In this document: positions 1 to 64,000 of the stretch, one piece after another
Position numbering within the stretch: position 1 is the first letter of the stretch
How the letters are laid out: each line of letters starts with the position of its first letter
Origin: Frisingicoccus sp.
GTDB taxonomy: Bacteria > Bacillota > Clostridia > Lachnospirales > Lachnospiraceae
Assembly (NCBI RefSeq): GCF_048388605.1
Contig: NZ_DBGCTU010000024.1
Location: 6,939 to 70,938, forward strand
Length of the DNA: 64,000 nucleotides
Direction: 5' to 3'
Translations under genes and position numbers: made by a program
The notes under the pieces: generated by a model
What the model was told of the DNA's origin: nothing
Databases searched by the model: none
The model's input: only the letters and a program-made list of their open reading frames with translations

Positions 1-254
1 TCAAAAAATTTGTATAAATCCATCGCGTACAAAGTAATTGAAGGAATACCCATTCCGCTTCCCATTACAGAAATCTTTTTTCCTTTATAGGTACCGGTAT
101 ATCCAAACATATTTCGTACACTGTTAAATAACACAGGATTTTCAAGGTATGTCTCTGCAATATATTTAGCGCGCAGAGGGTCTCCCGGCATAAGAACAAC
201 TTTTGCTACATTTTCTTTTTCAGCCTGAATACAGGCTGTAGGCGTTGTTACCAT
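1..254 (-). CDS. deoD: purine-nucleoside phosphorylase DeoD, N-terminal 84 codons (gene runs off the window edge)
   Basis: Reverse translation from the ATG at 254-252 gives [72 protein letters not shown]. The [23 protein letters not shown] and [11 protein letters not shown] blocks are those of hexameric DeoD. It is absent from the ORF track because it is open-ended. Confidence 0.85.
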
Positions 255-270
255 ACAGATTCCTCCCTAT

Positions 271-1119
271 TTATTTTATAATTTCAGGATAAAAATATTT
301 TTTTCCCTTTTCTTTTTTCTTTTTATCCCACTCTGTCAAAATACGAATGGCCTCCGCACCAACAAGGCAGGCCCTTTCTTCACCACCGTCTTCTCTGACT
401 TCTCCTGTCACACGCTGCACCACAACGGATGCGCACATACCGGCCCGAAGTCCGAAGAGACGCGATAATGTGAACAAAGCAGCGCCTTCCATATCATAAT
501 TTAAAACCTTAGCTGCCTGCAAATCTTTATAATCAGCTTCCGCTTTCTGTTGAATATAGCCGCCAAAGCTCGGTCTCGACTGTCCCGCATAAAATGAAGC
601 CGTCGTACATCCGACACCGACATGATATGTAAACCCGAGATTTTCACAAGCCTGAATTAACGCCATAACCACTTCCGGAGAGGCTGCCGAAGGATATTCA
701 TCCCGCACATACTGATGGGAAGTTCCATCCAGGCGGACATTGCAGTCATTGATGATAATATCTCCGATATTGATATTTTCCTGAATAGCCCCCGTCGTAC
801 CAACACGTATAAATGTATTTACGCCGGCTGACGCCATCGTTGTCAATGGAAGTTCGAGATTCGGTCCGCCCATACCTGTGGACATGGCTGTAATCTGTGT
901 TCCCTTAAAAGTCCCTGTTGCCGCGCAATACCCGCGATTTAAACTGTACTCTTTAACACTTCCTTCATCCCACTGGCTTGCCATCAAATGAATTCTTCTC
1001 GGATTTCCCGGCAAAAGCGCATATTCTCCCATATTCGGAACAGTAAAACCTTCCGTGACAGCGCCTCCTGTTTCAGCCTCGCTCAAATTTCTTCTAGCTT
1101 CTTCTACACCTTCTGCCAT
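271..1119 (-). CDS. nucleoside phosphorylase, PNP/UDP family 1 (uridine-phosphorylase-like)
   Basis: 282-aa ORF with TAMSTGMGGP, RVGTTGA and DMEGAALF motifs typical of the uridine/purine nucleoside phosphorylase fold. It lies next to deoD and a nucleoside-binding lipoprotein. Confidence 0.7.
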   Translation of the reverse strand: MAEGVEEARRNLSEAETGGAVTEGFTVPNMGEYALLPGNPRRIHLMASQWDEGSVKEYSLNRGYCAATGTFKGTQITAMSTGMGGPNLELPLTTMASAGVNTFIRVGTTGAIQENINIGDIIINDCNVRLDGTSHQYVRDEYPSAASPEVVMALIQACENLGFTYHVGVGCTTASFYAGQSRPSFGGYIQQKAEADYKDLQAAKVLNYDMEGAALFTLSRLFGLRAGMCASVVVQRVTGEVREDGGEERACLVGAEAIRILTEWDKKKKEKGKKYFYPEIIK

Positions 1120-1135
1120 ATATAAAACCCCTTAC

Positions 1136-2287
1136 TTAGTTTAATCCCGGGAAATCATCCGGCAGATATCCGTTAAAGTTAGAAGCCGGAGCGATATCTC
1201 CGTTTTTAATGGATTCATAAACTTCATTTAATGTTCCGATCGTTTCTTCAGATAACTGCTGTCTGCCTTCTTCGGTAACGATGCCGATAGAATCCTGAGC
1301 TGCACCCAAAACTTCATTCAAGCCTTTAAATTCACCGCTGTTAATAAGAGTCAACTGTTTATAAACGTTGGTATCCATAATCTTCAGAGAAGATGTTAAA
1401 ATAATATTGGCATCTCCGTTAACACCGTCATCAAACTGGTCAACATCACAACCGATACAGAAAACATCTCCCGCTTCCTTTGCTGCGGTAAATACGCCGT
1501 TTCCGCTGGAACCTGCGGCAACATAAATGATATCAACGCCCATATCAATTAAAGCATTTCCTAAAATCTTACCGGTTTCCACATCATCAAAAGCGCCGAC
1601 ATAGTTTCCGCCAACATTAGTACCTGTTACATCTGTACCGGAATAAGAAGCAATTTCAACACACTCTGCTGTTGCTCCAAGATGTTTTACTGCATAATTA
1701 ACGCCGCTCTCAAAACCATACTGATAATTTACATTTGAAGGATAAGCAACACCGTTAACAACCGCAACCTTTCCTGTCTTTGTTTCAAGTGCAGCGGCAA
1801 CTCCGGCTAAAAATCCAGGTTCCTGCTCGGAGAATGTCATCGAATAAATATTATCTACAGTCACTTCTTCACCCTCGGAATCTGTCGGAGCAGAGTCTAC
1901 CAATATAATATGTTTATCCGGATTGGCCGTAGCGATATCTGCACATGCCGCATAGTTAAATCCAGGCAAAACCAAAACATCATAATCTGCGATCGTATCT
2001 TCGACAGCCTGAATGGATTTACTCAAATCCGGCTCTTTAATCGCATTCACAGAAGCGCCTTCATTTTCATCAACAAACTTTGTAATACCGTCATAGCAGT
2101 TTTCATTAAAAGAACCATCATCCACGCCGGAGGATGTGATGATTGCAACCTTAATACCCGCGGCATCTGCGGCCTGAGTTTCACCCTTTGTTTCGGTTGA
2201 GCTGGATGGATTTCCCGCGCAGGCGGCCAGGGATGCAACCATAATTGCTGAAATTAACAACGACAGACATTTTTTTGCTTTTTTCAT
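1136..2287 (-). CDS. BMP-family (PnrA/Med-like) ABC substrate-binding lipoprotein, probably nucleoside-binding
   Basis: 383-aa ORF. The N-terminus has a lipobox (SLAACAG). The periplasmic-binding-fold sequence is BMP-family-like (VAIITSSGVDDGSFNE, GCDVDQ). Confidence 0.75.
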   Translation of the reverse strand: MKKAKKCLSLLISAIMVASLAACAGNPSSSTETKGETQAADAAGIKVAIITSSGVDDGSFNENCYDGITKFVDENEGASVNAIKEPDLSKSIQAVEDTIADYDVLVLPGFNYAACADIATANPDKHIILVDSAPTDSEGEEVTVDNIYSMTFSEQEPGFLAGVAAALETKTGKVAVVNGVAYPSNVNYQYGFESGVNYAVKHLGATAECVEIASYSGTDVTGTNVGGNYVGAFDDVETGKILGNALIDMGVDIIYVAAGSSGNGVFTAAKEAGDVFCIGCDVDQFDDGVNGDANIILTSSLKIMDTNVYKQLTLINSGEFKGLNEVLGAAQDSIGIVTEEGRQQLSEETIGTLNEVYESIKNGDIAPASNFNGYLPDDFPGLN

Positions 2288-2310
2288 TTTTTTGATCTCC
2301 TTTTCTTTTA

Positions 2311-3381
2311 TTATTTAAATAGATTTGCTAAACTATCCGTATATGGAGGATAGCAAATACCTTTTTCAGTAACAATTCCGGTAATCAATTCATGATCTGT
2401 CACATCAAACGCCGGGTTATAACATTTCACTTCTTTTAAAGCCATCGGTTCCGAATAGAACTTTTCTTTGATTTCCTCAGGCTTTCTCAACTCAATTTTA
2501 ATATCATCTCCTGTTTTGCAATTCATATCGATAGTTGACGTTGGTCCCAATACATAAAATGGAATATGATAATACTTAGCCAGGATCGCCACACCGCTTG
2601 TACCGATCTTATTTGCCGTATCGCCGTTTGCCGCAACCCGGTCACAGCCCACAAAACAGGCCTGAACCCAGCCATTCTTCATAACAATACTTGCCATATT
2701 GTCACAAATAAGCGTTACATCAATTCCTGCTTTACACAACTCAAAGGATGTCAGACGCGCTCCCTGCAGAAGCGGACGTGTTTCATCGGAAAATACCTTA
2801 AAGTTCATGCCCTTTTCTTTTCCCAAAAACAGCGGACCCAACGCTGTTCCATAACGGGATGTCGCCAAAGGTCCCGCATTGCAGTGGGTCAAAATGCCGT
2901 CCCCGTCTTTAATCAGAGTTAAACCATACTCGGATATCGCCCTGCACATGGCAATATCTTCTTCATGAATCGCTTTACACTCCTGCTTCAGCAATTCAAG
3001 AATCTTTTCTACAGATTGTCCCTTATTCGACAAAACAACCTTTTCCATGCGATTTAATGCCCAGCTTAAATTCACTGCCGTCGGCCGTGACGAATTTAAA
3101 TACTCTTTCTTTTCATGGAATTCTTTTGCAAAAGTCTCATAATCCTTACTTTCAATCTGCAAAGCCAGACAGTAAATACCATAGCCGGCACAAATGCCAA
3201 TAGCCGGCGCTCCCCGGACCTGAAGCAGATAAATTGCATCCCATATTTCTTTTGCCGTAGATAATGTGATATATTCCATCCGATTCGGCAGCTGTGTCTG
3301 ATCGATAATAACGACACTTCTTCCATCTTCACTTAATTTCACATTATCCATGTGAGTAACGTTTCTGATACTTTCGTCCAA
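2311..3381 (-). CDS. mtnA: S-methyl-5-thioribose-1-phosphate isomerase
   Basis: 356-aa ORF with eIF-2B/MtnA family motifs: [23 protein letters not shown] and [28 protein letters not shown] sits 6 nt before a TTG start. Confidence 0.85.
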
Positions 3382-3417
3382 TATTTTCTCCCCCTGACTT
3401 AATATTTTTTATAAAAA

Positions 3418-4194
3418 TTATTTTGCAATAATCAACTTTGTGTGAGTCTGACTTAAAAACTGTTCCCATACATCTCTCTGCTCATCCGTATAAAATCCGT
3501 CAATAACTATTTTGTCGATCATCTCAAACCCGCTGATCTTATAAAATTTTTTCAGATTTAATTTTGTTTTATCGATAACGAGAATTTTTTCCGCCGCCTG
3601 CCCGATAATACACTTTCTGACACGTCCGTTTTTTTCATTTCCATCTGTTATACCAATATTCATATCCACACCTCTGCAGGATATAAAACATTTATCGACA
3701 TAATAATTTTTGAGGAAATCCGTCACCTCATCGCCGACAAAACACTGATTTTTTCGGTCGAATTCTCCTCCGGTAAGAATTAATTTTATATTTTCGCATG
3801 CTTCCAATATTCGAATAATCTTATAAGAATTTGTAAATACGGTAATTGCTTCAATTGTTTTCAGTTCCCTTGCAATAGCGCAGCATGTTGTACTTTCATC
3901 CAGAAAAATCGTATCCCCCGCGCAGATCATAGAGCGGCAGCTTTTTCCGATGGCAGCCTTTTCTTCCGTATATACATTTTCTCTTAAATTTGCATGAACT
4001 TCATTTTGTACACCGCCGATAATATAGGCCCCGCCGTAGGCCCTCATGATTTTTCCTTCGTTTTCCAACTCTATTAAATCTTTTCTGACGGTTTCATTTG
4101 TAACGTTAAACTTTTTACATAAATCTTTTGATAAAATGCTTTTTTCCTGTAAGATCATTTCCCAAATAAGTTTTTTCCGTTCTTTTGCAAGCAT
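3418..4194 (-). CDS. DeoR-family transcriptional regulator
   Basis: 258-aa ORF with an N-terminal winged HTH (ILSKDLCKKFNVTNETVRKDLIELE) plus a DeoR C-terminal sugar-phosphate sensor domain. Confidence 0.85.
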   Translation of the reverse strand: MLAKERKKLIWEMILQEKSILSKDLCKKFNVTNETVRKDLIELENEGKIMRAYGGAYIIGGVQNEVHANLRENVYTEEKAAIGKSCRSMICAGDTIFLDESTTCCAIARELKTIEAITVFTNSYKIIRILEACENIKLILTGGEFDRKNQCFVGDEVTDFLKNYYVDKCFISCRGVDMNIGITDGNEKNGRVRKCIIGQAAEKILVIDKTKLNLKKFYKISGFEMIDKIVIDGFYTDEQRDVWEQFLSQTHTKLIIAK

Positions 4195-4353
4195 TTTTAT
4201 TTTCCTCTTTTTAAAAAGTTGTTCTTTATTGGAATTATATCATTCTATTTTGCAGTATTCAACAATTATGTTCTGTTTTTTCAGATATTTTTATTGATTT
4301 TTTATATTTTTATGTTGGATTTTATATCTGATTTCCACCAAATTCCAATTTTA

Positions 4354-4396
4354 TTTAAAAAAAGGATTGAATCCCAATTTGAAAATTCAATCCTTT
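4354..4396 (-). terminator. intrinsic terminator downstream of the antiporter gene (bidirectional shape)
   Basis: The 12-nt arms AAAGGATTGAAT (4361-4372) and ATTCAATCCTTT (4385-4396) are flanked by an A-run on one side and a T-run on the other. Confidence 0.7.
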
Positions 4397-4406
4397 TTAA
4401 TATATT

Positions 4407-5714
4407 TTATTTCAAAGTTTTTTTCTTAACCTCTGCTTCCTGCAGTTTCATTGCTCTTCGATTAATAACTTCCGCACTCTTCGGCTGAATATCTCCGGTT
4501 TTCTTCAAAGCCCACTTTGTCATCGAAGGGCCGACAAGCTCGTAAACAAGTACAGAGAAAAGAACAATATTCCGAATCATCGCGCCCTCCGCGCCAAATT
4601 TCGCGGCAGCGGTAATACACATTCCTAAGGCAACTCCGGCCTGTGGAAAAAGAGTAATTCCAAGATATTTTTGAACGACCGGGTCGCATCCGGCCGCTTT
4701 TGCGCTGGACCATGCACCCAGATATTTTCCAATACAGCGGAAAATAATATAAACAACACCGATAACAACAATACTTATATCAGAGAACACACTCAATTCA
4801 AGCTCTGCGCCGCTGATCACAAAGAACAATGCGAATAACGGCGCCGTCCACCGGTCCGACTTTTCCATCAGATCCTCAGACAACGGACATATATTACAGA
4901 AAATAGTTCCAAGCATCATGCATACTAAAAGAGAGGAAAATGCAATATGAATACCGCCAATGTCAAATTCCAGCATAGAAATTCCGACCGTCAGAAACAC
5001 AAAGGCAATAGTCAGCGACAAACGATTACTGTTGGAATTAAACAAAGTTTCCAGTTGAGTTAAAAGCCATCCCATAAATGCCCCGACGATCAAAGAGAGA
5101 ACAATTTCCAGAAGAGGCTCGACCAAAATTGAAGTCATATTAAATGCGCCGTCTTTTAAAGCGGTAGCCACACCAAAGGAAACGGCAAAAACCATTAAGG
5201 CAACCGCATCATCCAAAGCAACGACCGGCAGAAGTATATCCGTTAATTTTCCCTTTGCCTTATACTGGCGCACAACCATCAGTGTTGCCGCCGGAGCTGT
5301 CGCCGTTGCAATAGCGCCCAATGTGATCGCTGTCGTAATCGGCAGCTTATCTCCAAGAATCATATGTAAAGCCAGCATAGCCACATTGACACATAAAGAA
5401 GCAACCAAACCCTCAGCAATTCCGACGATCATCGCCTGACGGCCAATATTTTTCAACTGGGATAAGCGAAATTCATTACCGATAGTAAAGGCAATGAAAC
5501 CCAATGCCACATTGGAGATCAAGGCATACTGCTCAACATCGGCAGTCGATATAAATCCCACACCCTGTATACTTAAACGTCCCAAAAAATAAGGTCCAAT
5601 TAAAACACCGGCAATCAAATAAGCCGTAACATCCGGTAATTTTAAAGATTTTAACACACGAGTCATTAATAAACCCATAATTAATGCTACTGAAATTGCT
5701 AATATTGCTGTCAT
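4407..5714 (-). CDS. cation:proton antiporter (CPA family Na+/H+ exchanger-like membrane protein)
   Basis: Polytopic hydrophobic ORF of the sodium/hydrogen exchanger family type. The start was moved to the second ATG (MTAILAIS), which has a GAGGAAG RBS 6 nt upstream. Confidence 0.75.
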   Translation of the reverse strand: MTAILAISVALIMGLLMTRVLKSLKLPDVTAYLIAGVLIGPYFLGRLSIQGVGFISTADVEQYALISNVALGFIAFTIGNEFRLSQLKNIGRQAMIVGIAEGLVASLCVNVAMLALHMILGDKLPITTAITLGAIATATAPAATLMVVRQYKAKGKLTDILLPVVALDDAVALMVFAVSFGVATALKDGAFNMTSILVEPLLEIVLSLIVGAFMGWLLTQLETLFNSNSNRLSLTIAFVFLTVGISMLEFDIGGIHIAFSSLLVCMMLGTIFCNICPLSEDLMEKSDRWTAPLFALFFVISGAELELSVFSDISIVVIGVVYIIFRCIGKYLGAWSSAKAAGCDPVVQKYLGITLFPQAGVALGMCITAAAKFGAEGAMIRNIVLFSVLVYELVGPSMTKWALKKTGDIQPKSAEVINRRAMKLQEAEVKKKTLK

Positions 5715-5792
5715 TTTTCTTCCTCTTTTCATTTGATGAAAAAATATATTTTAAAACAGTTTTCTATATTATCACTGTATACCCCGTTTGTC

Positions 5793-5823
5793 AAATAAAA
5801 AGAGGATGCCGTAACATCCCCTT
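5793..5823 (-). terminator. probable intrinsic terminator after the MBL-hydrolase gene
   Basis: Hairpin AGAGGATG / CATCCCCT with one mismatch, followed on the minus strand by TTTTATTT. Confidence 0.5.
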
Positions 5824-5844
5824 TTCATACATTTTACATAAACT

Positions 5845-6594
5845 TTAAAGTTCAAAAATCTGTCCCTCTGAATCAATTGAAACGATTTTTTCTTTATAAT
5901 TTTTTGCAGACTCGCCGTCTTTAAATTTTTGAATCAGTTTATAATCTTTCCAGAAGTGCATCGGAAAAACCTTATCCGCTTCAGCTGTCCTCATAAACTC
6001 ATTCATTCCCCACCAGTAATGTTCCTCCTGACGCGGGTCAAGCACAACAAAAGCCGCGTCAAAATGACGTCCTTTTATTTTACTCATTTCATGCTTATAC
6101 TCTTTTTCTCTGCGCTCTCTATCTTCTTCGCTTTCTCCCGGCCATGACCACCAATGCAGATCTCCGGCAAAATAGATCGTTTTTCCCGCATACTCAATGA
6201 TAAATGCTACACCTTCATCTGTGGATTTCAATGTTTCTATCTTTATATCATGAAAACCCGGATCTTTTTTTGAAACTCCCCGGTTATCCACATTCAGATA
6301 TAATAATTTATCGTTATCCACAAAAATGGTATTTTCTCCACCGGTGCCGAGCCGCACAGCAAAACTCAGACTCTGGCGCACATCATCCGAAACAACATAG
6401 GTGACATAAGGATTGTATTCCGCATACTGATAAATAGCCGGATTAAAATGATCGCCATGGGCATGACTCACAAAGAAAATAATCCTTTTATCTTTATCAA
6501 ACTCCGGCAGTTCTCCCTTATAATAATCAAATACAAAAATACAATCTTCCAGTTCAACAACAAAACAACTGTGATGAATATAGGTTATCTTCAT
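5845..6594 (-). CDS. MBL-fold metallo-hydrolase
   Basis: 249-aa ORF with the HxHxDH motif (SHAHGDH). It overlaps the gyrA stop by 4 nt (ATGA), suggesting translational coupling. Confidence 0.75.
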
Positions 6595-9107
6595 TCTGTC
6601 TCTCCGCCCGTCTCTTCAATTTCTTCAGATGCCGTCTCCTCAGGTCCTTTTTCATCTGCTTCCCGGACTTTTGCAATGCTCGCAACTTTAATGTCGTTTT
6701 CCACATCAATATCCATAAGTTTGACTCCGGAGGTATATCTTCCTATCTTTGAAATGCCATTGACCGGCATACGGATAATAATTCCGCCGGATGTGATCAT
6801 CATGATCTCATGACTGTCATTGACGGCTTTTGCTCCGATAACATTGCCTGTTTTTTCCGTAATATTATAGCAAAGAACACCCTTGCCGCCGCGATGCTGA
6901 CAATTAAATTCAGACAGATCCGTCCGTTTGCCCATACCCTTTTCGGAGGCGATCAACAAGGAATCTCCCTGACTGTCGAGCTGCATGCCGATAATTTCAT
7001 CATCGCCATCCAGAGTCATGCCGATCACGCCCATGGAAGTCCTTCCTGTCGGACGTACATCATTTTCATTAAAACGGATACATTTTCCATGTTTGGTGAT
7101 AAGGAAAACATCATTTTCATTATTTGTTGTTTTAACTTCAATCAATTCATCGTCTTCCCTTAAATTAATTGAAATGATACCCGTCTTTCTTATATGATCA
7201 TACTCTTTAATCGATGTTTTCTTTACGATTCCCTTCTTTGTTGCCATGAACAGATAAACATCATGATCAAAATCCCGAATCGGAATCATCGCCGTAATTT
7301 TTTCTCCCGGCTCCAATTGAAGAATATTCACAATAGCCGTTCCCCGGGCTACTCTGGAGGATTCAGGAATCTGATAAGCCTTGATCCGATAAGCCTTACC
7401 TTTATTTGTAAAGAACATAATAAAGTGATGAGTGCTTGTCATCAAAAGGTCTTCAATATAATCATCATCCAGAGTGGACATACCTTTGATTCCCTTACCG
7501 CCCCGATTCTGGCTGCGGAAATTATCAACCGTCATTCGTTTGATATAACCAAGTTTTGTCATAGCAATAACGGTATTTTCTTTTTTGATCAAATCTTCGA
7601 TGGTAATTTCATCATCATCAATGCCAATCGATGTTCTCCGGTCATCACCGTATTTATTCCGAATGACCGTGATCTCATCGCGAATGACACCAAGAAGCCG
7701 TTTTTCATCGCCGAGAATTGCTTTCAACTCGGCAATTTTTGCTTCCAGATCCGCATATTCCGATTCCAGTTTTTCTCTCTCCAAACCGGTCAGAGCACGC
7801 AGACGCATATCGACGATCGCCTGGGCCTGAACATCCGTCAGACCAAAGCTCTGAATTAACTTTTCCTTTGCCTCAGCCACATTTTTAGATGAGCGGATAA
7901 TATGGATCACTTCATCGATATTATCCAGGGCGATCAGTAACCCCTCCAAAATATGAGCCCGCTCTTCAGCCTTATTCAGTTCATATTTGGAACGCCGTGT
8001 GATAACTTCTTCCTGATGTTTTAAGTATAATTCAAGAATCTGTTTCAGATTCAGAATCATCGGTTCATTATTCACCAGCGCAAGAAGAATCACGCCAAAT
8101 GTATCCTGAAGCTGAGTATGTTTATACAAATGATTCAAAATAATATTCGGATTGGCGTCCTTTTTCAATTCAATAACGACCCGCATACCTTCACGGCTGG
8201 ATTCATCTCTCAGATCCGAAATGCCGTCAACCCTTTTATCCCTAACCAGTTCTGCAATCTTTTCAATTAATTTTGCCTTGTTGACCATATACGGAAGTTC
8301 AGTCACAACAATGCGCTGACGATTATTGCCCATAGGTTCAATTTCCGTCACAGCCCGCACTTTAATTTTGCCGCGGCCGGTTCGATAGGCTTCATTAATG
8401 CCATTCTTTCCAAGAATCATAGCGCCGGTTGGAAAATCCGGTCCCTTAACTATATCCAGAAGTTCCTCGATTTCCGTATCCCGGTCATTATTGATCTTAT
8501 TCTCGATAATCTTTAAAACGCCGTCAATAGTTTCCCGGAGATTATGCGGCGGAATATTTGTCGCCATTCCCACGGCAATCCCCGTTGTTCCATTGACCAG
8601 AAGATTCGGAAACCTTGAAGGAAGGACCATCGGCTCCTTCTCAGTCTCATCAAAGTTCGGCCCGAAATCGACGGTATCTTTATTAATATCCGCAAGCATT
8701 TCCATGGAAATCTTACTCAATCTTGCCTCTGTATAACGCATGGCCGCCGCGCCGTCTCCATCAACGGAACCGAAATTGCCATGACCGTCCACCAGCGGAT
8801 ATCTGGTCGACCACTCCTGAGCAAGATTAACAAGGGCGCCGTAAATCGAAGAATCGCCATGCGGGTGATATTTACCCATTGTATCACCGACAATACGCGC
8901 GCATTTACGATGCGGCTTGTCAGGCCCATTGTTCAGCTCGATCATTGCATAAAGTATACGCCTCTGCACAGGCTTCAAACCGTCTCTTACATCCGGCAAT
9001 GCTCTGGAGGCGATAACACTCATGGCATATTCGATATAAGATTGCTCCATTGTTTCCTGAAGGTCCACTTCCTGGACCTTGTCAAAAACATTACTTAAAT
9101 CATCCAT
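6591..9107 (-). CDS. gyrA: DNA gyrase subunit A
   Basis: 838-aa ORF containing [19 protein letters not shown], the QRDR-like HPHGDSSIY and the catalytic AAMRYTE. The C-terminal domain is a beta-pinwheel with an acidic tail. Confidence 0.97.
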
Positions 9108-9126
9108 TCACTATTTCCTCCATCTG

Positions 9127-12132
<3,006 letters not shown>

Positions 12133-12133
<1 letters not shown>

Positions 12134-12342
12134 TATTTTTCAATCTTTATTGTTTCGCCGTCAAAGGTGACTATATCGCCTTCATGGAGTTTCTTTCCTC
12201 TCTGATATTCCACTTCACCATTAACGCAAACCTGTCCTTCTTTAATTACAATTTTAGCTTCCAGGCCGGAATCCACACATCCGGCGGCTTTCAGTGCCTG
12301 ACCAAGCTTTATAAACTCATCTTTTAATTTAATAACTTCCAT
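12133..12342 (-). CDS. yaaA: S4-domain RNA-binding protein YaaA
   Basis: 69-aa ORF in the conserved position between dnaN and recF, with an S4-like motif (IKEGQVCVNGEVEYQRGKKL). Confidence 0.8.
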
Positions 12343-12350
12343 AATCTCTC

Positions 12351-13460
12351 CTATATTCCCGGATTAAAGTTTACCGGAAGAATCAGATAGATATACTTCT
12401 TTTCTTCATCTCTGATAAAGCATGGCGCCTTAGGGTTGATCATATAAATGTCGATCATTTCATCATCAATCACCCGAAGAGCATCAAGAATAAACTTCGG
12501 ATTAAAACCAATCATTAAATCCCTGCCTGTCTTCACGATATCGATGTCCTCATTCATAGAACCGATGAAGGAATTAATTTTTAATTCCATGGAATCATCC
12601 AGGATATTCATGATGATCGGTTTTTTATCACCTTCTTTGACAAGAAGAGACGCGCGCTCAATACAGCTTTGAAGCTCTTTTTTATTGATAGAAATTTTTG
12701 TTTCATAATCGCTGGAAAGCATCTGCTCAATTCGGAAATACTCTCCCTCAATAAGCCTTGAAACAACAACTGTATCATCAAATTCAAATACAATATGTCT
12801 TCCGGTGAAGAAGATATGTACGTCATCCTCAATGCCGCCGGTAAGAATTTTACTGACTTCATTCAGCGTTTTTCCCGGAACAACAACTTTAATATGATTA
12901 TATTCTTCCTTAAGTTCAATCTTACGGATGGATATCCGATGACCGTCCAGAGATACGACTTTTAATTCATTCCCATTGATCTCAAAAAGTTCTCCCGTCA
13001 TTAAACGGTTATTTTCATTATCCGCAATTGAAAAGATCGTTTGACGGATAATTTCTTTTAATGAAAACTGAGATAAAACAACCATCTGATTTTTCTCTAT
13101 TTCCGGCAGATAAGAAAAATCTTCCCCGGATTTTCCGGCGATATTAAATTTGGCTTTTTCACATTTTATGAAAGCGCGGAAATTATCATCCGTTTGAATA
13201 GTTACTTCACTCTCGGGAAGTTTACGAACAATCTCCGAAAATAACTTGGCTTCCAGGGCAATCTTTCCTTTATCGAGAATATCGCCGTTGATTTTTGTTT
13301 CAATACCGAGTTCCATATCATTTGCGGTTAATTTGATCTGACCTTCGGTTGTGTCAATAAGAATACATTCCAAAATAGGCATTGTTGTTTTCGCAGGAAC
13401 CGCTTTAAGGACAGTGTTGACGCCTTTCAGAAGTTCGGATTTGCTACAAATAATTTTCAT
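12351..13460 (-). CDS. dnaN: DNA polymerase III beta sliding clamp
   Basis: Three-domain clamp sequence (MKIICSKSELLKGVNTV...LILPV). The ATG at 13460 is preferred over the TTG at 13472, because the RBS GAGAAAGG abuts the TTG. Confidence 0.95.
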   Translation of the reverse strand: MKIICSKSELLKGVNTVLKAVPAKTTMPILECILIDTTEGQIKLTANDMELGIETKINGDILDKGKIALEAKLFSEIVRKLPESEVTIQTDDNFRAFIKCEKAKFNIAGKSGEDFSYLPEIEKNQMVVLSQFSLKEIIRQTIFSIADNENNRLMTGELFEINGNELKVVSLDGHRISIRKIELKEEYNHIKVVVPGKTLNEVSKILTGGIEDDVHIFFTGRHIVFEFDDTVVVSRLIEGEYFRIEQMLSSDYETKISINKKELQSCIERASLLVKEGDKKPIIMNILDDSMELKINSFIGSMNEDIDIVKTGRDLMIGFNPKFILDALRVIDDEMIDIYMINPKAPCFIRDEEKKYIYLILPVNFNPGI

Positions 13461-13472
13461 GTTAAAAATCAA

Positions 13473-13786
13473 CCTTTCTCAGTCTGCATGGAAATTGTGA
13501 ATAACTTCCGGGCAGCCGCATATAAATATATAAATAATAATTTTATAGTAGTTGTAGTAGTAGGGGAGGTGGATATGTGGATATGCCATGTTCCCCCTGA
13601 TTTTTACTGAATTTTTCCGTTGGATAAGTCTGTTAAAATGGATTGAACAGGCTATGAATAACTTAAAAATTATCCACAGTATAAAATTCATTAAATTTAT
13701 TTTTTATTTTTCGGATAAAATTTATCCCCTTGTAACCCACTGTTGAATCACCGTTCATCCACATAGAAAAAGACATTTATCCACAA
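13473..13786. promoter_or_regulatory. oriC part 2 (dnaA-dnaN spacer): DnaA boxes, GC cluster, DnaA-trios and an AT-rich unwinding element
   Basis: Perfect TTATCCACA boxes lie at 13778-13786 and 13670-13678. Near-consensus inverted boxes are TGTGGATAT at 13576-13584 and GGTGGATAT at 13568-13576. A GGGAGG cluster at 13564-13569 is followed by TAG TAG TTG TAG TAG TAG at 13546-13563, then pure A/T at 13521-13545. Confidence 0.8.
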
Positions 13787-15139
13787 TCAGGCCGGAGGGT
13801 TTATCTTCTTTATTAATATGTCGATGGTATTTTTCAGATTTTCATCGTGTTTTAGATCATCGGATATTTTTTTCTCTCCATGAATAATGGTTGTATGGTC
13901 TTTCTTTCCGAGAGAATTTCCAACAGCCTGCAGGGAATCGGCGGTCATCTTGCGGCATAGGTACATACAGATTTGCCGCGGATAGGCGATTTCTTTATTT
14001 CTTTTGCTGCTTTTTATATCATCCGGAGAGATATGATAATGTTCGGCCACCGTTTCAATAATTAATTCACAGGTAACAGGGCGCCGTTCTTCCGGAGAAA
14101 TAATATTTTCGAGGGCTTCTTTCGTTAATTCGAAATTGATCATTTTTTTGCGAAGTCTTGAAAAATTATAAATCTGCTTCAGGGCGCCTTCCAACTCACG
14201 GATACTGGATTTTATATTTGTGGCGATATAATTTAAGGATTCATCATCCACCTGAATATTATCCAGTTCAGCCCGCTTTTTTAAAATAGCCATACGGGTT
14301 TCATAGTTTGGAGGCTGCACATCGACGGTTAATCCGGCTTTAAATCGCGTGATCAGACGGTCTTCCAAACCGTTGATATCCTTTGGCGGTTTATCGGATG
14401 AAATAACAATCTGTTTTTTGCTTTCATATAAAGTAGTAAATGTGTGGAAGAATTCTTCCTGAGTACTTTCTTTATTTACAATAAACTGAATATCATCGAT
14501 GAGGAGCATATCAATATTCCTGTATTTATTTTTAAAATTCTCTATCTGCTTATGCTGGATAGAATGGACGAGTTCATTGGTAAACTCTTCGGATGTTACA
14601 TATATAATGCGGTAATCCGGATGATTGCCGAGAACATAGTGGGCGATGGAATGGAGTAAATGAGTTTTTCCAAGACCGGCGCCACCATAGATAAATAACG
14701 GGTTTCCATAGATACCGGGATCCTCGGCGACAGCCAGAGCGGTTGCATGGGCAATATCGTTATTTTTTCCAACGACAAAGGTTTCAAATGTATATCTCGG
14801 ATTCAAATGAGCATTCACCAATGATTTTGAATCTGTTTTCCTGTTTTCTTCATCAATATGTTTTTTTTCAGATAAATCAGGAATAATAAACTGAACATCG
14901 AATTCGGTTTCAAGTACTTCAGCAATCGTGATAATTAAAGGCATACGATATTTTTTTGAAAACCAGCTGGAATCCAGGACAAGGTTTTCTTTTTCTATAG
15001 AAACAGTGATCATATTGCCTTCAACCCGATAAGGTTTAAAATATTTGACCCAGGTAGTAAAAGCGACTTCGCTTATATCGTTTTCAATTTTCATTTGTTC
15101 GAGAATATCATTCCATTTTTCTTTTATTAAAGATAACAC
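13787..15139 (-). CDS. dnaA: chromosomal replication initiator DnaA
   Basis: AAA+ Walker A GGAGLGKTHLL, box VII, and a C-terminal HTH (IAYPRQICMYLCRKMT, DHTTIIHG). The start is moved to the GTG at 15139 (VLSLIKEKW), 9 nt after AGGGGGA. Confidence 0.95.
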   Translation of the reverse strand: MLSLIKEKWNDILEQMKIENDISEVAFTTWVKYFKPYRVEGNMITVSIEKENLVLDSSWFSKKYRMPLIITIAEVLETEFDVQFIIPDLSEKKHIDEENRKTDSKSLVNAHLNPRYTFETFVVGKNNDIAHATALAVAEDPGIYGNPLFIYGGAGLGKTHLLHSIAHYVLGNHPDYRIIYVTSEEFTNELVHSIQHKQIENFKNKYRNIDMLLIDDIQFIVNKESTQEEFFHTFTTLYESKKQIVISSDKPPKDINGLEDRLITRFKAGLTVDVQPPNYETRMAILKKRAELDNIQVDDESLNYIATNIKSSIRELEGALKQIYNFSRLRKKMINFELTKEALENIISPEERRPVTCELIIETVAEHYHISPDDIKSSKRNKEIAYPRQICMYLCRKMTADSLQAVGNSLGKKDHTTIIHGEKKISDDLKHDENLKNTIDILIKKINPPA

Positions 15140-15169
15140 AGCATAAAATCCCCCTGAGCATAAATTCAC

Positions 15170-15488
15170 ATATATATTTTATTACAAAAATCAAGAGATA
15201 TCAACATTAAAATTGTGGATAACCCTGTGGATAAATTTTGTTGACAACTTAACATAAAGTGTTTTTTATTTGAATTTATTATGTTAATGTTGACAGGATA
15301 ATTGGATTTTAATCACACTATCAACACGTGATTTTTTGCGAAAATACTGGATTTTGCTGAGTTTAAGAGGATTTATGAACACTTATCCACAAGTTATTCA
15401 CATTATGTGGATAGATTTATGTAAATGTGGGGATAATTGTGTTGATAATCAAGTTATCCACAATTGCAAAAAAATAATCAGGTTTTGC
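15170..15488. promoter_or_regulatory. oriC part 1 (dnaA-rpmH spacer): DnaA-box cluster
   Basis: TGTGGATAA occurs at 15214-15222 and 15226-15234. TTATCCACA occurs at 15383-15391 and 15454-15462. TGTGGATAG lies at 15406-15414. The DNA between the boxes is AT-rich. Confidence 0.8.
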
Positions 15489-15517
15489 TTGACGAGGTTT
15501 GGTGAAATGACTATAAT
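15489..15517 (+). promoter_or_regulatory. sigma-A-type promoter of rpmH
   Basis: TTGACG (15489-15494), a 17-nt spacer, then TATAAT (15512-15517), about 45 nt upstream of the rpmH ATG. Confidence 0.6.
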
Positions 15518-15562
15518 ATAGTAGATATTTTATCTCATTTTTAAAGAGGGAGGTGTTTATAA

Positions 15563-15697
15563 ATGAAGATGACATTTCAGCCTAAAAAGAGACAGAGAAG
15601 TAAAGTTCATGGTTTCAGAAAGAGAATGAGCACTGCTAACGGCAGAAAAGTTTTAGCAGCAAGAAGAGCTAAAGGTAGAAATAAATTATCAGCTTAG
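15563..15697 (+). CDS. rpmH: 50S ribosomal protein L34
   Basis: 44-aa ORF missing from the track: [56 protein letters not shown] lies upstream. Confidence 0.95.
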
Positions 15698-15720
15698 GCC
15701 GCAAATTTGTGGCCTTTTTC
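15697..15720 (+). terminator. small hairpin plus T-run between rpmH and rnpA (partial terminator or attenuator)
   Basis: GGCCGCA-AATT-TGTGGCC followed by TTTTT. Confidence 0.45.
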
Positions 15721-15735
15721 TTTAGGAAGAATAGG

Positions 15736-16083
15736 ATGAGATTTTCGGAATCATTGAAGAAGAATCAACAGTTCAGAGCCGTTTATGAGAAGGGAATATC
15801 CTGTGCCGGTCGGCATTTGGTTGTATATAAGTTGGAAAACGGCCTGAAAAGGAATCGTTTGGGGATTTCTGTCAGTAAGAAGGTAGGGAACAGCGTTGTA
15901 AGACATCATCTGGCAAGGCTCATTCGTGAAAATTATCGTTTGAGTGAGGAACTATATAAAGAAGGATACGACATTGTCGTTATTGCCAGAGTTGCTGCAA
16001 AAAAAGCGGATTATCACGTTATTGGAAAAAATCTCAGTCAGTTATCAAAAAAACTGGATTTATTAAAGGACAGCGATATATAA
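15736..16083 (+). CDS. rnpA: ribonuclease P protein component
   Basis: Basic 115-aa protein ([25 protein letters not shown]) downstream of rpmH. The start is set at the ATG at 15736, after AGGAAGAATAGG. Confidence 0.9.
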
Positions 16084-16292
16084 TGAAAAAAGTTTTGATA
16101 GGATGCGTTCGTTTTTACAGAAAATATATTTCGCCATTAAAGCGGCCATGCTGCATTTATGTGCCGACATGCTCACAGTATGCGATCGAAGCACTGGAAA
16201 AGTACGGCGCTGTCAAGGGAAGTTATTTGGCTATAAGAAGAATACTGAGATGCCATCCGTTTCATGAGGGTGGTTATGATCCGGTTCCCTGA
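16083..16292 (+). CDS. yidD: membrane protein insertion efficiency factor YidD
   Basis: 69-aa ORF with the YidD motif CRFYPTCSQYA-like sequence ([32 protein letters not shown]). Confidence 0.92.
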
Positions 16293-16311
16293 ATTAAGGA
16301 GGAAATAGAAC

Positions 16312-17577
16312 ATGGATGTAATTGTTCTTACAAAAGTTGGAGGTATCCTAGGACCATTCGCATTGATTTTTGGTCTAGTCATGAATGCGATTTATGAGCT
16401 TCTTGATTTGGTGGGGATACCAAATGTTGCGTTGACGATCATTTTATTTACATTGATCGCAAATATTTTAATGCTGCCGCTGACGATCAAACAGCAGCGT
16501 TATTCAAGAGTATCTGCTCTTGTCACACCTGAAATTCAGAAAATAAACAAGAAATATAAAGGAAAGACCGATGAGGTTTCTCAGCGCCGTATGCAGGCTG
16601 AAACAATGGAAGTCTATAAAAAATACGGTGCGAGCCCATCTTCCGGCTGTCTTCCGTTATTAATTTCTTTTCCGATTTTGTTAGCATTGTATCGGATTAT
16701 TTATAATATTCCGTCCTATGTTAATTCGATCCATGATCTGTTTATGACCATTGCCGAGCCGATTCAGACGACCACGAATGGTGCGGCGATCATGGAAACT
16801 CTGATGGATGAGCTGAACATCGTTGTCAGCAAATTTGACTTTGAGAATGTTGAGAAGATTATTGATGCGTTAAATGGTGTAAAGACCACCGGATGGGATA
16901 CGGTAGCCAATGCTTTTGCATCTAATCCGGATGTGGTTCAGGCCATTGATAAAGTGAAAGATACGATCATCAGTATTAACTCTATGCCGGGCGGATTGAA
17001 TGTCATGGATGCGCCGGTACATTTTTCTCAGGGTGTTGCCGGAATCTTTCCGGGAATCCTGATTCCGATCCTGGCCGGAGTGACTCAGTATGTCAGCGTT
17101 AAGATTACAACGCCGAAAACAAATAATACGGCTCAGGAGAATGACATGGGTCAGTCCATGAAGATGATGAATAACATTATGCCGTTGATTTCTGTGTGGA
17201 TCTGTTTCACGCTGCCGGTCGGTGTCGGACTTTACTGGGTATGCAACTCCGTATTCCGTACATTGATGGTTGTGATCGTCAATCGTTTCTTTAATAATAA
17301 AGATATTGATGAGCTGGTAAAGGAAAATGCGGAAAAAGTGGCGGAACGCAAGGGCAAACCGACATTCACTGAAAAGCTTATGGCGAGCAGCGCTTCGGCC
17401 GCTCAGCAGGAAGAAACAAAGAAATATCAGTCGATGAGCGATATAGCCAAGGCAAACCGTTCCAAAAAAGATTATACGCCAAAGAACTATAAGCCGGTGG
17501 ATAAAGATGCACCTGTAAATACAGACAGTATTTCATCGATTGCCCATATGTTGGACAGAAATAAAAATGATGATTAA
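16312..17577 (+). CDS. yidC: membrane insertase YidC/Oxa1 family (SpoIIIJ-like)
   Basis: Polytopic ORF with YidC motifs (MQAETMEVYKKYGASPSSGCLPLLISFPILLALY, LPVGVGLYWVCNS) in the conserved position. Confidence 0.9.
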   Translation: MDVIVLTKVGGILGPFALIFGLVMNAIYELLDLVGIPNVALTIILFTLIANILMLPLTIKQQRYSRVSALVTPEIQKINKKYKGKTDEVSQRRMQAETMEVYKKYGASPSSGCLPLLISFPILLALYRIIYNIPSYVNSIHDLFMTIAEPIQTTTNGAAIMETLMDELNIVVSKFDFENVEKIIDALNGVKTTGWDTVANAFASNPDVVQAIDKVKDTIISINSMPGGLNVMDAPVHFSQGVAGIFPGILIPILAGVTQYVSVKITTPKTNNTAQENDMGQSMKMMNNIMPLISVWICFTLPVGVGLYWVCNSVFRTLMVVIVNRFFNNKDIDELVKENAEKVAERKGKPTFTEKLMASSASAAQQEETKKYQSMSDIAKANRSKKDYTPKNYKPVDKDAPVNTDSISSIAHMLDRNKNDD

Positions 17578-17605
17578 TTTGCTGTTTTTATTGGAGGAAT
17601 AAAAG

Positions 17606-18289
17606 ATGGATTATATAGAAGTTACAGGGAAAACAGTGGATGATGCGATTACGAATGCGTTAATTCAGTTAGAAACAACCAGTGATAAGATTGAATATGA
17701 AATTATTGAAAAGGGAAGCAATGGTTTTCTCGGATTGATCGGCAAACAAGATGCAGTGATTAAAGTTCGTAAAAAAAGTAATCTTATAGATGATACATAC
17801 GAATTTTTAAATAAACTGTTTGCCGCAATGAATATGGAAGTTAAATCAGAAATTGATTATAATGAAGAGAATCGGACAATGAATATTGATTTTTCCGGTG
17901 ATGAGATGGGGATTTTGATTGGAAAAAGAGGACAGACTCTGGATTCTCTTCAGTATTTGATCAGCCTTGTAGTCAATAAAGAGAGCGACGCTTATATTAA
18001 AGTAAAGGTGGATACCGAAGATTATAGAGAGCGCCGTAAACAGACACTTGAAAATCTGGCAAAGAACCTGTCTTATAAGGTAAAAAGGACGCGTCGGCCG
18101 GTGACATTGGAACCGATGAATCCTTATGAGCGCCGGATTATTCATTCCGCTCTGCAGAATGACCGTTATGTGGAGACCCACAGCGAGGGTGACGAGCCTT
18201 ACCGCAAGGTAGTCATTACATTGAAACGGCGGGAAAACAGAGAGTATCGTAAGGACTACAATAAAAATTATAAAGAGAAAAACGATTAA
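17606..18289 (+). CDS. jag: Jag/KhpB RNA-binding protein (Jag_N, KH, R3H)
   Basis: 227-aa ORF with KH (GILIGKRGQTLDSLQYL) and R3H (LEPMNPYERRIIHSAL) motifs, in the conserved position after yidC. Confidence 0.9.
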   Translation: MDYIEVTGKTVDDAITNALIQLETTSDKIEYEIIEKGSNGFLGLIGKQDAVIKVRKKSNLIDDTYEFLNKLFAAMNMEVKSEIDYNEENRTMNIDFSGDEMGILIGKRGQTLDSLQYLISLVVNKESDAYIKVKVDTEDYRERRKQTLENLAKNLSYKVKRTRRPVTLEPMNPYERRIIHSALQNDRYVETHSEGDEPYRKVVITLKRRENREYRKDYNKNYKEKND

Positions 18290-18294
18290 TACGG

Positions 18295-18334
18295 ATTGCC
18301 CCCTTCTTTGAATGAAAGACGGGGGCAATTTTTG
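18295..18334 (+). terminator. intrinsic terminator after jag
   Basis: The 15-nt arms ATTGCCCCCTTCTTT and AAAGACGGGGGCAAT have one mismatch and are followed by TTTTT. Confidence 0.7.
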
Positions 18335-18348
18335 GAAAGGAGTTTATC

Positions 18349-19725
18349 ATGGTTGCAGATACCATAGCTGCAATATCTTCGGGAATGACCCCTTCAGGTA
18401 TCGGGAAGGTGCGTTTGAGCGGAGATTCCGCGATTGAAATTGCAGATCGTATTTATAAAAGTCCAAAGGGAAAAAAATCATTGAAAAATGTACCGTCCCA
18501 CACGATACATTATGGATATATATATGATGGCGGTCAAATGATTGACGAGGTACTTGTTTTGATCATGAAGGCTCCAAATAGTTATACAAGGGAAGATGTC
18601 GTTGAAATTGACTGTCATGGCGGCGTTGTGGTTATGAAAAAAATTTTGGAAACAGCCATAAAATACGGCGCCCGTCCGGCGGAACCGGGCGAATTTACAA
18701 AGCGGGCCTTTTTAAACGGACGTATTGATTTATCACAGGCAGAAGCTGTTATTGATATTATTAATTCAAAAAATGAGTATGCTTTGAACAGTTCAGTTCA
18801 TCAGCTTCAGGGTAATCTGTTAAATCAGATTAAAGAAGTGAGGAAAAGTATCATCGGGAGCATTGCTTTTATTGAAGCGGCCCTGGATGATCCGGAGCAT
18901 ATCAATGCAGATGATTATGGGATAACATTAAAAAAACAAATTGATGTTCATATTGACGTTTTGCAGAAGTTATTGAAATCCTGCGATGATGGCCGTCTTT
19001 TAAAAGAGGGTATAAAAACGGTTATTTTAGGAAAGCCAAATGCAGGAAAGTCTTCTCTGTTGAATTATCTTTCCGGCGAAGAGAGAGCTATCGTTACAGA
19101 GATTGCCGGGACAACGAGGGATGTTCTTGAGGAAACTGTGCAGGTGGACGGTATATTGCTTAATGTGATCGATACGGCAGGAATAAGGGATACAGAGGAC
19201 AGGGTAGAAAAAATTGGCGTTGAGAAGGCAAAGAAATATGCCGCCGAAGCCGATTTGATCATCTATATTGTGGATGGTTCTACAATAATAGATGAAAACG
19301 ACCTGGAAATTCTGGAATTGATTCGTGACAGAAAGACAATTATACTGTTAAATAAAATTGACCTGGATTTAAAAACGACAAAATCAGCCATTGAGAAAGT
19401 GACTGATCATCCGATTGTGGAAGTATCCGTTAAAAACAGACAGGGATTGGAAGATTTTTCTGAACTCATTCGTCAAATGTTTTTTGACGGTAAGCTGACA
19501 TTTAATGATCAGATATATATAACGAATGTCCGGCATAAAGCGGCGATTCAGGAAGCTGTGGACAGTTTGAATATGGTGCTTCAAAGTATTGAAGACGGCA
19601 TGCCGGAGGATTTCTTCTCTATTGATTTAATGAATGCTTATGAAGCTCTTGGAAAAATTATCGGGGAATCTGTTGGGGAAGATTTGATAAATACCATATT
19701 CAGTGATTTCTGTATGGGAAAATAG
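18349..19725 (+). CDS. mnmE: tRNA modification GTPase MnmE
   Basis: 458-aa ORF with the G-domain [18 protein letters not shown] and NKIDL motifs and the C-terminal FCMGK motif. Confidence 0.95.
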
Positions 19726-19735
19726 GAGGCTTTTT

Positions 19736-21634
19736 ATGTCTTATACTTATGAAGATTATGATGTTGCAGTGATCGGCGCCGGACATGCCGGCTGCGAGGC
19801 AGCTTTGGCCTGCGCGCGTCTTGGATTAAAAACCATTGTATTTACGGTAAGCGTTGAAAGTATTGCCTTGATGCCGTGTAATCCAAATATCGGCGGAAGT
19901 TCAAAGGGACATCTTGTGCGTGAGATCGATGCTCTCGGCGGTCAGATGGGAAAGACGATTGATCAGACTTTTATACAATCGAAAATGCTTAATAAATCAA
20001 AAGGACCTGCGGTTCATTCTTTGCGAGCTCAGGCAGATAAGCAGGATTATACAGCCTTCATGCGCCGTACACTGGAAAATCAGGAGAATTTGACGGTGAA
20101 ACAGGCGGAGATTATTGATATTCTGACAGAGGATGGGCATGTGTCCGGCGTAGTAACACATACAGGAGGAATTTATCCGTGCAGAGCGGTAATTCTTGCT
20201 ACTGGTGTTTATTTAAAAGCAAGATGCCTTTGCGGTGAATCTATTACTTATACCGGCCCGAACGGGCTTCAGGCGGCGACTCATCTTTCAGAAAGTTTAA
20301 AACGTCTCGGCATCGAACTTGTGCGGTTTAAGACGGGAACTCCGGCACGTATTGATAAACGGAGTATTGATTTTAGTAAAATGGAAGAACAGTTTGGTGA
20401 TGAAACAGTTGTACCATTTTCCTTTACAACCAATCCTGAGGATGTTCAGAAGGAACAGGTATCCTGCTGGCTGACTTATACAAATGAGAAGACGCATGAA
20501 ATTATCCGTTCAAATCTGGATCGTTCGCCGATTTATGCGGGAGTGATCGAGGGAGTTGGACCGCGATACTGTCCTTCTATTGAAGATAAGGTGGTTAAAT
20601 TTGCGGATAAAAACCGGCATCAGGTGTTTATTGAGCCGGAAGGAAATTATACAAATGAAATGTATATCGGCGGCATGTCTAGTTCTCTCCCTGAAGATGT
20701 TCAGTATCGGATGTATCGAACGGTGCCGGGCCTTGAAAATGCCCGGATCGTGCGGAATGCTTATGCCATTGAATATGATTGTATTCCGGCGACACAGCTT
20801 AAATCCACATTGGAATTTAAGCAGGTGGAAGGACTTTTTTCCGGCGGTCAGTTTAATGGCAGTTCGGGCTATGAGGAGGCTGCAGCTCAGGGATTGATGG
20901 CCGGAATCAACGCATCCATGAAGCTTCTCGGAAAAGAGCAGATTGTATTAAAACGTTCAGAAGCTTATATCGGTGTTCTGATCGATGATTTAGTGACAAA
21001 AGAAACCCATGAACCTTATCGAATGATGACTTCAAGGGCCGAATACAGGCTGCTTCTGCGCCAGGATAATGCAGATATGCGGTTAACGCCGATCGGACAT
21101 CAGGTTGGATTGATTTCGGATGAACGATATGAAGCTCTTTTGAGTAAGAAAGCAATGATTGAGAAAGAAATAGAACGGGTGAATCATGTGATGATCGGAG
21201 GTTCAAAAGAGGTACAGGAATTCCTTGAGGAACATCACAGTACAGCCTTAAAGACCGCCCTTTCTCTGGCTGAATTGATTCGGCGGCCGGAACTTTCTTA
21301 TGAGATTTTGGAGCCTTTGGATAAGGAGAGAAAACCTTTGCCTGCAGGAGTTATTGAACAGGTAAATATTAATGTTAAGTATGAGGGATATATCACCCGG
21401 CAACTGAGACAAGTGGAACAGTTTAAAAAAATGGAAGTTAAATTAATCCCGGAGGCGTTGGATTATAATGATATCAGCGGTTTAAGAATTGAAGCCCGGC
21501 AGAAATTATCTGCTGTACGTCCTCATTCAGTGGGTCAGGCTTCCCGTATTTCCGGTGTTACCCCAGCGGATATCTCCGTGTTATTAATTTACATGGAACA
21601 GTTTAATCGGTCTCATCGAAAGGATTCCATATGA
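19736..21634 (+). CDS. mnmG: tRNA uridine 5-carboxymethylaminomethyl modification enzyme MnmG
   Basis: FAD motif [12 protein letters not shown], plus [11 protein letters not shown]. The start is at the ATG at 19736, after AGGAGG. Confidence 0.95.
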
Positions 21635-22338
21635 ATAAATTTGAAAAATCATTAGAAAAATTAAATATTCATCTTAATGAGAAACAAATGTATCAATTTA
21701 TGCAATATTATGAAATGCTGATTGAAACAAATAAAGTAATGAATCTGACAGCGATTACAGAGTATGATGAAGTTGTTGATAAGCACTTTGTTGATAGTCT
21801 TTCTCTGATTCAGGCTATTGATCTGAATCAGCCATTAAAAGTTATTGATGTGGGTACCGGGGCAGGATTTCCCGGAATACCTTTAAAAATTGCTTTTCCT
21901 CAATTAAAGATTGTTTTGCTGGATTCTTTGAATAAGAGGATCAATTTTCTCAATCGGGTTATAGAGACTTTGAAATTGACAGATATGGAGACAATTCATG
22001 GACGGGCCGAAGATTTTGGCAGAAATCCACGGTATAGAGAACAGTTTGATCTGTGTGTATCACGGGCGGTAGCTAATTTATCCACATTATCCGAATATTG
22101 TCTTCCATTTGTTCAGATCGGCGGACGCTTTATTTCATATAAATCAGGAAGGATAAAGGAAGAGATGGAAGCTTCACAGAAAGCCGTGACTCTGCTTGGC
22201 GGCCATATCGACCAATGTTTGTCTTACACTCTGGCCGATACAGATATAGAAAGATCTCTTGTGATTATTGAAAAAGTGAAGCTTACAAAAAAGGCTTACC
22301 CACGAAAAGCGGGTAAGCCTTCGAAAGAGCCTTTATAA
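21631..22338 (+). CDS. rsmG: 16S rRNA (guanine527-N7)-methyltransferase RsmG
   Basis: 235-aa ORF with the SAM-binding motif [15 protein letters not shown], in the conserved position after mnmG. Confidence 0.93.
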
Positions 22339-23190
22339 ATTATTGTTTTCATTAATCATGGCAGCTTTCATAATTTCCACAGGAGCATCCAATCCTGTCC
22401 AAAGTTTAAAGCTGACTGCAGCCTGATTAATCAGCATGGAAAATCCATCAAGTGTTTTACATCCGCAGGCCTGTGCTCTGGCCATAAACCGTGTGTGCAG
22501 TGGATTTGGAATGATGTCGCAGACAACGGTACTGGATTTTAATGTATAATAATTAATATCTGGTACATTTGTATCAGGATATAAACCGATGGATGTACAA
22601 TTAACAAGAATATCTGTATCTTCATCGACATCATAACAGCCTTCCCAGAGTGCAAATTCTGCGTGGGCTGTTGTTTTTTCATTGATCAAGCGAACCAGAG
22701 TTTCTCCGCGGGATTTTGTCCGATTAACGATAATAATCTTTTCTGCTCCTGCCAGGGCCAGTTCTACTGCGATAGCTCTTGCTGCTCCGCCGGCGCCAAG
22801 TATTACGGCTTTTTTTCCGGAAATTTCAATGTGATCATCTATGAGAGATTTGATAAATCCCTTTCCATCCGTATTTTCTCCGATCATTTTTCCATGGTCT
22901 TCATACACAGTGTTTACAGCGCCAATAAGAGCTGCCGTATCCGTTAAGCGGTCAAGATATGGAATAACGGCTACTTTATGGGGAATTGTAATATGGGTTC
23001 CTTTCATATGAAGCGCCTTCAGTGCTTTTACGGCTGTTTCCAAATCTTCAGGATATACAAGTATTGTATTATACCTATAATTTAATCCGAGTGCCTTAAA
23101 AGCTGCTTCAATGATAACAACTGTTGGATTTTCATCCACCGGGCAGCCAAAGAGACCGATTAATTCACTTCGATAGCATTTTTCAGACAT
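22333..23190 (-). CDS. aroE: shikimate/quinate dehydrogenase family protein
   Basis: Contains TIPHKVAV, NTDGKGF and the Rossmann motif ILGAGGAARAI. The start is at the ATG at 23190 (MSEKCY), after AAGGAG. Its 3' end overlaps the convergent rsmG stop by 6 nt. Confidence 0.8.
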   Translation of the reverse strand: MSEKCYRSELIGLFGCPVDENPTVVIIEAAFKALGLNYRYNTILVYPEDLETAVKALKALHMKGTHITIPHKVAVIPYLDRLTDTAALIGAVNTVYEDHGKMIGENTDGKGFIKSLIDDHIEISGKKAVILGAGGAARAIAVELALAGAEKIIIVNRTKSRGETLVRLINEKTTAHAEFALWEGCYDVDEDTDILVNCTSIGLYPDTNVPDINYYTLKSSTVVCDIIPNPLHTRFMARAQACGCKTLDGFSMLINQAAVSFKLWTGLDAPVEIMKAAMINENNNL

Positions 23191-23203
23191 TTTCAGACTC
23201 CTT

Positions 23204-24154
23204 TCAGGATAAATAAATGGAACAAAGGGAAGCGAAAGATTCAGTTTGTTCAATATGAGGATATTGTTTACAATTATCGATTAATTCTGCTTCGATTGAA
23301 GGATTAAATGTTATATAATCATGCAGTGTATTTTCAATATCTTTTAAATCTTTTCCTCCGATAATATATATTGAGTGATTTAATTTTTTTAATGCGTGGA
23401 GCATATTAATATTGGTAAAATGGCTGCGTTCGCTGGCAAAGAAATATCTGGCCGACGGGCCGCCAAGATGGCTGGCTTCATACATTGTATCCACATCCTT
23501 TTGCATGTGGATATCCGGATAAAGTATTTTATTCTTATAATCCTTAAATATTCGGCCATAGGATGTAACCATATTGTAAATAGTTGTTCCAATCAGCGGA
23601 AGTTCAATTAAATATTTGAGCGTTTTCTGATTAGTTTTTGGATATTTGGCCATTTCTTTCATCGAAGAAGGATTTACCATTATTATACGATGGTACAGAT
23701 CCGGTTCGCTATAGCATCCCATAATGGCGATATTTGATGATGAACCGCTTGTAATTACATCTGTTTTGGCGCCAATAACATCTTTAATGAAATTATTAAC
23801 CAACTGGACATAGATATAATTTGTATATGTCATTTTAGGTTTTTCCGAACGGCCGCAGCCGATCAGATCAAGGGCATAAACCGTATGATTTTTGGATAAA
23901 TGATTGATTAAAAACTTCCATTCGGCGGCGGAGGCAGTACATTTTAATTCATGAATTAAAAGAATAGGTGATCCGCAGCCTTTTTTTGTATAGAAAATAT
24001 TTCCGAATCTCCAGGAATATTGATATTTGTTTTCGCAGAACAGCATATCCTTCATTCCGGCCCGGAGAAAAGTAATTTTATTAATACCCCATGTTGTAAG
24101 AAGTACGGTGGAGGAAATTATTCCTGCATTCAGGAGTTTTTTATATTTTTTCAT
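23204..24154 (-). CDS. alpha/beta-fold hydrolase with an N-terminal membrane anchor
   Basis: 316-aa ORF with an N-terminal hydrophobic helix. It has an alpha/beta hydrolase layout (PILLIHEL, the nucleophile-elbow-like TSGSS, and a C-terminal H). Confidence 0.6.
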   Translation of the reverse strand: MKKYKKLLNAGIISSTVLLTTWGINKITFLRAGMKDMLFCENKYQYSWRFGNIFYTKKGCGSPILLIHELKCTASAAEWKFLINHLSKNHTVYALDLIGCGRSEKPKMTYTNYIYVQLVNNFIKDVIGAKTDVITSGSSSNIAIMGCYSEPDLYHRIIMVNPSSMKEMAKYPKTNQKTLKYLIELPLIGTTIYNMVTSYGRIFKDYKNKILYPDIHMQKDVDTMYEASHLGGPSARYFFASERSHFTNINMLHALKKLNHSIYIIGGKDLKDIENTLHDYITFNPSIEAELIDNCKQYPHIEQTESFASLCSIYLS

Positions 24155-24355
24155 GTCATTAAATCTCCTTTAAATAAATGTTTTGGTTACTTACTATTAT
24201 AAAGTAAATATTATGCATATACAAATATTTTTTAATGGATATTTTTCCAAATATGTTGTACAATATTTGTATCTGTCTAAAATAGCAGGAAAAATACTTA
24301 TTTCCTTTATATTTTTTAATGTTAGAATAATATAACAAAAGGGGTAAATTATAAA

Positions 24356-26041
24356 ATGAAAACTAAAATCGTTGAATTGCTCAATGCTCAGATTGAGTGT
24401 ATGGATAGTGAGGAGATTAATAGCCTTTTAGAAATCCCTCCAAAAGTTGAAATGGGTGATTTCGCTTTTCCTTGTTTTAAACTTGCAAAGGTATTTCGAA
24501 AAGCGCCGCCAATGATCGCAGCGGACTTGAAAGATAAAATCGGATGTCCTGATTTTTTGAGTAAAGTAGAATGTCTTGGTGGATATTTAAACTTTTTTGT
24601 GGATAAATCCATGTATGCAAAACAAATTGTGGATAATTATCTTTCGAATGAAAATTATGGCGGTTCGGATGAAGGAAAGGGAAAGACAATTTGTATTGAT
24701 TATTCCTCGCCGAATGTGGCTAAAAATTTTCATGTCGGACATCTTCGTACAACTATTATCGGTAATTCTTTAAATAAAATATTTACAAAACTGGGATATC
24801 ATGTAGAGCGAATTAATCATTTAGGCGATTGGGGCACCCAGTTTGGCAAATTAATTGTTGCTTATAAAAATTGGGGAAGCAAGGAAGCTGTTGAGGAGAA
24901 AGGCATTGAGGAATTAATGCGGATTTATGTGAAATTCCATGAAGAAGCTGAAAAGGATGATTCTTTAAATGATGAGGCCAGAGCCTGGTTCACAAAGATG
25001 GAACATGGAGATGAAGAAGCTTTAAGTATTTGGAAGTGGTTTCGGGAAATCAGCTTAAATGAATTTATGCGTGTTTATAAACTTCTTGGCATGGAATTTG
25101 ATTCTTTCGCCGGTGAAAGCTTTTATAATGATAAGATGCAGCCGGTTATTGATGAATTAAAACAAAAAGGATTGATTAAGGTCAGCGACGGTGCGCAGAT
25201 TGTTGATTTGGAAGAATATAATATGCCTCCGTGTCTGATTACAAAAAAGGATGGAAGTTCTCTTTATGCGACAAGAGATATTGCGGCAGCTATGTATCGT
25301 AAGAAAACCTATGATTTTTCAAAATGTATTTATGTTACCGGTCTGGAACAAAAACTCCATTTTGCTCAGTGGTTTAAGGTTATTGAGTTAATGGGATACG
25401 ATTGGTCAAAAAATTTAATGCATGTTCCATATGGGTTGGTTAGCTTAAAAGGCGGTAAATTATCTACGCGTAAAGGCCACGTTATTTATGCGGAGGATAT
25501 TCTTCATGAGGCTATTCAAAAAACACGCAGTATTATTGAAGAGAAGAATCCTGATATTCCAAACAAAGAGGAAGTTGCAAAGCAGGTTGGTATCGGTGCA
25601 ATTCTTTTCAATGATTTATATAACCAGAGAATTAAAGATGTTATCTTTGATTGGGAAAAACTTTTGAATTTTGATGGTGAGACAGGTCCTTATGTGCAAT
25701 ATACTTATGCAAGAGCGGCCAGTGTTTTGCGTAAGATTGGCGATGTACCGGCAGTATATGATTATTCTGTTTTATCGGATGAAGTTTCTATGGCATTACT
25801 CAAAGAAATCGCTCGTTATCCGCAAGTGGTTTCTGATGCGGCAGATAAGCTGGAACCATTCATGATTTCCAGATATGCCATTGCATTGGCACAGGCTTTT
25901 AATAAGTTTTATCATGAATGTCAAATTAATGTTGCAGATGAGAATATTAAGTATACCAGGGCAAATGTTGTGATTATTACGAAGTCTATATTAAAAGACG
26001 CGTTGAGTTTACTTGGTATTCAGTGTCCGGAGCAGATGTAG
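24356..26041 (+). CDS. argS: arginine--tRNA ligase
   Basis: 561-aa class I aaRS with the HIGH-type motif SSPNVAKNFHVGHLR, the KMSK-like GKLSTRKG, and a DALR anticodon-binding C-terminus. Confidence 0.95.
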   Translation: MKTKIVELLNAQIECMDSEEINSLLEIPPKVEMGDFAFPCFKLAKVFRKAPPMIAADLKDKIGCPDFLSKVECLGGYLNFFVDKSMYAKQIVDNYLSNENYGGSDEGKGKTICIDYSSPNVAKNFHVGHLRTTIIGNSLNKIFTKLGYHVERINHLGDWGTQFGKLIVAYKNWGSKEAVEEKGIEELMRIYVKFHEEAEKDDSLNDEARAWFTKMEHGDEEALSIWKWFREISLNEFMRVYKLLGMEFDSFAGESFYNDKMQPVIDELKQKGLIKVSDGAQIVDLEEYNMPPCLITKKDGSSLYATRDIAAAMYRKKTYDFSKCIYVTGLEQKLHFAQWFKVIELMGYDWSKNLMHVPYGLVSLKGGKLSTRKGHVIYAEDILHEAIQKTRSIIEEKNPDIPNKEEVAKQVGIGAILFNDLYNQRIKDVIFDWEKLLNFDGETGPYVQYTYARAASVLRKIGDVPAVYDYSVLSDEVSMALLKEIARYPQVVSDAADKLEPFMISRYAIALAQAFNKFYHECQINVADENIKYTRANVVIITKSILKDALSLLGIQCPEQM

Positions 26042-26060
26042 ACGATGTGTTTCATAGAAA

Positions 26061-26076
26061 TGTTTCACGTGAAACA
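26061..26076. promoter_or_regulatory. parS centromere site 1
   Basis: TGTTTCACGTGAAACA is a perfect 16-bp palindrome matching the Firmicutes parS consensus TGTTNCACGTGAAACA. Confidence 0.85.
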
Positions 26077-26101
26077 TTGATAGATAATATGAAAGAATAG
26101 T

Positions 26102-26135
26102 GAGGGATGTTTCACGTGAAACATCCCTCATTTTA
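26102..26135 (+). terminator. argS intrinsic terminator whose stem contains parS site 2 (26108-26123)
   Basis: GAGGGATGTTTCAC / GTGAAACATCCCTC forms a 14-bp perfect stem followed by ATTTT. The core is a second perfect TGTTTCACGTGAAACA. Confidence 0.8.
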
Positions 26136-26230
26136 CAGAATTTTCATATTTCTTTCTCTGGATTAACTCAGTATGAAGTGGTATACTGTATAGAGCAGTA
26201 TATTGTTTATTGTTCGTGCGAATACTTCGT

Positions 26231-26307
26231 AAGGATATCCATCGGGCATCCCGTATGTTAGATGCTGCGCATGGGTGCGCTCCGTCAGGCTTCGCGCGAT
26301 AAGGTAT
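26231..26307 (+). repeat. palindromic intergenic repeat family, copy A (partial, right hairpin module missing)
   Basis: AAGGATATCCATCGGGCATCCCGTATGTTAGATGCTGCGCATGGGTGCGCTCCGTCAGGCTTCGCGCGATAAGGTAT aligns along its length with copies at 28691-28793 (inverted) and 29801-29905. Confidence 0.8.
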
Positions 26308-26322
26308 GAGAAGGGGAATGAT

Positions 26323-27093
26323 ATGGGTCGGATAATAGCAGTCGCAAATCAAAAAGGTGGTGTAGGAAAAACAACAACATCAATTAATTTATCGGCCAGT
26401 TTGGCAGAATCAGGACAAAAGGTTTTAACAATCGATATGGATCCGCAGGGAAATACAACAAGCGGGTTGGGAATCGATAAGAACCGGGTGGAAAATACAG
26501 TTTATGAATTGATTTTAGGGGAAACATCTTTAGAAGAATGTATAAATTCATCAGTTATGGAAGGATTGGACGTTATTGCATCAAATATAAATTTATCAGG
26601 AGCTGAGGTAGAATTAATTGCCATTGAAAATAAAGAATTTTTATTAAAAGAAAAAATTGATGAAATAAGAGAAAAATATGATTATATTATTATTGATTGT
26701 CCGCCTTCATTAAATCTTTTGACAATTAATGCAATGACTACATCAGATACAGTATTAGTGCCGATCCAATGTGAATATTATGCCCTGGAAGGTTTGTCCC
26801 AATTAATACATACAATTGATTTAATTAGAGAACGATTAAATCCGAAATTAGAAATAGAAGGCGTTGTATTTACGATGTTTGATGGTCGGACAAATTTATC
26901 ATTGCAGGTTGTGGAGAATGTAAAAGAAAATTTGGACAGAAATATATATAAGACAATCATTCCAAGAAATGTTCGACTTGCAGAAGCTCCGAGTTATGGA
27001 ATGCCTATTAATATGTATGATACACGTTCATCGGGAGCGGAAGCATACCGTTTGCTTGCAGAGGAAGTTATTCAGTATCAAAAAGATAAGTAA
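26323..27093 (+). CDS. parA: ParA/Soj chromosome-partitioning ATPase
   Basis: Deviant Walker A AVANQKGGVGKTT. The start is set at the ATG at 26323 (MGRIIAV), after GAAGGGGAA. The upstream part of the track ORF lies in the repeat element. Confidence 0.93.
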   Translation: MGRIIAVANQKGGVGKTTTSINLSASLAESGQKVLTIDMDPQGNTTSGLGIDKNRVENTVYELILGETSLEECINSSVMEGLDVIASNINLSGAEVELIAIENKEFLLKEKIDEIREKYDYIIIDCPPSLNLLTINAMTTSDTVLVPIQCEYYALEGLSQLIHTIDLIRERLNPKLEIEGVVFTMFDGRTNLSLQVVENVKENLDRNIYKTIIPRNVRLAEAPSYGMPINMYDTRSSGAEAYRLLAEEVIQYQKDK

Positions 27094-27112
27094 GTGAAAG
27101 GAATAGAAAAAT

Positions 27113-28075
27113 ATGGCAGCAAGAAAAAAAGGCGGTCTTGGAAAGGGAATCGATGCCTTGATTTCGCCTACGGTTAAAAAAGAAGTTGAGAAAGAAAGAG
27201 TCGTTGAAAAGGTTATAGAAAAACCGGTTGAAAAGATTGTTGAAAAAATTATCGAGGTTGAAAAGCCTATAGAACTCCATTTAAAAATTGACGAAATCGA
27301 ACCAAATCGTTTACAGCCAAGAAAAAATTTTGATGAAGATGCATTGCAGGAATTATCGGAATCTATAAAACAGTTTGGTTTAATACAGCCGATTATTGTA
27401 AAAAAGAGAGAAAACTTTTATGAGATCATAGCCGGCGAACGCCGATGGAGAGCTGCAAGGATTGCAGGACTAAAAGAAGTACCGGTAATTGTAAAGGAAT
27501 ATGATGATCGGGAATCTATGGAGATAGCTATTGTAGAGAACCTTCAGAGAGAGGATTTGAATCCAATTGAAGAAGCCCAAGCATATCGGCGATTAATTGA
27601 AGAATTCGGTTTGAAACAAGATGAGGCTGCTCAGAGAGTATCTAAAAGCCGTACTGCAGTAACTAATGCAATGAGACTTTTAAAACTGGATGAAAGAGTT
27701 CAGCAAATGGTTATTGACGATATGATTAGCGGCGGTCATGCAAGAACTCTTTTAGCGATAGAAGATAAAGAAGAGCAGTATGCAATGGCAATGATTGTTT
27801 TTGATAATAAGATGAGTGTCCGGGAAACGGAAAAACTGGTGAGAAATTATTTAAAAAAAGAAAAAGAAAAAAGCGCATCAGACAAAAAAGAGGATTTTTC
27901 TCAGATGGAAACGATTTATCATCAATTGGAAGAGCGGATGAAATCGGTTATAGGTTCGAAAGTTGCTATTCACAGCAAAAATTATAAAAAAGGAAAAATT
28001 GAAATTGAATATTATTCAAATGATGAACTGGAAAGGATTATCGATTTAATTGAATCGATAAAACAGGTGGGATAG
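27113..28075 (+). CDS. parB: ParB/Spo0J partition protein
   Basis: Contains the ParB box LIQPIIV, the GERRWRAA arginine patch and the HTH QDEAAQRVSKSRTAVTNAMRLL. The N-terminal region is a VEK-rich low-complexity stretch. Confidence 0.93.
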   Translation: MAARKKGGLGKGIDALISPTVKKEVEKERVVEKVIEKPVEKIVEKIIEVEKPIELHLKIDEIEPNRLQPRKNFDEDALQELSESIKQFGLIQPIIVKKRENFYEIIAGERRWRAARIAGLKEVPVIVKEYDDRESMEIAIVENLQREDLNPIEEAQAYRRLIEEFGLKQDEAAQRVSKSRTAVTNAMRLLKLDERVQQMVIDDMISGGHARTLLAIEDKEEQYAMAMIVFDNKMSVRETEKLVRNYLKKEKEKSASDKKEDFSQMETIYHQLEERMKSVIGSKVAIHSKNYKKGKIEIEYYSNDELERIIDLIESIKQVG

Positions 28076-28076
28076 T

Positions 28077-28595
28077 ATGGATAGTAAAATTTTAGCAGGA
28101 TTAAGTTTTGACCCGGGTATTTTAATCATTGGTATGTTTCTTCTTATACTTTTAATGCTTATATACATATATACCCTGCATAGAAAGCAGAATCAGCTTG
28201 ATAAAAAATACAGAGCTTTTATGCGGGGCGGCCGAGGTGCAAAATCTTTGGATGAAGCATTGGAGAATAAACTGGAATCATTAAATAATATCAAGGATGT
28301 AAATGACGCATTAAATGAGAGAATAACCCGCCTTGAAAAAAGTATGGGACGTTCCTATCAAAAGATGGGTATTGTTAAATATGACGCTTTTAAGGAAATG
28401 GGTGGAAAACTCAGTTTTGCATGTGCATTGTTGAATGACAGAAATGATGGTTTTGTGCTTAATTCGATTCACAGTAAAGATGGATGTTATAATTATATTA
28501 AAGAGATCATTAAAGGTGAATCTTATCTGCCTTTGGGTGATGAGGAAGCAGAAGCGCTGGAACAGGCGAAACAATATGGTATGGGAAATGAATAG
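28077..28595 (+). CDS. DUF4446-like membrane-anchored protein, commonly found downstream of parB in Clostridia
   Basis: 172-aa ORF with an N-terminal TM helix, immediately after parB (1-nt spacer). The family name is from memory of this conserved synteny and is not verified. Confidence 0.6.
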   Translation: MDSKILAGLSFDPGILIIGMFLLILLMLIYIYTLHRKQNQLDKKYRAFMRGGRGAKSLDEALENKLESLNNIKDVNDALNERITRLEKSMGRSYQKMGIVKYDAFKEMGGKLSFACALLNDRNDGFVLNSIHSKDGCYNYIKEIIKGESYLPLGDEEAEALEQAKQYGMGNE

Positions 28596-28604
28596 ATAAA
28601 GCAG

Positions 28605-28660
28605 AAAAGAACAGATGTTCTCAGAGTGATAAATGACTTTGAAATATCTGTTCTTTTAAA
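28605..28660 (+). terminator. probable terminator after the parAB operon
   Basis: The 12-nt arms AAAAGAACAGAT (28605-28616) and ATCTGTTCTTTT (28646-28657) pair, but the loop is large (29 nt). Confidence 0.45.
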
Positions 28661-28690
28661 TTATGTCAACTAATATATTTAATAATAAAG

Positions 28691-28793
28691 CATACCCATA
28701 CGGGATGCCCGAATGGGTATACCTTATCGTGCGGAGCTTGACGAAGCACGCCTATGCGCAGCATCTGACATACGGGATGCCCGAATGGGTATG
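28691..28793 (-). repeat. palindromic intergenic repeat family, copy B (full length, inverted relative to A and C)
   Basis: Two hairpin modules (ATACCCAT-ACGGGATGCCCGA-ATGGGTAT) flank a roughly 55-bp core. The reverse complement aligns with copy C. Confidence 0.85.
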
Positions 28794-28902
28794 AATTTTT
28801 AGAAAATATTCGGTATATTAACTTGTAAAAAGGATATGGATATTATATAATATCATTTAGTTTTGTTCACAACAAAAAAGGATATAAGTATTGGAGGTCG
28901 GA

Positions 28903-29790
28903 ATGCACGATTATTTGCGGGCAATAGGCTTTAGTAATTTAAAAAAGAATAAAGATGTCCGGGATATCTTAAATCTGGTGGTGCTCCGGCCGACTTCAGA
29001 GTATGTTTCTTCGGCAGAAGATGAGGATACTGCTTTTGGTGAAAAGGTTAAAGAATTTGCAAGCCGTATGGGGATAAGTGTCCGCGGAGAGTATGATGAA
29101 AACGGACAATTTCATGTTGCCTACTATTTTCCATATTTTAAAGCAAAAAACTGTACATTAAAGGATGAGGTAACCATTGAAAAACAATCTGACAGGGATG
29201 CTTATGCAGGAATTTGTGATAATGTGAAGGTTGGAGTTTCTCTGATTTTTCAGCTGCTAAACATGTCAGATTATATTGATTATACAGAATTTCATAAAGG
29301 GTCATTCTTTTATGCGCCGATTTATTTGTCCGGTTTGTCTGTTTCGGGAAAAATCATTCTTCCTCTGATGAAAACGGAAGCAGATGTCCGGCGCAAAAGA
29401 GACGAAAGCATCAATCGGGATCAGATGATCGCCGCGGCCCGGGAGGGGGACCAGGAGGCTATAGAAAGTCTCACACTGGAAGATATTGATATGTATGCAA
29501 CAATCAGCCGCCGGGCTAAAAAGGAAGATGTTTTAACGATTGTGGAATCCTATTTTATGCCCTATGGTATTGCCTGTGATCAATATTCCATTATGGGGGA
29601 TATTTTGGGAATAGAAACTGTACAGAATTCTTTAACAGAAGAGTTTATTTATATTCTTACATTGGAATGTAATAACCTGATATTCGATGTTTGTATTAAT
29701 CAGGAAGATTTAGTGGGAGAACCACTTCCGGGGCGCCGTTTCCGGGGAACTGTTTGGATTCAGGGAACAGTTGACTTTATGGGCATGTAA
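28903..29790 (+). CDS. conserved hypothetical protein (possibly DUF3881 family)
   Basis: 295-aa ORF. The start is at the ATG at 28903 (MHDYLRAIGFSN), after GGAGG. The family assignment is from memory of the MH.YLRAIGFS N-terminus only. Confidence 0.55.
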   Translation: MHDYLRAIGFSNLKKNKDVRDILNLVVLRPTSEYVSSAEDEDTAFGEKVKEFASRMGISVRGEYDENGQFHVAYYFPYFKAKNCTLKDEVTIEKQSDRDAYAGICDNVKVGVSLIFQLLNMSDYIDYTEFHKGSFFYAPIYLSGLSVSGKIILPLMKTEADVRRKRDESINRDQMIAAAREGDQEAIESLTLEDIDMYATISRRAKKEDVLTIVESYFMPYGIACDQYSIMGDILGIETVQNSLTEEFIYILTLECNNLIFDVCINQEDLVGEPLPGRRFRGTVWIQGTVDFMGM

Positions 29791-29800
29791 GTGATATAGT

Positions 29801-29905
29801 AAGGTATACTCATTCGAGCATCCCGTATGTCAGATGCTACGCATGGGCGCGCTACGTCAGGCTCCGCGCGAAAAAGTATACCCATAGGGATGCCGAATGG
29901 GTATA
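29801..29905 (+). repeat. palindromic intergenic repeat family, copy C (full length)
   Basis: AAGGTATACTCATTCGAGCATCCCGTATGTCAGATGCTACGCATGGGCGCGCTACGTCAGGCTCCGCGCG...ATACCCATAGGGATGCCGAATGGGTAT. It ends 8 nt before the tRNA. Confidence 0.85.
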
Positions 29906-29913
29906 GTTAAAAT

Positions 29914-29987
29914 GTCGCTATAGCTCAGTTGGATAGAGCGACCGCCTCCTAAGCGGTAGGCCGGAGGTTCAAATCCTCTTAGCGACG
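29914..29987 (+). tRNA. tRNA-Arg (anticodon CCT)
   Basis: Hand-folded cloverleaf. Acceptor GTCGCTA/TAGCGAC, D stem GCTC/GAGC, anticodon stem ACCGC/GCGGT with loop CTCCTAA, T arm GGAGG-TTCAAAT-CCTCT, discriminator G. Length is 74 nt and no CCA is encoded. Confidence 0.92.
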
Positions 29988-29993
29988 CTTTAG

Positions 29994-30037
29994 AAATGCC
30001 GAAAATACTGGATTTCCAGAATTTTCGGCATTTTTTC
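29994..30037 (+). terminator. intrinsic terminator after tRNA-Arg
   Basis: AAATGCCGAAAAT / ATTTTCGGCATTT forms a 13-bp stem followed by TTTTTT. Confidence 0.75.
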
Positions 30038-30152
30038 TCATCTAAGTTTGCTAGTCAAAATAGCAGTTCTGCTAGTTTTACCAAAAGTTTTGTCATGTCA
30101 GTTATTGTTTCTGTTTGCTTTTTACGTAAATAAAAAGGAGAACCAGACGCAT

Positions 30153-30200
30153 CCGATTCCCCCAAGTACGCTCCATAGAGACGCACCGCTATTCACATTT
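30153..30200 (+). repeat. 48-bp direct repeat, left copy (putative island boundary)
   Basis: CCGATTCCCCCAAGTACGCTCCATAGAGACGCACCGCTATTCACATTT matches 55579-55626 at 46 of 48 positions. The flanking sequences are unrelated. Confidence 0.85.
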
Positions 30201-30237
30201 ATAGTATACAAGAAAGAGATAGAAAATGCAAGGATTT

Positions 30238-31149
30238 TCACGACTTAACAAATTTTTTTAATTTGGTAAGTTTAGCATTATTATCTGTATGGATAATTTG
30301 GTTGAAAATGCTTATTGGAATATTGCTGCGTAGTTTTTCTACAATATCTTCAAATCCCGATATAACTCGCTTCATTTCTGTTTTAGATATATGGAGAAGT
30401 TTCAATTGGTAAATTACCAAAACTAAATAGTCCGTGATAGTTTCAAAAGTTAATCCTTTAACGCCGGTAGCATTAGAAATAGCATTTCCTACTTGTTTAT
30501 CAATGTTTCCGGTTCGGAAACGTGTATCAAAAATTACATCGTTATGTGCAATGGCATTTCGAAGATCTTTCGTGGCATAAATCAGACGTTGAGGCATCAT
30601 GGCATTTGAATCATCGGAATGTCGTATTCCAAGTTTTTTTGAAATATCTGCTCTGCAATTTTGATTTAAACATGAAACAAAATGACCAAATTCACCTAAA
30701 CTGAGCAATTCGAAGGTTGCCCATATTGGGAGGTTGGCATCTTTACGAAGATAGTGATCTGCAATTTTATTTCCATTTCCATAAGCATCAGTTTGAACTT
30801 TATAGATACGATTACGCAAATCTAACCGTCTTTTTAATTCTCGTTTGAATTTTTCCTCTGCCTTTTGTCGGTCGTATGTATTTTCATATGTTTTGCCTTT
30901 GGTGGAAAACATTTTATAGTTATCCAACAATTGATTATAGATGTTGATAAAATTTCCAGAATTTGTTGAAGCCACTAAAATATCCAGAACATAATTTTTG
31001 ATAGCTGTTTCTATTAGCATTACGTTAGGATAAAATAAAGATTTTAATTGGGTATCAAAGTCATAGACCGCAACCAATTCTTCAAATTTCGTATAAGAGA
31101 TATGATTTGAAGGTGTGTTTATGTAACGATACCCTTTATATCCATAAAG
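30238..31149 (-). pseudogene. Abi_2 (AbiD/AbiF-like) abortive-infection gene, 5'-truncated
   Basis: The translation has Abi_2-like features. The frame stays open upstream of the track's TTG (LYGYKGYRYINTPSNHISYTKFEELVAVYDFD) with no ATG or RBS, and it runs into the oppositely oriented integrase remnant near 31150. Confidence 0.6.
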
Positions 31150-32163
31150 ACCATCCGGGAACTGCTGGAGGAATATGTCTCCATTTATGGAGTGAATACC
31201 TGGGCGCTTTCCACCTATGAGGGGCGCAGGGGGCTGATCGATAACTATATCAATCCGATTATCGGGGATATGAAGCTGGATGAAGTGACACCCCGCGTGA
31301 TAGACCGGTATTACAGGAACCTGCTCACTGTGAAATCGAAACAGCGGCCTTACCAGACGTCGCAGAACGAGTTCCTTTCACCTAGGACAGTAAAGGAAAT
31401 CCATAAGCTGCTCCGTAATGCGTTCAACCAGGCGGTGAAGTGGGAGCTGATGTCAAGAAATCCGGTAGTGAACGCTACGTTGCCGAAAAGCGAGGCGAAG
31501 CCCCGTGATATCTGGACGGCGGATATCCTGTTCCATGCTATTGAGCTTTGTGAGGACGATATCCTGAAGCTGGCGCTGAACCTTGCTTTTTCCTGTTCCC
31601 TGCGGATGGGTGAAATGCTTGCCCTTACCTGGGACTGTATCGACATAACACAGGAGAGCATAGAAGGCGGACGGGCCAGCATTTATGTCAATAAAGAGTT
31701 GCAACGGGTGCAGAGGGAATCCCTGCAGGCGCTGGATGGAAAAGGCGTTATAAAAACCTTCCCGGCGCGGCTGGCATCTCGGCATACGTCGCTGGTGCTG
31801 AAGAAGCCGAAAACAAAGACCAGTGTGCGGCGTGTGTTCCTGCCAAAGACGATAGCGGAGATGCTCCAGGAAAGATACAAAGAGATTGCGGAGATGAAAG
31901 AGCTGTTTGGGGATGAATATAGCGATTACGACCTTGTGTTCTGTTCCCCGATGGGGACGCCGATTGAAGGGCAGGTAATTAACCGTGCGCTGAATAAGCT
32001 GATTACAGATAATGACCTTCCGAAGGTCGTATTCCATAGCCTCCGCCACAGCAGCATTACATACAAGCTGAAACTGAACGGCGGCGATGCTGAAAACGCT
32101 GGTGCAGGCGATATGATATCGAGAGAAAGAGCAGGGCAGAGAAAAGCTTTGCTTTTTCTTTAA
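31111..32163 (+). pseudogene. tyrosine recombinase/phage-type integrase, truncated at both ends
   Basis: The core-binding and catalytic regions are present (TIRELLEEYVSIYGVNTWALSTYEG, the box I Arg in LRMGEMLALTW, and HSLRHS). There is no proper start. After LKLNGGD the sequence turns into unrelated residues and stops before the catalytic Tyr. Confidence 0.7.
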
Positions 32164-32255
32164 TAAAAATTTTTAAAATAATAAAGATAGGAAAGTAAGA
32201 CAATAATAAAACATATGATGAAAGGGAAAAATTTAGTTATGAGAACAGAAAGGAA

Positions 32256-32284
32256 TTGCAACTTGACGCAATCAATGTTACAAT
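32256..32284 (+). promoter_or_regulatory. promoter of the small-ORF/HD operon
   Basis: TTGCAA (32256-32261), a 17-nt spacer, then the extended -10 TGTTACAAT (32276-32284). Confidence 0.5.
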
Positions 32285-32329
32285 ATTTAGAACTAATCAC
32301 AATCTAAGAAAAACGGAGGGGTATGTAAA

Positions 32330-32689
32330 ATGTGTTTTTATATTGGAATAGAAGATTTGGCAGCCAATGCGCTCATTGAAGCGATGAAAAAGGGAAAAAA
32401 GCGTTTTCTAACATATAATGAAATAGAAAGTTATGGAGCTGAGGTTGTTCAGATTTTACATGAGAATGGTGAAAAAGCGGTCTTGGTTCTTTCGCGTGAC
32501 AATACAGATGCACTTTTTAGAAATTATTCTGAATTTTTTGAGGAAAGTGAAGAAGATGGGAAAAAAGGTATCTTATTACGTTCCGGAAAGGAAATTGAAG
32601 ATTTGGTTCATCAGTTTAGAGGTTATTTAGCATTAGATGTCTTGTTGGCATTTATGAACCAGAGGTCTATTCAGGCGTTGGGAGTATAG
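32330..32689 (+). CDS. hypothetical acidic 119-aa protein, coupled to the HD gene
   Basis: GGAGGGG RBS 8 nt upstream. The stop lies 2 nt before the HD gene ATG. I recognise no motif in it. Confidence 0.6.
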   Translation: MCFYIGIEDLAANALIEAMKKGKKRFLTYNEIESYGAEVVQILHENGEKAVLVLSRDNTDALFRNYSEFFEESEEDGKKGILLRSGKEIEDLVHQFRGYLALDVLLAFMNQRSIQALGV

Positions 32690-32691
32690 GT

Positions 32692-34326
32692 ATGAAAGAC
32701 TACAAAAGAATTAAAGACCCCATATATGGATATATACAAATACCGGTAAGGTATATGACAGATATTGTTGACACAGCACCGTTTCAAAGATTGCGGAGAA
32801 TAATACAAACAAGTTATTCTCCGCTTTACTCTTCTGCGGTACACAATCGTTTTGTTCATTCAATGGGCGTTTATTATCTGGGAGAATTGGCAGCTGATCA
32901 GTTGACTAGAGAAGCAACAGTTAAAATAGATAATACAATTAATTTTTCTATGTATGGTGAAGTTTTCAAGCTTGCATGTCTTTTACATGATGTAGGCCAT
33001 GCTCCCTTTTCTCATACGGGAGAGAGTTTTTATCTTGGTGAAGATCATGATTATACAAAGTTGCACGAAAAGTTAATTGAAGTTATTGGAAGTACAGAAT
33101 TTGAAAGGGACATTCCGCAGGATAAAAGCTTAGCAGCTGCACCACATGAGATTATGAGTGCGATAATAGGTGTTTTAAAATATAGAACTTTTTTTGATAC
33201 TGTAGAGAAAAAAGAGCTTTTTGTTCGTTGTATTACGGGGTATAAATATTCTGTAAGAACGACAGAAAACAGTATAAAGAATTGTTTTATTTCAATGCTT
33301 AATTCTAAGGTAATTGATGTTGATAAGTTGGATTATCTAATCAGGGATGCATACATTACAGGATTTGATACAGTAAATATTGACTTTGAAAGATTACTTT
33401 CTTCACTTACACTTTCAAAGAATAATGGAATGTATGAGATTGCATATAATAAAAACGCAATTAGTGTTATTGAAAATGTAGTTTATGCTCATGATGCAGA
33501 AAAGAAATGGATTCAAACACACCCTGTAGTTCTTTATGAGGCTTACATACTTCAGCATGTTTTTTCGCATTTAAGTGAAAATATGGATAATGAAGGTAAA
33601 AAATTATTTTCTTTGGAATCATTAAGCGTAGAGGGGCAGCAATTTAATGACAATATATCTATTGCCTTATTATGTGATGATGATATAATTTTTTTGATGA
33701 AAAATGTATATCCCAATGAAATTAGTAAAGAATTTTTTGAGCGTAGAGAAAGGCGTCACCCTGTATGGAAGTCAGAGGCCGAATATAAAGCTTTTGTTTT
33801 AAATTTGGCGAGAGGTGGCGAACTTTTGCAGGAGTTTGAAACCGCCATGAGTGTTACTGCAAAATATCTCATTAAAAGTACTGATTCATGGGTTATAGAT
33901 GATGCGCTCATTGATAAGCTTGAAAAAGAAAAAGTGGTTCTTGAAGGAATGGATATAGATCCTGAGACAAAAGAAGTGCAGTTAGGAAATAAGATAAAAA
34001 TTTTAAAGGTAATGCATTCTTTACAGAGTTATGCAAAAGAAAAAGGAATTGAATGCAATTTTGTGATTTTGATGGCTTCGCAGTTTAACAGTGGATTTGG
34101 AAAATCAGACTTTTCTGCGACAAAAGTAGTGTTCCAAACGAAGGATGAGGACAAAGTTGCTAAGGTTGGTGATATTGTATCTTCATTGCAAGCAAAGGAG
34201 AAGGAAAGAGATAATTTCTTTTACCTATTTTATAAGAGAAAAGAAGATATGAGCATAGATGATATAGAGATAGATAATCAAGAGATATGTAAAAGATTAT
34301 TTAAAGAAGTTGTTTTTGAGGATTAG
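32692..34326 (+). CDS. SAMHD1/dGTPase-like HD-domain dNTP triphosphohydrolase
   Basis: Contains IKDPIYGYIQIP, TAPFQRLRRIIQ, HNRFVHSMGV, LLHDVGHAPFSH and DVDKLDYLIRDAYITG. This is the ordered motif set of the dGTPase/SAMHD1 HD family. The C-terminal 200 aa or so are unassigned. Confidence 0.8.
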   Translation: MKDYKRIKDPIYGYIQIPVRYMTDIVDTAPFQRLRRIIQTSYSPLYSSAVHNRFVHSMGVYYLGELAADQLTREATVKIDNTINFSMYGEVFKLACLLHDVGHAPFSHTGESFYLGEDHDYTKLHEKLIEVIGSTEFERDIPQDKSLAAAPHEIMSAIIGVLKYRTFFDTVEKKELFVRCITGYKYSVRTTENSIKNCFISMLNSKVIDVDKLDYLIRDAYITGFDTVNIDFERLLSSLTLSKNNGMYEIAYNKNAISVIENVVYAHDAEKKWIQTHPVVLYEAYILQHVFSHLSENMDNEGKKLFSLESLSVEGQQFNDNISIALLCDDDIIFLMKNVYPNEISKEFFERRERRHPVWKSEAEYKAFVLNLARGGELLQEFETAMSVTAKYLIKSTDSWVIDDALIDKLEKEKVVLEGMDIDPETKEVQLGNKIKILKVMHSLQSYAKEKGIECNFVILMASQFNSGFGKSDFSATKVVFQTKDEDKVAKVGDIVSSLQAKEKERDNFFYLFYKRKEDMSIDDIEIDNQEICKRLFKEVVFED

Positions 34327-34598
34327 ATTGGTTTTACGGTAAAACCATATAGAATCTATACCAGCAATCACCATCTTATACAGGCGTTACACCAGATTGC
34401 ACGAGATTATACGTGCTTGCAAATGTGACGATTGCCCTTTTTCAGGGGGTCTGCTAATGGCTTGCTAATGGAACCACTTAAAACCAGCTTATATCAGCTT
34501 AATCGTGCCTGTACTGGCTTGACAGTGAAATGTGAAAAAAGCTTGATTTTGCTTGACTTTTCTTATACCAACTTACTTCTGCCTGACACCTTTGGGGC

Positions 34599-34644
34599 GA
34601 ACTCCTAAGCGAGGGGTCAGAGGTTCAAATCCTCCCGGAGACGG
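34599..34644 (+). other. tRNA 3'-half-like fragment 1 (anticodon loop to acceptor 3' strand); putative att remnant
   Basis: GAACTCCTAAGCG...GAGGTTCAAATCCTC...GGAGACGG shares CTCCTAAGCG with the tRNA-Arg anticodon arm. No matching 5' half lies upstream. Confidence 0.6.
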
Positions 34645-34651
34645 CTGCTAA

Positions 34652-34698
34652 AAGCGGGAATTATTAGCCGGAAAGGTTGAATAATTGTCCGCTTTTTT
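34652..34698 (+). terminator. intrinsic terminator following tRNA-like fragment 1
   Basis: GCGGGAATTATT / AATAATTGTCCGC long stem followed by TTTTTT. Confidence 0.6.
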
Positions 34699-35234
34699 CT
34701 TTGAATAAGAGGTGTTTGTTTTGATGTACCCCTGTGTTTAGACAGGTAAATCAGAGGAAAGCTCGGATAAGGGATTTGATAAGCAATATAAATGTATCAG
34801 TTCAGGCCGTGCCATTCGTAAAACCGCACTACGTGCTAACCGCGGCTGTCGCCGCTGTTTTACTCATATTCGGGCGCTCAGCACATCTGAATATCAGTCG
34901 CCGGATTTTTATGCGAGCATAAATCCGTCGCCTGACATCAGATGGCTGAACTGATATATATAAATTACATGAAGTGTCAAACGAGAAGCTCGTTTGGATC
35001 GGATTTACAAAATCCGGTCTGAACGGGCTTTTTCTGTTTCAGAAAAGAGAGGAGGCAGAGATGTGGAAGAAAGAGAGAAAGTGAAAGAGTATTGCGGAGT
35101 ACGGTATCCTGGATGATGATCGAAAGAAAAATGCGGAGCTGTTTGAGAAAGCATACCGGAATGAAATACAACACTTTACATTTATGCTTAAAAATAATAT
35201 AATATAAGAAAAAATGTAAAGAAGAGAGATATAT

Positions 35235-35828
35235 ATGACTAAAACAATGCTTTTAGAACAATTAATTGAAAAAAACCATGGGTATCTTCTTACTGCCCTT
35301 GCAGAAAAGAACCAGATTTCCAGAACATACGTAATGAAATATGTGAAAGCACATTCTATGGAGAAGGTTGCGCAAGGGATTTATATAGCTGATGATGTGT
35401 GGCCGGATGAATTATTTATCCTTCAGATCAGAAATCCTTCGGTTATTTTTTCTGGCGAAACTGCTCTTTATCTGCATGGCTTAATTGACAGAGAATATAC
35501 AGAAGTCTGTATTACAGTACCGAATGGATATAATGCCACTCGTTTGAAAAGAGATAATGTCCGGGTGAAATATGTTCCAAAAGAAATTCACAGTATGGGA
35601 GTTTGCGACGTTCCTTCCATCAGTGGGAATATAGTCAGAGCTTATGACAAAGAAAGATGTATCTGTGAATTGATAAAAGACAGAAAAAAATATGAAATAC
35701 AGAATTTTCAGACAGCAGTAAAAGATTATATGTCAAGGAAAGAGAAAAATTTATCCAGATTGCTTGAATATGCAGAAAAACTGAAAATCAGGGATGAAGT
35801 GATGAAATATGTGGAGGTACTTGTATGA
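35235..35828 (+). CDS. AbiEi/AbiGi-family antitoxin-like protein (type IV TA, abortive infection)
   Basis: 197-aa ORF with an N-terminal wHTH. Its overall sequence is typical of AbiEi_4-type proteins. It overlaps the downstream AbiEii-like gene by 4 nt (ATGA). Confidence 0.7.
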   Translation: MTKTMLLEQLIEKNHGYLLTALAEKNQISRTYVMKYVKAHSMEKVAQGIYIADDVWPDELFILQIRNPSVIFSGETALYLHGLIDREYTEVCITVPNGYNATRLKRDNVRVKYVPKEIHSMGVCDVPSISGNIVRAYDKERCICELIKDRKKYEIQNFQTAVKDYMSRKEKNLSRLLEYAEKLKIRDEVMKYVEVLV

Positions 35829-36373
35829 TTCATACATCAAAACAGCTAAAAGACAAAGTGCGTAACCTTTCAAAAGGAGATAATGACATTGCGAAGGCAC
35901 TGATCCGGACATTTATGATGGAACGATTCCTTGAAAGGGTTTCTTTATCGAAATATAGAGAAAATCTTATTTTAAAAGGCGGAATGCTTGTAGCATCTAT
36001 AGTGGGAACGAACTTAAGAGCAACAATGGACATTGATACAACAGTTAAAGCGCTTCCTTTAAATAAAACTGAGGCAGAAAAAATAGTGGATGAAATAGCT
36101 GCAGTACCTGTTGAGGATGGCGTGACCTTTCAAATTAAGTCTATCACAACGATTATGGATGATTTCGACTATCCGGGTGTCAGGATTATGCTTGAAGCTA
36201 TATTAGAAAAATTGAGGCAGAGTATAAAGCTTGATATATCTACAGATGATGTTATGGCTCAGATGTGGGAACGGTTTCGCAAGAAAAATTATTTTGTCGG
36301 TGAACTTCAATGGGAGGAGGTGTCCGGAAAAGTTATTCAAAATATACAAGAGATTGTAGTCGAAAAGTCGTAG
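35825..36373 (+). pseudogene. AbiEii/AbiGii-family nucleotidyltransferase toxin, abnormally short (probable internal deletion)
   Basis: The N-terminal NTase core is present (ILKGGMLV, MDIDT). After KLDISTDDV the sequence jumps to a C-terminal-like tail (WERFRKKNYFVGELQWEEV). It is 182 aa, whereas I recall this family as substantially longer. Confidence 0.55.
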
Positions 36374-36622
36374 ACAAACCGACCATATCACGGTATTATA
36401 TATATGTAAATCCGATTAATTTAATACTGTTTATCATTCCTGCACAACGGGAAATGGTAATCGATTCTAAAGCAGGCCATGAACAGTAATGCATTGTCCT
36501 AATATTTCATCTTTAACTCGGCATTACAGAGGCTTACAGTAATTAACCGGATTCGATTGATAAATCAAGAAATAACGTTGTTTTCTTATCATAAAAGGGA
36601 ATCGGCTTGACAGGCATGATTT

Positions 36623-36667
36623 GAACTCCTAAGCGCTAGCTGTGGGTTCGATTCCCGCAGGGGACGG
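36623..36667 (+). other. tRNA 3'-half-like fragment 2; putative att remnant
   Basis: GAACTCCTAAGCG (identical 13-mer to fragment 1), then the T arm GTGGG-TTCGATT-CCCGC, then GGGGACGG. It is followed by a hairpin and TTTTTT at 36677-36730. Confidence 0.6.
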
Positions 36668-36726
36668 TTGCAAACAAAGCGGTAATGATTAGCAGAAAAT
36701 GCTATGTCATGAAACGCTTTTTTGTT

Positions 36727-36933
36727 TTCATCAAATAAAAAAAGCAAGTGGGATACCGTCATAATCCATAAACAGCCTCATGCCGACAAGAGGAAGTAGT
36801 TGGTACAGTCATAGTAAAGGATATCCCTGTGCCGTTCAAGAATTTTTTGACTGTTTTTGTAAAGTTCCGCCTGAATAAAATCATTTTCCTCGGCGAGTAC
36901 GGAAAGGGCACGGTAAATGTCATTCAGGTCATA
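36727..36933 (-). pseudogene. IS1634/IS4-superfamily transposase fragment
   Basis: The minus-strand translation gives DIYRALSVLAEENDFIQAELYKNSQKILERHRDILYYDCTNYF then a stop. In another frame it gives LFMDYDGIPLAFFI. Both are conserved blocks of IS1634-type DDE transposases, with the intervening region deleted. Confidence 0.55.
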
Positions 36934-37464
36934 TTATAAGGGTTAGAAGGTATTTATTTGATAGAAAAACGAGATCAGACTGTCAAACTTCCGGATTCTT
37001 TTATTCACTAAAAAAGAATTGTAATTTATGTATAATTTTCGTATAATAATAAAGAGACTATGAAGGGGTCTTTTCTGCACTTATGGTTATGGAACTCTAC
37101 GGATTCACTTATTTTCTGAATTTTTATTCTGTTCCGTGACGGAATTGTCCGGAATATGCGCCGGTTGTCATGGAATATTCGGTCATGGCAGAGGAAACCA
37201 CTGGAAAGATTCTTGCAGAGATGAAATGACAGATAGTATCTGATTGCAGCTGTACCAAACAGTTCATATATATATGGCTCAGAAAGTATGCGTGAGGGCA
37301 CGATTTTGTTACGGTATCTTTGATATAATAAAATATATTTTACATAAAATGAGCTGCCCGACAAATGGTGAGCCTGCAGATTTTTTCGCACTTTGTGCTT
37401 TCAAAATCTGCAAAATAAAATAAGATGTTTGTATATAAGATTACTTGAAAAGGGGGATCGAATC

Positions 37465-38130
37465 TTGAAAAAGACGGAAAATACAGAGGTTCGAAAACAT
37501 TCATGGAGGCATATGTTTCTAACTATTCTGGGGACTGTTCTATGTATCATTCTGATTCCGATTTTAATAATGAATATTTCGCTTATTGTGAAGAGCTATA
37601 CAAATAGTGATAAAGTTCCGAGTGTTGGTGGTTATCTGCCTCTGATCGTGCTGACAGATTCTATGTATCCGGAAATACACAGCGGAGATTTGATTATTTG
37701 CCATACGATAAATCCGGAGGAGGTTGCGACAGGTGATGTGATTGCCTTTTTTGATCCGGCAGGAAATGGGACAAGCGTTGTGACACACCGGGTGGTTGAG
37801 ATAACCAGGGAGAACGGGGAACTTGCATTTATCACAAAAGGTGATGCCAATAATGCGGAGGATCAGATGCCGGTGCCAGCGGGGAGTTTGGTGGGACAGT
37901 ACCGCACCCGTATTGCCGGAGCGGGTAATATCGCAATGTTTATGCAGACCACCACGGGACTGATTGTTTGTGTGGGTGTTCCGTTGGTTCTTCTGATCGG
38001 ATATGACGTTTTGCGCCGGAGACGCTATGAGAAGAGCAGGAAGGCGGATACAGATGCGCTGCTGCGGGAATTGGAGGAGCTGCGATCCCAACAAAAAAAT
38101 GAAAAAGGTCATTCGGAGGATGACAAATAG
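37465..38130 (+). CDS. sipW: SipW-type (S26B, ER/archaeal-type) signal peptidase I, copy 1
   Basis: Contains VLTDSMYPEIHSGDLII (catalytic Ser), THRVVEI (catalytic His) and KGDANN. A C-terminal TM helix is followed by a charged tail. The start is proposed at the TTG at 37465, 7 nt after AAGGGGGA; the upstream part of the track ORF has no RBS. Confidence 0.8.
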   Translation: MKKTENTEVRKHSWRHMFLTILGTVLCIILIPILIMNISLIVKSYTNSDKVPSVGGYLPLIVLTDSMYPEIHSGDLIICHTINPEEVATGDVIAFFDPAGNGTSVVTHRVVEITRENGELAFITKGDANNAEDQMPVPAGSLVGQYRTRIAGAGNIAMFMQTTTGLIVCVGVPLVLLIGYDVLRRRRYEKSRKADTDALLRELEELRSQQKNEKGHSEDDK

Positions 38131-38229
38131 ACAGGAAGAATGGACTGTCTGTGAAAATGGTATTCCATCCATGAAGGCCACGCTGTGGATTGAATATAGA
38201 TGAAATACGGAAGAAAGGAGAATTTCGCT

Positions 38230-38943
38230 ATGGAGAAAAATAGAATGATGCGTTTGGCTTCTGCTCTGCTGATATTGACGCTTTTGACTACATGCATGAT
38301 CAGCGGAACCTTTGCGAAGTATACCACGAAAGCAGAAGGAAGCGATACGGCACGGGTTGCAAAGTGGGGAGTGACTGTTACGGCAAATGGCAGCACTTTT
38401 GCAACAGAATATAATACAGATGATGGAATGGTATCAGGTACTATTGCAAAGTCTGTTGTAGCAGCGACATCGGCTAGTGGAACACAAGATAATCTTGTTG
38501 CTCCGGGGACCAAGGGAGAGATGACAAAGATGGCATTGAGCGGCACACCGGAAGTTGCAGTTAAGGTGAGCTATGTAGGACAGTTTGATATCAGCGATAA
38601 TTGGAAGGTTAATGGAATATTTTATTGCCCATTAGTTATCAAAGTGAAATCTGAAACTGGTACAACAGAAATTAAGGGCTTAACGTATACAACGGCTACT
38701 GATTTTGAAAATGCTGTCAATAATGCGATTGCTGATTATAGTACAAACTATGATGCCAATACTAATCTTTCCTCCAAGTCGGATGATTTTTTGTCCGTAG
38801 AATGGGAATGGCCGTTTAGTATTACGAATGATGATAATACGACTAATGATGAAAAGGATACATTTCTTGGTGGACAGGCAGCAAGTAATAATCCGGCTAC
38901 GGTTACCCTTACAGTAACAACAACCGTAACCCAGATCGACTGA
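38230..38943 (+). CDS. TasA/BsaA/camelysin-like secreted protein with a SipW-dependent-type signal peptide (candidate major fibre subunit)
   Basis: The N-terminus MEKNRMMRLASALLILTLLTTCMISGTFAKYTTKAEGSDTARVAKWGVTV matches the h-region plus TFA(W/Y)(F/Y)T pattern of SipW substrates. The body has APGT...N and EWEWPF...DT.LGGQ...LTVTTTVTQID blocks shared with two neighbouring genes. Confidence 0.7.
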   Translation: MEKNRMMRLASALLILTLLTTCMISGTFAKYTTKAEGSDTARVAKWGVTVTANGSTFATEYNTDDGMVSGTIAKSVVAATSASGTQDNLVAPGTKGEMTKMALSGTPEVAVKVSYVGQFDISDNWKVNGIFYCPLVIKVKSETGTTEIKGLTYTTATDFENAVNNAIADYSTNYDANTNLSSKSDDFLSVEWEWPFSITNDDNTTNDEKDTFLGGQAASNNPATVTLTVTTTVTQID

Positions 38944-38983
38944 TTCCAGGCGAATGAAATCGTATGATTGATTACATAAGACC

Positions 38984-39024
38984 ACACCCGTTCCGACGTG
39001 GCCGGGCGGGTGTTTCGTCTTTTG
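38984..39024 (+). terminator. possible leaky intrinsic terminator after the 237-aa TasA-like gene
   Basis: ACACCCG (38984-38990) pairs with CGGGTGT (39007-39013), followed by TTCGTCTTTTGTTTT. Confidence 0.4.
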
Positions 39025-39117
39025 TTTTCGCCAGAATCCATGGGATGTCTCATGGATTTTCGCGAAAGCAAAAGAGAGGATGTAAAAAAATAATCTGTGA
39101 AAGGAGGCTCCCGGAGG

Positions 39118-40089
39118 ATGGAAGAGAAAAGCGGCAGAAAAGAGAAAATGAAAAGTGGGAATGAGAAAAGAGAGTTGCTTTTTGTATTTCTTTTTCTTTT
39201 CATCTGTGTGGCTTTGACCAGTATTTTGTTGGCTGAACGCCTGAGTGCCCTTGCGGCATCCGAGAGCAATATCATTGCACTGGCTCCGTCCGAAGAAAAA
39301 ATAGAAGCAATAGAAGCTCCGGGGACTTTGACAAAGGAAAGCAACTACTCAAAGTCCGAAACAGTGAGAGCTGCTGCAGCTTCCACACGGATGGATGGGC
39401 AGTCTGAAATTTCACAGGGAGAGGCTCCGGAATATCAGGCAGGAGATGGAACCGGGACATGGACAACGGATACGAGAGTAGATCTCTTTCGTGTGCAATA
39501 TGAAAATGATCAGAAGGTCGTAACGGTCTGCGGAAATGACGGAGATGAAGTGATCGCTCCGGGAACGGAAAATGACTATACCTTCTGGCTGAAAAATACG
39601 AGCAATGGGACGGCAGATTATGAGATGTCAGTGGAGGCCTATATGACGTCCGGGGAGGCGGAGATCCCCGTGAAGGCGAGAATGAAAAATGATGGGGGAG
39701 ATTACCTGCTCGGCAGTGAAGAACAGTGGGATGAGGTTTTGGCATTAAATGGAGTTTCTGACAAGGCGACCCTGGGGGCCAACCGGTATGCCCGTTATAC
39801 GCTGGAATGGCAATGGCCCTTTGAATCCGGAGACGATGAATCAGATACGGCTCTGGGAAATCAAACAGAGGGAAAGGATATAGCACTTACTGTCGTTATC
39901 AAAACAGTCACTTCGGCAAATACAGATCCTGATTTGTCCGAAGGTCTCTCGCAGCCGGGAAGATTGGGTGTTCTGCCAAAAACAGGTGATGAGACACACA
40001 TTATGTTTTATCTGCTTCTTCTTGCGGGCTCAGGAACCCTGATTGTGATCATGCTGGTGAAAAGACGGAGAGAAAAAGCTTCCAGATGA
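39118..40089 (+). CDS. LPXTG cell-wall-anchored protein with a TasA-like domain
   Basis: The C-terminus LPKTGDETHIMFYLLLLAGSGTLIVIMLVKRRREK has the sortase signal, a TM helix and a basic tail. The body shares APGTENDYTFWLKNTS and YTLEWQWPFESGDDESDTALGNQ...LTVVIKTVT with the upstream gene. The N-terminal signal has ALAAS. Confidence 0.75.
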   Translation: MEEKSGRKEKMKSGNEKRELLFVFLFLFICVALTSILLAERLSALAASESNIIALAPSEEKIEAIEAPGTLTKESNYSKSETVRAAAASTRMDGQSEISQGEAPEYQAGDGTGTWTTDTRVDLFRVQYENDQKVVTVCGNDGDEVIAPGTENDYTFWLKNTSNGTADYEMSVEAYMTSGEAEIPVKARMKNDGGDYLLGSEEQWDEVLALNGVSDKATLGANRYARYTLEWQWPFESGDDESDTALGNQTEGKDIALTVVIKTVTSANTDPDLSEGLSQPGRLGVLPKTGDETHIMFYLLLLAGSGTLIVIMLVKRRREKASR

Positions 40090-40100
40090 GGAGGATACAG

Positions 40101-40703
40101 ATGCGCAGGAGTCGGACGGAAGGAAATGCGGAAAGCCGGATAAAAGAAAAACATGAGCATGGTCTTTTGAGAAGATGCCTTTTAATAGCGGCAGGACTGA
40201 TTCTGGGAGTGAATGTCTATCTCTGGAATGCCCGCAGCCTGGGGGGAAATCAGATGCCAATGCCTTTTGGATGCGGCATGTCCGTGGTACTGTCCGGCAG
40301 TATGGAACCCACATTGAAGGTCAATGATCTGCTTCTTGTGCGGGAGAAAGATCAGTATGAAGTGGGCGATATCGTGGTATATCAGTCCGGATATGAATTG
40401 ATCGTTCATCGGATTGTTTTCATGGATGAAAATGAAGTTGTGACACAGGGGGATGCAAACAGCGTGGCAGACCCACCGATTGACCGGGAGGCAGTAAAAG
40501 GTGTTGTCAGAGCCCGGATTCCCTATGTGGGAAAACTGGTAGGTTTGCTGAAAAGGCCTGTGGGAATTTTGCTGGTTTTGATATGTGCCTTTCTTTTAAT
40601 TGAACTATCTTTCTGGAGAGAGAAAAGAATAGACGATGAGAATCTGGATGCGATCAGGGAAGAAATCCGACGACTGAAGAAGGAACAGGAGAATGACCAG
40701 TGA
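40101..40703 (+). CDS. sipW: SipW-type signal peptidase I, copy 2
   Basis: Contains VLSGSMEPTLKVNDLLLV, VHRIV and QGDANS, with a C-terminal TM helix and a charged tail. The start is at the ATG at 40101, 6 nt after GAGGAGG. Confidence 0.8.
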   Translation: MRRSRTEGNAESRIKEKHEHGLLRRCLLIAAGLILGVNVYLWNARSLGGNQMPMPFGCGMSVVLSGSMEPTLKVNDLLLVREKDQYEVGDIVVYQSGYELIVHRIVFMDENEVVTQGDANSVADPPIDREAVKGVVRARIPYVGKLVGLLKRPVGILLVLICAFLLIELSFWREKRIDDENLDAIREEIRRLKKEQENDQ

Positions 40704-40721
40704 CAGAAGGAGGGATGGCGG

Positions 40722-41264
40722 ATGAATGAGACAAAAGAATATCGGCCAAACCGGGTATTTCGAGCGGCATTGGCGCTGCTATGTGTGGTACTGGTATCTG
40801 TGGGGATGATGTCAGGACTTTTGGCGAGATATACGGCCGGAGGCACCGGATCAGATGAGGCAAGAGTGGCGTCCTTTGACGTGACAGCAGATCTACAGAA
40901 TTTTGAAAAGGAATTTCCTGTGCAGCTGCAGCCGGGGAATTCTGTTACATGCAGTTTTGATATCACAAATTCCAGCGAGACAGCGGTAAATATGCAGGCA
41001 GTTTTGGAGACGGAGGGAAATCTCCCGTTAATGATAGAATATAAAAAAGGAAGTACGAATACAGGCAGTTGGGTTTCTCTTGCAAAGAATATTCAGGATG
41101 TTGAGGAAGGCTCATGCAAGTTTTCCGATGCAATGGCAGCTGGAAATAAGGAAAAACAGACCTATCAGATTCGAGTATCATGGCCTGAAGACAGAAACGG
41201 CTATCAGTATGCCAATGGAGTGGAGGCAGTGAAATTGTCCGTCACTGCCAGCCAGATCGATTAA
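40722..41264 (+). CDS. TasA/BsaA-like secreted protein with a SipW-type signal peptide (short paralogue)
   Basis: The N-terminus ...LVSVGMMSGLLARYTAGGTGSDEARVASFDVTA aligns residue for residue with the 38230 gene (SG..A.YT....GSD.ARVA). The C-terminus is KLSVTASQID. Confidence 0.7.
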   Translation: MNETKEYRPNRVFRAALALLCVVLVSVGMMSGLLARYTAGGTGSDEARVASFDVTADLQNFEKEFPVQLQPGNSVTCSFDITNSSETAVNMQAVLETEGNLPLMIEYKKGSTNTGSWVSLAKNIQDVEEGSCKFSDAMAAGNKEKQTYQIRVSWPEDRNGYQYANGVEAVKLSVTASQID

Positions 41265-41277
41265 GGAGGAGACGAGG

Positions 41278-42273
41278 ATGAAAAGTCAACACAAATTTCA
41301 TAGAAAACGAACCATTTTAGTGCTGGCTGTCATTCTGATTTTGAGCGTTACAGTAGTCGTAATGGCGAAGTATCTCCGTTCTTTTGAACCGGTCAGCGGT
41401 ATTATGACCTCAGATAAATTTTATTTTACAACGGATCTGCTGGGGGACAGTACCATGGTAGACAGCAGCGGGGAAAATCCGGGAAGCGGGTACGTATATG
41501 AGGACGTACAGGAGGGAACCTGGAACCTGTATGGCGGCGGCGCACATGAGATTACCTTTGAATTGCGCAATTATTATGATGATCTGAGAATCACACAGGG
41601 GCAGATTCCGTATACAGTCAGCGTGGAGGCAAAGACACCGGCGGATGAAAGCGGAAGCAGCAATCCGATTCAGGGATTGGCGACAATTTCCGATAATTCG
41701 GCTGATCCTGACGGTACTACCGGTTCTGAAATATCCGGAGCTCTGGGGAGTGCAGGATCGGAAGGAAAGGCCGTGCAGGAGATTACATTGTCGATAGCGG
41801 ATGAACAGACAGTTTCCTATGTTGATGGAACTGAGGTGATCGTTACGATACAAAGCACGTCCCCGTATAAGAAAATAATGAAGCTGCATTTTCTTTTGTA
41901 TCAGGTGGATACTTATCTGAGTTATGAGATTCAGGATTCTGTCGGAAGTCCTTATGCAGAATTGATTCTGATGGCGAATTCGGTTGGCACAGAGTCAACG
42001 GGCAGTGTACAGCCGTATTTGACATGGCCGAAGGATTTATCAATCGATAATACAAACGGGCTGACTTATACTTATGAGACTGATTTTGAACAACAGAGTG
42101 GAATGACAGATAGAAAAAACATGCAGATATCCCGGGCACTGCGGGCAAAAGAAAGTGAGTCGATTTATTTTTTCAAGGCGGATGTGTCGAAAAATTATTC
42201 GAAGCAGCGCACGATCGTGAATAAGAATGATGAAAACAATTATGAGATCTTGATAGGGCAGCTATCAGATTAA
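41278..42273 (+). CDS. hypothetical secreted or membrane protein with an AKY-type N-terminal region
   Basis: 331-aa ORF with an AAGGAGGAG RBS. The N-terminus KRTILVLAVILILSVTVVVMAKYLRSF resembles the h-region plus AKY motif of its neighbours. The rest shows no motif I recognise. Confidence 0.6.
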   Translation: MKSQHKFHRKRTILVLAVILILSVTVVVMAKYLRSFEPVSGIMTSDKFYFTTDLLGDSTMVDSSGENPGSGYVYEDVQEGTWNLYGGGAHEITFELRNYYDDLRITQGQIPYTVSVEAKTPADESGSSNPIQGLATISDNSADPDGTTGSEISGALGSAGSEGKAVQEITLSIADEQTVSYVDGTEVIVTIQSTSPYKKIMKLHFLLYQVDTYLSYEIQDSVGSPYAELILMANSVGTESTGSVQPYLTWPKDLSIDNTNGLTYTYETDFEQQSGMTDRKNMQISRALRAKESESIYFFKADVSKNYSKQRTIVNKNDENNYEILIGQLSD

Positions 42274-42316
42274 TTGCAGATAAAAAAGTACCGGTGAATA
42301 AAGAGGGCAGACAAAT

Positions 42317-45300
42317 ATGAGAAAGAAAAAAAGAGTATTAGCTGCTGTGTTTGCGGCGGTTTTGATTATATGTACGGTATTTGCGGAAGCGGATGTTACT
42401 GTTGCTGCAACAAGCATAGATACAAGTACATCAACAGATGCGGTTGTTCAGGAAACAGATGCGATGGTTCAGGAATCAGAGGAACAGATCGTTGATGAAA
42501 CGGAAACAGATGCGACGGTTCCGGAGACAGAAGACCAGATCGCTGATGAAACGGTGGATAACGTTCAGGAGACAATAGAGAGTGAGAGTGAAACGGAAAC
42601 TCAGGAGATAATTTCGGAAGAAACTGAGGAAGAAACTGAGGAGAAAACGCAAGAGGTAATTGCTTCGTATCCATGGTCTGATCTGGATGACGAGGCTTTT
42701 TGTGCATGGGTGACAGGCGGTGAGCATGATGAGAAACTCAAGGCCATGGATGAAGAACATGGTCAGGAGTATGAGGCCTTTCAGCAGCGTCTGGAAGAGA
42801 TCACTGCGCAGGATGTTCTGCAGCGCATCATGCAATATATAATGAATTTGAATGGATCAAACGAGAGCATAGCAACAATGAATATAGAAACAGAAGCATT
42901 TAATTCCATGTGTCAATCTATATTTGGAGTGGATTACGCTGGATTTAAAAGCAATACCAATTATGCTGAAGTTTATGTCGGACAGAACGCCGGCGGAGAA
43001 CAAACCGGTGATCTCGGCACGCAAACAAAGCCATATAATACGGTTAATGCGGCGTATTCTTCTCTATCCTCCAAATCAGGAGTGATCATCCACCTTTTGG
43101 AGAGTTATGGAAGTGTGTCTGAGCCTATAACGACTTGGCCTGATAATCCGATTCCTGCCATCATTGTCAGTGATGCATATGGAACAGCAGTTTTGAATAT
43201 GTCAGGCTTGAAATGGAACTTTCCTGCCAATACAGGCTTTTACAATGTGAAGATTAACCTTGCATATTCAGACAATACGACTGCAGCGATATTTGCCAAT
43301 GGGCATCATGTTGTATTTGGCGGTAAAGAAGAAAATAATTTTGCATTCATAAACAATAATGAAACGAATCGATATTATCCGACCCTGTTCGGCGCTTCAG
43401 AACAAGGTACAGGGACACAGAGCTCACACAGCTCTGTTGAAAATACACATCTGGAGGTTTATGGGGGAACATGGAGTCAGATTTTTGGCGGCGGTGAGTA
43501 CTATTCTGATGTAGACGGTACGGCAACAGTCATTGTGAATGGTTCCTATAGGGAGGACGGCACTCTTAAACCGGGGGCAGTTACATTTGCGGATACCGGG
43601 TTGTCCTATATGGAGGGCAGTAGCCATATCTATGGCGGCGGTGCAGGTGTTTACACTTTATTGTCCAAAGAAAATTACAGTAATGTTCAAAATACGGATG
43701 TTACGATCAGCTATATTACAACGAGTAAATATCTTACGCCCTGCGGGGGAAGTGTCACCGCCTCTGCAAAAATAAGTTTAGATTATGTCAATGCGATGGG
43801 CGTGAACGCCAGAAGCGAGGGTTCCAGTGCAAGTAAAGTATCTATTGTCATCCAGAACAGCACCATCAGCGAAGATGTTGGCGCATTAGGAGGCGGTGAC
43901 GGCGGCGCGAAGCAGGCATATAAGATGGTATCTGATATCAATGACTTTGATATCACAATAAAGAATTCTACTGTTAGGACTCTGTATGTAAAATCAAGAG
44001 CTCTTGCAGATGGCACATATAACAATTCTGTGACCGGTGTTGACTTATGTCTGGAAGACAGTACGTTTAATGAAATAACTCTGGCCAGGCTTCCCGCAAA
44101 TTACGAAAGCGGTACCGTTAATCGGCTGCGTTTAAAAAATGTAAGCTGCAATCGGTATCACGCGGAGGCAAATTTCAGAGAAATCAAACAAATCGAGCTC
44201 ATCGGGATCGGTACTGAGGCCGCGCCATTCAAGTGGGAGAACTATACATTTGGCAGCACGAATTACGGAAATGTAAATTCGGTCTCAGAGTCACTGCTGA
44301 TTGAAAACAGCTATGTAAACTTTGGGATTAACTATTCCACACAGAGTCTTGCGCTGAAAGGAAACAGCAGGGTCAGGCTGAAACAAAATCTTTCAATGGA
44401 AACGGGTGATTTTGAGGGTGATGCTGCAAGTCAGATCACGCTGGAAGACGGCAGCACCGTCAATATCAGCGGTGATGTTACCGGAACGGGAATAACGGTA
44501 GATCCTGTGTTTTCACCAGAAAATGCTTCGGCACAAATCCTGTGGAGCAGAGGAAGCAATCCAACGAACCTGTCCTATGTAAGCTCTGATAAAGCGGATT
44601 ATCGGTTCACGAAGGATTATACGGCAAGAATGGATATATGGAAGTGGTATAATTATGACCCTCCTGTATCAGAGTATTCTTATGTATATGTAGACGGTGG
44701 GCTTGGATATGATACTGCAGAGGAATACAATTCTGACCAGTGTACGGACGCAAATCTGGGGTATGATAAATTATATCCTGTGAAAACGTTTGCAAAGGCT
44801 TATTCGTTGTGTAAGGATTCAAATTACGTTATTGTTCTGTGCGGCGAATATGATCTGACCGTTGGCGAGACACCGGTAAGTCTGTTAGGGGATGCAGAAG
44901 CGAAGGATTTTCCGGTAAGAGTGCAGAGCACAGATGACAGAAATGACTATCGCAGCGTGGCAAAGCTGCGTTTTGCAGGAAGCACCGGAAATGTTACGTT
45001 ATCGGCGCCGCTGATTTTTGACAATATGAATCTGGAGTCATCGGTTGCCAATGGCAACGTCCGTATATTCAGTAATGGCAACAAAACCGAATATGGAGCC
45101 GGTGTGACCGTTATAAGAGTTGGAGATAAGTGCTCCGTTGAGGTATATGGCGGTGCAGACGGGGATAATGTTGCGTCTGCCGACCTTACCGTAAAGGCAG
45201 CATATTTTGATAAGATAGGTGCAGTCGGTAAAGATGATACAGCATCTGTGGGTGATGAAAATAATATTGTACAAACTGATATTGCGAAGCTCACGGTGAG

Positions 45301-48300
45301 TGAAAACAGCCAGGGTGTATCATCTGTGTGTTACTATGGAACCACATATGGAAGCGTACATACGGAGCTTTCCTATGCGGTTGGCAGTAAAAACATATAT
45401 AATGCTAATAGTAGTAACGGTACTGTGTATGGTGATTTTTATACAGAAGTTTCCAGCGGTAATGACAATAAGAAAAATGCCAGTGTTGTGCCCGATGGTC
45501 TGACGGTTAAGGGGAAAGTATCTTTTGTTGACCGGTCAGGAAAAACTTACTATGATTCTCTGAGTCTGAAAAAAGGTAATTTTAATGAGGTGTATATATA
45601 TCTGTCTGTTAAAGGTATAGGATCCATTGAACGTGGAAAATACGTTTCGCTTTTCGATTCGAACACAAAGGCGGATCATATAAGCTGGAATATATCAGGA
45701 AAGGTACCAAGAATTTTCGGAGCCAATGATAATGCGGGTATCAAGGCCGGAACCATGGCTGTGGATGTCGTCTTGAATAATACTGCGACAACCATCGTCA
45801 AAGCGTGTCCGGAAGCTGCCGGTAATACGGTAGACAGTGGATATCCGGAAAACGATAAGATAACGGTTACTCTGAAGGATTTTGCGGAAGGAAGCTATCT
45901 GGATGAGCTTTGGGGATTTGGCTCTATCGCATTTGATAACAGCAAGATTTTGGTAAACGCAGAAATCTCTGCGAAGAATGTTACTGTTGACCAGGGAAGC
46001 GTGGTTGTTTTTGCGAATCATGCGGCAATTGGATCTGCACCGGGTACGGGTAAGCTGACATTACAAAATGGTGGCAGTCTGGAAGTGCGAAATCAAATCG
46101 CTGTCAATGGCGATATGTGCGGCGGAGAATCGGCCGACGCTGCCGGAACGCTGATCGATAACTGGGCAGACGCAAACGACGAGACAGTAAGGATAACCGT
46201 TACCGGGAAGTCAACCGGGTATACCTATTTCTCCACGGACTATGCAAGTGCAGAAATCCAGGTAATGGGAGATACATTGGGCCATGAGTATATGGCGCCA
46301 AAGCTGCCCCCGGAGCTGCCGCCGATGAAGATTACCTGTACTCCGGCAGCTGCGGCTTCTCCGGCCAAGGAGCGTATCTGGACAGTCGAGAATCCGGTGA
46401 GCAAAAAATACATTTTTGTGAATGGAACCATTGACTCCTCTGCATCTGACTATACATCACACAATGGCTCCACTCCGGAGCTGGCCCTTGCGACACTGGA
46501 AGAAGCCTATGATACGGTACTGAATAACGGATATATTGTCCTGTGCGGAGATATTTCCCTTTCTTCATGGCCATTGAATGGTACAAAATCAGTAACGCTG
46601 ACAAGCAAAGTAACCATTGGAACCGGAGAAACTGCACGTACCTATGATTTCTTTTCTGCAGCTGCAGCGCAGCCCAGTTTTCTGGTTATAACGGATAATC
46701 TTGAGTTAAAGGGAGTGACGACCTTTGAGTATTTGAATATCAAGGCGGATAAAAATTATGTTCTGGGGGCCTGCGGGCATAAGCTTGTAATGGGACGTCA
46801 AGGCGATCCTGATTCTCTTAAGATGACAAATTTTCCGATTAGTGTTGGAGGCGGCGGATATAATCATGCGTATTCAAATATAAACAGTGATCTGACCATT
46901 CATGCGGGAATCTATAATATTGTTTCCGGCGGCAATAGTAGTGATATTATTAATGTATATAATAAATACAGCAGCGTGAATATTACGATTGATGGCGGAA
47001 CATTTCAGTCGGTCTATGCAAAATATAATTTATATGATGATTTTTCTGCTGCCAATGAAATATCTCTGTCAATCTGCAAGGCAAAGGTCGAAAATACGAT
47101 TTCTGCAATTAAAACCAATTATACGATGGGCAACGCTTATCAGGTAAATATTGGCGAAAACATGAAATTTGGTGAAGCGTGTTATATCAGAACCAGTGCC
47201 ACAACCATCAATTACACTCCCAATCCAGCCCCCAATATAACTTTCAAAATTGATGGCGGAACAGGGACCCGGTATAGAATTCCGACCATTTATGGCGGGC
47301 CAGGTGTTTATAACGGGAATAACACCATGAATGAAACAGTGACCGTGGATTTAAAGAATGTTGAAGTGGGCACTTTTATTTGTGGATCCTCGAATCAAAC
47401 TCTGCAGAAAAAGTCTAACGGTTCTATGGAATTGGTTTTAAATGAAAATGTTCATGTTTCCAAACTGTATTTGGGCGGTTCCATGCTAGCCGGCGCCAGT
47501 GCAAAGGTTTTTGTCAAATCGGATCAGGCAACCATTGATAAACTGCGTTCAGGCTCTGAGTTTTCAGCGTCAACGCCTGTAACATGCGAATTAACATATT
47601 CCACTGTGGGGACAGATTCAGAACATCCATATGTACTGAGCGGAGACGTTTGTCTGGATGGGCTGACAAAGTTAATCCTGAAAAATGCTGTGGTTGATTT
47701 TTCACAGGCAGGAAATTCAATCACGGTGGGAGAGATTAACGCCTCTGAGGGCGGCAGTATCATCCATAAGGGAAGGAACCTGACGCTGAATGCAGATTAC
47801 ACAGCCGGAACAAGTGACGAACCAACCATGTGGTATGGACAGAATGCCCCGCGCATTGTCATCAATGGTACGGTGAGCGGTACGACACACCTGCAGTCTT
47901 TGAGCGCTGACCCTTCGGCTGAAGATGGCAGTGTTACCGGTAAGTTCTATAATGGTATTTCCGTTACGGCGTCTCACAGTGATACTCATTCGGCAAATAA
48001 TTTCTTTGGACTTCAGTCCTCCGAAGGCGCAAAGCCTGAGTGGAAGGAACTTAAATTTACAGCGGGGACAGATACAGATACATGGAAAAAATCAGATGAA
48101 GGAGATACTGATGCCAGAATACAGGTGTATGTATCCTCCGAAGGGTCCGACAGCAATTCAGGCGCATTCCCGACGCCTGTCAAAACGCTGGCGCAGGCAT
48201 ATAAAAACGCGGATAGGCTTCATAAAGATGCTCCTTCCAAAACAAAGATTGAAATTATTTTGCTGGATGATATTGTGCATAATGGTGAGCTTCCGGCTTC

Positions 48301-51300
48301 GGCAGAATTGTCCAACGGTTTTTCTGTCCTGGTGAAGTCTTATGATGCCGCGTCTGCTTCCACGTTGACGATTGACAGTGACCCGGAGCTTCCGGTGGAT
48401 ACGACATTGGATAATATCATCATCAAAAGTACGGTTACGACAGGTTCTTGTGCGATTTTTGCAAACGGGAATACGCTGACTTGTACAGAGAATTTAAAGG
48501 TGGAGGCCGTCAATGGGCACTATCCTGTCATTTACGGCGGAACGAAGGATGCGACTGTCCTGGATCAGACGAACCTGCAGATATTTGGCGGAACCTGGAG
48601 CCGGATATTCGGAGGAAGTAAAACTGCATCTGTAACGACTGCAAATCTTTCGGTTGGAGGAAATGTTGATACTAAGAATGTCGGCAGCATAGCGGAAAAT
48701 GATACGGGCGTTTTCGGCGGAGGAGAGAATGGAACTGTTGGTACGGTGAACCTGAGCATTGATGGAGGTTCGTTCTATCGTGTGCTCGGCGGAGGTCTGA
48801 ATCCAGCCGCTGTTGTGCAGGGGAATATAACTGTTGATTTCAATCATGGGACAATTGACAGATTGTACGGCGGAGGACAATGGGCCCAAACTAACGGCAA
48901 TATTACAGTGAACATTGGCGGATCAAATGCTGAAGCAATGATTACGTCGATATTCCGCGGCAGCGGTCTGTATGCGGGTGTTGCCGAAGGCCAAAAAGCT
49001 ACTACGAATGTTATGGACGGTGCAATCATCAAGGAAGGAGTACAATTTGCAGCGGGCGGATATTCCGGCAACCTCGATGAAACAGAATTGAACATTTCCG
49101 GAGGAAGTATCAACTGTAACGTTTTTGCAGGCGGCTGGGGCGAAGGTACGAATGGCGCCTATGGAATTGTAGGCGAGAAGGCAGCTGTTACTATCACAGG
49201 CGGAACGATTACAGGGAATGTGTACGGCGGCGGCAATCTTGCTTTGGTGCATAACAATGCTGACAATGCTGCTGCCCTTGTAACCGTAAAAGGCGGCGCT
49301 ATTACGGGAAACGTATATGGCGGCGGCTATTCCGCAGGCGTTGATAATACCAATGTGACGATTCGGTCAAATGTCAAAGGCAGTGTGTTTGGCGGTGGAT
49401 ATGATATTACAGCGGATAAGCTTCAGGTGCAGAAGAGCAGTACTGTTACATTAGAAAGAGGTACGGTTGAAGAATCCGTTTTTGGCGGGAGTGATACGGC
49501 GGGACTTATCTCAGACTCCGTATCTGTGACGATTGCCGGAGATGTAACAGTCAAGAATGGTGTCTTTGGCGGTGGAAGCAAGGCGGCGCTTCAGATTACA
49601 CCTGATGTGAAAGTAAATAAAAACAAAACACTTACCGGTAGTATTTATGGCGGCGGCAAAGGCGCGGTGAACGGAGCTGTAGGAGCGATACAGAATGGAA
49701 TGATGTCCTTTTTCGCGCTATTTAGTGCAGAGAAAAGTTATACGATCGACGGTCTGACCGATGCGAATGTGCCTTCCACAAATGTTATAATCGAAGGTAC
49801 CGTGACGGGCGATGTCTTCGGCGGCGGAGAGATGGCTACCGTTGGAAAAGAAGACAGTACAACATGGAATAAGACTGTTACGAATGTAACATTGGAGAAT
49901 GGCGCTTCTGTGGATGGAAATATCTATGGAGGCGGGAAAGGCCAGAGCGAAAAAGACTATGCCGTTGTATATGGTTGTACCAGCGTCAGCTTAAATGGCG
50001 GTACGGTTAAAGCTGATCAAGATGACGAGAAGGCTGTTGCCGGGGCGGTTTTTGGGGGCGGTCAGATTGCCCCTGTGGCAGGCAGTACAAATGTCATAGT
50101 GAACGGGGGAACAATCAGTAATATCTTCGGCGGTAATGATGTTGAGGGCGAAGTCAATCAAACGACCAATGTGACGGTACCTGAAAACAGTACAGCAACG
50201 GTTACTCACATTTATGGCGGAGGCCGTAATGCAGCGCATAATCGGAATTCCGAATCTGATAAAGCGAACAACGTAACAATCAATGGTGGTAGCATTACAC
50301 AGATTTATGGCGGTGGTTATGGTGCTGCAGCGGTTTCCGGTGATACAGATGTAACGATTGCAGGTGGCATTGTGACAGAGGTGTTCGGCGGCGGTAATGC
50401 AGCCAAAACGAAGAAAGCATCCGTGACGATCACAGGCGGAAGGATTGATACAGCCTATGCAGGCGGAAATGCCGCAACTGTGACAGGTACAGATGAAGGG
50501 GCCGCAACTCTGACGGTGAATACAACAGACGATGTTCAACATGTAAACACTGTATTTGCCGGAAACAATCAGGAACCAATGGACATTCAGCCGGTTCTTG
50601 TTCTGACTGACGGTAAAATCGGAACCGTTTATTGTGGCGGAAATGCCGGAATTATGAGAAAAGCAGATGGCCTGACTTATGATTTTGACTATCCGAATAT
50701 TGAAGTTGGTACAGTCTATGCCGGATGCAACAATACGCCAAGTGATACTCCGACGGCTGATGTGAAACTGAATCTGATATCCGGAATCTATCATACCGTT
50801 TATGGCGGAAATAATGTAAACGGCAGAATGCAGCAGACAGACGTGGTGATCGATCGGGCTGAATTAAAAGATTTGACAGTCGATACGGTCTATGGCGGAG
50901 GAAACAAGGCTGAATCCAAAGCCACGAAGGTTGAGCTGCAAAATGGTACAGCAGCCACGGTGTATGGCGGCGGTAATGCGGCTACGGTAACGGATAGTGT
51001 GAAGATTCAGATGGGCGTACCGGACGACACAGGAAGTATACCGGGAGATGTATTTGTTACAGACCTCTACTGTGGAAATAACCAGGCGGATATGAAGATC
51101 CAGCCGGAGATCGATCTTAAGAAGGGAACGATCACGAACTTCTACGCCGGGGGAAATGCCGGAGATATGCTGTATCTGAGTACTGCAGACGGAACTGGTT
51201 ATACGGCGAATTATACCTTTGCCAGCGAGCAGGTATCGATCACGAATCTGTTCGGCGGCTGCAATCAGGCGGATATGGCAGGAACGGTAAGGCTTGTCCT

Positions 51301-58700: not shown

Positions 58701-59561
58701 GTTACTCTGGATTTCAGGAAAAGCGGAAAAACCGTAAAGAGCGGTCCGATTGAAGAGTTGGTGGGATTGAACGCTTTGGTTGCAGATGATGACGCCGATG
58801 TATGTATGCATATCTGTGATATGCTGATCGAGATCGGTATGAGAACAGAATGGACGACATTGGGCAAAGAGGCAGTGCTGAAAGCGGAATTTGCAGTAAA
58901 GAATAATAATGAGTACAGCGCCTATATTATTGATTGGTTGATGCCGGACATGAATGGAATCGAAGTCGTTCGCCGAATCCGGCGTGTGATCGGGGAGAGT
59001 ACGCCGATCATCATACTGACGGCATATGATTGGGCTGAAATCGAAGATGAAGCAAGAGATGCGGGAGTCACCGATTTCTGTTCTAAGCCTTTGTTTATGT
59101 CAGAGCTTCGCGCAATTTTAAATAAACGTTTTGTGGAGGATACTGTTGATGCGGAACCGGAGGAGAAAACGGTTGATTTCGAGGGAAGGACGATTCTCCT
59201 TGTTGAAGATAATGAACTGAATCAGGAAATTGCCGTCGAGATTCTTAAAGAAGCAGGCTTTGTGATCGATGTGGCAAATGATGGTGATGTGGCGGTTGAT
59301 ATTATGAGTAAGGCGGTACCGGGACAGTATGATTTAATTCTTATGGATGTGCAGATGCCGACGATGGACGGTTATGAGGCGACAAAAGCAATCCGACAGC
59401 TCCCTGACCCGGAGATCGCCAACATTCCGATTCTTGCAATGACTGCAAATGCGTTTGATGAAGACAAGAAAAATGCCCTTGCGGCAGGTATGAATGGACA
59501 TATTGCTAAGCCGATTGAGATACCGGGATTGATGGAGATGCTGAGGGATATTTTGGCATAG
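55746..59561 (+). CDS. hybrid sensor histidine kinase with an extracytoplasmic Cache-like domain and two receiver domains
   Basis: Two TM helices bracket a region of about 270 aa that is presumably extracytoplasmic. H-box [27 protein letters not shown] and G2 box [13 protein letters not shown] are present. REC1 has [11 protein letters not shown] and REC2 has [13 protein letters not shown]. The start is at the ATG at 55746, after GGAGGGTG. Confidence 0.9.
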
Positions 59562-59593
59562 CTTTTATTTGCATGTAATATTGATGTATTTTT

Positions 59594-59630
59594 AAGCAGT
59601 TTTGCATTTGGTTGCAAGGCTGCTTTTTTC
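59594..59630 (+). terminator. intrinsic terminator after the kinase gene
   Basis: AAGCAGTTTTGCA / TGCAAGGCTGCTT stem followed by TTTTT. Confidence 0.7.
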
Positions 59631-59664
59631 ATCCAAATATTTATTTTAACATCTTCAAAATTAG

Positions 59665-59705
59665 TTGACACAGTCCATAAAATATAATATACTTGACTCA
59701 GTCAA
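59665..59705 (+). promoter_or_regulatory. promoter plus palindromic operator upstream of the EamA/MarR-GNAT genes
   Basis: TTGACA (59665-59670), a 17-nt spacer, then TATACT (59688-59693). The 13-bp palindrome TTGACTCAGTCAA (59693-59705) follows immediately. A half-site-like TTGACACAGTC overlaps the -35. Confidence 0.5.
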
Positions 59706-59808
59706 CAAATAATATGTGACAAGAATAGGACGGGTAAGAGAATCTCAGATTTTCATATGTAAATATCAGAAATTGAGAAACCCCGCGTGAGTTGGAGTGG
59801 CAATAACT

Positions 59809-60684
59809 ATGAAGAAAGAAATGAATGCGAAAGCGATGCTGAGTATTTCCATGGCTATTTTTGGAACGCTTGGAATATTTACGAGAAATATTGCTGTAAG
59901 TTCCGGGGAACTTGCTTTATATAGGGCTGTGCTGGCCGCTATGTTGATTGCTGTATATTTAGTAGGTACAAAGCAAAAAATTAACTTCAAAGCAATAAAA
60001 AAAGAATTGTTCCTTTTGCTGTTATCAGGAATTGCAATGGGGATCAACTGGATTCTGCTTTTTCAGGCATATAAATATACGACAATTTCCCTTGCAACAT
60101 TAAGTTATTATTTTGCGCCTGTGATAGTTACCGCTGTTTGCCCGGTTCTTTTCCATGAAAAGTTGACCAGAAAACAAATCGTTTGTTTTATCATGTCCAC
60201 AGTAGGACTTATAATGATTACCGGTATCGGAGATATTGGCGGGGGAAGTGACTATATTGGAATTCTATTCGGGCTGGGCGCAGCAGTATTTTATGCAGCA
60301 GTTATTTTATTGAACAAGTTCATTAAAAATGTTGAAGGGATTCACAGAACATTTTTGCAATTTCTTTCCGCTATTGTTATACTGGTTCCCTATGTTATAA
60401 TGACAAGTGGAGTAACATTAAGAAATTTAGACGGAATCGGATGGATAAATCTTTTGATTGTCGGCCTTGTTCATACGGGGATTACATATTGTATGTATTT
60501 TTCTTCTTTGAAGGAATTGCCGGGGCAAAAAGCGGCTATCCTCAGTTATATTGACCCGTTGGTTGCCGTGCTGATTTCCGTTATTATTTTGGGGGAATCG
60601 ATGACTATATGGCAGGCAATGGGCGGTATTTTGATTTTAGGATTTACGCTTTGGAATGAAATTTCACCTAAAGTTCAAAATTAA
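59809..60684 (+). CDS. EamA/DMT-family transporter
   Basis: A ten-TM-type hydrophobic ORF with duplicated EamA halves. The start is at the ATG at 59809. Confidence 0.8.
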   Translation: MKKEMNAKAMLSISMAIFGTLGIFTRNIAVSSGELALYRAVLAAMLIAVYLVGTKQKINFKAIKKELFLLLLSGIAMGINWILLFQAYKYTTISLATLSYYFAPVIVTAVCPVLFHEKLTRKQIVCFIMSTVGLIMITGIGDIGGGSDYIGILFGLGAAVFYAAVILLNKFIKNVEGIHRTFLQFLSAIVILVPYVIMTSGVTLRNLDGIGWINLLIVGLVHTGITYCMYFSSLKELPGQKAAILSYIDPLVAVLISVIILGESMTIWQAMGGILILGFTLWNEISPKVQN

Positions 60685-60694
60685 GGAGGAAATC

Positions 60695-61606
60695 ATGTTT
60701 TCTGCAGATCAAATAGCCGATATTCAGGGCTTTAATAAGGTTTATCAGAATTTAATGAAGCAGATCGATTCTGCCATTCTGGAAACCGGATATTCATTAA
60801 CAGAAAAGGATGTTTTGCTGGAAATCAGTAAAACAGAACGGTGTACGGCAAATATTTTGATACAGCAATTGAATATTGATCGCAGCTATATGAGTCGGAT
60901 GCTTGCTAAATTTGAAAAGCGCGGACTTATCGAAAAGACGCCGTCTCTGACGGACAGCCGTATTCGTTATATTCGTCTGACGGAATTGGGGCGAAAAGAA
61001 TTTAATCGGCTTAGTGATATTCAAAGTAATCATATCGGCGCAATTTTTAATAAACTGGATGAGGTTGATCAGCAAACAGTCTGGCAGGCGATGGTTATGA
61101 TTCGAAATAAATTAAGCGATGCAAATGACGTGATTACAATTCGTCCCTTTACCCAAAGTGACATCGAATATGTTATTTCGCGCCATAAGACATTGTACTA
61201 TGCTGAGAGGCATCTGAGCGGAACTTTTTTCGCATATGTGGATGAAATCGTATATCATTTCGTAGAAAAATATAACGCTCAAACCGATTGTCTGAAGATT
61301 CTTGAATGTAATGGTGTTCCTGCCGGCAGCATTGCGATTGCCAGGGTAGATGACTCAACGGCCCAGTTGCGCTTTTTTATGTTAGAACCTGAAATGCGGC
61401 AGCGCGGCTATGGAAATCGCCTGATGGCTATGGCGCTTGATTTCTGTCGTTCAAAAGGATATAAAAAAGTTTTCTTATTGACTATCACGGCCCAGGTTAT
61501 CGCCAGACATGTTTATGAAACACATGGCTTTCATAAGGTTTCTTCCAACGATAAATTTGAATGGGGCGAGGGTGTCGTTGAAGAATATTGGGAGCTGGAG
61601 CTTTAA
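60695..61606 (+). CDS. bifunctional MarR-type HTH regulator / GNAT N-acetyltransferase
   Basis: N-terminal MarR wHTH (LTEKDVLLEISKTERCTANILIQQLNIDRSYMSRMLAKFEKRGLIEK). C-terminal GNAT motif A (QRGYGNRLM). The start is at the ATG at 60695, after AAGGAGG. Confidence 0.8.
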   Translation: MFSADQIADIQGFNKVYQNLMKQIDSAILETGYSLTEKDVLLEISKTERCTANILIQQLNIDRSYMSRMLAKFEKRGLIEKTPSLTDSRIRYIRLTELGRKEFNRLSDIQSNHIGAIFNKLDEVDQQTVWQAMVMIRNKLSDANDVITIRPFTQSDIEYVISRHKTLYYAERHLSGTFFAYVDEIVYHFVEKYNAQTDCLKILECNGVPAGSIAIARVDDSTAQLRFFMLEPEMRQRGYGNRLMAMALDFCRSKGYKKVFLLTITAQVIARHVYETHGFHKVSSNDKFEWGEGVVEEYWELEL

Positions 61607-61695
61607 TTTTGGCAAGATTCCGTTCATAAATATAATTTAAATATTAAGAAGGCGGTAAATCGGGGTTTTTTAATCGAAATGGAGAAAAATCAAAA

Positions 61696-62280
61696 ATGAA
61701 GAAGATAGTTGTTTTGCTCGGCAGCGGGCGTAGAAGGGGTAACACGGAGCAGCTTGTAGATGCTTTCATAAGAGGTGCGGAAGAAGCTGGTCATACTGTA
61801 AAAAAAATTAGCTTATATGAAACGGAAATTAACGGCTGTTTGGGGTGCAATGCTTGCCGTTTTGGAAAACCGTGTGTACAGAAGGATGATTTCAATTCTA
61901 TCGTTCCTGATCTGAAAGAATGTGATATGATTGTCTTCGCTTCACCACTGCTCTTTTGGACATTTTCTGCCAAAATCAAGGCAGTTATCGAAAGACTATA
62001 TGCCTTAGCGGAGGTAGACCCCAATCCTCCGTTGGGTCGTTACGAAAAAAACCTGCAGAAGGATTGTGCTCTGCTAATGACTTCTGCAGATGATTTGTTC
62101 TGGACATTTAATCAGGCTGTTTCTTATTATGAGTTCGCCATTATCAACTACATTGGAATGAGAGATAAGGGAAAATTGTTATGCGGTGGCTGTGGCGATA
62201 CCAGCGGAAAGCCACGCATCGGAGAAACAGAACATTTGCAGCGTGCCTATGAGTTTGGAAGGGGTATTTATCACGAATAA
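61696..62280 (+). CDS. flavodoxin-like fold NAD(P)H-dependent FMN reductase family protein
   Basis: MKKIVVLLGSGRRRGNTEQL is an FMN-binding P-loop-like N-terminus. A CLGCNAC...C cysteine cluster resembles that of iron-sulfur flavoproteins. Confidence 0.7.
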   Translation: MKKIVVLLGSGRRRGNTEQLVDAFIRGAEEAGHTVKKISLYETEINGCLGCNACRFGKPCVQKDDFNSIVPDLKECDMIVFASPLLFWTFSAKIKAVIERLYALAEVDPNPPLGRYEKNLQKDCALLMTSADDLFWTFNQAVSYYEFAIINYIGMRDKGKLLCGGCGDTSGKPRIGETEHLQRAYEFGRGIYHE

Positions 62281-62337
62281 CAAATTTCCGGCTTACTAAA
62301 AGGATTATCTTAAGATTTATTGGAAGGGTGATAGTTG

Positions 62338-63384
62338 ATGCCTCTAAAAATTCTTCGCAATGATATTACAAAAATGAGTGCGGACGCAATTGTAAATACG
62401 GCAAATGCTCATGCAACCGTAGGATCGGGATGCGATCATGCGATTTATCATGCAGCCGGCTATGATGAATTATTAAAATATCGAACAGAAAAGATTGGCT
62501 TTGTGCCGGAGGGCGACGCGTTTATTACTCCCGGATTTAAGTTAAACTGTAAATATATCATTCATGCAGTCAGTCCGTTTTTTATGGATGGAAAAAGCGA
62601 TGAGGAAGAAAAGCTTCGTTCCTGCTATAAGAAGTGCCTGCAGTTTGCCGTAAAGAAGGAAGTAAAATCCGTCGCATTTCCGCTGATCTCCACAGGCGGA
62701 TTCGGATATCCGAAGGAAGAGGGATTTCGTATTGCGGTTGATGAGATGAATGCATTTCTCATGAAGCACGATATGATGATTTATCTGGTTGTGTTTGACA
62801 ACAAGTCGGCGACTCTGGGCAGCCGCTTATTCCCGGATTTGGAATCTTATATTAATCAGAATTATGTGGATATAAAACAGCAGGAAGAATATTGCGGAAT
62901 GTCTGCCGCTGTTCTTCCATCAGAGGGTTATGCAGAGCGTAGACGGGCGGCGGCAAGATATGAAAGCTGTCCGGGGATGGCAAAAGAAGATTTTGATTTT
63001 TATGAGAAACATGAAAGTGCCCTGGAAGAAAGAATGAGACATATTTCAGATACATTTTCAGAGTATTTGATTTATCTCATCGATTCTCGCGGCATGAATT
63101 ATCCGGATGTCTATAAAAGGGCGCTTGTTGATAAAAAGGTGTTTTCAAAAATAAAAAATAATCCGGATGCGCATCCGAAGAAAATGACGGCTATGTGTCT
63201 CTGTGTCGGCGCAAAATTAAATATAGATCAAACCAGAGATCTGCTGGCCAGAGCGGGTTATGCCTTATCTCCGTGTGATAAGACAGATATTATTTTCTCC
63301 TACTTTATTGAAAATCATATCTATGACATGATTGAACTTGATATTCAATTAGAGGAGCATGGTTTACCGTGCTTAATTTCATAA
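62338..63384 (+). CDS. macro-domain (ADP-ribose-binding/hydrolase) protein with an uncharacterised C-terminal domain
   Basis: The N-terminal 170 aa or so carry ADAIVNTAN, HAAG and FPLISTGGFGYP macro motifs. The C-terminal 150 aa or so (YLIYLIDSRGMNYPDVYKRALVDKKVFSKIKNN...) are HTH-like. Confidence 0.8.
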   Translation: MPLKILRNDITKMSADAIVNTANAHATVGSGCDHAIYHAAGYDELLKYRTEKIGFVPEGDAFITPGFKLNCKYIIHAVSPFFMDGKSDEEEKLRSCYKKCLQFAVKKEVKSVAFPLISTGGFGYPKEEGFRIAVDEMNAFLMKHDMMIYLVVFDNKSATLGSRLFPDLESYINQNYVDIKQQEEYCGMSAAVLPSEGYAERRRAAARYESCPGMAKEDFDFYEKHESALEERMRHISDTFSEYLIYLIDSRGMNYPDVYKRALVDKKVFSKIKNNPDAHPKKMTAMCLCVGAKLNIDQTRDLLARAGYALSPCDKTDIIFSYFIENHIYDMIELDIQLEEHGLPCLIS

Positions 63385-63411
63385 CCATTCGGGCATCCCG
63401 TAATGGGTATA
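63383..63411 (+). repeat. palindromic repeat family, copy D (single hairpin module)
   Basis: AACCATTCGGGCATCCCGTAATGGGTAT matches the terminal hairpin module of copies B and C. Confidence 0.6.
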
Positions 63412-63420
63412 GGATTTTGA

Positions 63421-63449
63421 GGTCGTCCGCCGGGCGACCTTATTTTTTT
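63421..63449 (+). terminator. intrinsic terminator after the macro-domain gene
   Basis: GGTCGTCC-GCCG-GGCGACC stem with one bulge, followed by TTATTTTTTT. Confidence 0.55.
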
Positions 63450-63516
63450 ACAAATGGTGTATGATGACTTCAGAAACAGAGATGACAAATTAAAAAGATT
63501 GAGGAGGACATACATC

Positions 63517-64000
63517 ATGAAAAAAGGATTAACAGAGTTAGTATTTATTTTAGACAGAAGCGGCAGTATGAGCGGACTTGAAGCAGATACTATCGGAGGA
63601 TTCAATTCGCTGGTTCATAAGCAAAAAATGGAAGAGGGAGAGGCTTTGCTCTCGACTGTGTTATTCGATGACCGGGCGGAGGTTTTATATGATCGAGTGC
63701 CTTTGAACCGTATCGAACCGATGAATGATAAACAGTATTATGTTCGCGGCTGTACGGCACTTTTGGATGCCCTTGGCGGTGCGATTCATCATATTGGAAA
63801 TGTACATAAATATGCAAGGGAAGAAGATCGGCCGGAGAAAACAATTTTTATCATTACCACGGATGGTATGGAGAATGCCAGCCGCAGATATACTTACAAA
63901 AAGGTAAAGGCTATGGTTGAACATCAGAGAAATAAATATGGCTGGGAGTTTTTATTCTTAGGAGCCAATATGGATGCTATTGAAGTTGCCGGGAGATTTG
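63517..64000 (+). CDS. von Willebrand factor type A domain protein, N-terminal 161 codons (runs off the window)
   Basis: GAGGAGG RBS at 63501. The sequence MKKGLTELVFILDRSGSMSGLEADTIGGFN has a MIDAS DxSxS motif, followed by TALLDALG and IITTDGMEN. It is absent from the ORF track because it is open-ended. Confidence 0.8.
   Translation, partial: MKKGLTELVFILDRSGSMSGLEADTIGGFNSLVHKQKMEEGEALLSTVLFDDRAEVLYDRVPLNRIEPMNDKQYYVRGCTALLDALGGAIHHIGNVHKYAREEDRPEKTIFIITTDGMENASRRYTYKKVKAMVEHQRNKYGWEFLFLGANMDAIEVAGRF

Follow-up and report, generated by a model that had tools for sequence, protein, structure and literature searches.

The locus was analysed in a 64,000-nucleotide stretch of a Frisingicoccus sp. 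contig (NZ_DBGCTU010000024.1), referred to here as the window. An initial annotation had reported a 119-aa ORF followed, 2 nt further on, by a 544-aa HD protein, and both ORFs were confirmed on the forward strand. ORF A (32330-32689) encoded an acidic protein of 119 aa (pI 4.94) of a family that was not recognised, and ORF B (32692-34326) encoded the HD protein of 544 aa. A Shine-Dalgarno sequence, GGAGGG (32316-32321, forward strand), was read 8 nt 5' of the ATG of ORF A, and AGGAG or GGGAG was kept at this position across loci when the upstream regions were compared. The coupling junction between the two genes (32680-32691, forward strand) consisted of a GGGAG Shine-Dalgarno sequence of B (32680-32684) lying within the last codons of A, the TAG stop of A (32687-32689) and a 2-nt spacer, 'gt', which was followed by the ATG of B at 32692.

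The promoter claimed for ORF A was present at 32256-32284 of the forward strand and consisted of TTGCAA, 17 nt and TACAAT with an upstream TG (an extended -10), that is, TTGCAA-17-TGnTACAAT, with a scan match of 9/12. The scan match alone was not significant; 17 promoter-like sites were found in the AT-rich region versus 11.7 +/- 3.1 in shuffles. The same architecture, seen as a TTGAAx-17-TGnTAtAAT element, was found 40-50 nt 5' of A in about half of the 60 listed loci, and its occurrence in unrelated genomic contexts supports a cassette-borne promoter. The terminator search revealed a weak hairpin just 3' of the B stop (z = -1.55). In one run labelled RNA-Seq, short contigs covered A and B. 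Those contigs were not counted as proof of transcription, because the run may contain DNA.

The pair resided in a degraded island, the left edge of which was a tRNA-Arg(CCT) gene (29914-29988, forward strand, ARAGORN). The neighbours named in the initial annotation were all detected by Pfam and PADLOC just 3' of this tRNA gene. An Abi_2/AbiD-like abortive-infection gene was located on the reverse strand (30238-31077; Pfam PF07751, 1.1e-23; PADLOC AbiD, 1.3e-19). A tyrosine-recombinase (integrase) fragment on the forward strand (31192-32163) was C-terminally incomplete, gave a partial Phage_integrase match (profile positions 59-136 of 172) and had a GC content of 0.49, compared with 0.33 for its neighbours. 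On the other side of the pair, AbiEi and AbiEii occupied 35235-36373 of the forward strand. AbiEi (35235-35828, 197 aa) was matched by PADLOC at 5.4e-63, and AbiEii (35825-36373, 182 aa) at 2.5e-49 over profile positions 8-148 of 294 only, and was thus truncated.

The limits of the unit were estimated from metagenome contigs. A rat-gut contig of 2196 nt spanned positions 32255-34455 at ~97% identity and broke at both ends, and other contigs diverged from the window at 32225-32284 and 34357-34455. The contig breaks define, approximately, a mobile cassette of ~2.2 kb on the forward strand that holds the promoter, A, B and a 3' flank. The insertion sites of A-B varied between loci, the pair was distributed patchily across taxa (Lachnospiraceae, Clostridium, Acutalibacteraceae, Synergistales and Muribaculaceae), and the identity of A and B was unrelated to host taxonomy. 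Merdimonas faecis (WP_070090206/WP_070090205) is one cultured species in which the pair occurs. No third conserved gene accompanied the pair, the next-best neighbour cluster being an ABC-F ATPase at 8 of 61 loci. On the mobile elements searched, the pair was rare and was found on one IMG/VR viral contig only. A had no match in GenBank phages or PLSDB plasmids, and the phage records contained only distant HD relatives of B (27-29% identity). From the contig breaks, the varying sites and the patchy distribution, it was concluded that the A-B pair is a cassette of two genes that is complete in itself, moves horizontally, has a promoter of its own and is translationally coupled.

The B protein was compared with known HD enzymes. 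The Pfam HD family was the sole Pfam domain above threshold (31.7 bits, cut-off 22). The motifs of the SAMHD1 type, KRIKDP, FQRLRRI, HNRFVHSMGV, LLHDVGHAPFSH and DVDKLDYLIRDAY, were invariant across 25 homologues, as were the core residues H56, H99-D100, H103, H108, D209/D211, Y215 and D219. The metal ligands H56, H99-D100 and D211 aligned with those of EF1143 and SAMHD1 orthologues, and HNRFVHSMGV, LLHDVGHAPFSH and DVDKLDYLIRDAY matched, residue by residue, the structures 2o6i, 2q14, 9mr6 (fungal SAMHD1), 2hek and 6pwy. The clade-specific active-site motifs R-F-x-H-S-x-G-V, L-L-H-D-x-G-H-x-P-F/Y-S-H and D-x-D-K/R-x-D-Y-L-x-R-D were all present. A phmmer search against the PDB returned EF1143 (2.6e-23), fungal SAMHD1 9mr6 (3.2e-19) and human SAMHD1 (1e-13). 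The top Foldseek matches were 4lrl/3irh (EF1143), human SAMHD1, 9mr6 and 6pwy, with a probability of 1.00, E values from 2e-10 to 1e-8 and TM scores of 0.42-0.52 (query) and 0.45-0.63 (target) for a model of moderate confidence (pLDDT 72). By its motifs and predicted fold, B is a SAMHD1/EF1143-type HD dNTP triphosphohydrolase, with dNTPase as its predicted activity.

Residues 1-300 of B (32692-33591, forward strand) comprised the SAMHD1/EF1143-type HD catalytic core together with an N-terminal KRIKDP...DT..FQRLRR segment. In this segment K5..D9-P10 and D27..Q32-R33-L34-R35 were conserved among the 25 homologues and resembled the segment of an allosteric site. Indeed, the N-terminal K-x-x-x-D-P ... 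D-x-x-x-F-Q-R-L-R is shared with the dNTP triphosphohydrolases of the SAMHD1/EF1143/TT1383 type, in which it makes up the allosteric nucleotide site. B also has the same catalytic and substrate-site motif series and the same overall fold as those enzymes. It differs from them in that the structurally aligned residues are only ~18-20% identical, that its C-terminal region has diverged and that a small partner gene always accompanies it. The solved relatives of this type have been studied as stand-alone proteins.

Residues 301-544 (33592-34326, forward strand) formed the C-terminal lobe and a lineage-specific extension. This part had been described as a tail of ~200 aa with no assignment. That description held for the sequence, since the alignment to EF1143 ended near residue 303, the tail alone had no sequence match in the PDB, and the last ~90 aa remained without a match. 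At the level of structure it was too broad, as the Foldseek alignments to EF1143 and SAMHD1, at a probability of 1.0 and TM scores of 0.5-0.62, covered most of the chain. The last ~90 residues were predicted to be alpha/beta and contained beta structure in the AF2 model, which was of moderate confidence here. The C-terminal part also diverged faster than the core (mean distance 0.65 versus 0.46).

The enzyme had been called dGTPase/SAMHD1-like. The SAMHD1 half of this name was borne out by the invariant motifs, whereas 'dGTPase-like' proved imprecise, because B failed the models of anti-phage dGTPases. The scores were 32 bits against a cut-off of 400 for NF041026, 33.4 against 383 for NF003701 and 48.5 against 152 for TIGR01353, and the matches covered residues 25-112 only. 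The PADLOC dGTPase model gave 37.9 bits over the same ~90 N-terminal residues. Scores, motifs and fold agreed that B does not cluster with Dgt-type dGTPases, and its assignment as a Dgt-type anti-phage dGTPase was rejected on the score of 32 bits against the NF041026 cut-off.

It could also be argued that B is another HD phosphohydrolase or nuclease, acting on a signalling nucleotide or a nucleic acid, and that the pair works through that activity. HD was the only Pfam domain reaching the threshold, the ~240 aa at the C-terminus have diverged and in part lack an assignment, and SAMHD1 itself binds nucleic acids according to the literature. Against this, the SAMHD1/EF1143 site residues beyond the generic H..HD..D (RFxHS, HDxGHxPFSH and DxDKxDYxxRD) were all invariant, and an activity other than dNTPase was regarded as quite unlikely.

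The A protein, which the initial annotation had left without a family, also had no match here in Pfam, NCBIfam, PADLOC or PHROGs. Against the PDB sequences, nothing real was found either by single sequence or by profile; AI-designed TIM barrels that appeared in the profile search were rejected as compositional matches. The family nevertheless proved large, with 740 homologues (485 clusters at 50% identity) found mostly in gut Firmicutes. In the alignment of homologues, the N-terminus MCFYIGIEDLAANA was invariant, including the N-terminal Met-Cys. Many polar residues were invariant as well, namely C2, E8, D9, N13, S55, R56, T59, Y66, E72, R97 and Y99, and the cysteine was kept even in remote relatives (MCYFIE, MCEVIE and MCVSIS). 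The AF2 model of A was confident (pLDDT 84.5, pTM 0.80), showed an alpha/beta fold that was not recognised and had a beta-alpha-beta-alpha-beta core with a conserved Gly-x-Glu-Asp at the beta1-alpha1 junction. When this model was compared with the PDB by Foldseek, no match had E < 0.1, the best being weak and winged-helix-like (E 0.16). A single match was obtained in the viral library, an uncharacterised Myoviridae protein of 120 aa (E 8e-5), which looks like a member of the family.

In one protein, P0379, the A domain was fused to a SocA/Panacea antitoxin domain. This fusion was present on one contig of 1.9 kb only, where it was followed by an unrelated 176-aa ORF that did not encode an HD protein, and no relatives of it were found in a metagenome scan. 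The fusion is therefore weak evidence for an antitoxin role of A. Other apparent fusions of A (P0375, P0455, P0466 and P0482) were rejected, as they carried no recognisable added domain and may be mis-called starts.

The winged-helix-like matches raise the question of whether A is mainly a transcriptional autorepressor, a DNA binder with no direct action on the B protein. The best, non-significant fold matches were to winged-helix proteins (Cdt1, ORC/Cdc6, BlaI, F93 and MarR), and in the Panacea fusion the A domain takes the place often held by the DNA-binding domain of an antitoxin. However, all the PDB fold matches had E >= 0.16 and TM values mostly of 0.3-0.5, and the would-be recognition helix had 4 residues in the model. 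The protein is acidic, with only two conserved arginines, and the promoter region contained no meaningful or conserved operator-like inverted repeat. A role confined to autorepression thus seems very improbable.

The relation between the two genes was investigated in 130 loci, which were collected in independent searches seeded with either A or B. Both genes were intact and adjacent in 94 loci, and the upstream partner gene A was present in every one of the 94. In the A-seeded search, a full-length B was located directly 3' of A in ~44 of 60 species genomes. In the B-seeded search of 80 metagenome loci, A stood directly 5' of essentially every full-length B relative, down to ~34% identity. The layout was bicistronic, with the small gene A first, abutting or overlapping frames and a promoter 5' of A. 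The A-B spacer was +2 nt in 19 loci and lay between -8 and +9 nt in every locus with an assignable B start except three; in three loci A was next to B but convergent. The distances of A and B were correlated (Spearman r = 0.90, 71 non-redundant pairs). The partial mirror-tree correlations with A were not separable between the HD core and the tail of B (0.49 versus 0.50). A and B are strictly linked and co-inherited. Since A is kept beside full-length B, and B does not belong with the Dgt type, there is good support for the dNTPase module in two-gene form that had been proposed earlier. The refuting outcome named in the initial annotation, a small ORF that is not conserved beside an HD gene of the housekeeping dGTPase kind, was not what the loci showed.

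B was frequently a pseudogene, with truncations that were polymorphic even within one species. In a Merdimonas-like lineage, only 205 aa of B remained, and the place of the lost part was taken by an Abi_2 gene. Among the 130 loci, A was intact and B broken in 11, and the opposite state was found in none. This 11:0 asymmetry was not significant, because B is a 4.6-fold larger mutational target, the null probability being 0.82^11, or about 0.11.

These data bear on the direction in which A acts. It was considered that B may depend on A for its activity, A being a subunit for sensing or activation, or a small partner with a ligand-binding or catalytic function, which would bind a nucleotide or a phage component and turn B on. 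A was more conserved than would be expected of a passive inhibitor, and its invariant polar residues, judged from the alignment, would be just as expected in a partner that binds a ligand or acts as a catalyst. The dense set of those residues, the invariant Met-Cys with its cysteine kept in remote relatives and the Gly-x-Glu-Asp at the beta1-alpha1 junction of the predicted core, a common ligand-binding position, all favour such a role, and the strict co-occurrence suits an obligate subunit equally. If A were an activator only, an intact B with a lost A should be tolerated, and none was seen, although the numbers were small. Moreover, the small-first, translationally coupled gene order is typical of antitoxin-toxin pairs, and no nucleotide-binding or enzyme family matched A. 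We considered an activating A somewhat unlikely. Taken together, the data weakly suggest that A is an obligate regulator or antitoxin-like partner of B.

The initial annotation had placed the pair in a graveyard of defence genes. This was true of the window, with Abi_2 and AbiEi/AbiEii, and of four other contexts, but not of the A-B family at large, the flanks of which were mostly housekeeping. The pair frequently lay between housekeeping genes, for example tuf, metG or genes for chemotaxis, and one abundant species of the mouse gut had it fixed at a single locus (1030 index blocks). In many cases it has the look of a gene pair stably kept in the chromosome. When 150 immediate neighbours from 60 species were compared, the families common to most neighbours were generic (HTH and ABC-F-like), and the defence-type matches listed (MTase, UvrD-like, Snf2+HKD and PDC-S05) came from a single neighbour each. 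As regards the four other contexts, IetA/IetS adjoined the pair in L082, L161 had PDC-M41B 5' of the HD gene, in L160 a remote small-ORF and HD pair was directly preceded by an anti-phage dCTP deaminase, and Abi_2 was in the neighbourhood in L169-L172. Defence neighbours do not appear to be the rule for the A-B family, and among the loci compared the association looks weak overall.

EF1143-type enzymes of Firmicutes are thought to trim dNTP pools. The pair might accordingly be a housekeeping or stress regulator of these pools, with B trimming them, A serving as an accessory or regulatory subunit and no dedicated anti-phage role. The housekeeping flanks, the fixed chromosomal locus in a very abundant species and the fact that the closest solved relatives of B are cellular dNTPases are consistent with this. 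However, such a function agrees poorly with the patchy, taxonomy-independent spread across phyla, with the varying insertion sites of a 2.2-kb cassette carrying its own promoter, with the frequent pseudogenes and polymorphic truncations of B, and with the Abi, Iet or dCTP-deaminase neighbours in several contexts. A purely housekeeping role was judged unlikely.

The pair was compared with known systems of nucleotide depletion. The anti-phage dGTPase (Sp-dGTPase, Dgt type; family of Tal et al. 2022; NF041026, PADLOC PDLC02374) is also a dNTP-depleting effector of the HD superfamily, and the proposed outcome, dNTP starvation of the phage, is alike; it is a single gene, whereas A-B has two, and B scored far below the cut-offs of its models. 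Phage T7 Gp1.2 is a small acidic protein of phage-encoded counter-defence that binds and blocks E. coli Dgt, so dNTP triphosphohydrolases can be controlled by a protein. A has no detectable similarity to Gp1.2 and, unlike it, is encoded by the host, beside the enzyme gene. Clover is likewise a two-gene operon, of the dGTPase CloA and the nucleotidyltransferase CloB, in which the partner restrains a toxic dNTPase. CloA is toxic without CloB, a Pol-beta-type NTase that makes the inhibitor p3diT (PMC12265719). The operon is a precedent for a dNTPase held in check by its partner gene. CloA is an octamer of the Dgt-like kind, whereas B resembles SAMHD1. A, at 119 aa, showed no sign of being a CloB-like NTase, with no Pfam, NCBIfam or PADLOC match, no NTase motif of the [D/E]h[D/E] type and no NTase-like structural match.

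The arrangement also resembled toxin-antitoxin modules. AvcID, a phage-defence system of a dCTP deaminase toxin and an sRNA antitoxin (PMC10511110), is a nucleotide-depleting enzyme arranged as a toxin-antitoxin pair; its antitoxin is, however, an RNA and its effector a deaminase. With type II modules, A-B shares a small upstream gene coupled to that of a larger enzyme, here a potentially toxic one, scattered insertion sites and a small gene that outlasts the enzyme gene. The Panacea (PanA) antitoxins (PMC8832971) are related to the pair through the one A domain fused to a Panacea domain. Neither A nor B matched a described toxin or antitoxin family in Pfam, PADLOC or NCBIfam. In the full-text literature searches, no publication described a SAMHD1-like HD protein with a small ORF as its partner, and a pair of the A-B type is not covered in PMC13519002 or PMC13069673.

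We proposed that A-B acts by nucleotide depletion as a toxin-antitoxin-like module, with A gating B, and a probability of about 0.5 was assigned to this reading. According to this proposal, B would hydrolyse dNTPs to deoxynucleosides and triphosphate, and its unrestrained activity would starve DNA replication. A would be made first, in fixed proportion to B, and would bind B and gate its activity. In the most likely arrangement, A would keep B off, as antitoxins and immunity proteins do, and would be removed or overridden by a trigger, for example infection by a phage; the dNTP depletion that followed would block both phage and host DNA synthesis. What we infer from the genomic and modelling data is the dNTPase activity, the binding of A to B, the sense in which A regulates B and a part in phage defence. 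The cassette is probably a self-restrained toxin or anti-phage module, and dedicated phage defence is plausible.

A wider proposal is put forward tentatively and would be possible at best. A may represent a new family of small regulators for SAMHD1-like dNTPases, with an invariant N-terminal cysteine and a polar pocket that detect a signal, either derived from a phage or a nucleotide, and so switch the enzyme. In that case gut Clostridia would possess a widespread immune system of two genes that acts by nucleotide depletion and has not been described before, and small-ORF and HD pairs would make up a still broader superfamily that includes a remote clade (L159-L168).

SAMHD1 is the model antiviral dNTPase of animals. 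To our knowledge, among bacterial dNTPases only the Dgt-type dGTPases and, very recently, CloA/CloB of Clover have been linked to defence against phages and to the question of how a toxic dNTPase is restrained. In the cassette, an enzyme of the SAMHD1 type seems to be controlled by a small protein of its own, which belongs to a family that was not recognised. Two restraints of nucleotide-depletion immunity are known: in one, AvcI, the antitoxin is an RNA, and in the other the signal is a nucleotide, p3diT. If A gates B, the pair would add a third, protein-based way and would offer a simple bacterial model for the protein-level regulation of SAMHD1-like enzymes. If the pair is housekeeping, A would still be a new accessory subunit for an enzyme that acts on the dNTP pools of abundant gut bacteria.

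ORF A, which encodes the 119-aa small protein A (32330-32689, plus strand; pI 4.94), was separated by 2 nt in the window from ORF B, which encodes the 544-aa HD protein B (32692-34326, plus strand). The Shine-Dalgarno sequence of B, GGGAG (32680-32684, plus strand), was located within the last codons of A.

The pairing of A and B was strongly conserved. The search seeded with A found 60 species genomes, mostly of Lachnospiraceae, the other taxa being Clostridium, Acutalibacteraceae, Eubacteriaceae, Synergistales, Muribaculaceae and one MAG labelled Nitrososphaerota; a full-length B lay directly 3' of A in about 44 of them. An independent search seeded with B yielded 80 metagenome loci (identity from 76% down to 32%), in which an HMM of A detected A directly 5' of B on the same strand wherever B was aligned at full length and the contig permitted. 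In nearly all loci the spacing between the genes fell within -8 to +9 nt. When 130 loci were pooled, both genes were intact in 94, and A was intact with B broken in 11 as against none with the reverse, though the difference in gene length would by itself produce such an 11:0 asymmetry in about 11% of cases; in the rest both genes were damaged or were cut by contig ends. Three loci (L130, L152 and L153) were convergent, with A 3' of B and encoded on the other strand, hence the linkage was independent of translational coupling. The pairwise distances of A and B were correlated (r = 0.90, 71 non-redundant pairs), and thus the partners had not been shuffled.

Further, the type of enzyme represented by B was investigated. 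In Pfam, the generic HD domain alone scored above threshold. Among solved structures, the best sequence match was EF1143, the SAMHD1-type dNTPase of E. faecalis (2.6e-23), and the fungal SAMHD1 9mr6 (3.2e-19), human SAMHD1 (1e-13), 2q14, 2hek and the C. elegans SAMHD1 orthologue were also among the best, E. coli Dgt being much weaker (1e-5). Three motifs specific to the clade (HNRFVHSMGV, LLHDVGHAPFSH and DVDKLDYLIRDAY), together with the N-terminal segment KRIKDP...FQRLRR, were invariant across 25 homologues. The AlphaFold2 model of B (pLDDT 72) matched EF1143 and SAMHD1 with a Foldseek probability of 1.0. Judged from these database matches, invariant motifs and the predicted fold, B is a SAMHD1/EF1143-type enzyme with an intact active site, carrying both the motifs and the fold of that clade, and dNTP triphosphohydrolase is its strongly predicted activity; a non-dNTPase function was given little weight. 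B was also compared with Dgt-type families, among them the curated models of anti-phage dGTPases. Only about 90 N-terminal residues matched, and the scores were far under the cut-offs (32 versus 400 bits and 48.5 versus 152), which places B outside the Dgt-type anti-phage dGTPase family by sequence. The C-terminal ~240 residues evolved faster than the core, and the last ~90, modeled as alpha/beta, had no match by sequence.

No match to A was found in Pfam, NCBIfam, PADLOC or PHROGs, nor in the PDB by sequence or profile search. A nevertheless represents a real, sizeable family: it has 740 close homologues and forms 485 clusters at 50% identity, and nearly every member is a stand-alone protein of 115-130 aa. 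Its N-terminus, M-C-F/Y-Y-I-G-I-E-D-L-A-A-N-A, was invariant, and S55, R56, T59, Y66, E72, R97 and Y99 were further fixed polar residues. The confident AlphaFold2 model (pLDDT 84.5, pTM 0.80) predicted a beta-alpha-beta-alpha-beta topology followed by a beta-hairpin and three short helices. Against the PDB this fold gave nothing with E < 0.1; winged-helix domains were weak matches, and a role as a pure transcription factor was considered a minor alternative. In a viral structure library, the one significant match was a 120-aa uncharacterised protein encoded on a Myoviridae contig of gut origin. The few remote relatives without B were found in L084, beside a membrane protein, and in L083, a 1.9-kb contig with three ORFs. 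In the latter, P0379 (L083:433-1269) fused a SocA/Panacea antitoxin domain to a domain resembling A (45% identical), and the 176-aa ORF 3' of it encoded a non-HD protein.

In the best-supported model, B would deplete dNTPs and A, synthesised first and at a constant ratio to B, would gate it, most likely by inhibiting B until a trigger releases the inhibition. This gated-dNTPase toxin or defence model was assigned a probability of about 0.5. It is favoured by the gene order and coupling, by the entire absence of B without A and the persistence of A as B decays, by the Panacea fusion, and by the precedent of Clover, the CloA/CloB pair, in which the dNTPase is toxic when the partner is lacking (PMC12265719). 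A ligand-binding sensor or an activator would be equally consistent with the conservation pattern of A; a sensor or activator role was rated as rather unlikely.

A promoter scan detected TTGCAA, 17 nt and TGnTACAAT at 32256-32284; in such AT-rich DNA 17 sites were found versus 11.7 expected, so that a single match means little. The same architecture, TTGAAx-17-TGnTAtAAT, recurred 40-50 nt 5' of A homologues in about half of the 60 listed loci, whose contexts were unrelated, and a rat-gut metagenome contig comprised exactly 32255-34455, breaking at either end. Because of this recurrence and these limits, the unit looks like a ~2.2-kb cassette with its own promoter. Two alternative leaders of A, which may be regulatory variants, were also observed. 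In L053, L054 and L055, the 110 nt 5' of A held a long inverted repeat, with a promoter of the TTGACA type on its distal side and A on the other; the conserved leader of L002-L010, L020, L023 and L051 was without TTGAAx-17-TGnTAtAAT and contained the palindrome GCATTTATGC. Directly 3' of the B stop codon, a short palindrome (GGTTTTA cgg TAAAACC, 34330-34346) had a folding energy indistinguishable from shuffles (z = -1.55). The 900-nt gap before AbiEi (34327-35234) had no convincing ORF and held a strong terminator-like hairpin (34985-35031; 20 pairs, then a T run).

The window, part of a metagenome assembly, covered the surroundings of the replication origin in a gut Firmicute (gidB, parA and parB were annotated in L061). 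There the cassette sat in a mosaic, degraded island whose left edge was tRNA-Arg(CCT) (29914-29988) and which held, at 29990-37300, Abi_2/AbiD, an integrase fragment of deviant GC (0.49 versus 0.33), A-B, AbiEi and a truncated AbiEii followed by ~1 kb of short overlapping ORFs only. Farther on, a signal-peptidase-like ORF (37393-38130), several ORFs with signal-peptide-like N-termini, a 4379-aa ORF (42317-55456) and a 1276-aa ORF (55731-59561) were possibly a surface-fibre or adhesin cluster (37393-59561).

Across genomes, no third conserved gene was found among the neighbours of A-B. The flanks varied by species and were mostly housekeeping genes (tuf/fusA/rpsL/rpsG, metG, chemotaxis genes, glycosyltransferases). 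Among 150 immediate neighbours, PADLOC families matched more than once were generic, and each listed defence-type match came from a single neighbour. Defence genes adjoined A-B in five places: the window (Abi_2 and AbiE); L082 (2859-6279), with IetA/IetS (Gao_Iet) ~1.7 kb upstream; L160; L161, with PDC-M41B; and a Merdimonas-like lineage, which was represented in 48 index blocks. In that lineage (L169-L172, e.g., L169:4001-6346) A was intact, B ended at 205 aa and an opposite-strand Abi_2 gene occupied the place of its 3' part; the same species cluster held further short B variants of 214-464 aa. Viral contigs, phage records and plasmids almost entirely lacked A-B, and L082, the only IMG/VR 'viral' contig with the pair, may be a defence island and not a phage. 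Guilt by association with defence was weak. A housekeeping role, which the flanking genes might suggest, was considered improbable. The pair is patchily distributed in the phylogeny, is inserted at scattered sites, carries a promoter of its own and has an enzyme gene that often decays; these features are more in keeping with a small cassette of the toxin-antitoxin-like or defence kind than with an operon of core metabolism.

In outline, A-B would resemble Clover and AvcID, with a predicted nucleotide-depleting effector and a restraining partner, but falls outside both, since A is neither an NTase, unlike in Clover, nor an RNA, unlike in AvcID. Database entries bore only the names 'hypothetical protein' and 'HD domain-containing protein' (e.g., WP_070090206 and WP_070090205 of Merdimonas faecis), and a full-text literature search found no description of a small ORF paired with a SAMHD1-like HD protein. 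In a remote clade (L159-L168) of SAMHD1-like HD proteins (469-527 aa long and 32-36% identical to B), an ORF of 95-113 aa lay directly upstream of each HD gene, abutting or overlapping it, and several started with MC-x-x-I-E/S-x-x-N (also given as MC..IE..N..NYF), as A does. One such pair, of 103 and 506 aa, directly followed an anti-phage dCTP deaminase (L160:647-4494; PADLOC dCTPase, 1.5e-93), so that two predicted nucleotide-depletion genes stood side by side. The remote clade suggests a much wider superfamily of small ORFs paired with HD proteins.

Follow-up and report, generated by a model that had tools for sequence, protein, structure and literature searches.

A recurrent gene cassette of gut and rumen Clostridia with two SipW-type signal peptidases, a predicted wall-anchored subunit and a giant secreted protein, possibly encoding a surface fibre

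The substrates known to date for dedicated SipW signal peptidases are proteins that polymerise (PMC7395162; PMC9674648). In Clostridium perfringens, export and polymerisation of BsaA require SipW, and the resulting BsaA polymers are mostly extracellular (PMC7395162). The bsa operon of most C. perfringens strains consists of sipW-bsaA-bsaB(LPXTG)-bsaB'-bsaC with a sortase gene adjoining, the LPXTG-bearing BsaB has been proposed as the wall anchor, and LPXTG, SpaA-domain, signal-peptidase and sortase genes have been noted to share operons with TasA/BsaA paralogues (10.1101/2024.11.04.621531). The assembly proposed there runs from a membrane-tethered subunit through a donor strand to SipW cleavage (PMC7395162; 10.1101/2024.11.04.621531). 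The tapA-sipW-tasA system of Bacillus subtilis has a beta-sandwich subunit with an N-terminal strand for polymerisation, and another protein serves for anchoring or nucleation (PMC9674648, PMC10151520), and archaeal bundling pili, threads and cannulae combine type I signal peptidase processing, beta-rich subunits and N-terminal donor strands (PMC9245690, PMC9715654, PMC12518558).

The locus analysed here lies in a 64-kb window (the whole stretch of DNA that was studied) and comprises seven co-oriented genes at 37465-55456, all on the + strand and each with a Shine-Dalgarno-like sequence. The open reading frame coordinates confirmed the first-pass annotation in placing the seven genes on one strand; the tiny spacers that it described apply to the last four junctions (-4, 18, 13 and 43 nt, in gene order) but not to the first two (99 and 174 nt). 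The closest precedent is the C. perfringens sipW-bsaABC operon. As in sipW-bsaABCRSD, a SipW-type peptidase gene comes first and the gene for the candidate main subunit next, followed by a second related subunit with LPXTG (in most C. perfringens strains), by more secreted proteins (there including the large BsaC) and then by a sensor kinase. In contrast to that operon, two peptidases are encoded here instead of one and no adjoining sortase gene was found, a repeat protein of 4,379 aa replaces the 70-kDa vWA protein as passenger, and the kinase is not kept across cassettes. The earlier claim of an unfamiliar architecture agrees with our literature search, which found no publication describing the cassette, but has to be tempered by the bsa precedent.

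Relatives of the product of the second gene (p237, hereafter A) were present in 560 species-representative genomes, almost all of uncultured gut or rumen Clostridia; a cultured carrier of the cassette is Roseburia hominis (CP159990.1), and no plasmid-borne p237 relatives were found. Analysis of 80 loci fetched from these 560 matching species genomes revealed the order sipW1-A-B-sipW2-C-(D)-giant, with the sorting signal in B, in nearly all of them, and one large variable protein closed every cassette. Recurrence of this order in nearly all 80 loci indicates one conserved functional unit rather than a chance neighbourhood, which bears out the initial proposal of a single multi-gene system.

The two peptidases are of the archaeal/ER type of signal peptidase I (S26B). 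The gene sipW-1 (37465..38130, +; 221 aa) has a TTG start and a ribosome-binding site (AAGGGGGA) 7 nt upstream, and the start of sipW-2 (40086..40703, +; 205 aa) overlaps the stop codon of B by 4 nt. Both passed the curated cut-off of TIGR02228 (51.85 bits), with 106.8 bits (E = 9.3e-31) and 70.8 bits (E = 1.1e-19), respectively, and both contain the motifs S-M-x-P, H-R-[VI] and G-D-A-N; the Ser, His and Asp motifs read DSMYP, THRV and GDANN in sipW-1 and GSMEP, VHRI and GDANS in sipW-2. Scores against the Bacillus SipW equivalog NF046067 (93.5 and 61.1 bits) were both below its cut-off of 190 bits, and the two enzymes are thus SipW-like and not SipW orthologues. They share only 25% identity (blastp), which marks them as old paralogues; the duplicated dedicated peptidase of the first-pass annotation is therefore correct as to the presence of two S26B paralogues but not as a recent duplication. 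Among the related loci, sipW-1 was the best match of the gene 5' of A in 70 of the 70 loci having one, and sipW-2 was the best match of the peptidase gene after B in 69 of 70. Adjacency of small proteins to a dedicated SipW-type peptidase occurs twice in the window and is conserved in related loci.

The candidate major subunit A (38230..38943, +) has a predicted signal peptide, a GTFA|KY cleavage site, a conserved N-terminal extension directly behind the predicted cut (D-x-ARVAxF; DTARVAKWGVTVTA), a beta-sandwich domain and a C-terminal TVTQID. In the six frames of the 64-kb window, ΦA[KR]Y preceded by a hydrophobic run was found three times (in p237, p180 and p331), compared with 0.02 occurrences in residue shuffles. 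The cleavage motif GTFAKY (conservation 0.96) and residues 39-52 in the extension (0.83) are the most conserved parts of A. As in the tapA-sipW-tasA system, with its dedicated S26B peptidase, the cleavage site follows the pattern G-T-Φ-A|x-[FY] (TasA GTWA|AF); the alignment of G-T-F-A-K-Y with G-T-W-A-A-F was made by eye and denotes resemblance only. Past the p237 stop codon, at a distance of 60 nt, lies a terminator-like hairpin followed by a T-run (39004..39020, +), a possible attenuator; it is a consensus match only, and the count of such sites in the region was not above that in shuffles. Its position after A mirrors the bicistronic sipW-bsaA and read-through transcripts of C. perfringens (PMC7395162).

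The roughly 6,000 clusters of p237 homologues contained no Pfam domain. The first, full-length model of p237 was mediocre (pLDDT 74.8), with pLDDT below 50 for precursor residues 26-41, which cover the cleavage motif together with the first part of the extension. The model of the mature protein (120 sequences; pLDDT 90.4, pTM 0.84) is a beta-sandwich with two helices, and its residues 11-20 average pLDDT 93, the extension being confidently placed on its own domain in this predicted monomer. Comparison of the mature model with the PDB (Foldseek) revealed no significant neighbour (best E = 0.05, TM ≤ 0.31, only generic jelly rolls), comparison with BFVD gave no significant neighbour either, and a profile search against PDB sequences returned a chance match only. 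No fold similarity to chaperone-usher pilins was detected, the pilin domains of SafA and PapG appearing only at E > 0.1, and no sequence or structure match to the archaeal donor-strand filaments was obtained, CanA appearing only at E = 0.26 with a low-confidence model.

The small proteins had initially been suspected to be of the TasA/camelysin type. Profile scans did not support this assignment: PF12389 (Peptidase_M73) matched none of p237, B, p180 and p331 at E ≤ 0.1 and none of the B, C, D and E orthologues of related loci at E ≤ 1; TIGR04088 (SipW-cognate signal peptide) matched no window protein at E ≤ 0.1 and none of 55 A-family members at E ≤ 1; TIGR04090 (BsaA) matched no window protein and again none of the 55; and NCBIfam and Pfam scans of orthologues of the other components gave nothing for A-D. 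Alignment by hhalign with TasA (query identical to 8AUR) reached at most 11%, and TasA (5OF1/8AUR) was absent from the Foldseek top 50 for the mature p237 model. Since Foldseek is weak on beta-sandwiches, a distant relation to TasA may still exist. With profile scans, hhalign and Foldseek all giving no link, membership of the small proteins in the TasA/BsaA family was rejected and the first assignment was largely refuted; what A, B and C have in common with BsaA-like proteins is the features of the signal peptide alone.

The majority variant of the cassette encodes, 3' of the giant, a small E protein that is absent from the 64-kb window. Ten of 14 E proteins of related cassettes matched TIGR04090 (best E = 1.3e-12, under the 60-bit cut-off), and a database search of the E family for named BsaA proteins yielded, among the matches listed, only close unnamed E relatives. 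A transitive link from A through C2, D2 and E to BsaA (98.6, 98.5 and 93% with full-length sequences) was rejected, because trimming reduced D2-E to 0.2% and C2-E to 22%, a collapse showing that the link was driven by signal-peptide similarity; likewise, once signal peptides had been trimmed, profiles no longer linked A, C or D with E. These comparisons bear on the idea that the cassette makes a released matrix fibre like those of TasA and BsaA, in which A would polymerise extracellularly, B would merely nucleate at the surface and the giant would be an independent, co-regulated matrix or aggregation protein. We consider this rather unlikely, as A is no detectable member of the TasA or BsaA family, the covalent wall-sorting signal is conserved in B and the kinase gene is not kept beside related cassettes, even though the gene order resembles that of sipW-bsaABC with its subsequent sensor kinase gene (at our locus, one for a hybrid histidine kinase, 55731-59561), BsaA polymers are mostly found outside the cell (PMC7395162) and BsaA-family E proteins occur in related cassettes.

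Analysis of the relationship among the small proteins revealed paralogy extending beyond the signal peptide. C (p180; 40722..41264, +), a short A paralogue, has both the cleavage motif and the N-terminal extension in common with A (GLLARY...DEARVASFDVTA). The N-terminal patterns of p237 and p180, described at first as near-identical, are similar but not to that degree (45% identity over 58 aa by blastp); their common C-terminal ending was confirmed, both proteins ending in QID, as were the blocks common to p237 and the LPXTG protein (APGT and W-x-W-P-F...D-T-x-L-G; 33% over 49 aa by blastp). The latter protein, B (39118..40089, +; 323 aa), is an A paralogue without the N-terminal extension and with an LPKTGD sorting signal. 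By hhalign, A-B reached 99.2% (98.0% without signal peptides), A-C1 99.3% (97.1%) and A-C2 95.9% without signal peptides. Judged by these profiles, A, B and C form one new family linked beyond their signal peptides, and by sequence this family is uncatalogued, lying outside Pfam and NCBIfam. Its three members would each have one beta-sandwich domain, the fold predicted for mature p237. The presence of several subunit paralogues, as first suggested, thus holds for p237, p180 and the LPXTG protein as wall-anchored version (97-98% after trimming), but not for p331, which shares the signal motif only.

B ends in LPKTGDETH-IMFYLLLLAGSGTLIVIML-VKRRREKASR, that is, the motif, a transmembrane segment and a basic tail. 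It scored 21.5 bits against TIGR01167, above the cut-off of 15.9, and 19.8 against Pfam PF00746, just under the cut-off of 20. PxTG(D), a transmembrane segment and a basic tail stand at the end of 51 of 65 complete B orthologues. No sortase gene was detected by Pfam in ten flanking genes of the window (28.9-36.4 kb and 59.8-63.4 kb), nor in the annotated related loci and cassettes inspected. The extension motif D.AR[VI][AI].[FWL] was present in 73 of 80 A and 26 of 45 C proteins, and absent from B (0/65), D (0/14), E (0/35) and the giants (0/49). This distribution, with the extension in A and C and its lack in the wall-anchored B, is compatible with a fibre of the donor-strand type terminating at a base anchored by sortase.

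Several described appendages follow a comparable logic. Chaperone-usher pili resemble the cassette in their operon logic, with a major subunit, adaptors and a large adhesin, and one of their terminal subunits has the fold without the N-terminal extension, which gives the chain its polarity. Because the extension-less subunit is wall-anchored here, it would mark the base and not, as in chaperone-usher pili, the tip; moreover, a chaperone, an usher and an outer membrane are all lacking in our case. In SpaA-type sortase pili, a shaft, minor or tip parts with a large adhesin, and an LPXTG-type basal subunit that ends assembly on the peptidoglycan form a similar arrangement, whereas here the sorting signal is found only on B, the cassette has no class C sortase, and a free TQID forms the C-terminus of both A and C. 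The anchor also differs from that of the tapA-sipW-tasA system, being a paralogue with a covalent sorting signal and not a TapA-like protein.

D (p331; 41278..42273, +) has a signal peptide and an MAKY motif in common with A and C and is otherwise unrelated to them. It had no match in Pfam, NCBIfam or PDB, and hhalign against the other families with signal peptides trimmed gave at most 27%. Among the fetched loci, 9 had p331-like D proteins of 240 aa or more, and none of these 9 had the trailing E protein, and in the loci examined D and E each paired with a distinct kind of giant C-terminus. The giant itself, a hypervariable secreted protein (42317..55456, +; 4,379 aa), has an ordinary signal peptide (…TVFA|EAD), an acidic linker, a conserved helical N-domain and several repeat modules, and no anchor. 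It matched nothing in Pfam or NCBIfam, whole or in 600-aa pieces, and nothing among PDB sequences, and no domains were found in six distant relatives. A Gly-rich zone (aa ~2000-3400) carries [YFL][GAC]GG motifs, the shortest gaps between neighbours being 24-36 aa and many others longer, and P-x(1-3)-T-Φ-x-x-A-[YL] occurs at three sites (aa 239, 821 and 1954); these patterns in the sequence hint at a beta-helix or solenoid. RefSeq names the protein 'beta strand repeat-containing protein'. For its repeat region, 1,127 representative relatives were found; the 150 best matches listed span 136-6,805 aa, and most of them are longer than 1,000 aa. Its positional counterpart in locus L086, a protein of 4,577 aa, shares 36% identity with the giant over 1,014 aa. 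A search for an A-like domain or the extension motif inside giants was negative, with neither in the giant of the window and the extension in 0 of 49 giants. As the giant has neither feature, its attachment to a fibre is conjecture, and we can only imagine that it might be displayed there. Large proteins with an AKY signal were present in three related loci.

These properties of D, E and the giant can also be accommodated by a non-polymeric anchoring or maturation module. The small proteins would then act as a stoichiometric complex, tethering or chaperoning the giant adhesin at the wall via B, the peptidases would only time the release of unusual signal peptides, and the conserved N-terminal segment would be an element for peptidase recognition or protein-protein docking instead of a strand for polymerisation. 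Every cassette closes with one large variable protein; p331-like D and E never occurred together in the loci examined, and each went with its own type of C-terminus in the giant, which is how a dedicated partner would behave; A has no similarity to known fibre subunits; and the predicted mature monomer places the extension confidently on its own domain. However, a terminator-like hairpin follows A, as would be expected if this component were required in excess, the combination of extension and domain in A and C versus the domain alone in B is the pattern of chain-forming donor-strand systems, and the known substrates of dedicated SipW peptidases polymerise (PMC7395162; PMC9674648); taken together, we regard such a module as somewhat improbable.

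The reading that we prefer, with chances that we judge to be about even, is that the cluster is a dedicated apparatus for a surface appendage, a fibre with a sortase-anchored base and the giant, as deduced from sequences and predicted structure. This reading is supported by the synteny, the paralogy after trimming, the distribution of the extension, the conservation of A, the structure models, the anchor of B, the hairpin, the match of E to BsaA and the bsa precedent, and is weakened by the lack of matches to TasA, BsaA and SipW-signal models, of structural neighbours including donor-strand pilins, and of a sortase gene in the cassettes. After Sec export, the signal peptide would keep each subunit tethered to the membrane; the SipW cut would free the extension, which would serve as a donor strand by inserting into the adjacent subunit on the cell-proximal side, as in the model proposed for BsaA. 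A would form the shaft by polymerisation, and the hairpin after A may shift the balance in favour of A over the minor components. C, whose gene lies behind sipW-2 together with those of D and the giant, would make up the distal end and link the giant as an adhesin. B would take the last donor strand and offer none, and a housekeeping sortase would join it to peptidoglycan; by accepting without donating and by being so joined, B would end growth and leave the fibre anchored.

It is possible, if doubtful, that the cassette represents an unrecognised class of Gram-positive fibre, with a fold unrelated or very distantly related to TasA, N-terminal strand exchange, two SipW-type peptidases divided between shaft and base on one side and tip on the other, a sortase-anchored extension-less end, and a common stalk displaying interchangeable hypervariable giant adhesins of 0.7-4.6 kaa in hundreds of Clostridia species from gut and rumen. 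The human and ruminant gut is dominated by Lachnospiraceae, Oscillospiraceae and their relatives, whose surface appendages and attachment to mucus, fibre particles and each other have been little described. Since no subunit is in Pfam or NCBIfam, the cassette, with at least 560 species-level genomes in its range, escapes surveys that rely on PF12389 or TIGR models. If the product is a fibre, SipW-dependent assembly would reach past biofilm matrices to wall-anchored adhesive organelles. The cassette would also offer a testable case of two dedicated signal peptidases dividing labour and of a polarity rule set by extension-bearing versus extension-less anchored subunits, and the cultured R. hominis carrier makes the idea directly testable. 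The variable giants are candidates for the factors that determine niche and host specificity.

We also considered an appendage of the spore surface or another developmental structure (for example, exosporium fibres), made only during sporulation. SipW and TasA of B. subtilis are also spore-associated, TasA is called 'spore coat-associated protein N' in PDB entry 5OF1, and the carriers of the cassette are largely spore-forming Clostridia. No sporulation genes or sigma-factor signatures were found around the cluster, and sortase-dependent anchoring to peptidoglycan points to the vegetative wall, so that we regard this origin as very improbable. On the 5' side of sipW-1, a promoter-like site (37019..37047, +) matches 10 of 12 sigma-70 consensus positions, weak evidence that makes it a mere candidate because such sites are no commoner in the region than in shuffles. 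On the 3' side of the cassette lies the hybrid histidine kinase gene (55731-59561), which was rejected as a conserved cassette part. Past the giant gene, a terminator-like hairpin was located at 55689..55709 (+), with one such site found compared with 0.2 expected in shuffles.

Seven plus-strand genes lie between 37.4 and 55.5 kb of the window, and the cluster reported by the first-pass annotation is real, since gene coordinates, peptidase model scores and signal motif count agree. The genes encode, in order, a SipW-like (archaeal/ER-type) signal peptidase (sipW-1; 37465–38130, with a TTG start and a strong ribosome-binding site upstream), p237 (A; 38230–38943), a 323-aa LPKTG protein (B; 39118–40089), a second SipW-like peptidase (sipW-2; 40086–40703, overlapping the stop of the LPKTG gene by 4 nt), p180 (C; 40722–41264), p331 (D; 41278–42273) and a 4,379-aa giant (42317–55456). 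The cluster proteins are identical in sequence to RefSeq WP_418746422–427 (Frisingicoccus sp., Lachnospiraceae), which are labeled hypothetical, 'LPXTG cell wall anchor domain-containing' or 'beta strand repeat-containing'. The six-frame window contains three occurrences of ΦA[KR]Y (Φ, hydrophobic residue) after a hydrophobic run, against 0.02 expected, and these belong to p237, p180 and p331. The N-terminal patterns of p237 and p180, previously called near-identical, are alike, but their 45% identity over 58 aa does not justify that term. A terminator-like hairpin 60 nt 3′ of the A gene recalls the sipW-bsaA bicistronic and read-through transcripts of C. perfringens (PMC7395162).

With each species represented by one genome, a p237 relative was found encoded at 560 loci, and the p237 homologues form about 6,000 clusters at 90% identity, with a Pfam domain in none. 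Nearly all carriers are uncultured Clostridia of the gut or rumen (Lachnospiraceae, Oscillospiraceae, Acutalibacteraceae and Ruminococcus). Across 80 fetched loci, on contigs of sufficient length, the gene order is sipW1–A–B–sipW2–C–(D)–large protein–(E); the cluster is a conserved cassette. Both peptidases exceeded the curated threshold (51.85 bits) of the archaeal/ER-type signal peptidase I model TIGR02228, with 106.8 bits for sipW-1 and 70.8 bits for sipW-2, and both score under the Bacillus SipW equivalog threshold. They share 25% identity; the peptidase upstream of A is a sipW-1 orthologue in 70/70 loci and the internal one a sipW-2 orthologue in 69/70. The two are an old, fixed pair and no recent duplication. 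In 51 of the 65 complete B proteins the C-terminus comprises PxTG(D), then a transmembrane segment, then a basic tail. The B orthologues of five loci (L012, L024, L052, L082 and L083) are ~390–414 aa long, carry no sorting signal and share a conserved C-terminal ...QGISAEARR.I.EAGG.V.IT, which may be another C-terminal module or an ORF-calling artefact.

In the commoner variant of the cassette, C ends in ...AVQ.GGF, a short D is present in some loci, and a large protein of 1.4–2.3 kaa with SpaA/DUF7601-type domains and the C-terminus WSWRY...WLNGNS is trailed by E. This ~180-aa protein matched TIGR04090, the BsaA family model, in 10 of 14 cases (best E = 1.3e-12), under the curated cut-off. 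E with a G-T-x-A-[FY]-M-[FY] signal was seen 3′ of the large protein in L001–L004, L007, L011 and many other loci. The large proteins of L025, L037 and L074 (738–967 aa) begin with a hydrophobic run and an [FY][AGS]KY signal, and may be direct substrates of the dedicated peptidase. In the variant of the window, found at about a dozen fetched loci, C terminates with QID, D resembles p331, the giant is of another kind and E is missing. Cultured Roseburia hominis carries this variant as well (complete genome CP159990.1, 785233–805775); there, small HTH genes lie between sipW-2 and C and DDE transposases lie upstream. Whereas the giant of the related assembly L086 is a single 4,577-aa gene, its position in this genome is taken up by genes of 1,790 and 1,958 aa with two opposite-strand genes between them, which may mean a disrupted giant in the R. 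hominis strain.

Searches of Pfam and NCBIfam gave no family match for p237, p180 or p331 and nothing beyond the anchor match for B, and none of 55 A-family members matched the TasA, BsaA or SipW-signal models. Full-length hhalign comparison gave 99.2% probability for A–B, homologous over the whole domain, and 98.6–99.3% among A, C1 (the QID-ending C) and C2 (the C of related cassettes). Because signal peptides can inflate profile scores, the comparison was redone on mature parts, which gave 98.0% for A–B, 97.1% for A–C1, 95.9% for A–C2, 95.8% for C1–C2 and 96.1% for C2–D2 (D2 being another component of related cassettes), whereas p331-type D and E reached at most 27% and 22.5%, respectively, with any other. 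These profile values indicate that A, B and C are one new family, and that p331 resembles them in the signal alone. An apparent similarity chain toward BsaA was a signal-peptide artefact, as seen from the value of E once mature parts were compared. Modeling of full-length p237 was mediocre (pLDDT 74.8), whereas the mature protein (120 homologues) gave a confident ten-stranded beta-sandwich with two helices (pLDDT 90.4, pTM 0.84). Foldseek with the mature model revealed nothing significant in the PDB (best E = 0.05, TM ≤ 0.31; the top 50 were generic jelly rolls, TasA absent) and no significant neighbour among viral models. By the criterion set in the first-pass annotation, the suggested TasA/camelysin membership of the small proteins was not borne out; a very distant relation, beyond the reach of these tools, may still exist.

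Among 196 A sequences the best conserved segments are GTFAKY (mean top-residue frequency 0.96) and DTARVAKWGVTVTA (0.83), both N-terminal to the domain core. GTFA↓KY was aligned by eye with GTWA↓AF, the known SipW site of TasA, using a TasA sequence checked against 8AUR. The extension, a conserved segment after the predicted cleavage site with the motif D-x-A-R-[VI]-[AI]-x-[FWL], was found in 73/80 A and 26/45 C proteins, and in none of 65 B, 14 D, 35 E and 49 large proteins. These counts mean that A and C consist of extension plus domain, and B of domain plus covalent wall anchor without the extension. Chain-forming donor-strand systems have the same asymmetry, in which an extension-less subunit sets one end. 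The genes, their paralogy, the motif distribution and the synteny are observed features that fit a SipW-dependent, sortase-anchored heteromeric fibre, the reading we prefer, at about an even chance; its cleavage, polymerization, polarity and giant attachment are proposed as follows. Exported subunits would stay held by their own signal peptides until cleavage releases the extension for insertion into the next, cell-proximal subunit, as in the strand-insertion model proposed for BsaA (10.1101/2024.11.04.621531). A would build the shaft. C, whose gene shares the stretch behind sipW-2 with those of D and the giant, would form the distal end and link the giant; B would take the last strand, give none and be fixed to peptidoglycan. 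That such a fibre also has a truly distinct fold is a tentative, somewhat doubtful proposition. A and C1 end exactly at a conserved T-V-T-Q-I-D, of which Q235 of A never varies and I236 and D237 reach 90% conservation or more, and this free C-terminus may be functional in itself.

The giant starts with an ordinary signal peptide and lacks an anchor; it was searched for an A-like domain and for the extension, and contains neither. The beta-helix fold assigned to it by the first-pass annotation is putative. A non-polymeric complex that tethers and matures the giant is an alternative we consider rather unlikely. The window giant and that of L086 share 36% identity over 1,014 aa; they have in common a helical N-domain (42600–42950, aa ~100–210; YPW..LDD..F.AWVTGGE.DE.LK.M.EE.G.E..AFQ.RLEE), with low identity elsewhere, and this is a candidate docking domain. 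Representative relatives of the Gly-rich repeat region (48104–51616, aa 1930–3100) number 1,127, of which 120 reach E ≤ 1e-30; among the best 150 of the 1,127, lengths run from 136 to 6,805 aa, mostly above 1,000 aa, and Pfam gave no domain in the six tested. The region belongs to a large giant-protein family without Pfam coverage.

The closest known system is the bsa operon of C. perfringens. Most strains have sipW-bsaA-bsaB(LPXTG)-bsaB′-bsaC, then a two-component system, and an adjacent sortase gene; TasA/BsaA paralogues also share operons with genes for LPXTG and SpaA proteins, signal peptidases and sortases (10.1101/2024.11.04.621531). The architecture, earlier thought unprecedented, is therefore not so. 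The role of LPXTG BsaB as polymer anchor is a speculation of those authors (10.1101/2024.11.04.621531). For the present cassette, a matrix fibre that is released, with the giant unrelated and co-regulated, seems improbable to us, and a spore or developmental appendage highly improbable. New are a subunit family outside all catalogued TasA/BsaA models and without structural neighbour, two fixed peptidase paralogues, a clean division of the subunits into those with and those without the extension, giant passengers that are interchangeable, and a very wide spread among gut Clostridia; we found no paper describing the cassette. It is best filed with SipW-dependent fibres, outside the TasA/BsaA family as tested: a well-defined, testable and widespread unknown that, given BsaA, is no conceptual surprise. 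The giant is followed at 55731–59561 by a hybrid histidine kinase gene (1,276 aa, two receiver stretches), much as bsaRS follows bsaC, but the kinase is not a conserved neighbour of related cassettes.

The segment 29914–36666, which begins with tRNA-Arg(CCT) (29914–29988), is in our reading a small integrated island of defence genes. After the tRNA come an Abi_2 gene, a gene for an integrase-like protein (its Phage_integrase match spans part of the domain only), one for a protein with an HD domain and one for an AbiEii toxin. The 197-aa ORF before the toxin gene, which had no Pfam match, we take to be a putative AbiEi partner. A degenerate tRNA-like sequence at 36580–36666 (19 bits, under the Rfam threshold) may be the far end of the island. 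The G+C content of 38000–56000 is 0.43–0.50, above the 0.34–0.41 of the flanks, which could reflect Gly/Ala/Thr-rich proteins or horizontal acquisition beside the island.

Follow-up and report, generated by a model that had tools for sequence, protein, structure and literature searches.

A conserved seven-gene operon of Frisingicoccus sp. that probably builds a wall-anchored surface fiber displaying a 4,379-residue repeat protein

The window (the whole 64,000-nt stretch of Frisingicoccus sp. DNA that was analyzed) contains a conserved and undescribed operon of seven genes, the last of which encodes a protein of 4,379 amino acids (aa), referred to here as the giant. All the genes lie on the same strand, separated by intergenic gaps of -4 to 153 nt, and 4 nt are shared by the LPXTG gene and the second peptidase gene. 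The features of the locus are as follows (↓, signal peptide cleavage site):

37393-38130, + strand: SipW-type (archaeal-type) signal peptidase I, copy 1, start codon uncertain (TIGR02228, E=9e-31, 106.8 bits against a cutoff of 51.85)
38230-38943, + strand: p247, presumed major fiber subunit, 237 aa from M11 (signal ...SGTFA↓KYTT, invariant C-terminal ...TQID)
39004-39020, + strand: terminator-like hairpin just 3' of the p247 gene (weak, since such sites are no more numerous in the region than expected from shuffles)
39097-40089, + strand: LPXTG-anchored paralog of p247, ~330 aa, its C-terminus made up of LPKTG, a hydrophobic segment and KRRREK (TIGR01167, 21.5 bits, cutoff 15.9; PF00746, E=8e-4)
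40086-40703, + strand: SipW-type signal peptidase I, copy 2 (TIGR02228, E=1e-19, 70.8 bits against a cutoff of 51.85; Peptidase_S24, E=7e-7)
40722-41264, + strand: p180, a minor paralog with signal ...SGLLA↓RYTA and C-terminal SQID (alignment; HMM of the p247 N-terminal motif, E=2e-8)
41278-42273, + strand: p331, a secreted or membrane-tethered protein of ~320 aa with an ...MAKY... N-terminus, candidate adaptor or partner of the giant (p331 HMM)
42317-55456, + strand: gene of the giant (WP_418746427.1, named "beta strand repeat-containing protein" in RefSeq)
55689-55709, + strand: terminator-like hairpin 3' of the giant gene (one site found against 0.3 expected)

Against the Bacillus SipW equivalog, the first peptidase reached 93.5 bits, under the cutoff of 190; its orthologs hold the same operon position in four other loci (L003, L006, L007, and L018). 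The p247 protein is 100% identical to a hypothetical protein of Frisingicoccus sp. (P0018), its mature N-terminal strand reads KYTTKAEGSDTARVAKWGV, and its family comprises 5,994 homolog clusters (90% identity), with a Pfam domain in none of the 120 clusters listed. The LPXTG paralog, orthologs of which were found in six loci (L003, L005, L006, L007, L012, and L018), shares with p247 the motif EW(E/Q)WPF...D..DT.LG.Q. No sortase gene was present within the window, nor was there any riboswitch (e.g., for c-di-GMP) 5' of the operon; in the whole window, Rfam found one tRNA only.

The giant is encoded by a single open reading frame without internal stops, preceded at 8 nt by an AGAGGG ribosome-binding site. 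The first-pass annotation had allowed that resequencing might break it; no interruption was seen, and the identical product is present on four assembled contigs and in RefSeq, so the gene is not an assembly artifact. From N- to C-terminus, the protein can be divided into the following parts:

42317-42385, + strand: signal peptide of the ordinary Sec type, aa 1-23 (MRKKKRVLAAVFAAVLIICTVFA↓EA, read directly from the translation)
42386-42958, + strand: acidic E/T/D-rich low-complexity spacer, aa 24 to ~116, then a region of ~100 aa, aa 117-214 (translation)
42959-44677, + strand: predicted beta-helix module 1, aa 215-787 (self-BLAST against module 4, E=1e-12; predicted model; fold searches; head alignment)
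44678-46405, + strand: predicted beta-helix module 2, aa 788-1363 (self-BLAST against module 4, E=2e-6; pLDDT mostly 80-94, better predicted than the rest of the model)
46406-48103, + strand: putative beta-helix module 3, aa 1364-1929 (self-BLAST against the array, E=2e-8; head alignment; sequence only)
48104-52186, + strand: module 4 head and array of ~40 rungs ending (V/I)(Y/F)GGG, aa 1930-3290 (rung statistics, rung alignment)
52187-53236, + strand: last rungs and conserved "junction" domain, aa 3291-3640, with GVYGDGNLCLV, FYSLQRAD and NPGEGGGFVY (invariant columns in the family alignment)
53237-55453, + strand: predicted string of Ig-like beta-sandwiches, aa 3641-4379, ending in the conserved strand pair GTYRLEFTYQNKTEYWDLIVR (model pLDDT ~80-90; Foldseek)

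The signal peptide is not of the GTFA↓KY type found in the fiber subunits and has a normal VFA↓EA cleavage site. It lacks a canonical lipobox, and homologs of the giant have similar N-termini without Cys. Anchoring as a lipoprotein was discarded on these grounds, LIIC not being a canonical lipobox and Cys being absent from that position in the homologs. Acidic spacers are also present in other homologs (e.g., P0005); in the comparison with the L001 homolog, only aa 117-200 of the N-terminal spacer region are conserved (62%). From its sequence alone, the region of aa 117-214 is expected to be helical.

Four copies of a beta-helix head motif, as first proposed from the letters of the sequence, start at aa 237, 819, 1384, and 1949 (nt 43025, 44771, 46466, and 48161), i.e., at spacings of 582, 565, and 565 aa. 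The self-BLAST matches listed above show that the modules are real paralogs and not a product of chance. On the other hand, the rung L.(V/I)(Y/F)GG.W..IFGG that the first-pass annotation placed after each head can be recognized only in modules 1 and 4 (HLEVYGGTWSQIFGGG and NLQIFGGTWSRIFGGS), being degenerate in modules 2 and 3 (DLTVKAAYFDKIGAVG and DLTIHAGIYNIVSGGN). In the long array following the fourth head, rungs recur at a frequency far above chance. The motif [VILFYC][YF][GAC]G[GNCS] occurs 35 times in the giant, 33 of them within aa 2097-3283, and 1,000 shuffles gave a mean of 0.63 and a maximum of 5. Motif spacings are mostly 24-36 aa (median, 31), and the rung alignment of the array gives a unit of ~25 residues. 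Rungs of this VYGGG type are widespread, with 1,128 representative clusters at E<=1e-3, most of them from proteins of 2,000-6,800 aa. Incidentally, homologs of 72-88% identity exist that a word-index search with aa 200-1399 missed, a limit of the tool.

AlphaFold models of the giant (pLDDT 73-74), one covering aa 205-1363 (modules 1 and 2, pLDDT 74) and a second covering the C-terminal region, are all-beta, and the former consists almost wholly of short periodic strands. When compared with the PDB, 18 of its 19 top neighbors were beta-helices or solenoids (PL6 lyase, GH136, Fap2, Hbp, SepA, HxuA, pertactin, TibA, EtpA, and tailspikes), with E-values of 0.08 to 1.5, which are not significant, and TM-scores of <=0.37. 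Its BFVD neighbors carry the names "right handed beta helix," "pectate lyase superfamily," and "DUF1565" (best E=5.5e-4). As predicted, modules 1 and 2 resemble right-handed beta-helices only weakly by score. Sequence searches added nothing to this. The whole protein gave zero Pfam, NCBIfam, or PDB-sequence matches, and the curated beta-helix families (Beta_helix, Pectate_lyase_3, NosD, DUF1565, Chlamydia_PMP, and PATR) matched neither the whole giant nor, even at E<=10, any of five segments. PDB sequence and profile searches with the giant, its C-terminal region, the rung profile, p247, and p331 returned only chance matches. The beta-solenoid suggested at first reading has support from moderate-confidence predictions only; the sequence shows regular rung periodicity, and no Beta_helix, Pectate_lyase, or Pmp HMM matched. 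A phage tail fiber or tailspike was also considered and rejected: a PHROGs search with the giant found nothing, and its gene belongs to a chromosomal operon close to oriC.

The last ~740 aa appear to form a string of about five or six Ig-like sandwiches, judging from the second model, for which Foldseek retrieved MG and Ig domain arrays with E-values down to 5e-11. The final ~1,000 aa had been described as non-repetitive, which is right for the sequence, although the model has repeated beta-sandwich domains there. A profile of 17 homologs found nothing in the PDB. The absence of an anchor of its own, also pointed out at first reading, was borne out by every search. The protein ends in ...TEYWDLIVR, Gram_pos_anchor and TIGR01167 were negative, no wall-binding family matched any of the five segments at E<=10, and neither SLH, LysM, choline-binding, GW, WxL, nor SH3b domains were detected; Pfam on the C-terminal 1,049 aa gave, at E<=10, only a chance Big_4 match (E=4). 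Nor is there a Pfam match to an autotransporter barrel or a two-partner secretion (TPS) domain. The same holds for the family, as the 23 representatives sharing this C-terminus among the best 150 all end at a conserved ...EYWDFIV strand without a sorting signal. Conservation within the family is highest in the junction domain, the sole C-terminal part that the giant shares with its counterparts in Bacteroidaceae and Prevotellaceae and with Gordonibacter. A CdiA-type contact-dependent toxin was discarded, the C-terminus having no toxin domain and being the most conserved part, not a variable one. The L001 homolog is ~80% identical to the giant up to approximately aa 2200 and ~40% identical after that point, a pattern that, at the sequence level, would be in keeping with adhesin-like evolution.

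The same six genes precede the giant in all 10 Bacillota loci examined (L001, L006 to L012, L018, and L020), among whose source organisms are Faecalimonas, a Bacilli MAG, and Eubacteriales MAGs. The gene order is constant, except for a swap of the first two genes in L018, and the giant homologs range from 1,547 to 4,169 aa. In the scans of genome contigs, the N-terminal modules recovered no relative, whereas the C-terminal alignment did. Two more loci (L003 and L005) carry the six-gene core with other last genes, and therefore the last position behaves as a slot for exchangeable cargo. These two giant-less operons lack p331. Conversely, the p331 HMM had a match directly upstream of a giant homolog in each of the 12 loci checked. 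One match, in L019 (E=1.4e-10), has the N-terminus of a type IV prepilin (TIGR02532) and is encoded in a PilB cluster, and the Gordonibacter-like loci have, next to a giant homolog, a type IV prepilin that carries a fused p331-like domain. The co-occurrence of p331 with the giant extends across two different filament systems.

Taken together, the operon probably builds a wall-anchored surface fiber that displays the giant. The giant would be a Sec-secreted fibrous surface protein of roughly 70-90 nm, made up, after the signal peptide, of the acidic spacer, the ~100-aa region, three beta-helix modules of ~570 aa, the expanded fourth one, the junction, and five or six Ig-like domains. The two SipW-type peptidases would process the precursors of the GTFA↓KY type, and the abundant 220-aa protein (p247) would polymerize into a TasA/BsaA-like fiber. 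The LPXTG paralog would form the base of this fiber, joined to peptidoglycan by a sortase encoded elsewhere, with p180 and p331 as minor subunits. Finally, p331 may couple the giant to the fiber, so that the giant would be displayed distally as a strain-variable adhesin retained in trans. We give a probability of about 0.5 to this reading, i.e., that within such a model of a secreted fibrous rod and a fiber operon the giant is a filament-displayed adhesin held in trans. The first-pass annotation had likewise presumed that retention depends on the neighboring gene products, a guess that has now gained real, if indirect, support from the strict synteny of the operon, with its LPXTG protein and two SipW peptidases, and from the pairing of p331 with the giant.

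The giant might instead be a matrix or scaffold protein, coexpressed with the fiber genes but released into the biofilm matrix or the gut mucus, without binding to the fiber or staying on the cell. This is a minority option that we take seriously. It would agree with the lack of an anchor, the ordinary Sec signal peptide, and the absence from the giant of any match to the N-terminal (donor-strand-like) motif of p247 in an HMM search, and BsaC, the product of the last gene of the analogous bsa operon of Clostridium perfringens, is found in the culture supernatant (10.1101/2024.11.04.621531). Against this, the p331 gene strictly adjoins that of the giant in 12 of 12 loci checked, and the existence, in another type of filament system, of a pilin carrying a p331-like domain speaks for a physical link with a filament. 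In addition, the extreme conservation of the C-terminal strand pair, while the rest diverges, suggests a docking interface. Retention through the N-terminus, in which the signal peptide stays uncleaved or is cleaved late by SipW, the acidic spacer crosses the wall, and the neighbors are irrelevant to retention, seems improbable to us. It can draw on the ~90-aa acidic low-complexity spacer that comes straight after the signal peptide in the giant and its homologs, on the two SipW copies in the operon, and on the report that BsaA oligomers are membrane tethered via the signal sequence before SipW cleavage (10.1101/2024.11.04.621531). Nevertheless, the cleavage site VFA↓EA is a normal one, the spacer sequence is not conserved, and such a model would leave unexplained why p331 and the giant occur together.

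We see equally little chance that the giant is a multicatalytic carbohydrate-active enzyme, its modules acting as polysaccharide lyases or glycosidases (PL6- or GH136-like) and its Ig-like tail as a spacer. Among the top structural neighbors there are indeed PL6 alginate lyases and GH136 lacto-N-biosidases from gut Bacillota, and the head alignment reveals a DUF1565-like pattern and what we take to be the cap typical of pectate-lyase-like enzymes. Yet these neighbors came from a fold search with E-values of 0.08 to 1.5, no segment matched a Pfam or NCBIfam enzyme family even at E<=10, and the array of ~40 rungs is monotonous, without obvious catalytic insertions. Furthermore, the gene is syntenic with fiber genes and not with genes for sugar utilization.

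Lachnospiraceae are dominant commensals of the human gut, yet their means of attachment to mucus, food particles, or other cells are poorly understood. Provided that the giant is indeed an adhesin displayed on a fiber, the locus represents a widespread fiber system without database annotation, whose subunit family (p247) has no Pfam or NCBIfam model. It would provide a modular way of displaying very large and fast-diversifying adhesins that have no anchor of their own, and the docking domain of p331 would have been reused by evolution on two unrelated filament types. Should this model be wrong, the giant would still exemplify a large uncurated family of VYGGG-rung beta-solenoids in Bacillota and Bacteroidota.

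The closest known system is the sipW-bsaA-bsaB-bsaC biofilm-matrix operon of C. perfringens (Obana 2020, PMC7395162; 10.1101/2024.11.04.621531). Operons of the BsaA/TasA family with SipW and LPXTG partners have been described as surface-filament systems (10.1101/2024.11.04.621531). Both here and in C. perfringens, a Clostridia host has a SipW gene and then one for a small secreted subunit, whose signal of ~27-29 residues precedes an N-terminal strand region; there are also a paralog with LPXTG (in most C. perfringens strains) and a large secreted protein as the last gene. The operon of the giant differs in having two SipW genes and an extra gene of the p331 type, and its last gene encodes a predicted beta-helix/Ig-like rod of 4,379 aa in place of a 70-kDa vWA protein. 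It should be noted that, in C. perfringens, no attachment of BsaB to oligomers of BsaA was found. With the tapA-sipW-tasA operon of Bacillus subtilis, whose TasA fibers form by donor-strand exchange (PDB 8AUR, 10.1101/2024.11.04.621531), the similarities are a dedicated SipW peptidase beside the subunit gene, a signal peptide ending in ...GGT(F/W)A followed by an aromatic residue, and an accessory paralog thought to anchor or nucleate the fiber. However, anchoring here would involve the LPXTG paralog and not TapA, and no gene for a giant cargo is part of the Bacillus operon. Beyond the signal peptide, p247 has no detectable similarity to TasA (BsaA was compared by description only). Its mature domain had no match to PF12389 (Peptidase_M73) or, at E<=10, to any NCBIfam model, a 23-member profile found no TasA in the PDB, and hhalign of the p247 family with an approximate TasA sequence aligned only 29 signal-peptide columns, with 9% probability.

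As for the giant itself, the beta-helix adhesins of Gram-negative bacteria (pertactin, 1DAB; Hbp, 3AK5; Fap2, 9QE7; EtpA, 8VBB; HxuA, 4RM6) are also long rods with triangular rungs of ~20-30 residues and were among the top neighbors of the model, with E-values that are not significant. They need type V or two-partner secretion and an outer membrane, in contrast to the giant, which comes from a Gram-positive bacterium (Frisingicoccus, Lachnospiraceae, Bacillota) and has a Sec signal only, without a beta-barrel or TPS domain. The same rung type is found in giant proteins of Bacteroidota with VYGGGN repeats and C-terminal domains of the type IX secretion system (T9SS) (e.g., P0278, P0279, and L014 to L017), some of which share the junction domain (aa 3367-3622). 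These carry Por_Secre_tail or Flg_new_2 and lack the Ig-like tail ending in EYWDFIV, and no homologs of the SipW-operon genes were found beside them at L014 to L017. To our knowledge, none has been characterized. The tip adhesins of sortase pili and the adhesins borne by minor pilins of type IV pili are cases in which a large adhesin is placed on a filament via a dedicated minor subunit. The prepilin fused to a p331-like domain in L019 fits this logic of display, although the giant has neither a pilin-type sortase motif nor a pilin fold and its filament would be SipW dependent. Tentatively, and with less confidence than we place in the display of the giant as such, the operon may even exemplify a third, so far undescribed kind of Gram-positive surface filament, beside sortase and type IV pili, that would be very common in gut Clostridia. 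It would consist of a SipW-processed fiber with an LPXTG paralog at its base, on which p331 docks exchangeable giants of 639 to >4,000 aa through their junction domain or C-terminal strand, and its docking domain would have been transplanted onto type IV pilins in Eggerthellaceae.

The giant gene is one unbroken ORF (42317..55456, + strand; 4,379 codons by ORF listing and translation) with an AGAGGG ribosome-binding site 8 nt 5' of its ATG. Its length is no artefact, since exactly this protein is found in RefSeq (WP_418746427.1, "beta strand repeat-containing protein," Frisingicoccus sp., Lachnospiraceae) and is encoded on four assembled contigs. The four copies of a beta-helix head motif described in the first-pass annotation were recovered at aa 237, 819, 1384 and 1949 (nt 43025, 44771, 46466 and 48161), and comparisons within the protein (module 1 versus module 4, E=1e-12; module 2 versus module 4, E=2e-6; module 3 versus the rung array, E=2e-8) indicate that they mark real paralogous modules. 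The aligned heads have in common the landmarks Y(V/I)x..., PxxTxxxAY, IFANG(H/N) and LxVxGGxWxxIFGG. The last of these, a rung said to follow every head, is intact in modules 1 and 4 only and not in modules 2 and 3. The dozens of short YGGG-type rungs are clearly there: the motif [VILFYC][YF][GAC]G[GNCS] has 35 occurrences, of which 33 fall within aa 2097-3283; shuffled sequences average 0.63 and never exceed 5. Rungs are mostly spaced 24-36 aa apart, and their alignment gives a unit of ~25 residues, N.A.v...t.V.i.gG..I.g.VYGGG. Incidentally, G+C over the gene (window 42000-56000) is 0.43-0.50, compared with 0.34-0.41 in the 10 kb before it, which probably derives from the abundance of Gly, Ala and Thr residues (G 11.4%, T 9.7%) and not from foreign origin.

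Searches of Pfam, NCBIfam, PHROGs and PDB sequences gave no match to the whole protein or to five segments of it, even at E<=10, and the fold was approached through predicted models of aa 205-1363 and aa 3180-4379; the ~100-aa region after the N-terminal acidic spacer lies outside both. The AlphaFold2 model of modules 1-2 (aa 205-1363, six-sequence alignment, pLDDT 74, mostly 80-94 in module 2) is made up almost wholly of short, periodically spaced strands. Of its 19 top PDB neighbours, 18 are right-handed beta-helices or solenoids, at E of 0.08 or worse (PL6 lyases, GH136 enzymes, Fap2, Hbp, SepA, HxuA, pertactin, TibA, EtpA and tailspikes), and BFVD neighbours are labelled "right handed beta helix," "pectate lyase superfamily" and "DUF1565" (best E 5.5e-4). 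From this model and its neighbours, the predicted solenoid is well supported in kind, though not proven, and the structural description made at first pass was essentially right. In the C-terminal model (aa 3180-4379, 17 sequences, pLDDT 73), the last rungs give way to a short insert that is helical and then to the conserved junction domain. Beyond this comes a string of beta-sandwiches, whose fold matches are arrays of MG and Ig domains: alpha-2-macroglobulin (5e-11), complement C5, titin and an archaeal S-layer protein. No part of the model resembles a wall-binding module, in agreement with the anchorless C terminus first reported.

Searched exhaustively with HMMER, aa 1900-3099 matched 1,128 representative clusters (E<=1e-3), 518 of them at E<=1e-10. 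The proteins are mostly 2,000-6,800 aa long, and the family extends from a single module (P0005, a homologue of 1,547 aa) to four modules or more. The C-terminal region is common to 23 of the best 150 relatives, and all 23 terminate at the strand ...GTYRLEFxYxDKxEYWDFIV without a sorting signal. Among the rest of the 150 are many Bacteroidota proteins, some with T9SS tails or Flg_new_2 domains, and no Pfam family covers their rungs either. At aa 4355-4379 the giant has a conserved strand pair, G-x-Y-x-L-x-F...(L/V)I(V/K), patterned like the last strands of the T9SS C-terminal sorting domains on Bacteroidota relatives (P0183, P0278 and P0279), a likeness that could reflect a shared beta-sandwich fold or coincidence. 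The closest metagenomic homologue, in locus L001, is ~80% identical up to ~aa 2200 and ~40% beyond, a mosaic that looks typical of surface proteins under diversifying selection. The drop is sharp, near aa 2200-2400, which suggests that the array and C-terminal half are swapped between strains by recombination. In L001 the gene appears as three ORFs (764, 2,207 and 1,734 aa), through frameshifts or assembly errors.

Upstream of the giant lie six genes on the same strand, with intergenic gaps of -4 to 153 nt. The features of this region are as follows.

29914-29987: tRNA, at the start of the 29914-36373 stretch
+ strand: SipW-type (archaeal-type) signal peptidase, copy 1 (TIGR02228, 106.8 bits)
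38230-38943, + strand: p247, a 237-aa secreted protein and presumed major fibre subunit
+ strand: 330-aa paralogue with C-terminal LPKTG, hydrophobic stretch and basic tail (TIGR01167 above cutoff)
+ strand: SipW-type peptidase, copy 2 (TIGR02228, 70.8 bits)
+ strand: p180, a 180-aa paralogue
+ strand: p331, 331 aa, directly upstream of the giant
42317..55456, + strand: the giant

The p247 family comprises 5,994 clusters in a 90%-identity collection, with a Pfam domain in none of the 120 listed and no NCBIfam match in the members tested. Its signal peptide (...GGTFA|KY) aligns by hhalign with that of TasA (...GGTWA|AF), and nothing aligned beyond it. Family members have an invariant N-terminal GxDxARVAKWGV and C-terminal ...TQID; besides this Q-I-D-COOH end, D39, R42 and E108 are invariant in the alignment. 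D39 might contribute to an isopeptide lock of the kind that N35 and K74 form in BsaA.

The same six-gene set precedes giant homologues of 1,547-4,169 aa in L001, L006-L012, L018 and L020, in the same order except for the first two genes, swapped in L018; hosts include Faecalimonas, a Bacilli MAG and several Eubacteriales MAGs. In two loci the six-gene core carries another last gene, a 639-aa protein that has a FAKY signal of its own (L003) or an unrelated 1,685-aa protein (L005), and a p331 homologue is absent from both. In every locus, the gene that immediately precedes the giant homologue is matched by a p331-family HMM. In Gordonibacter-like Actinomycetota (L019, 194-12196; L013, 4931-19252), the giant homologue (1,814-2,301 aa) is encoded within a type IV pilus cluster that also has several prepilin-like genes and a PilB/GspE-type ATPase bearing an MshE-type c-di-GMP-binding N-domain. 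The p331 HMM match in L019 (E=1.4e-10) falls on the C-terminal half of a 617-aa protein that begins with a type IV prepilin cleavage/methylation domain (TIGR02532). Together, the HMM matches and this fusion indicate that the giant family is accompanied by a p331-like domain, and that this domain is borne by filament subunits of two unrelated kinds.

The best-supported reading is a fibre-displayed adhesin held through p331. The data show its architecture, its lack of an anchor, the synteny and the pairing with p331; from them we infer polymerisation, docking and adhesion. The operon would assemble a SipW-processed fibre of p247 subunits, the LPXTG paralogue would fix it to peptidoglycan, and p331 would display on it the giant, a long, strain-variable adhesin that would lack an anchor because it is retained in trans. 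Retention through neighbouring gene products, as first proposed, is a candidate backed by comparative evidence. Against this reading, the mature p247 domain cannot be tied by sequence to TasA or BsaA, the giant has no donor-strand-like motif, the 64-kb window holds no sortase gene, and BsaC, encoded by the last gene of the analogous Clostridium perfringens bsa operon, is released into the supernatant (10.1101/2024.11.04.621531). A released matrix protein is a less likely alternative. A multi-module glycan-degrading enzyme, to which the PL6 and GH136 structural neighbours would point, seems improbable. Equally doubtful is N-terminal membrane tethering. The N terminus itself has an ordinary signal peptide (VFA|EA) followed by a ~90-aa acidic spacer.

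The operon is located ~25-40 kb from the replication origin and co-oriented with replication. The origin region (window 271-28075) has gyrA, gyrB, recF, dnaN and dnaA on the - strand and rnpA, yidC, jag, mnmE, mnmG, rsmG, parA and parB on the + strand, with GC skew switching sign at ~14 kb. After the tRNA come an Abi_2 gene, a phage-type integrase, an HD-domain dGTPase-like gene and an AbiEi/AbiEii pair (AbiEii covering profile positions 1-112 of 238 only); the whole stretch, which immediately precedes the operon, appears to be a small integrated defence islet. No convincing ORF lies in the ~1 kb 5' of the first SipW gene (36400-37390), and nothing there reaches an Rfam gathering threshold, so no riboswitch was detected; this segment may serve as a long leader or in regulation. 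Directly 3' of the giant (55731-59561) is a 1,276-aa hybrid histidine kinase (HisKA, HATPase_c and two receiver stretches) with no family match in its first ~760 aa; of the two loci compared, L020 also has this kinase next to the giant, and L018 does not have it at this position.

Of the systems described so far, sipW-bsaA-bsaB-bsaC of C. perfringens and tapA-sipW-tasA of Bacillus come closest. BsaA/TasA-family genes often have LPXTG, signal-peptidase and sortase genes as neighbours, and surface filaments are their probable product (10.1101/2024.11.04.621531). Unlike both operons, the one described here has a duplicated SipW gene, a subunit family not recognisable by sequence, a p331 partner, and a giant beta-helix and Ig-like cargo.
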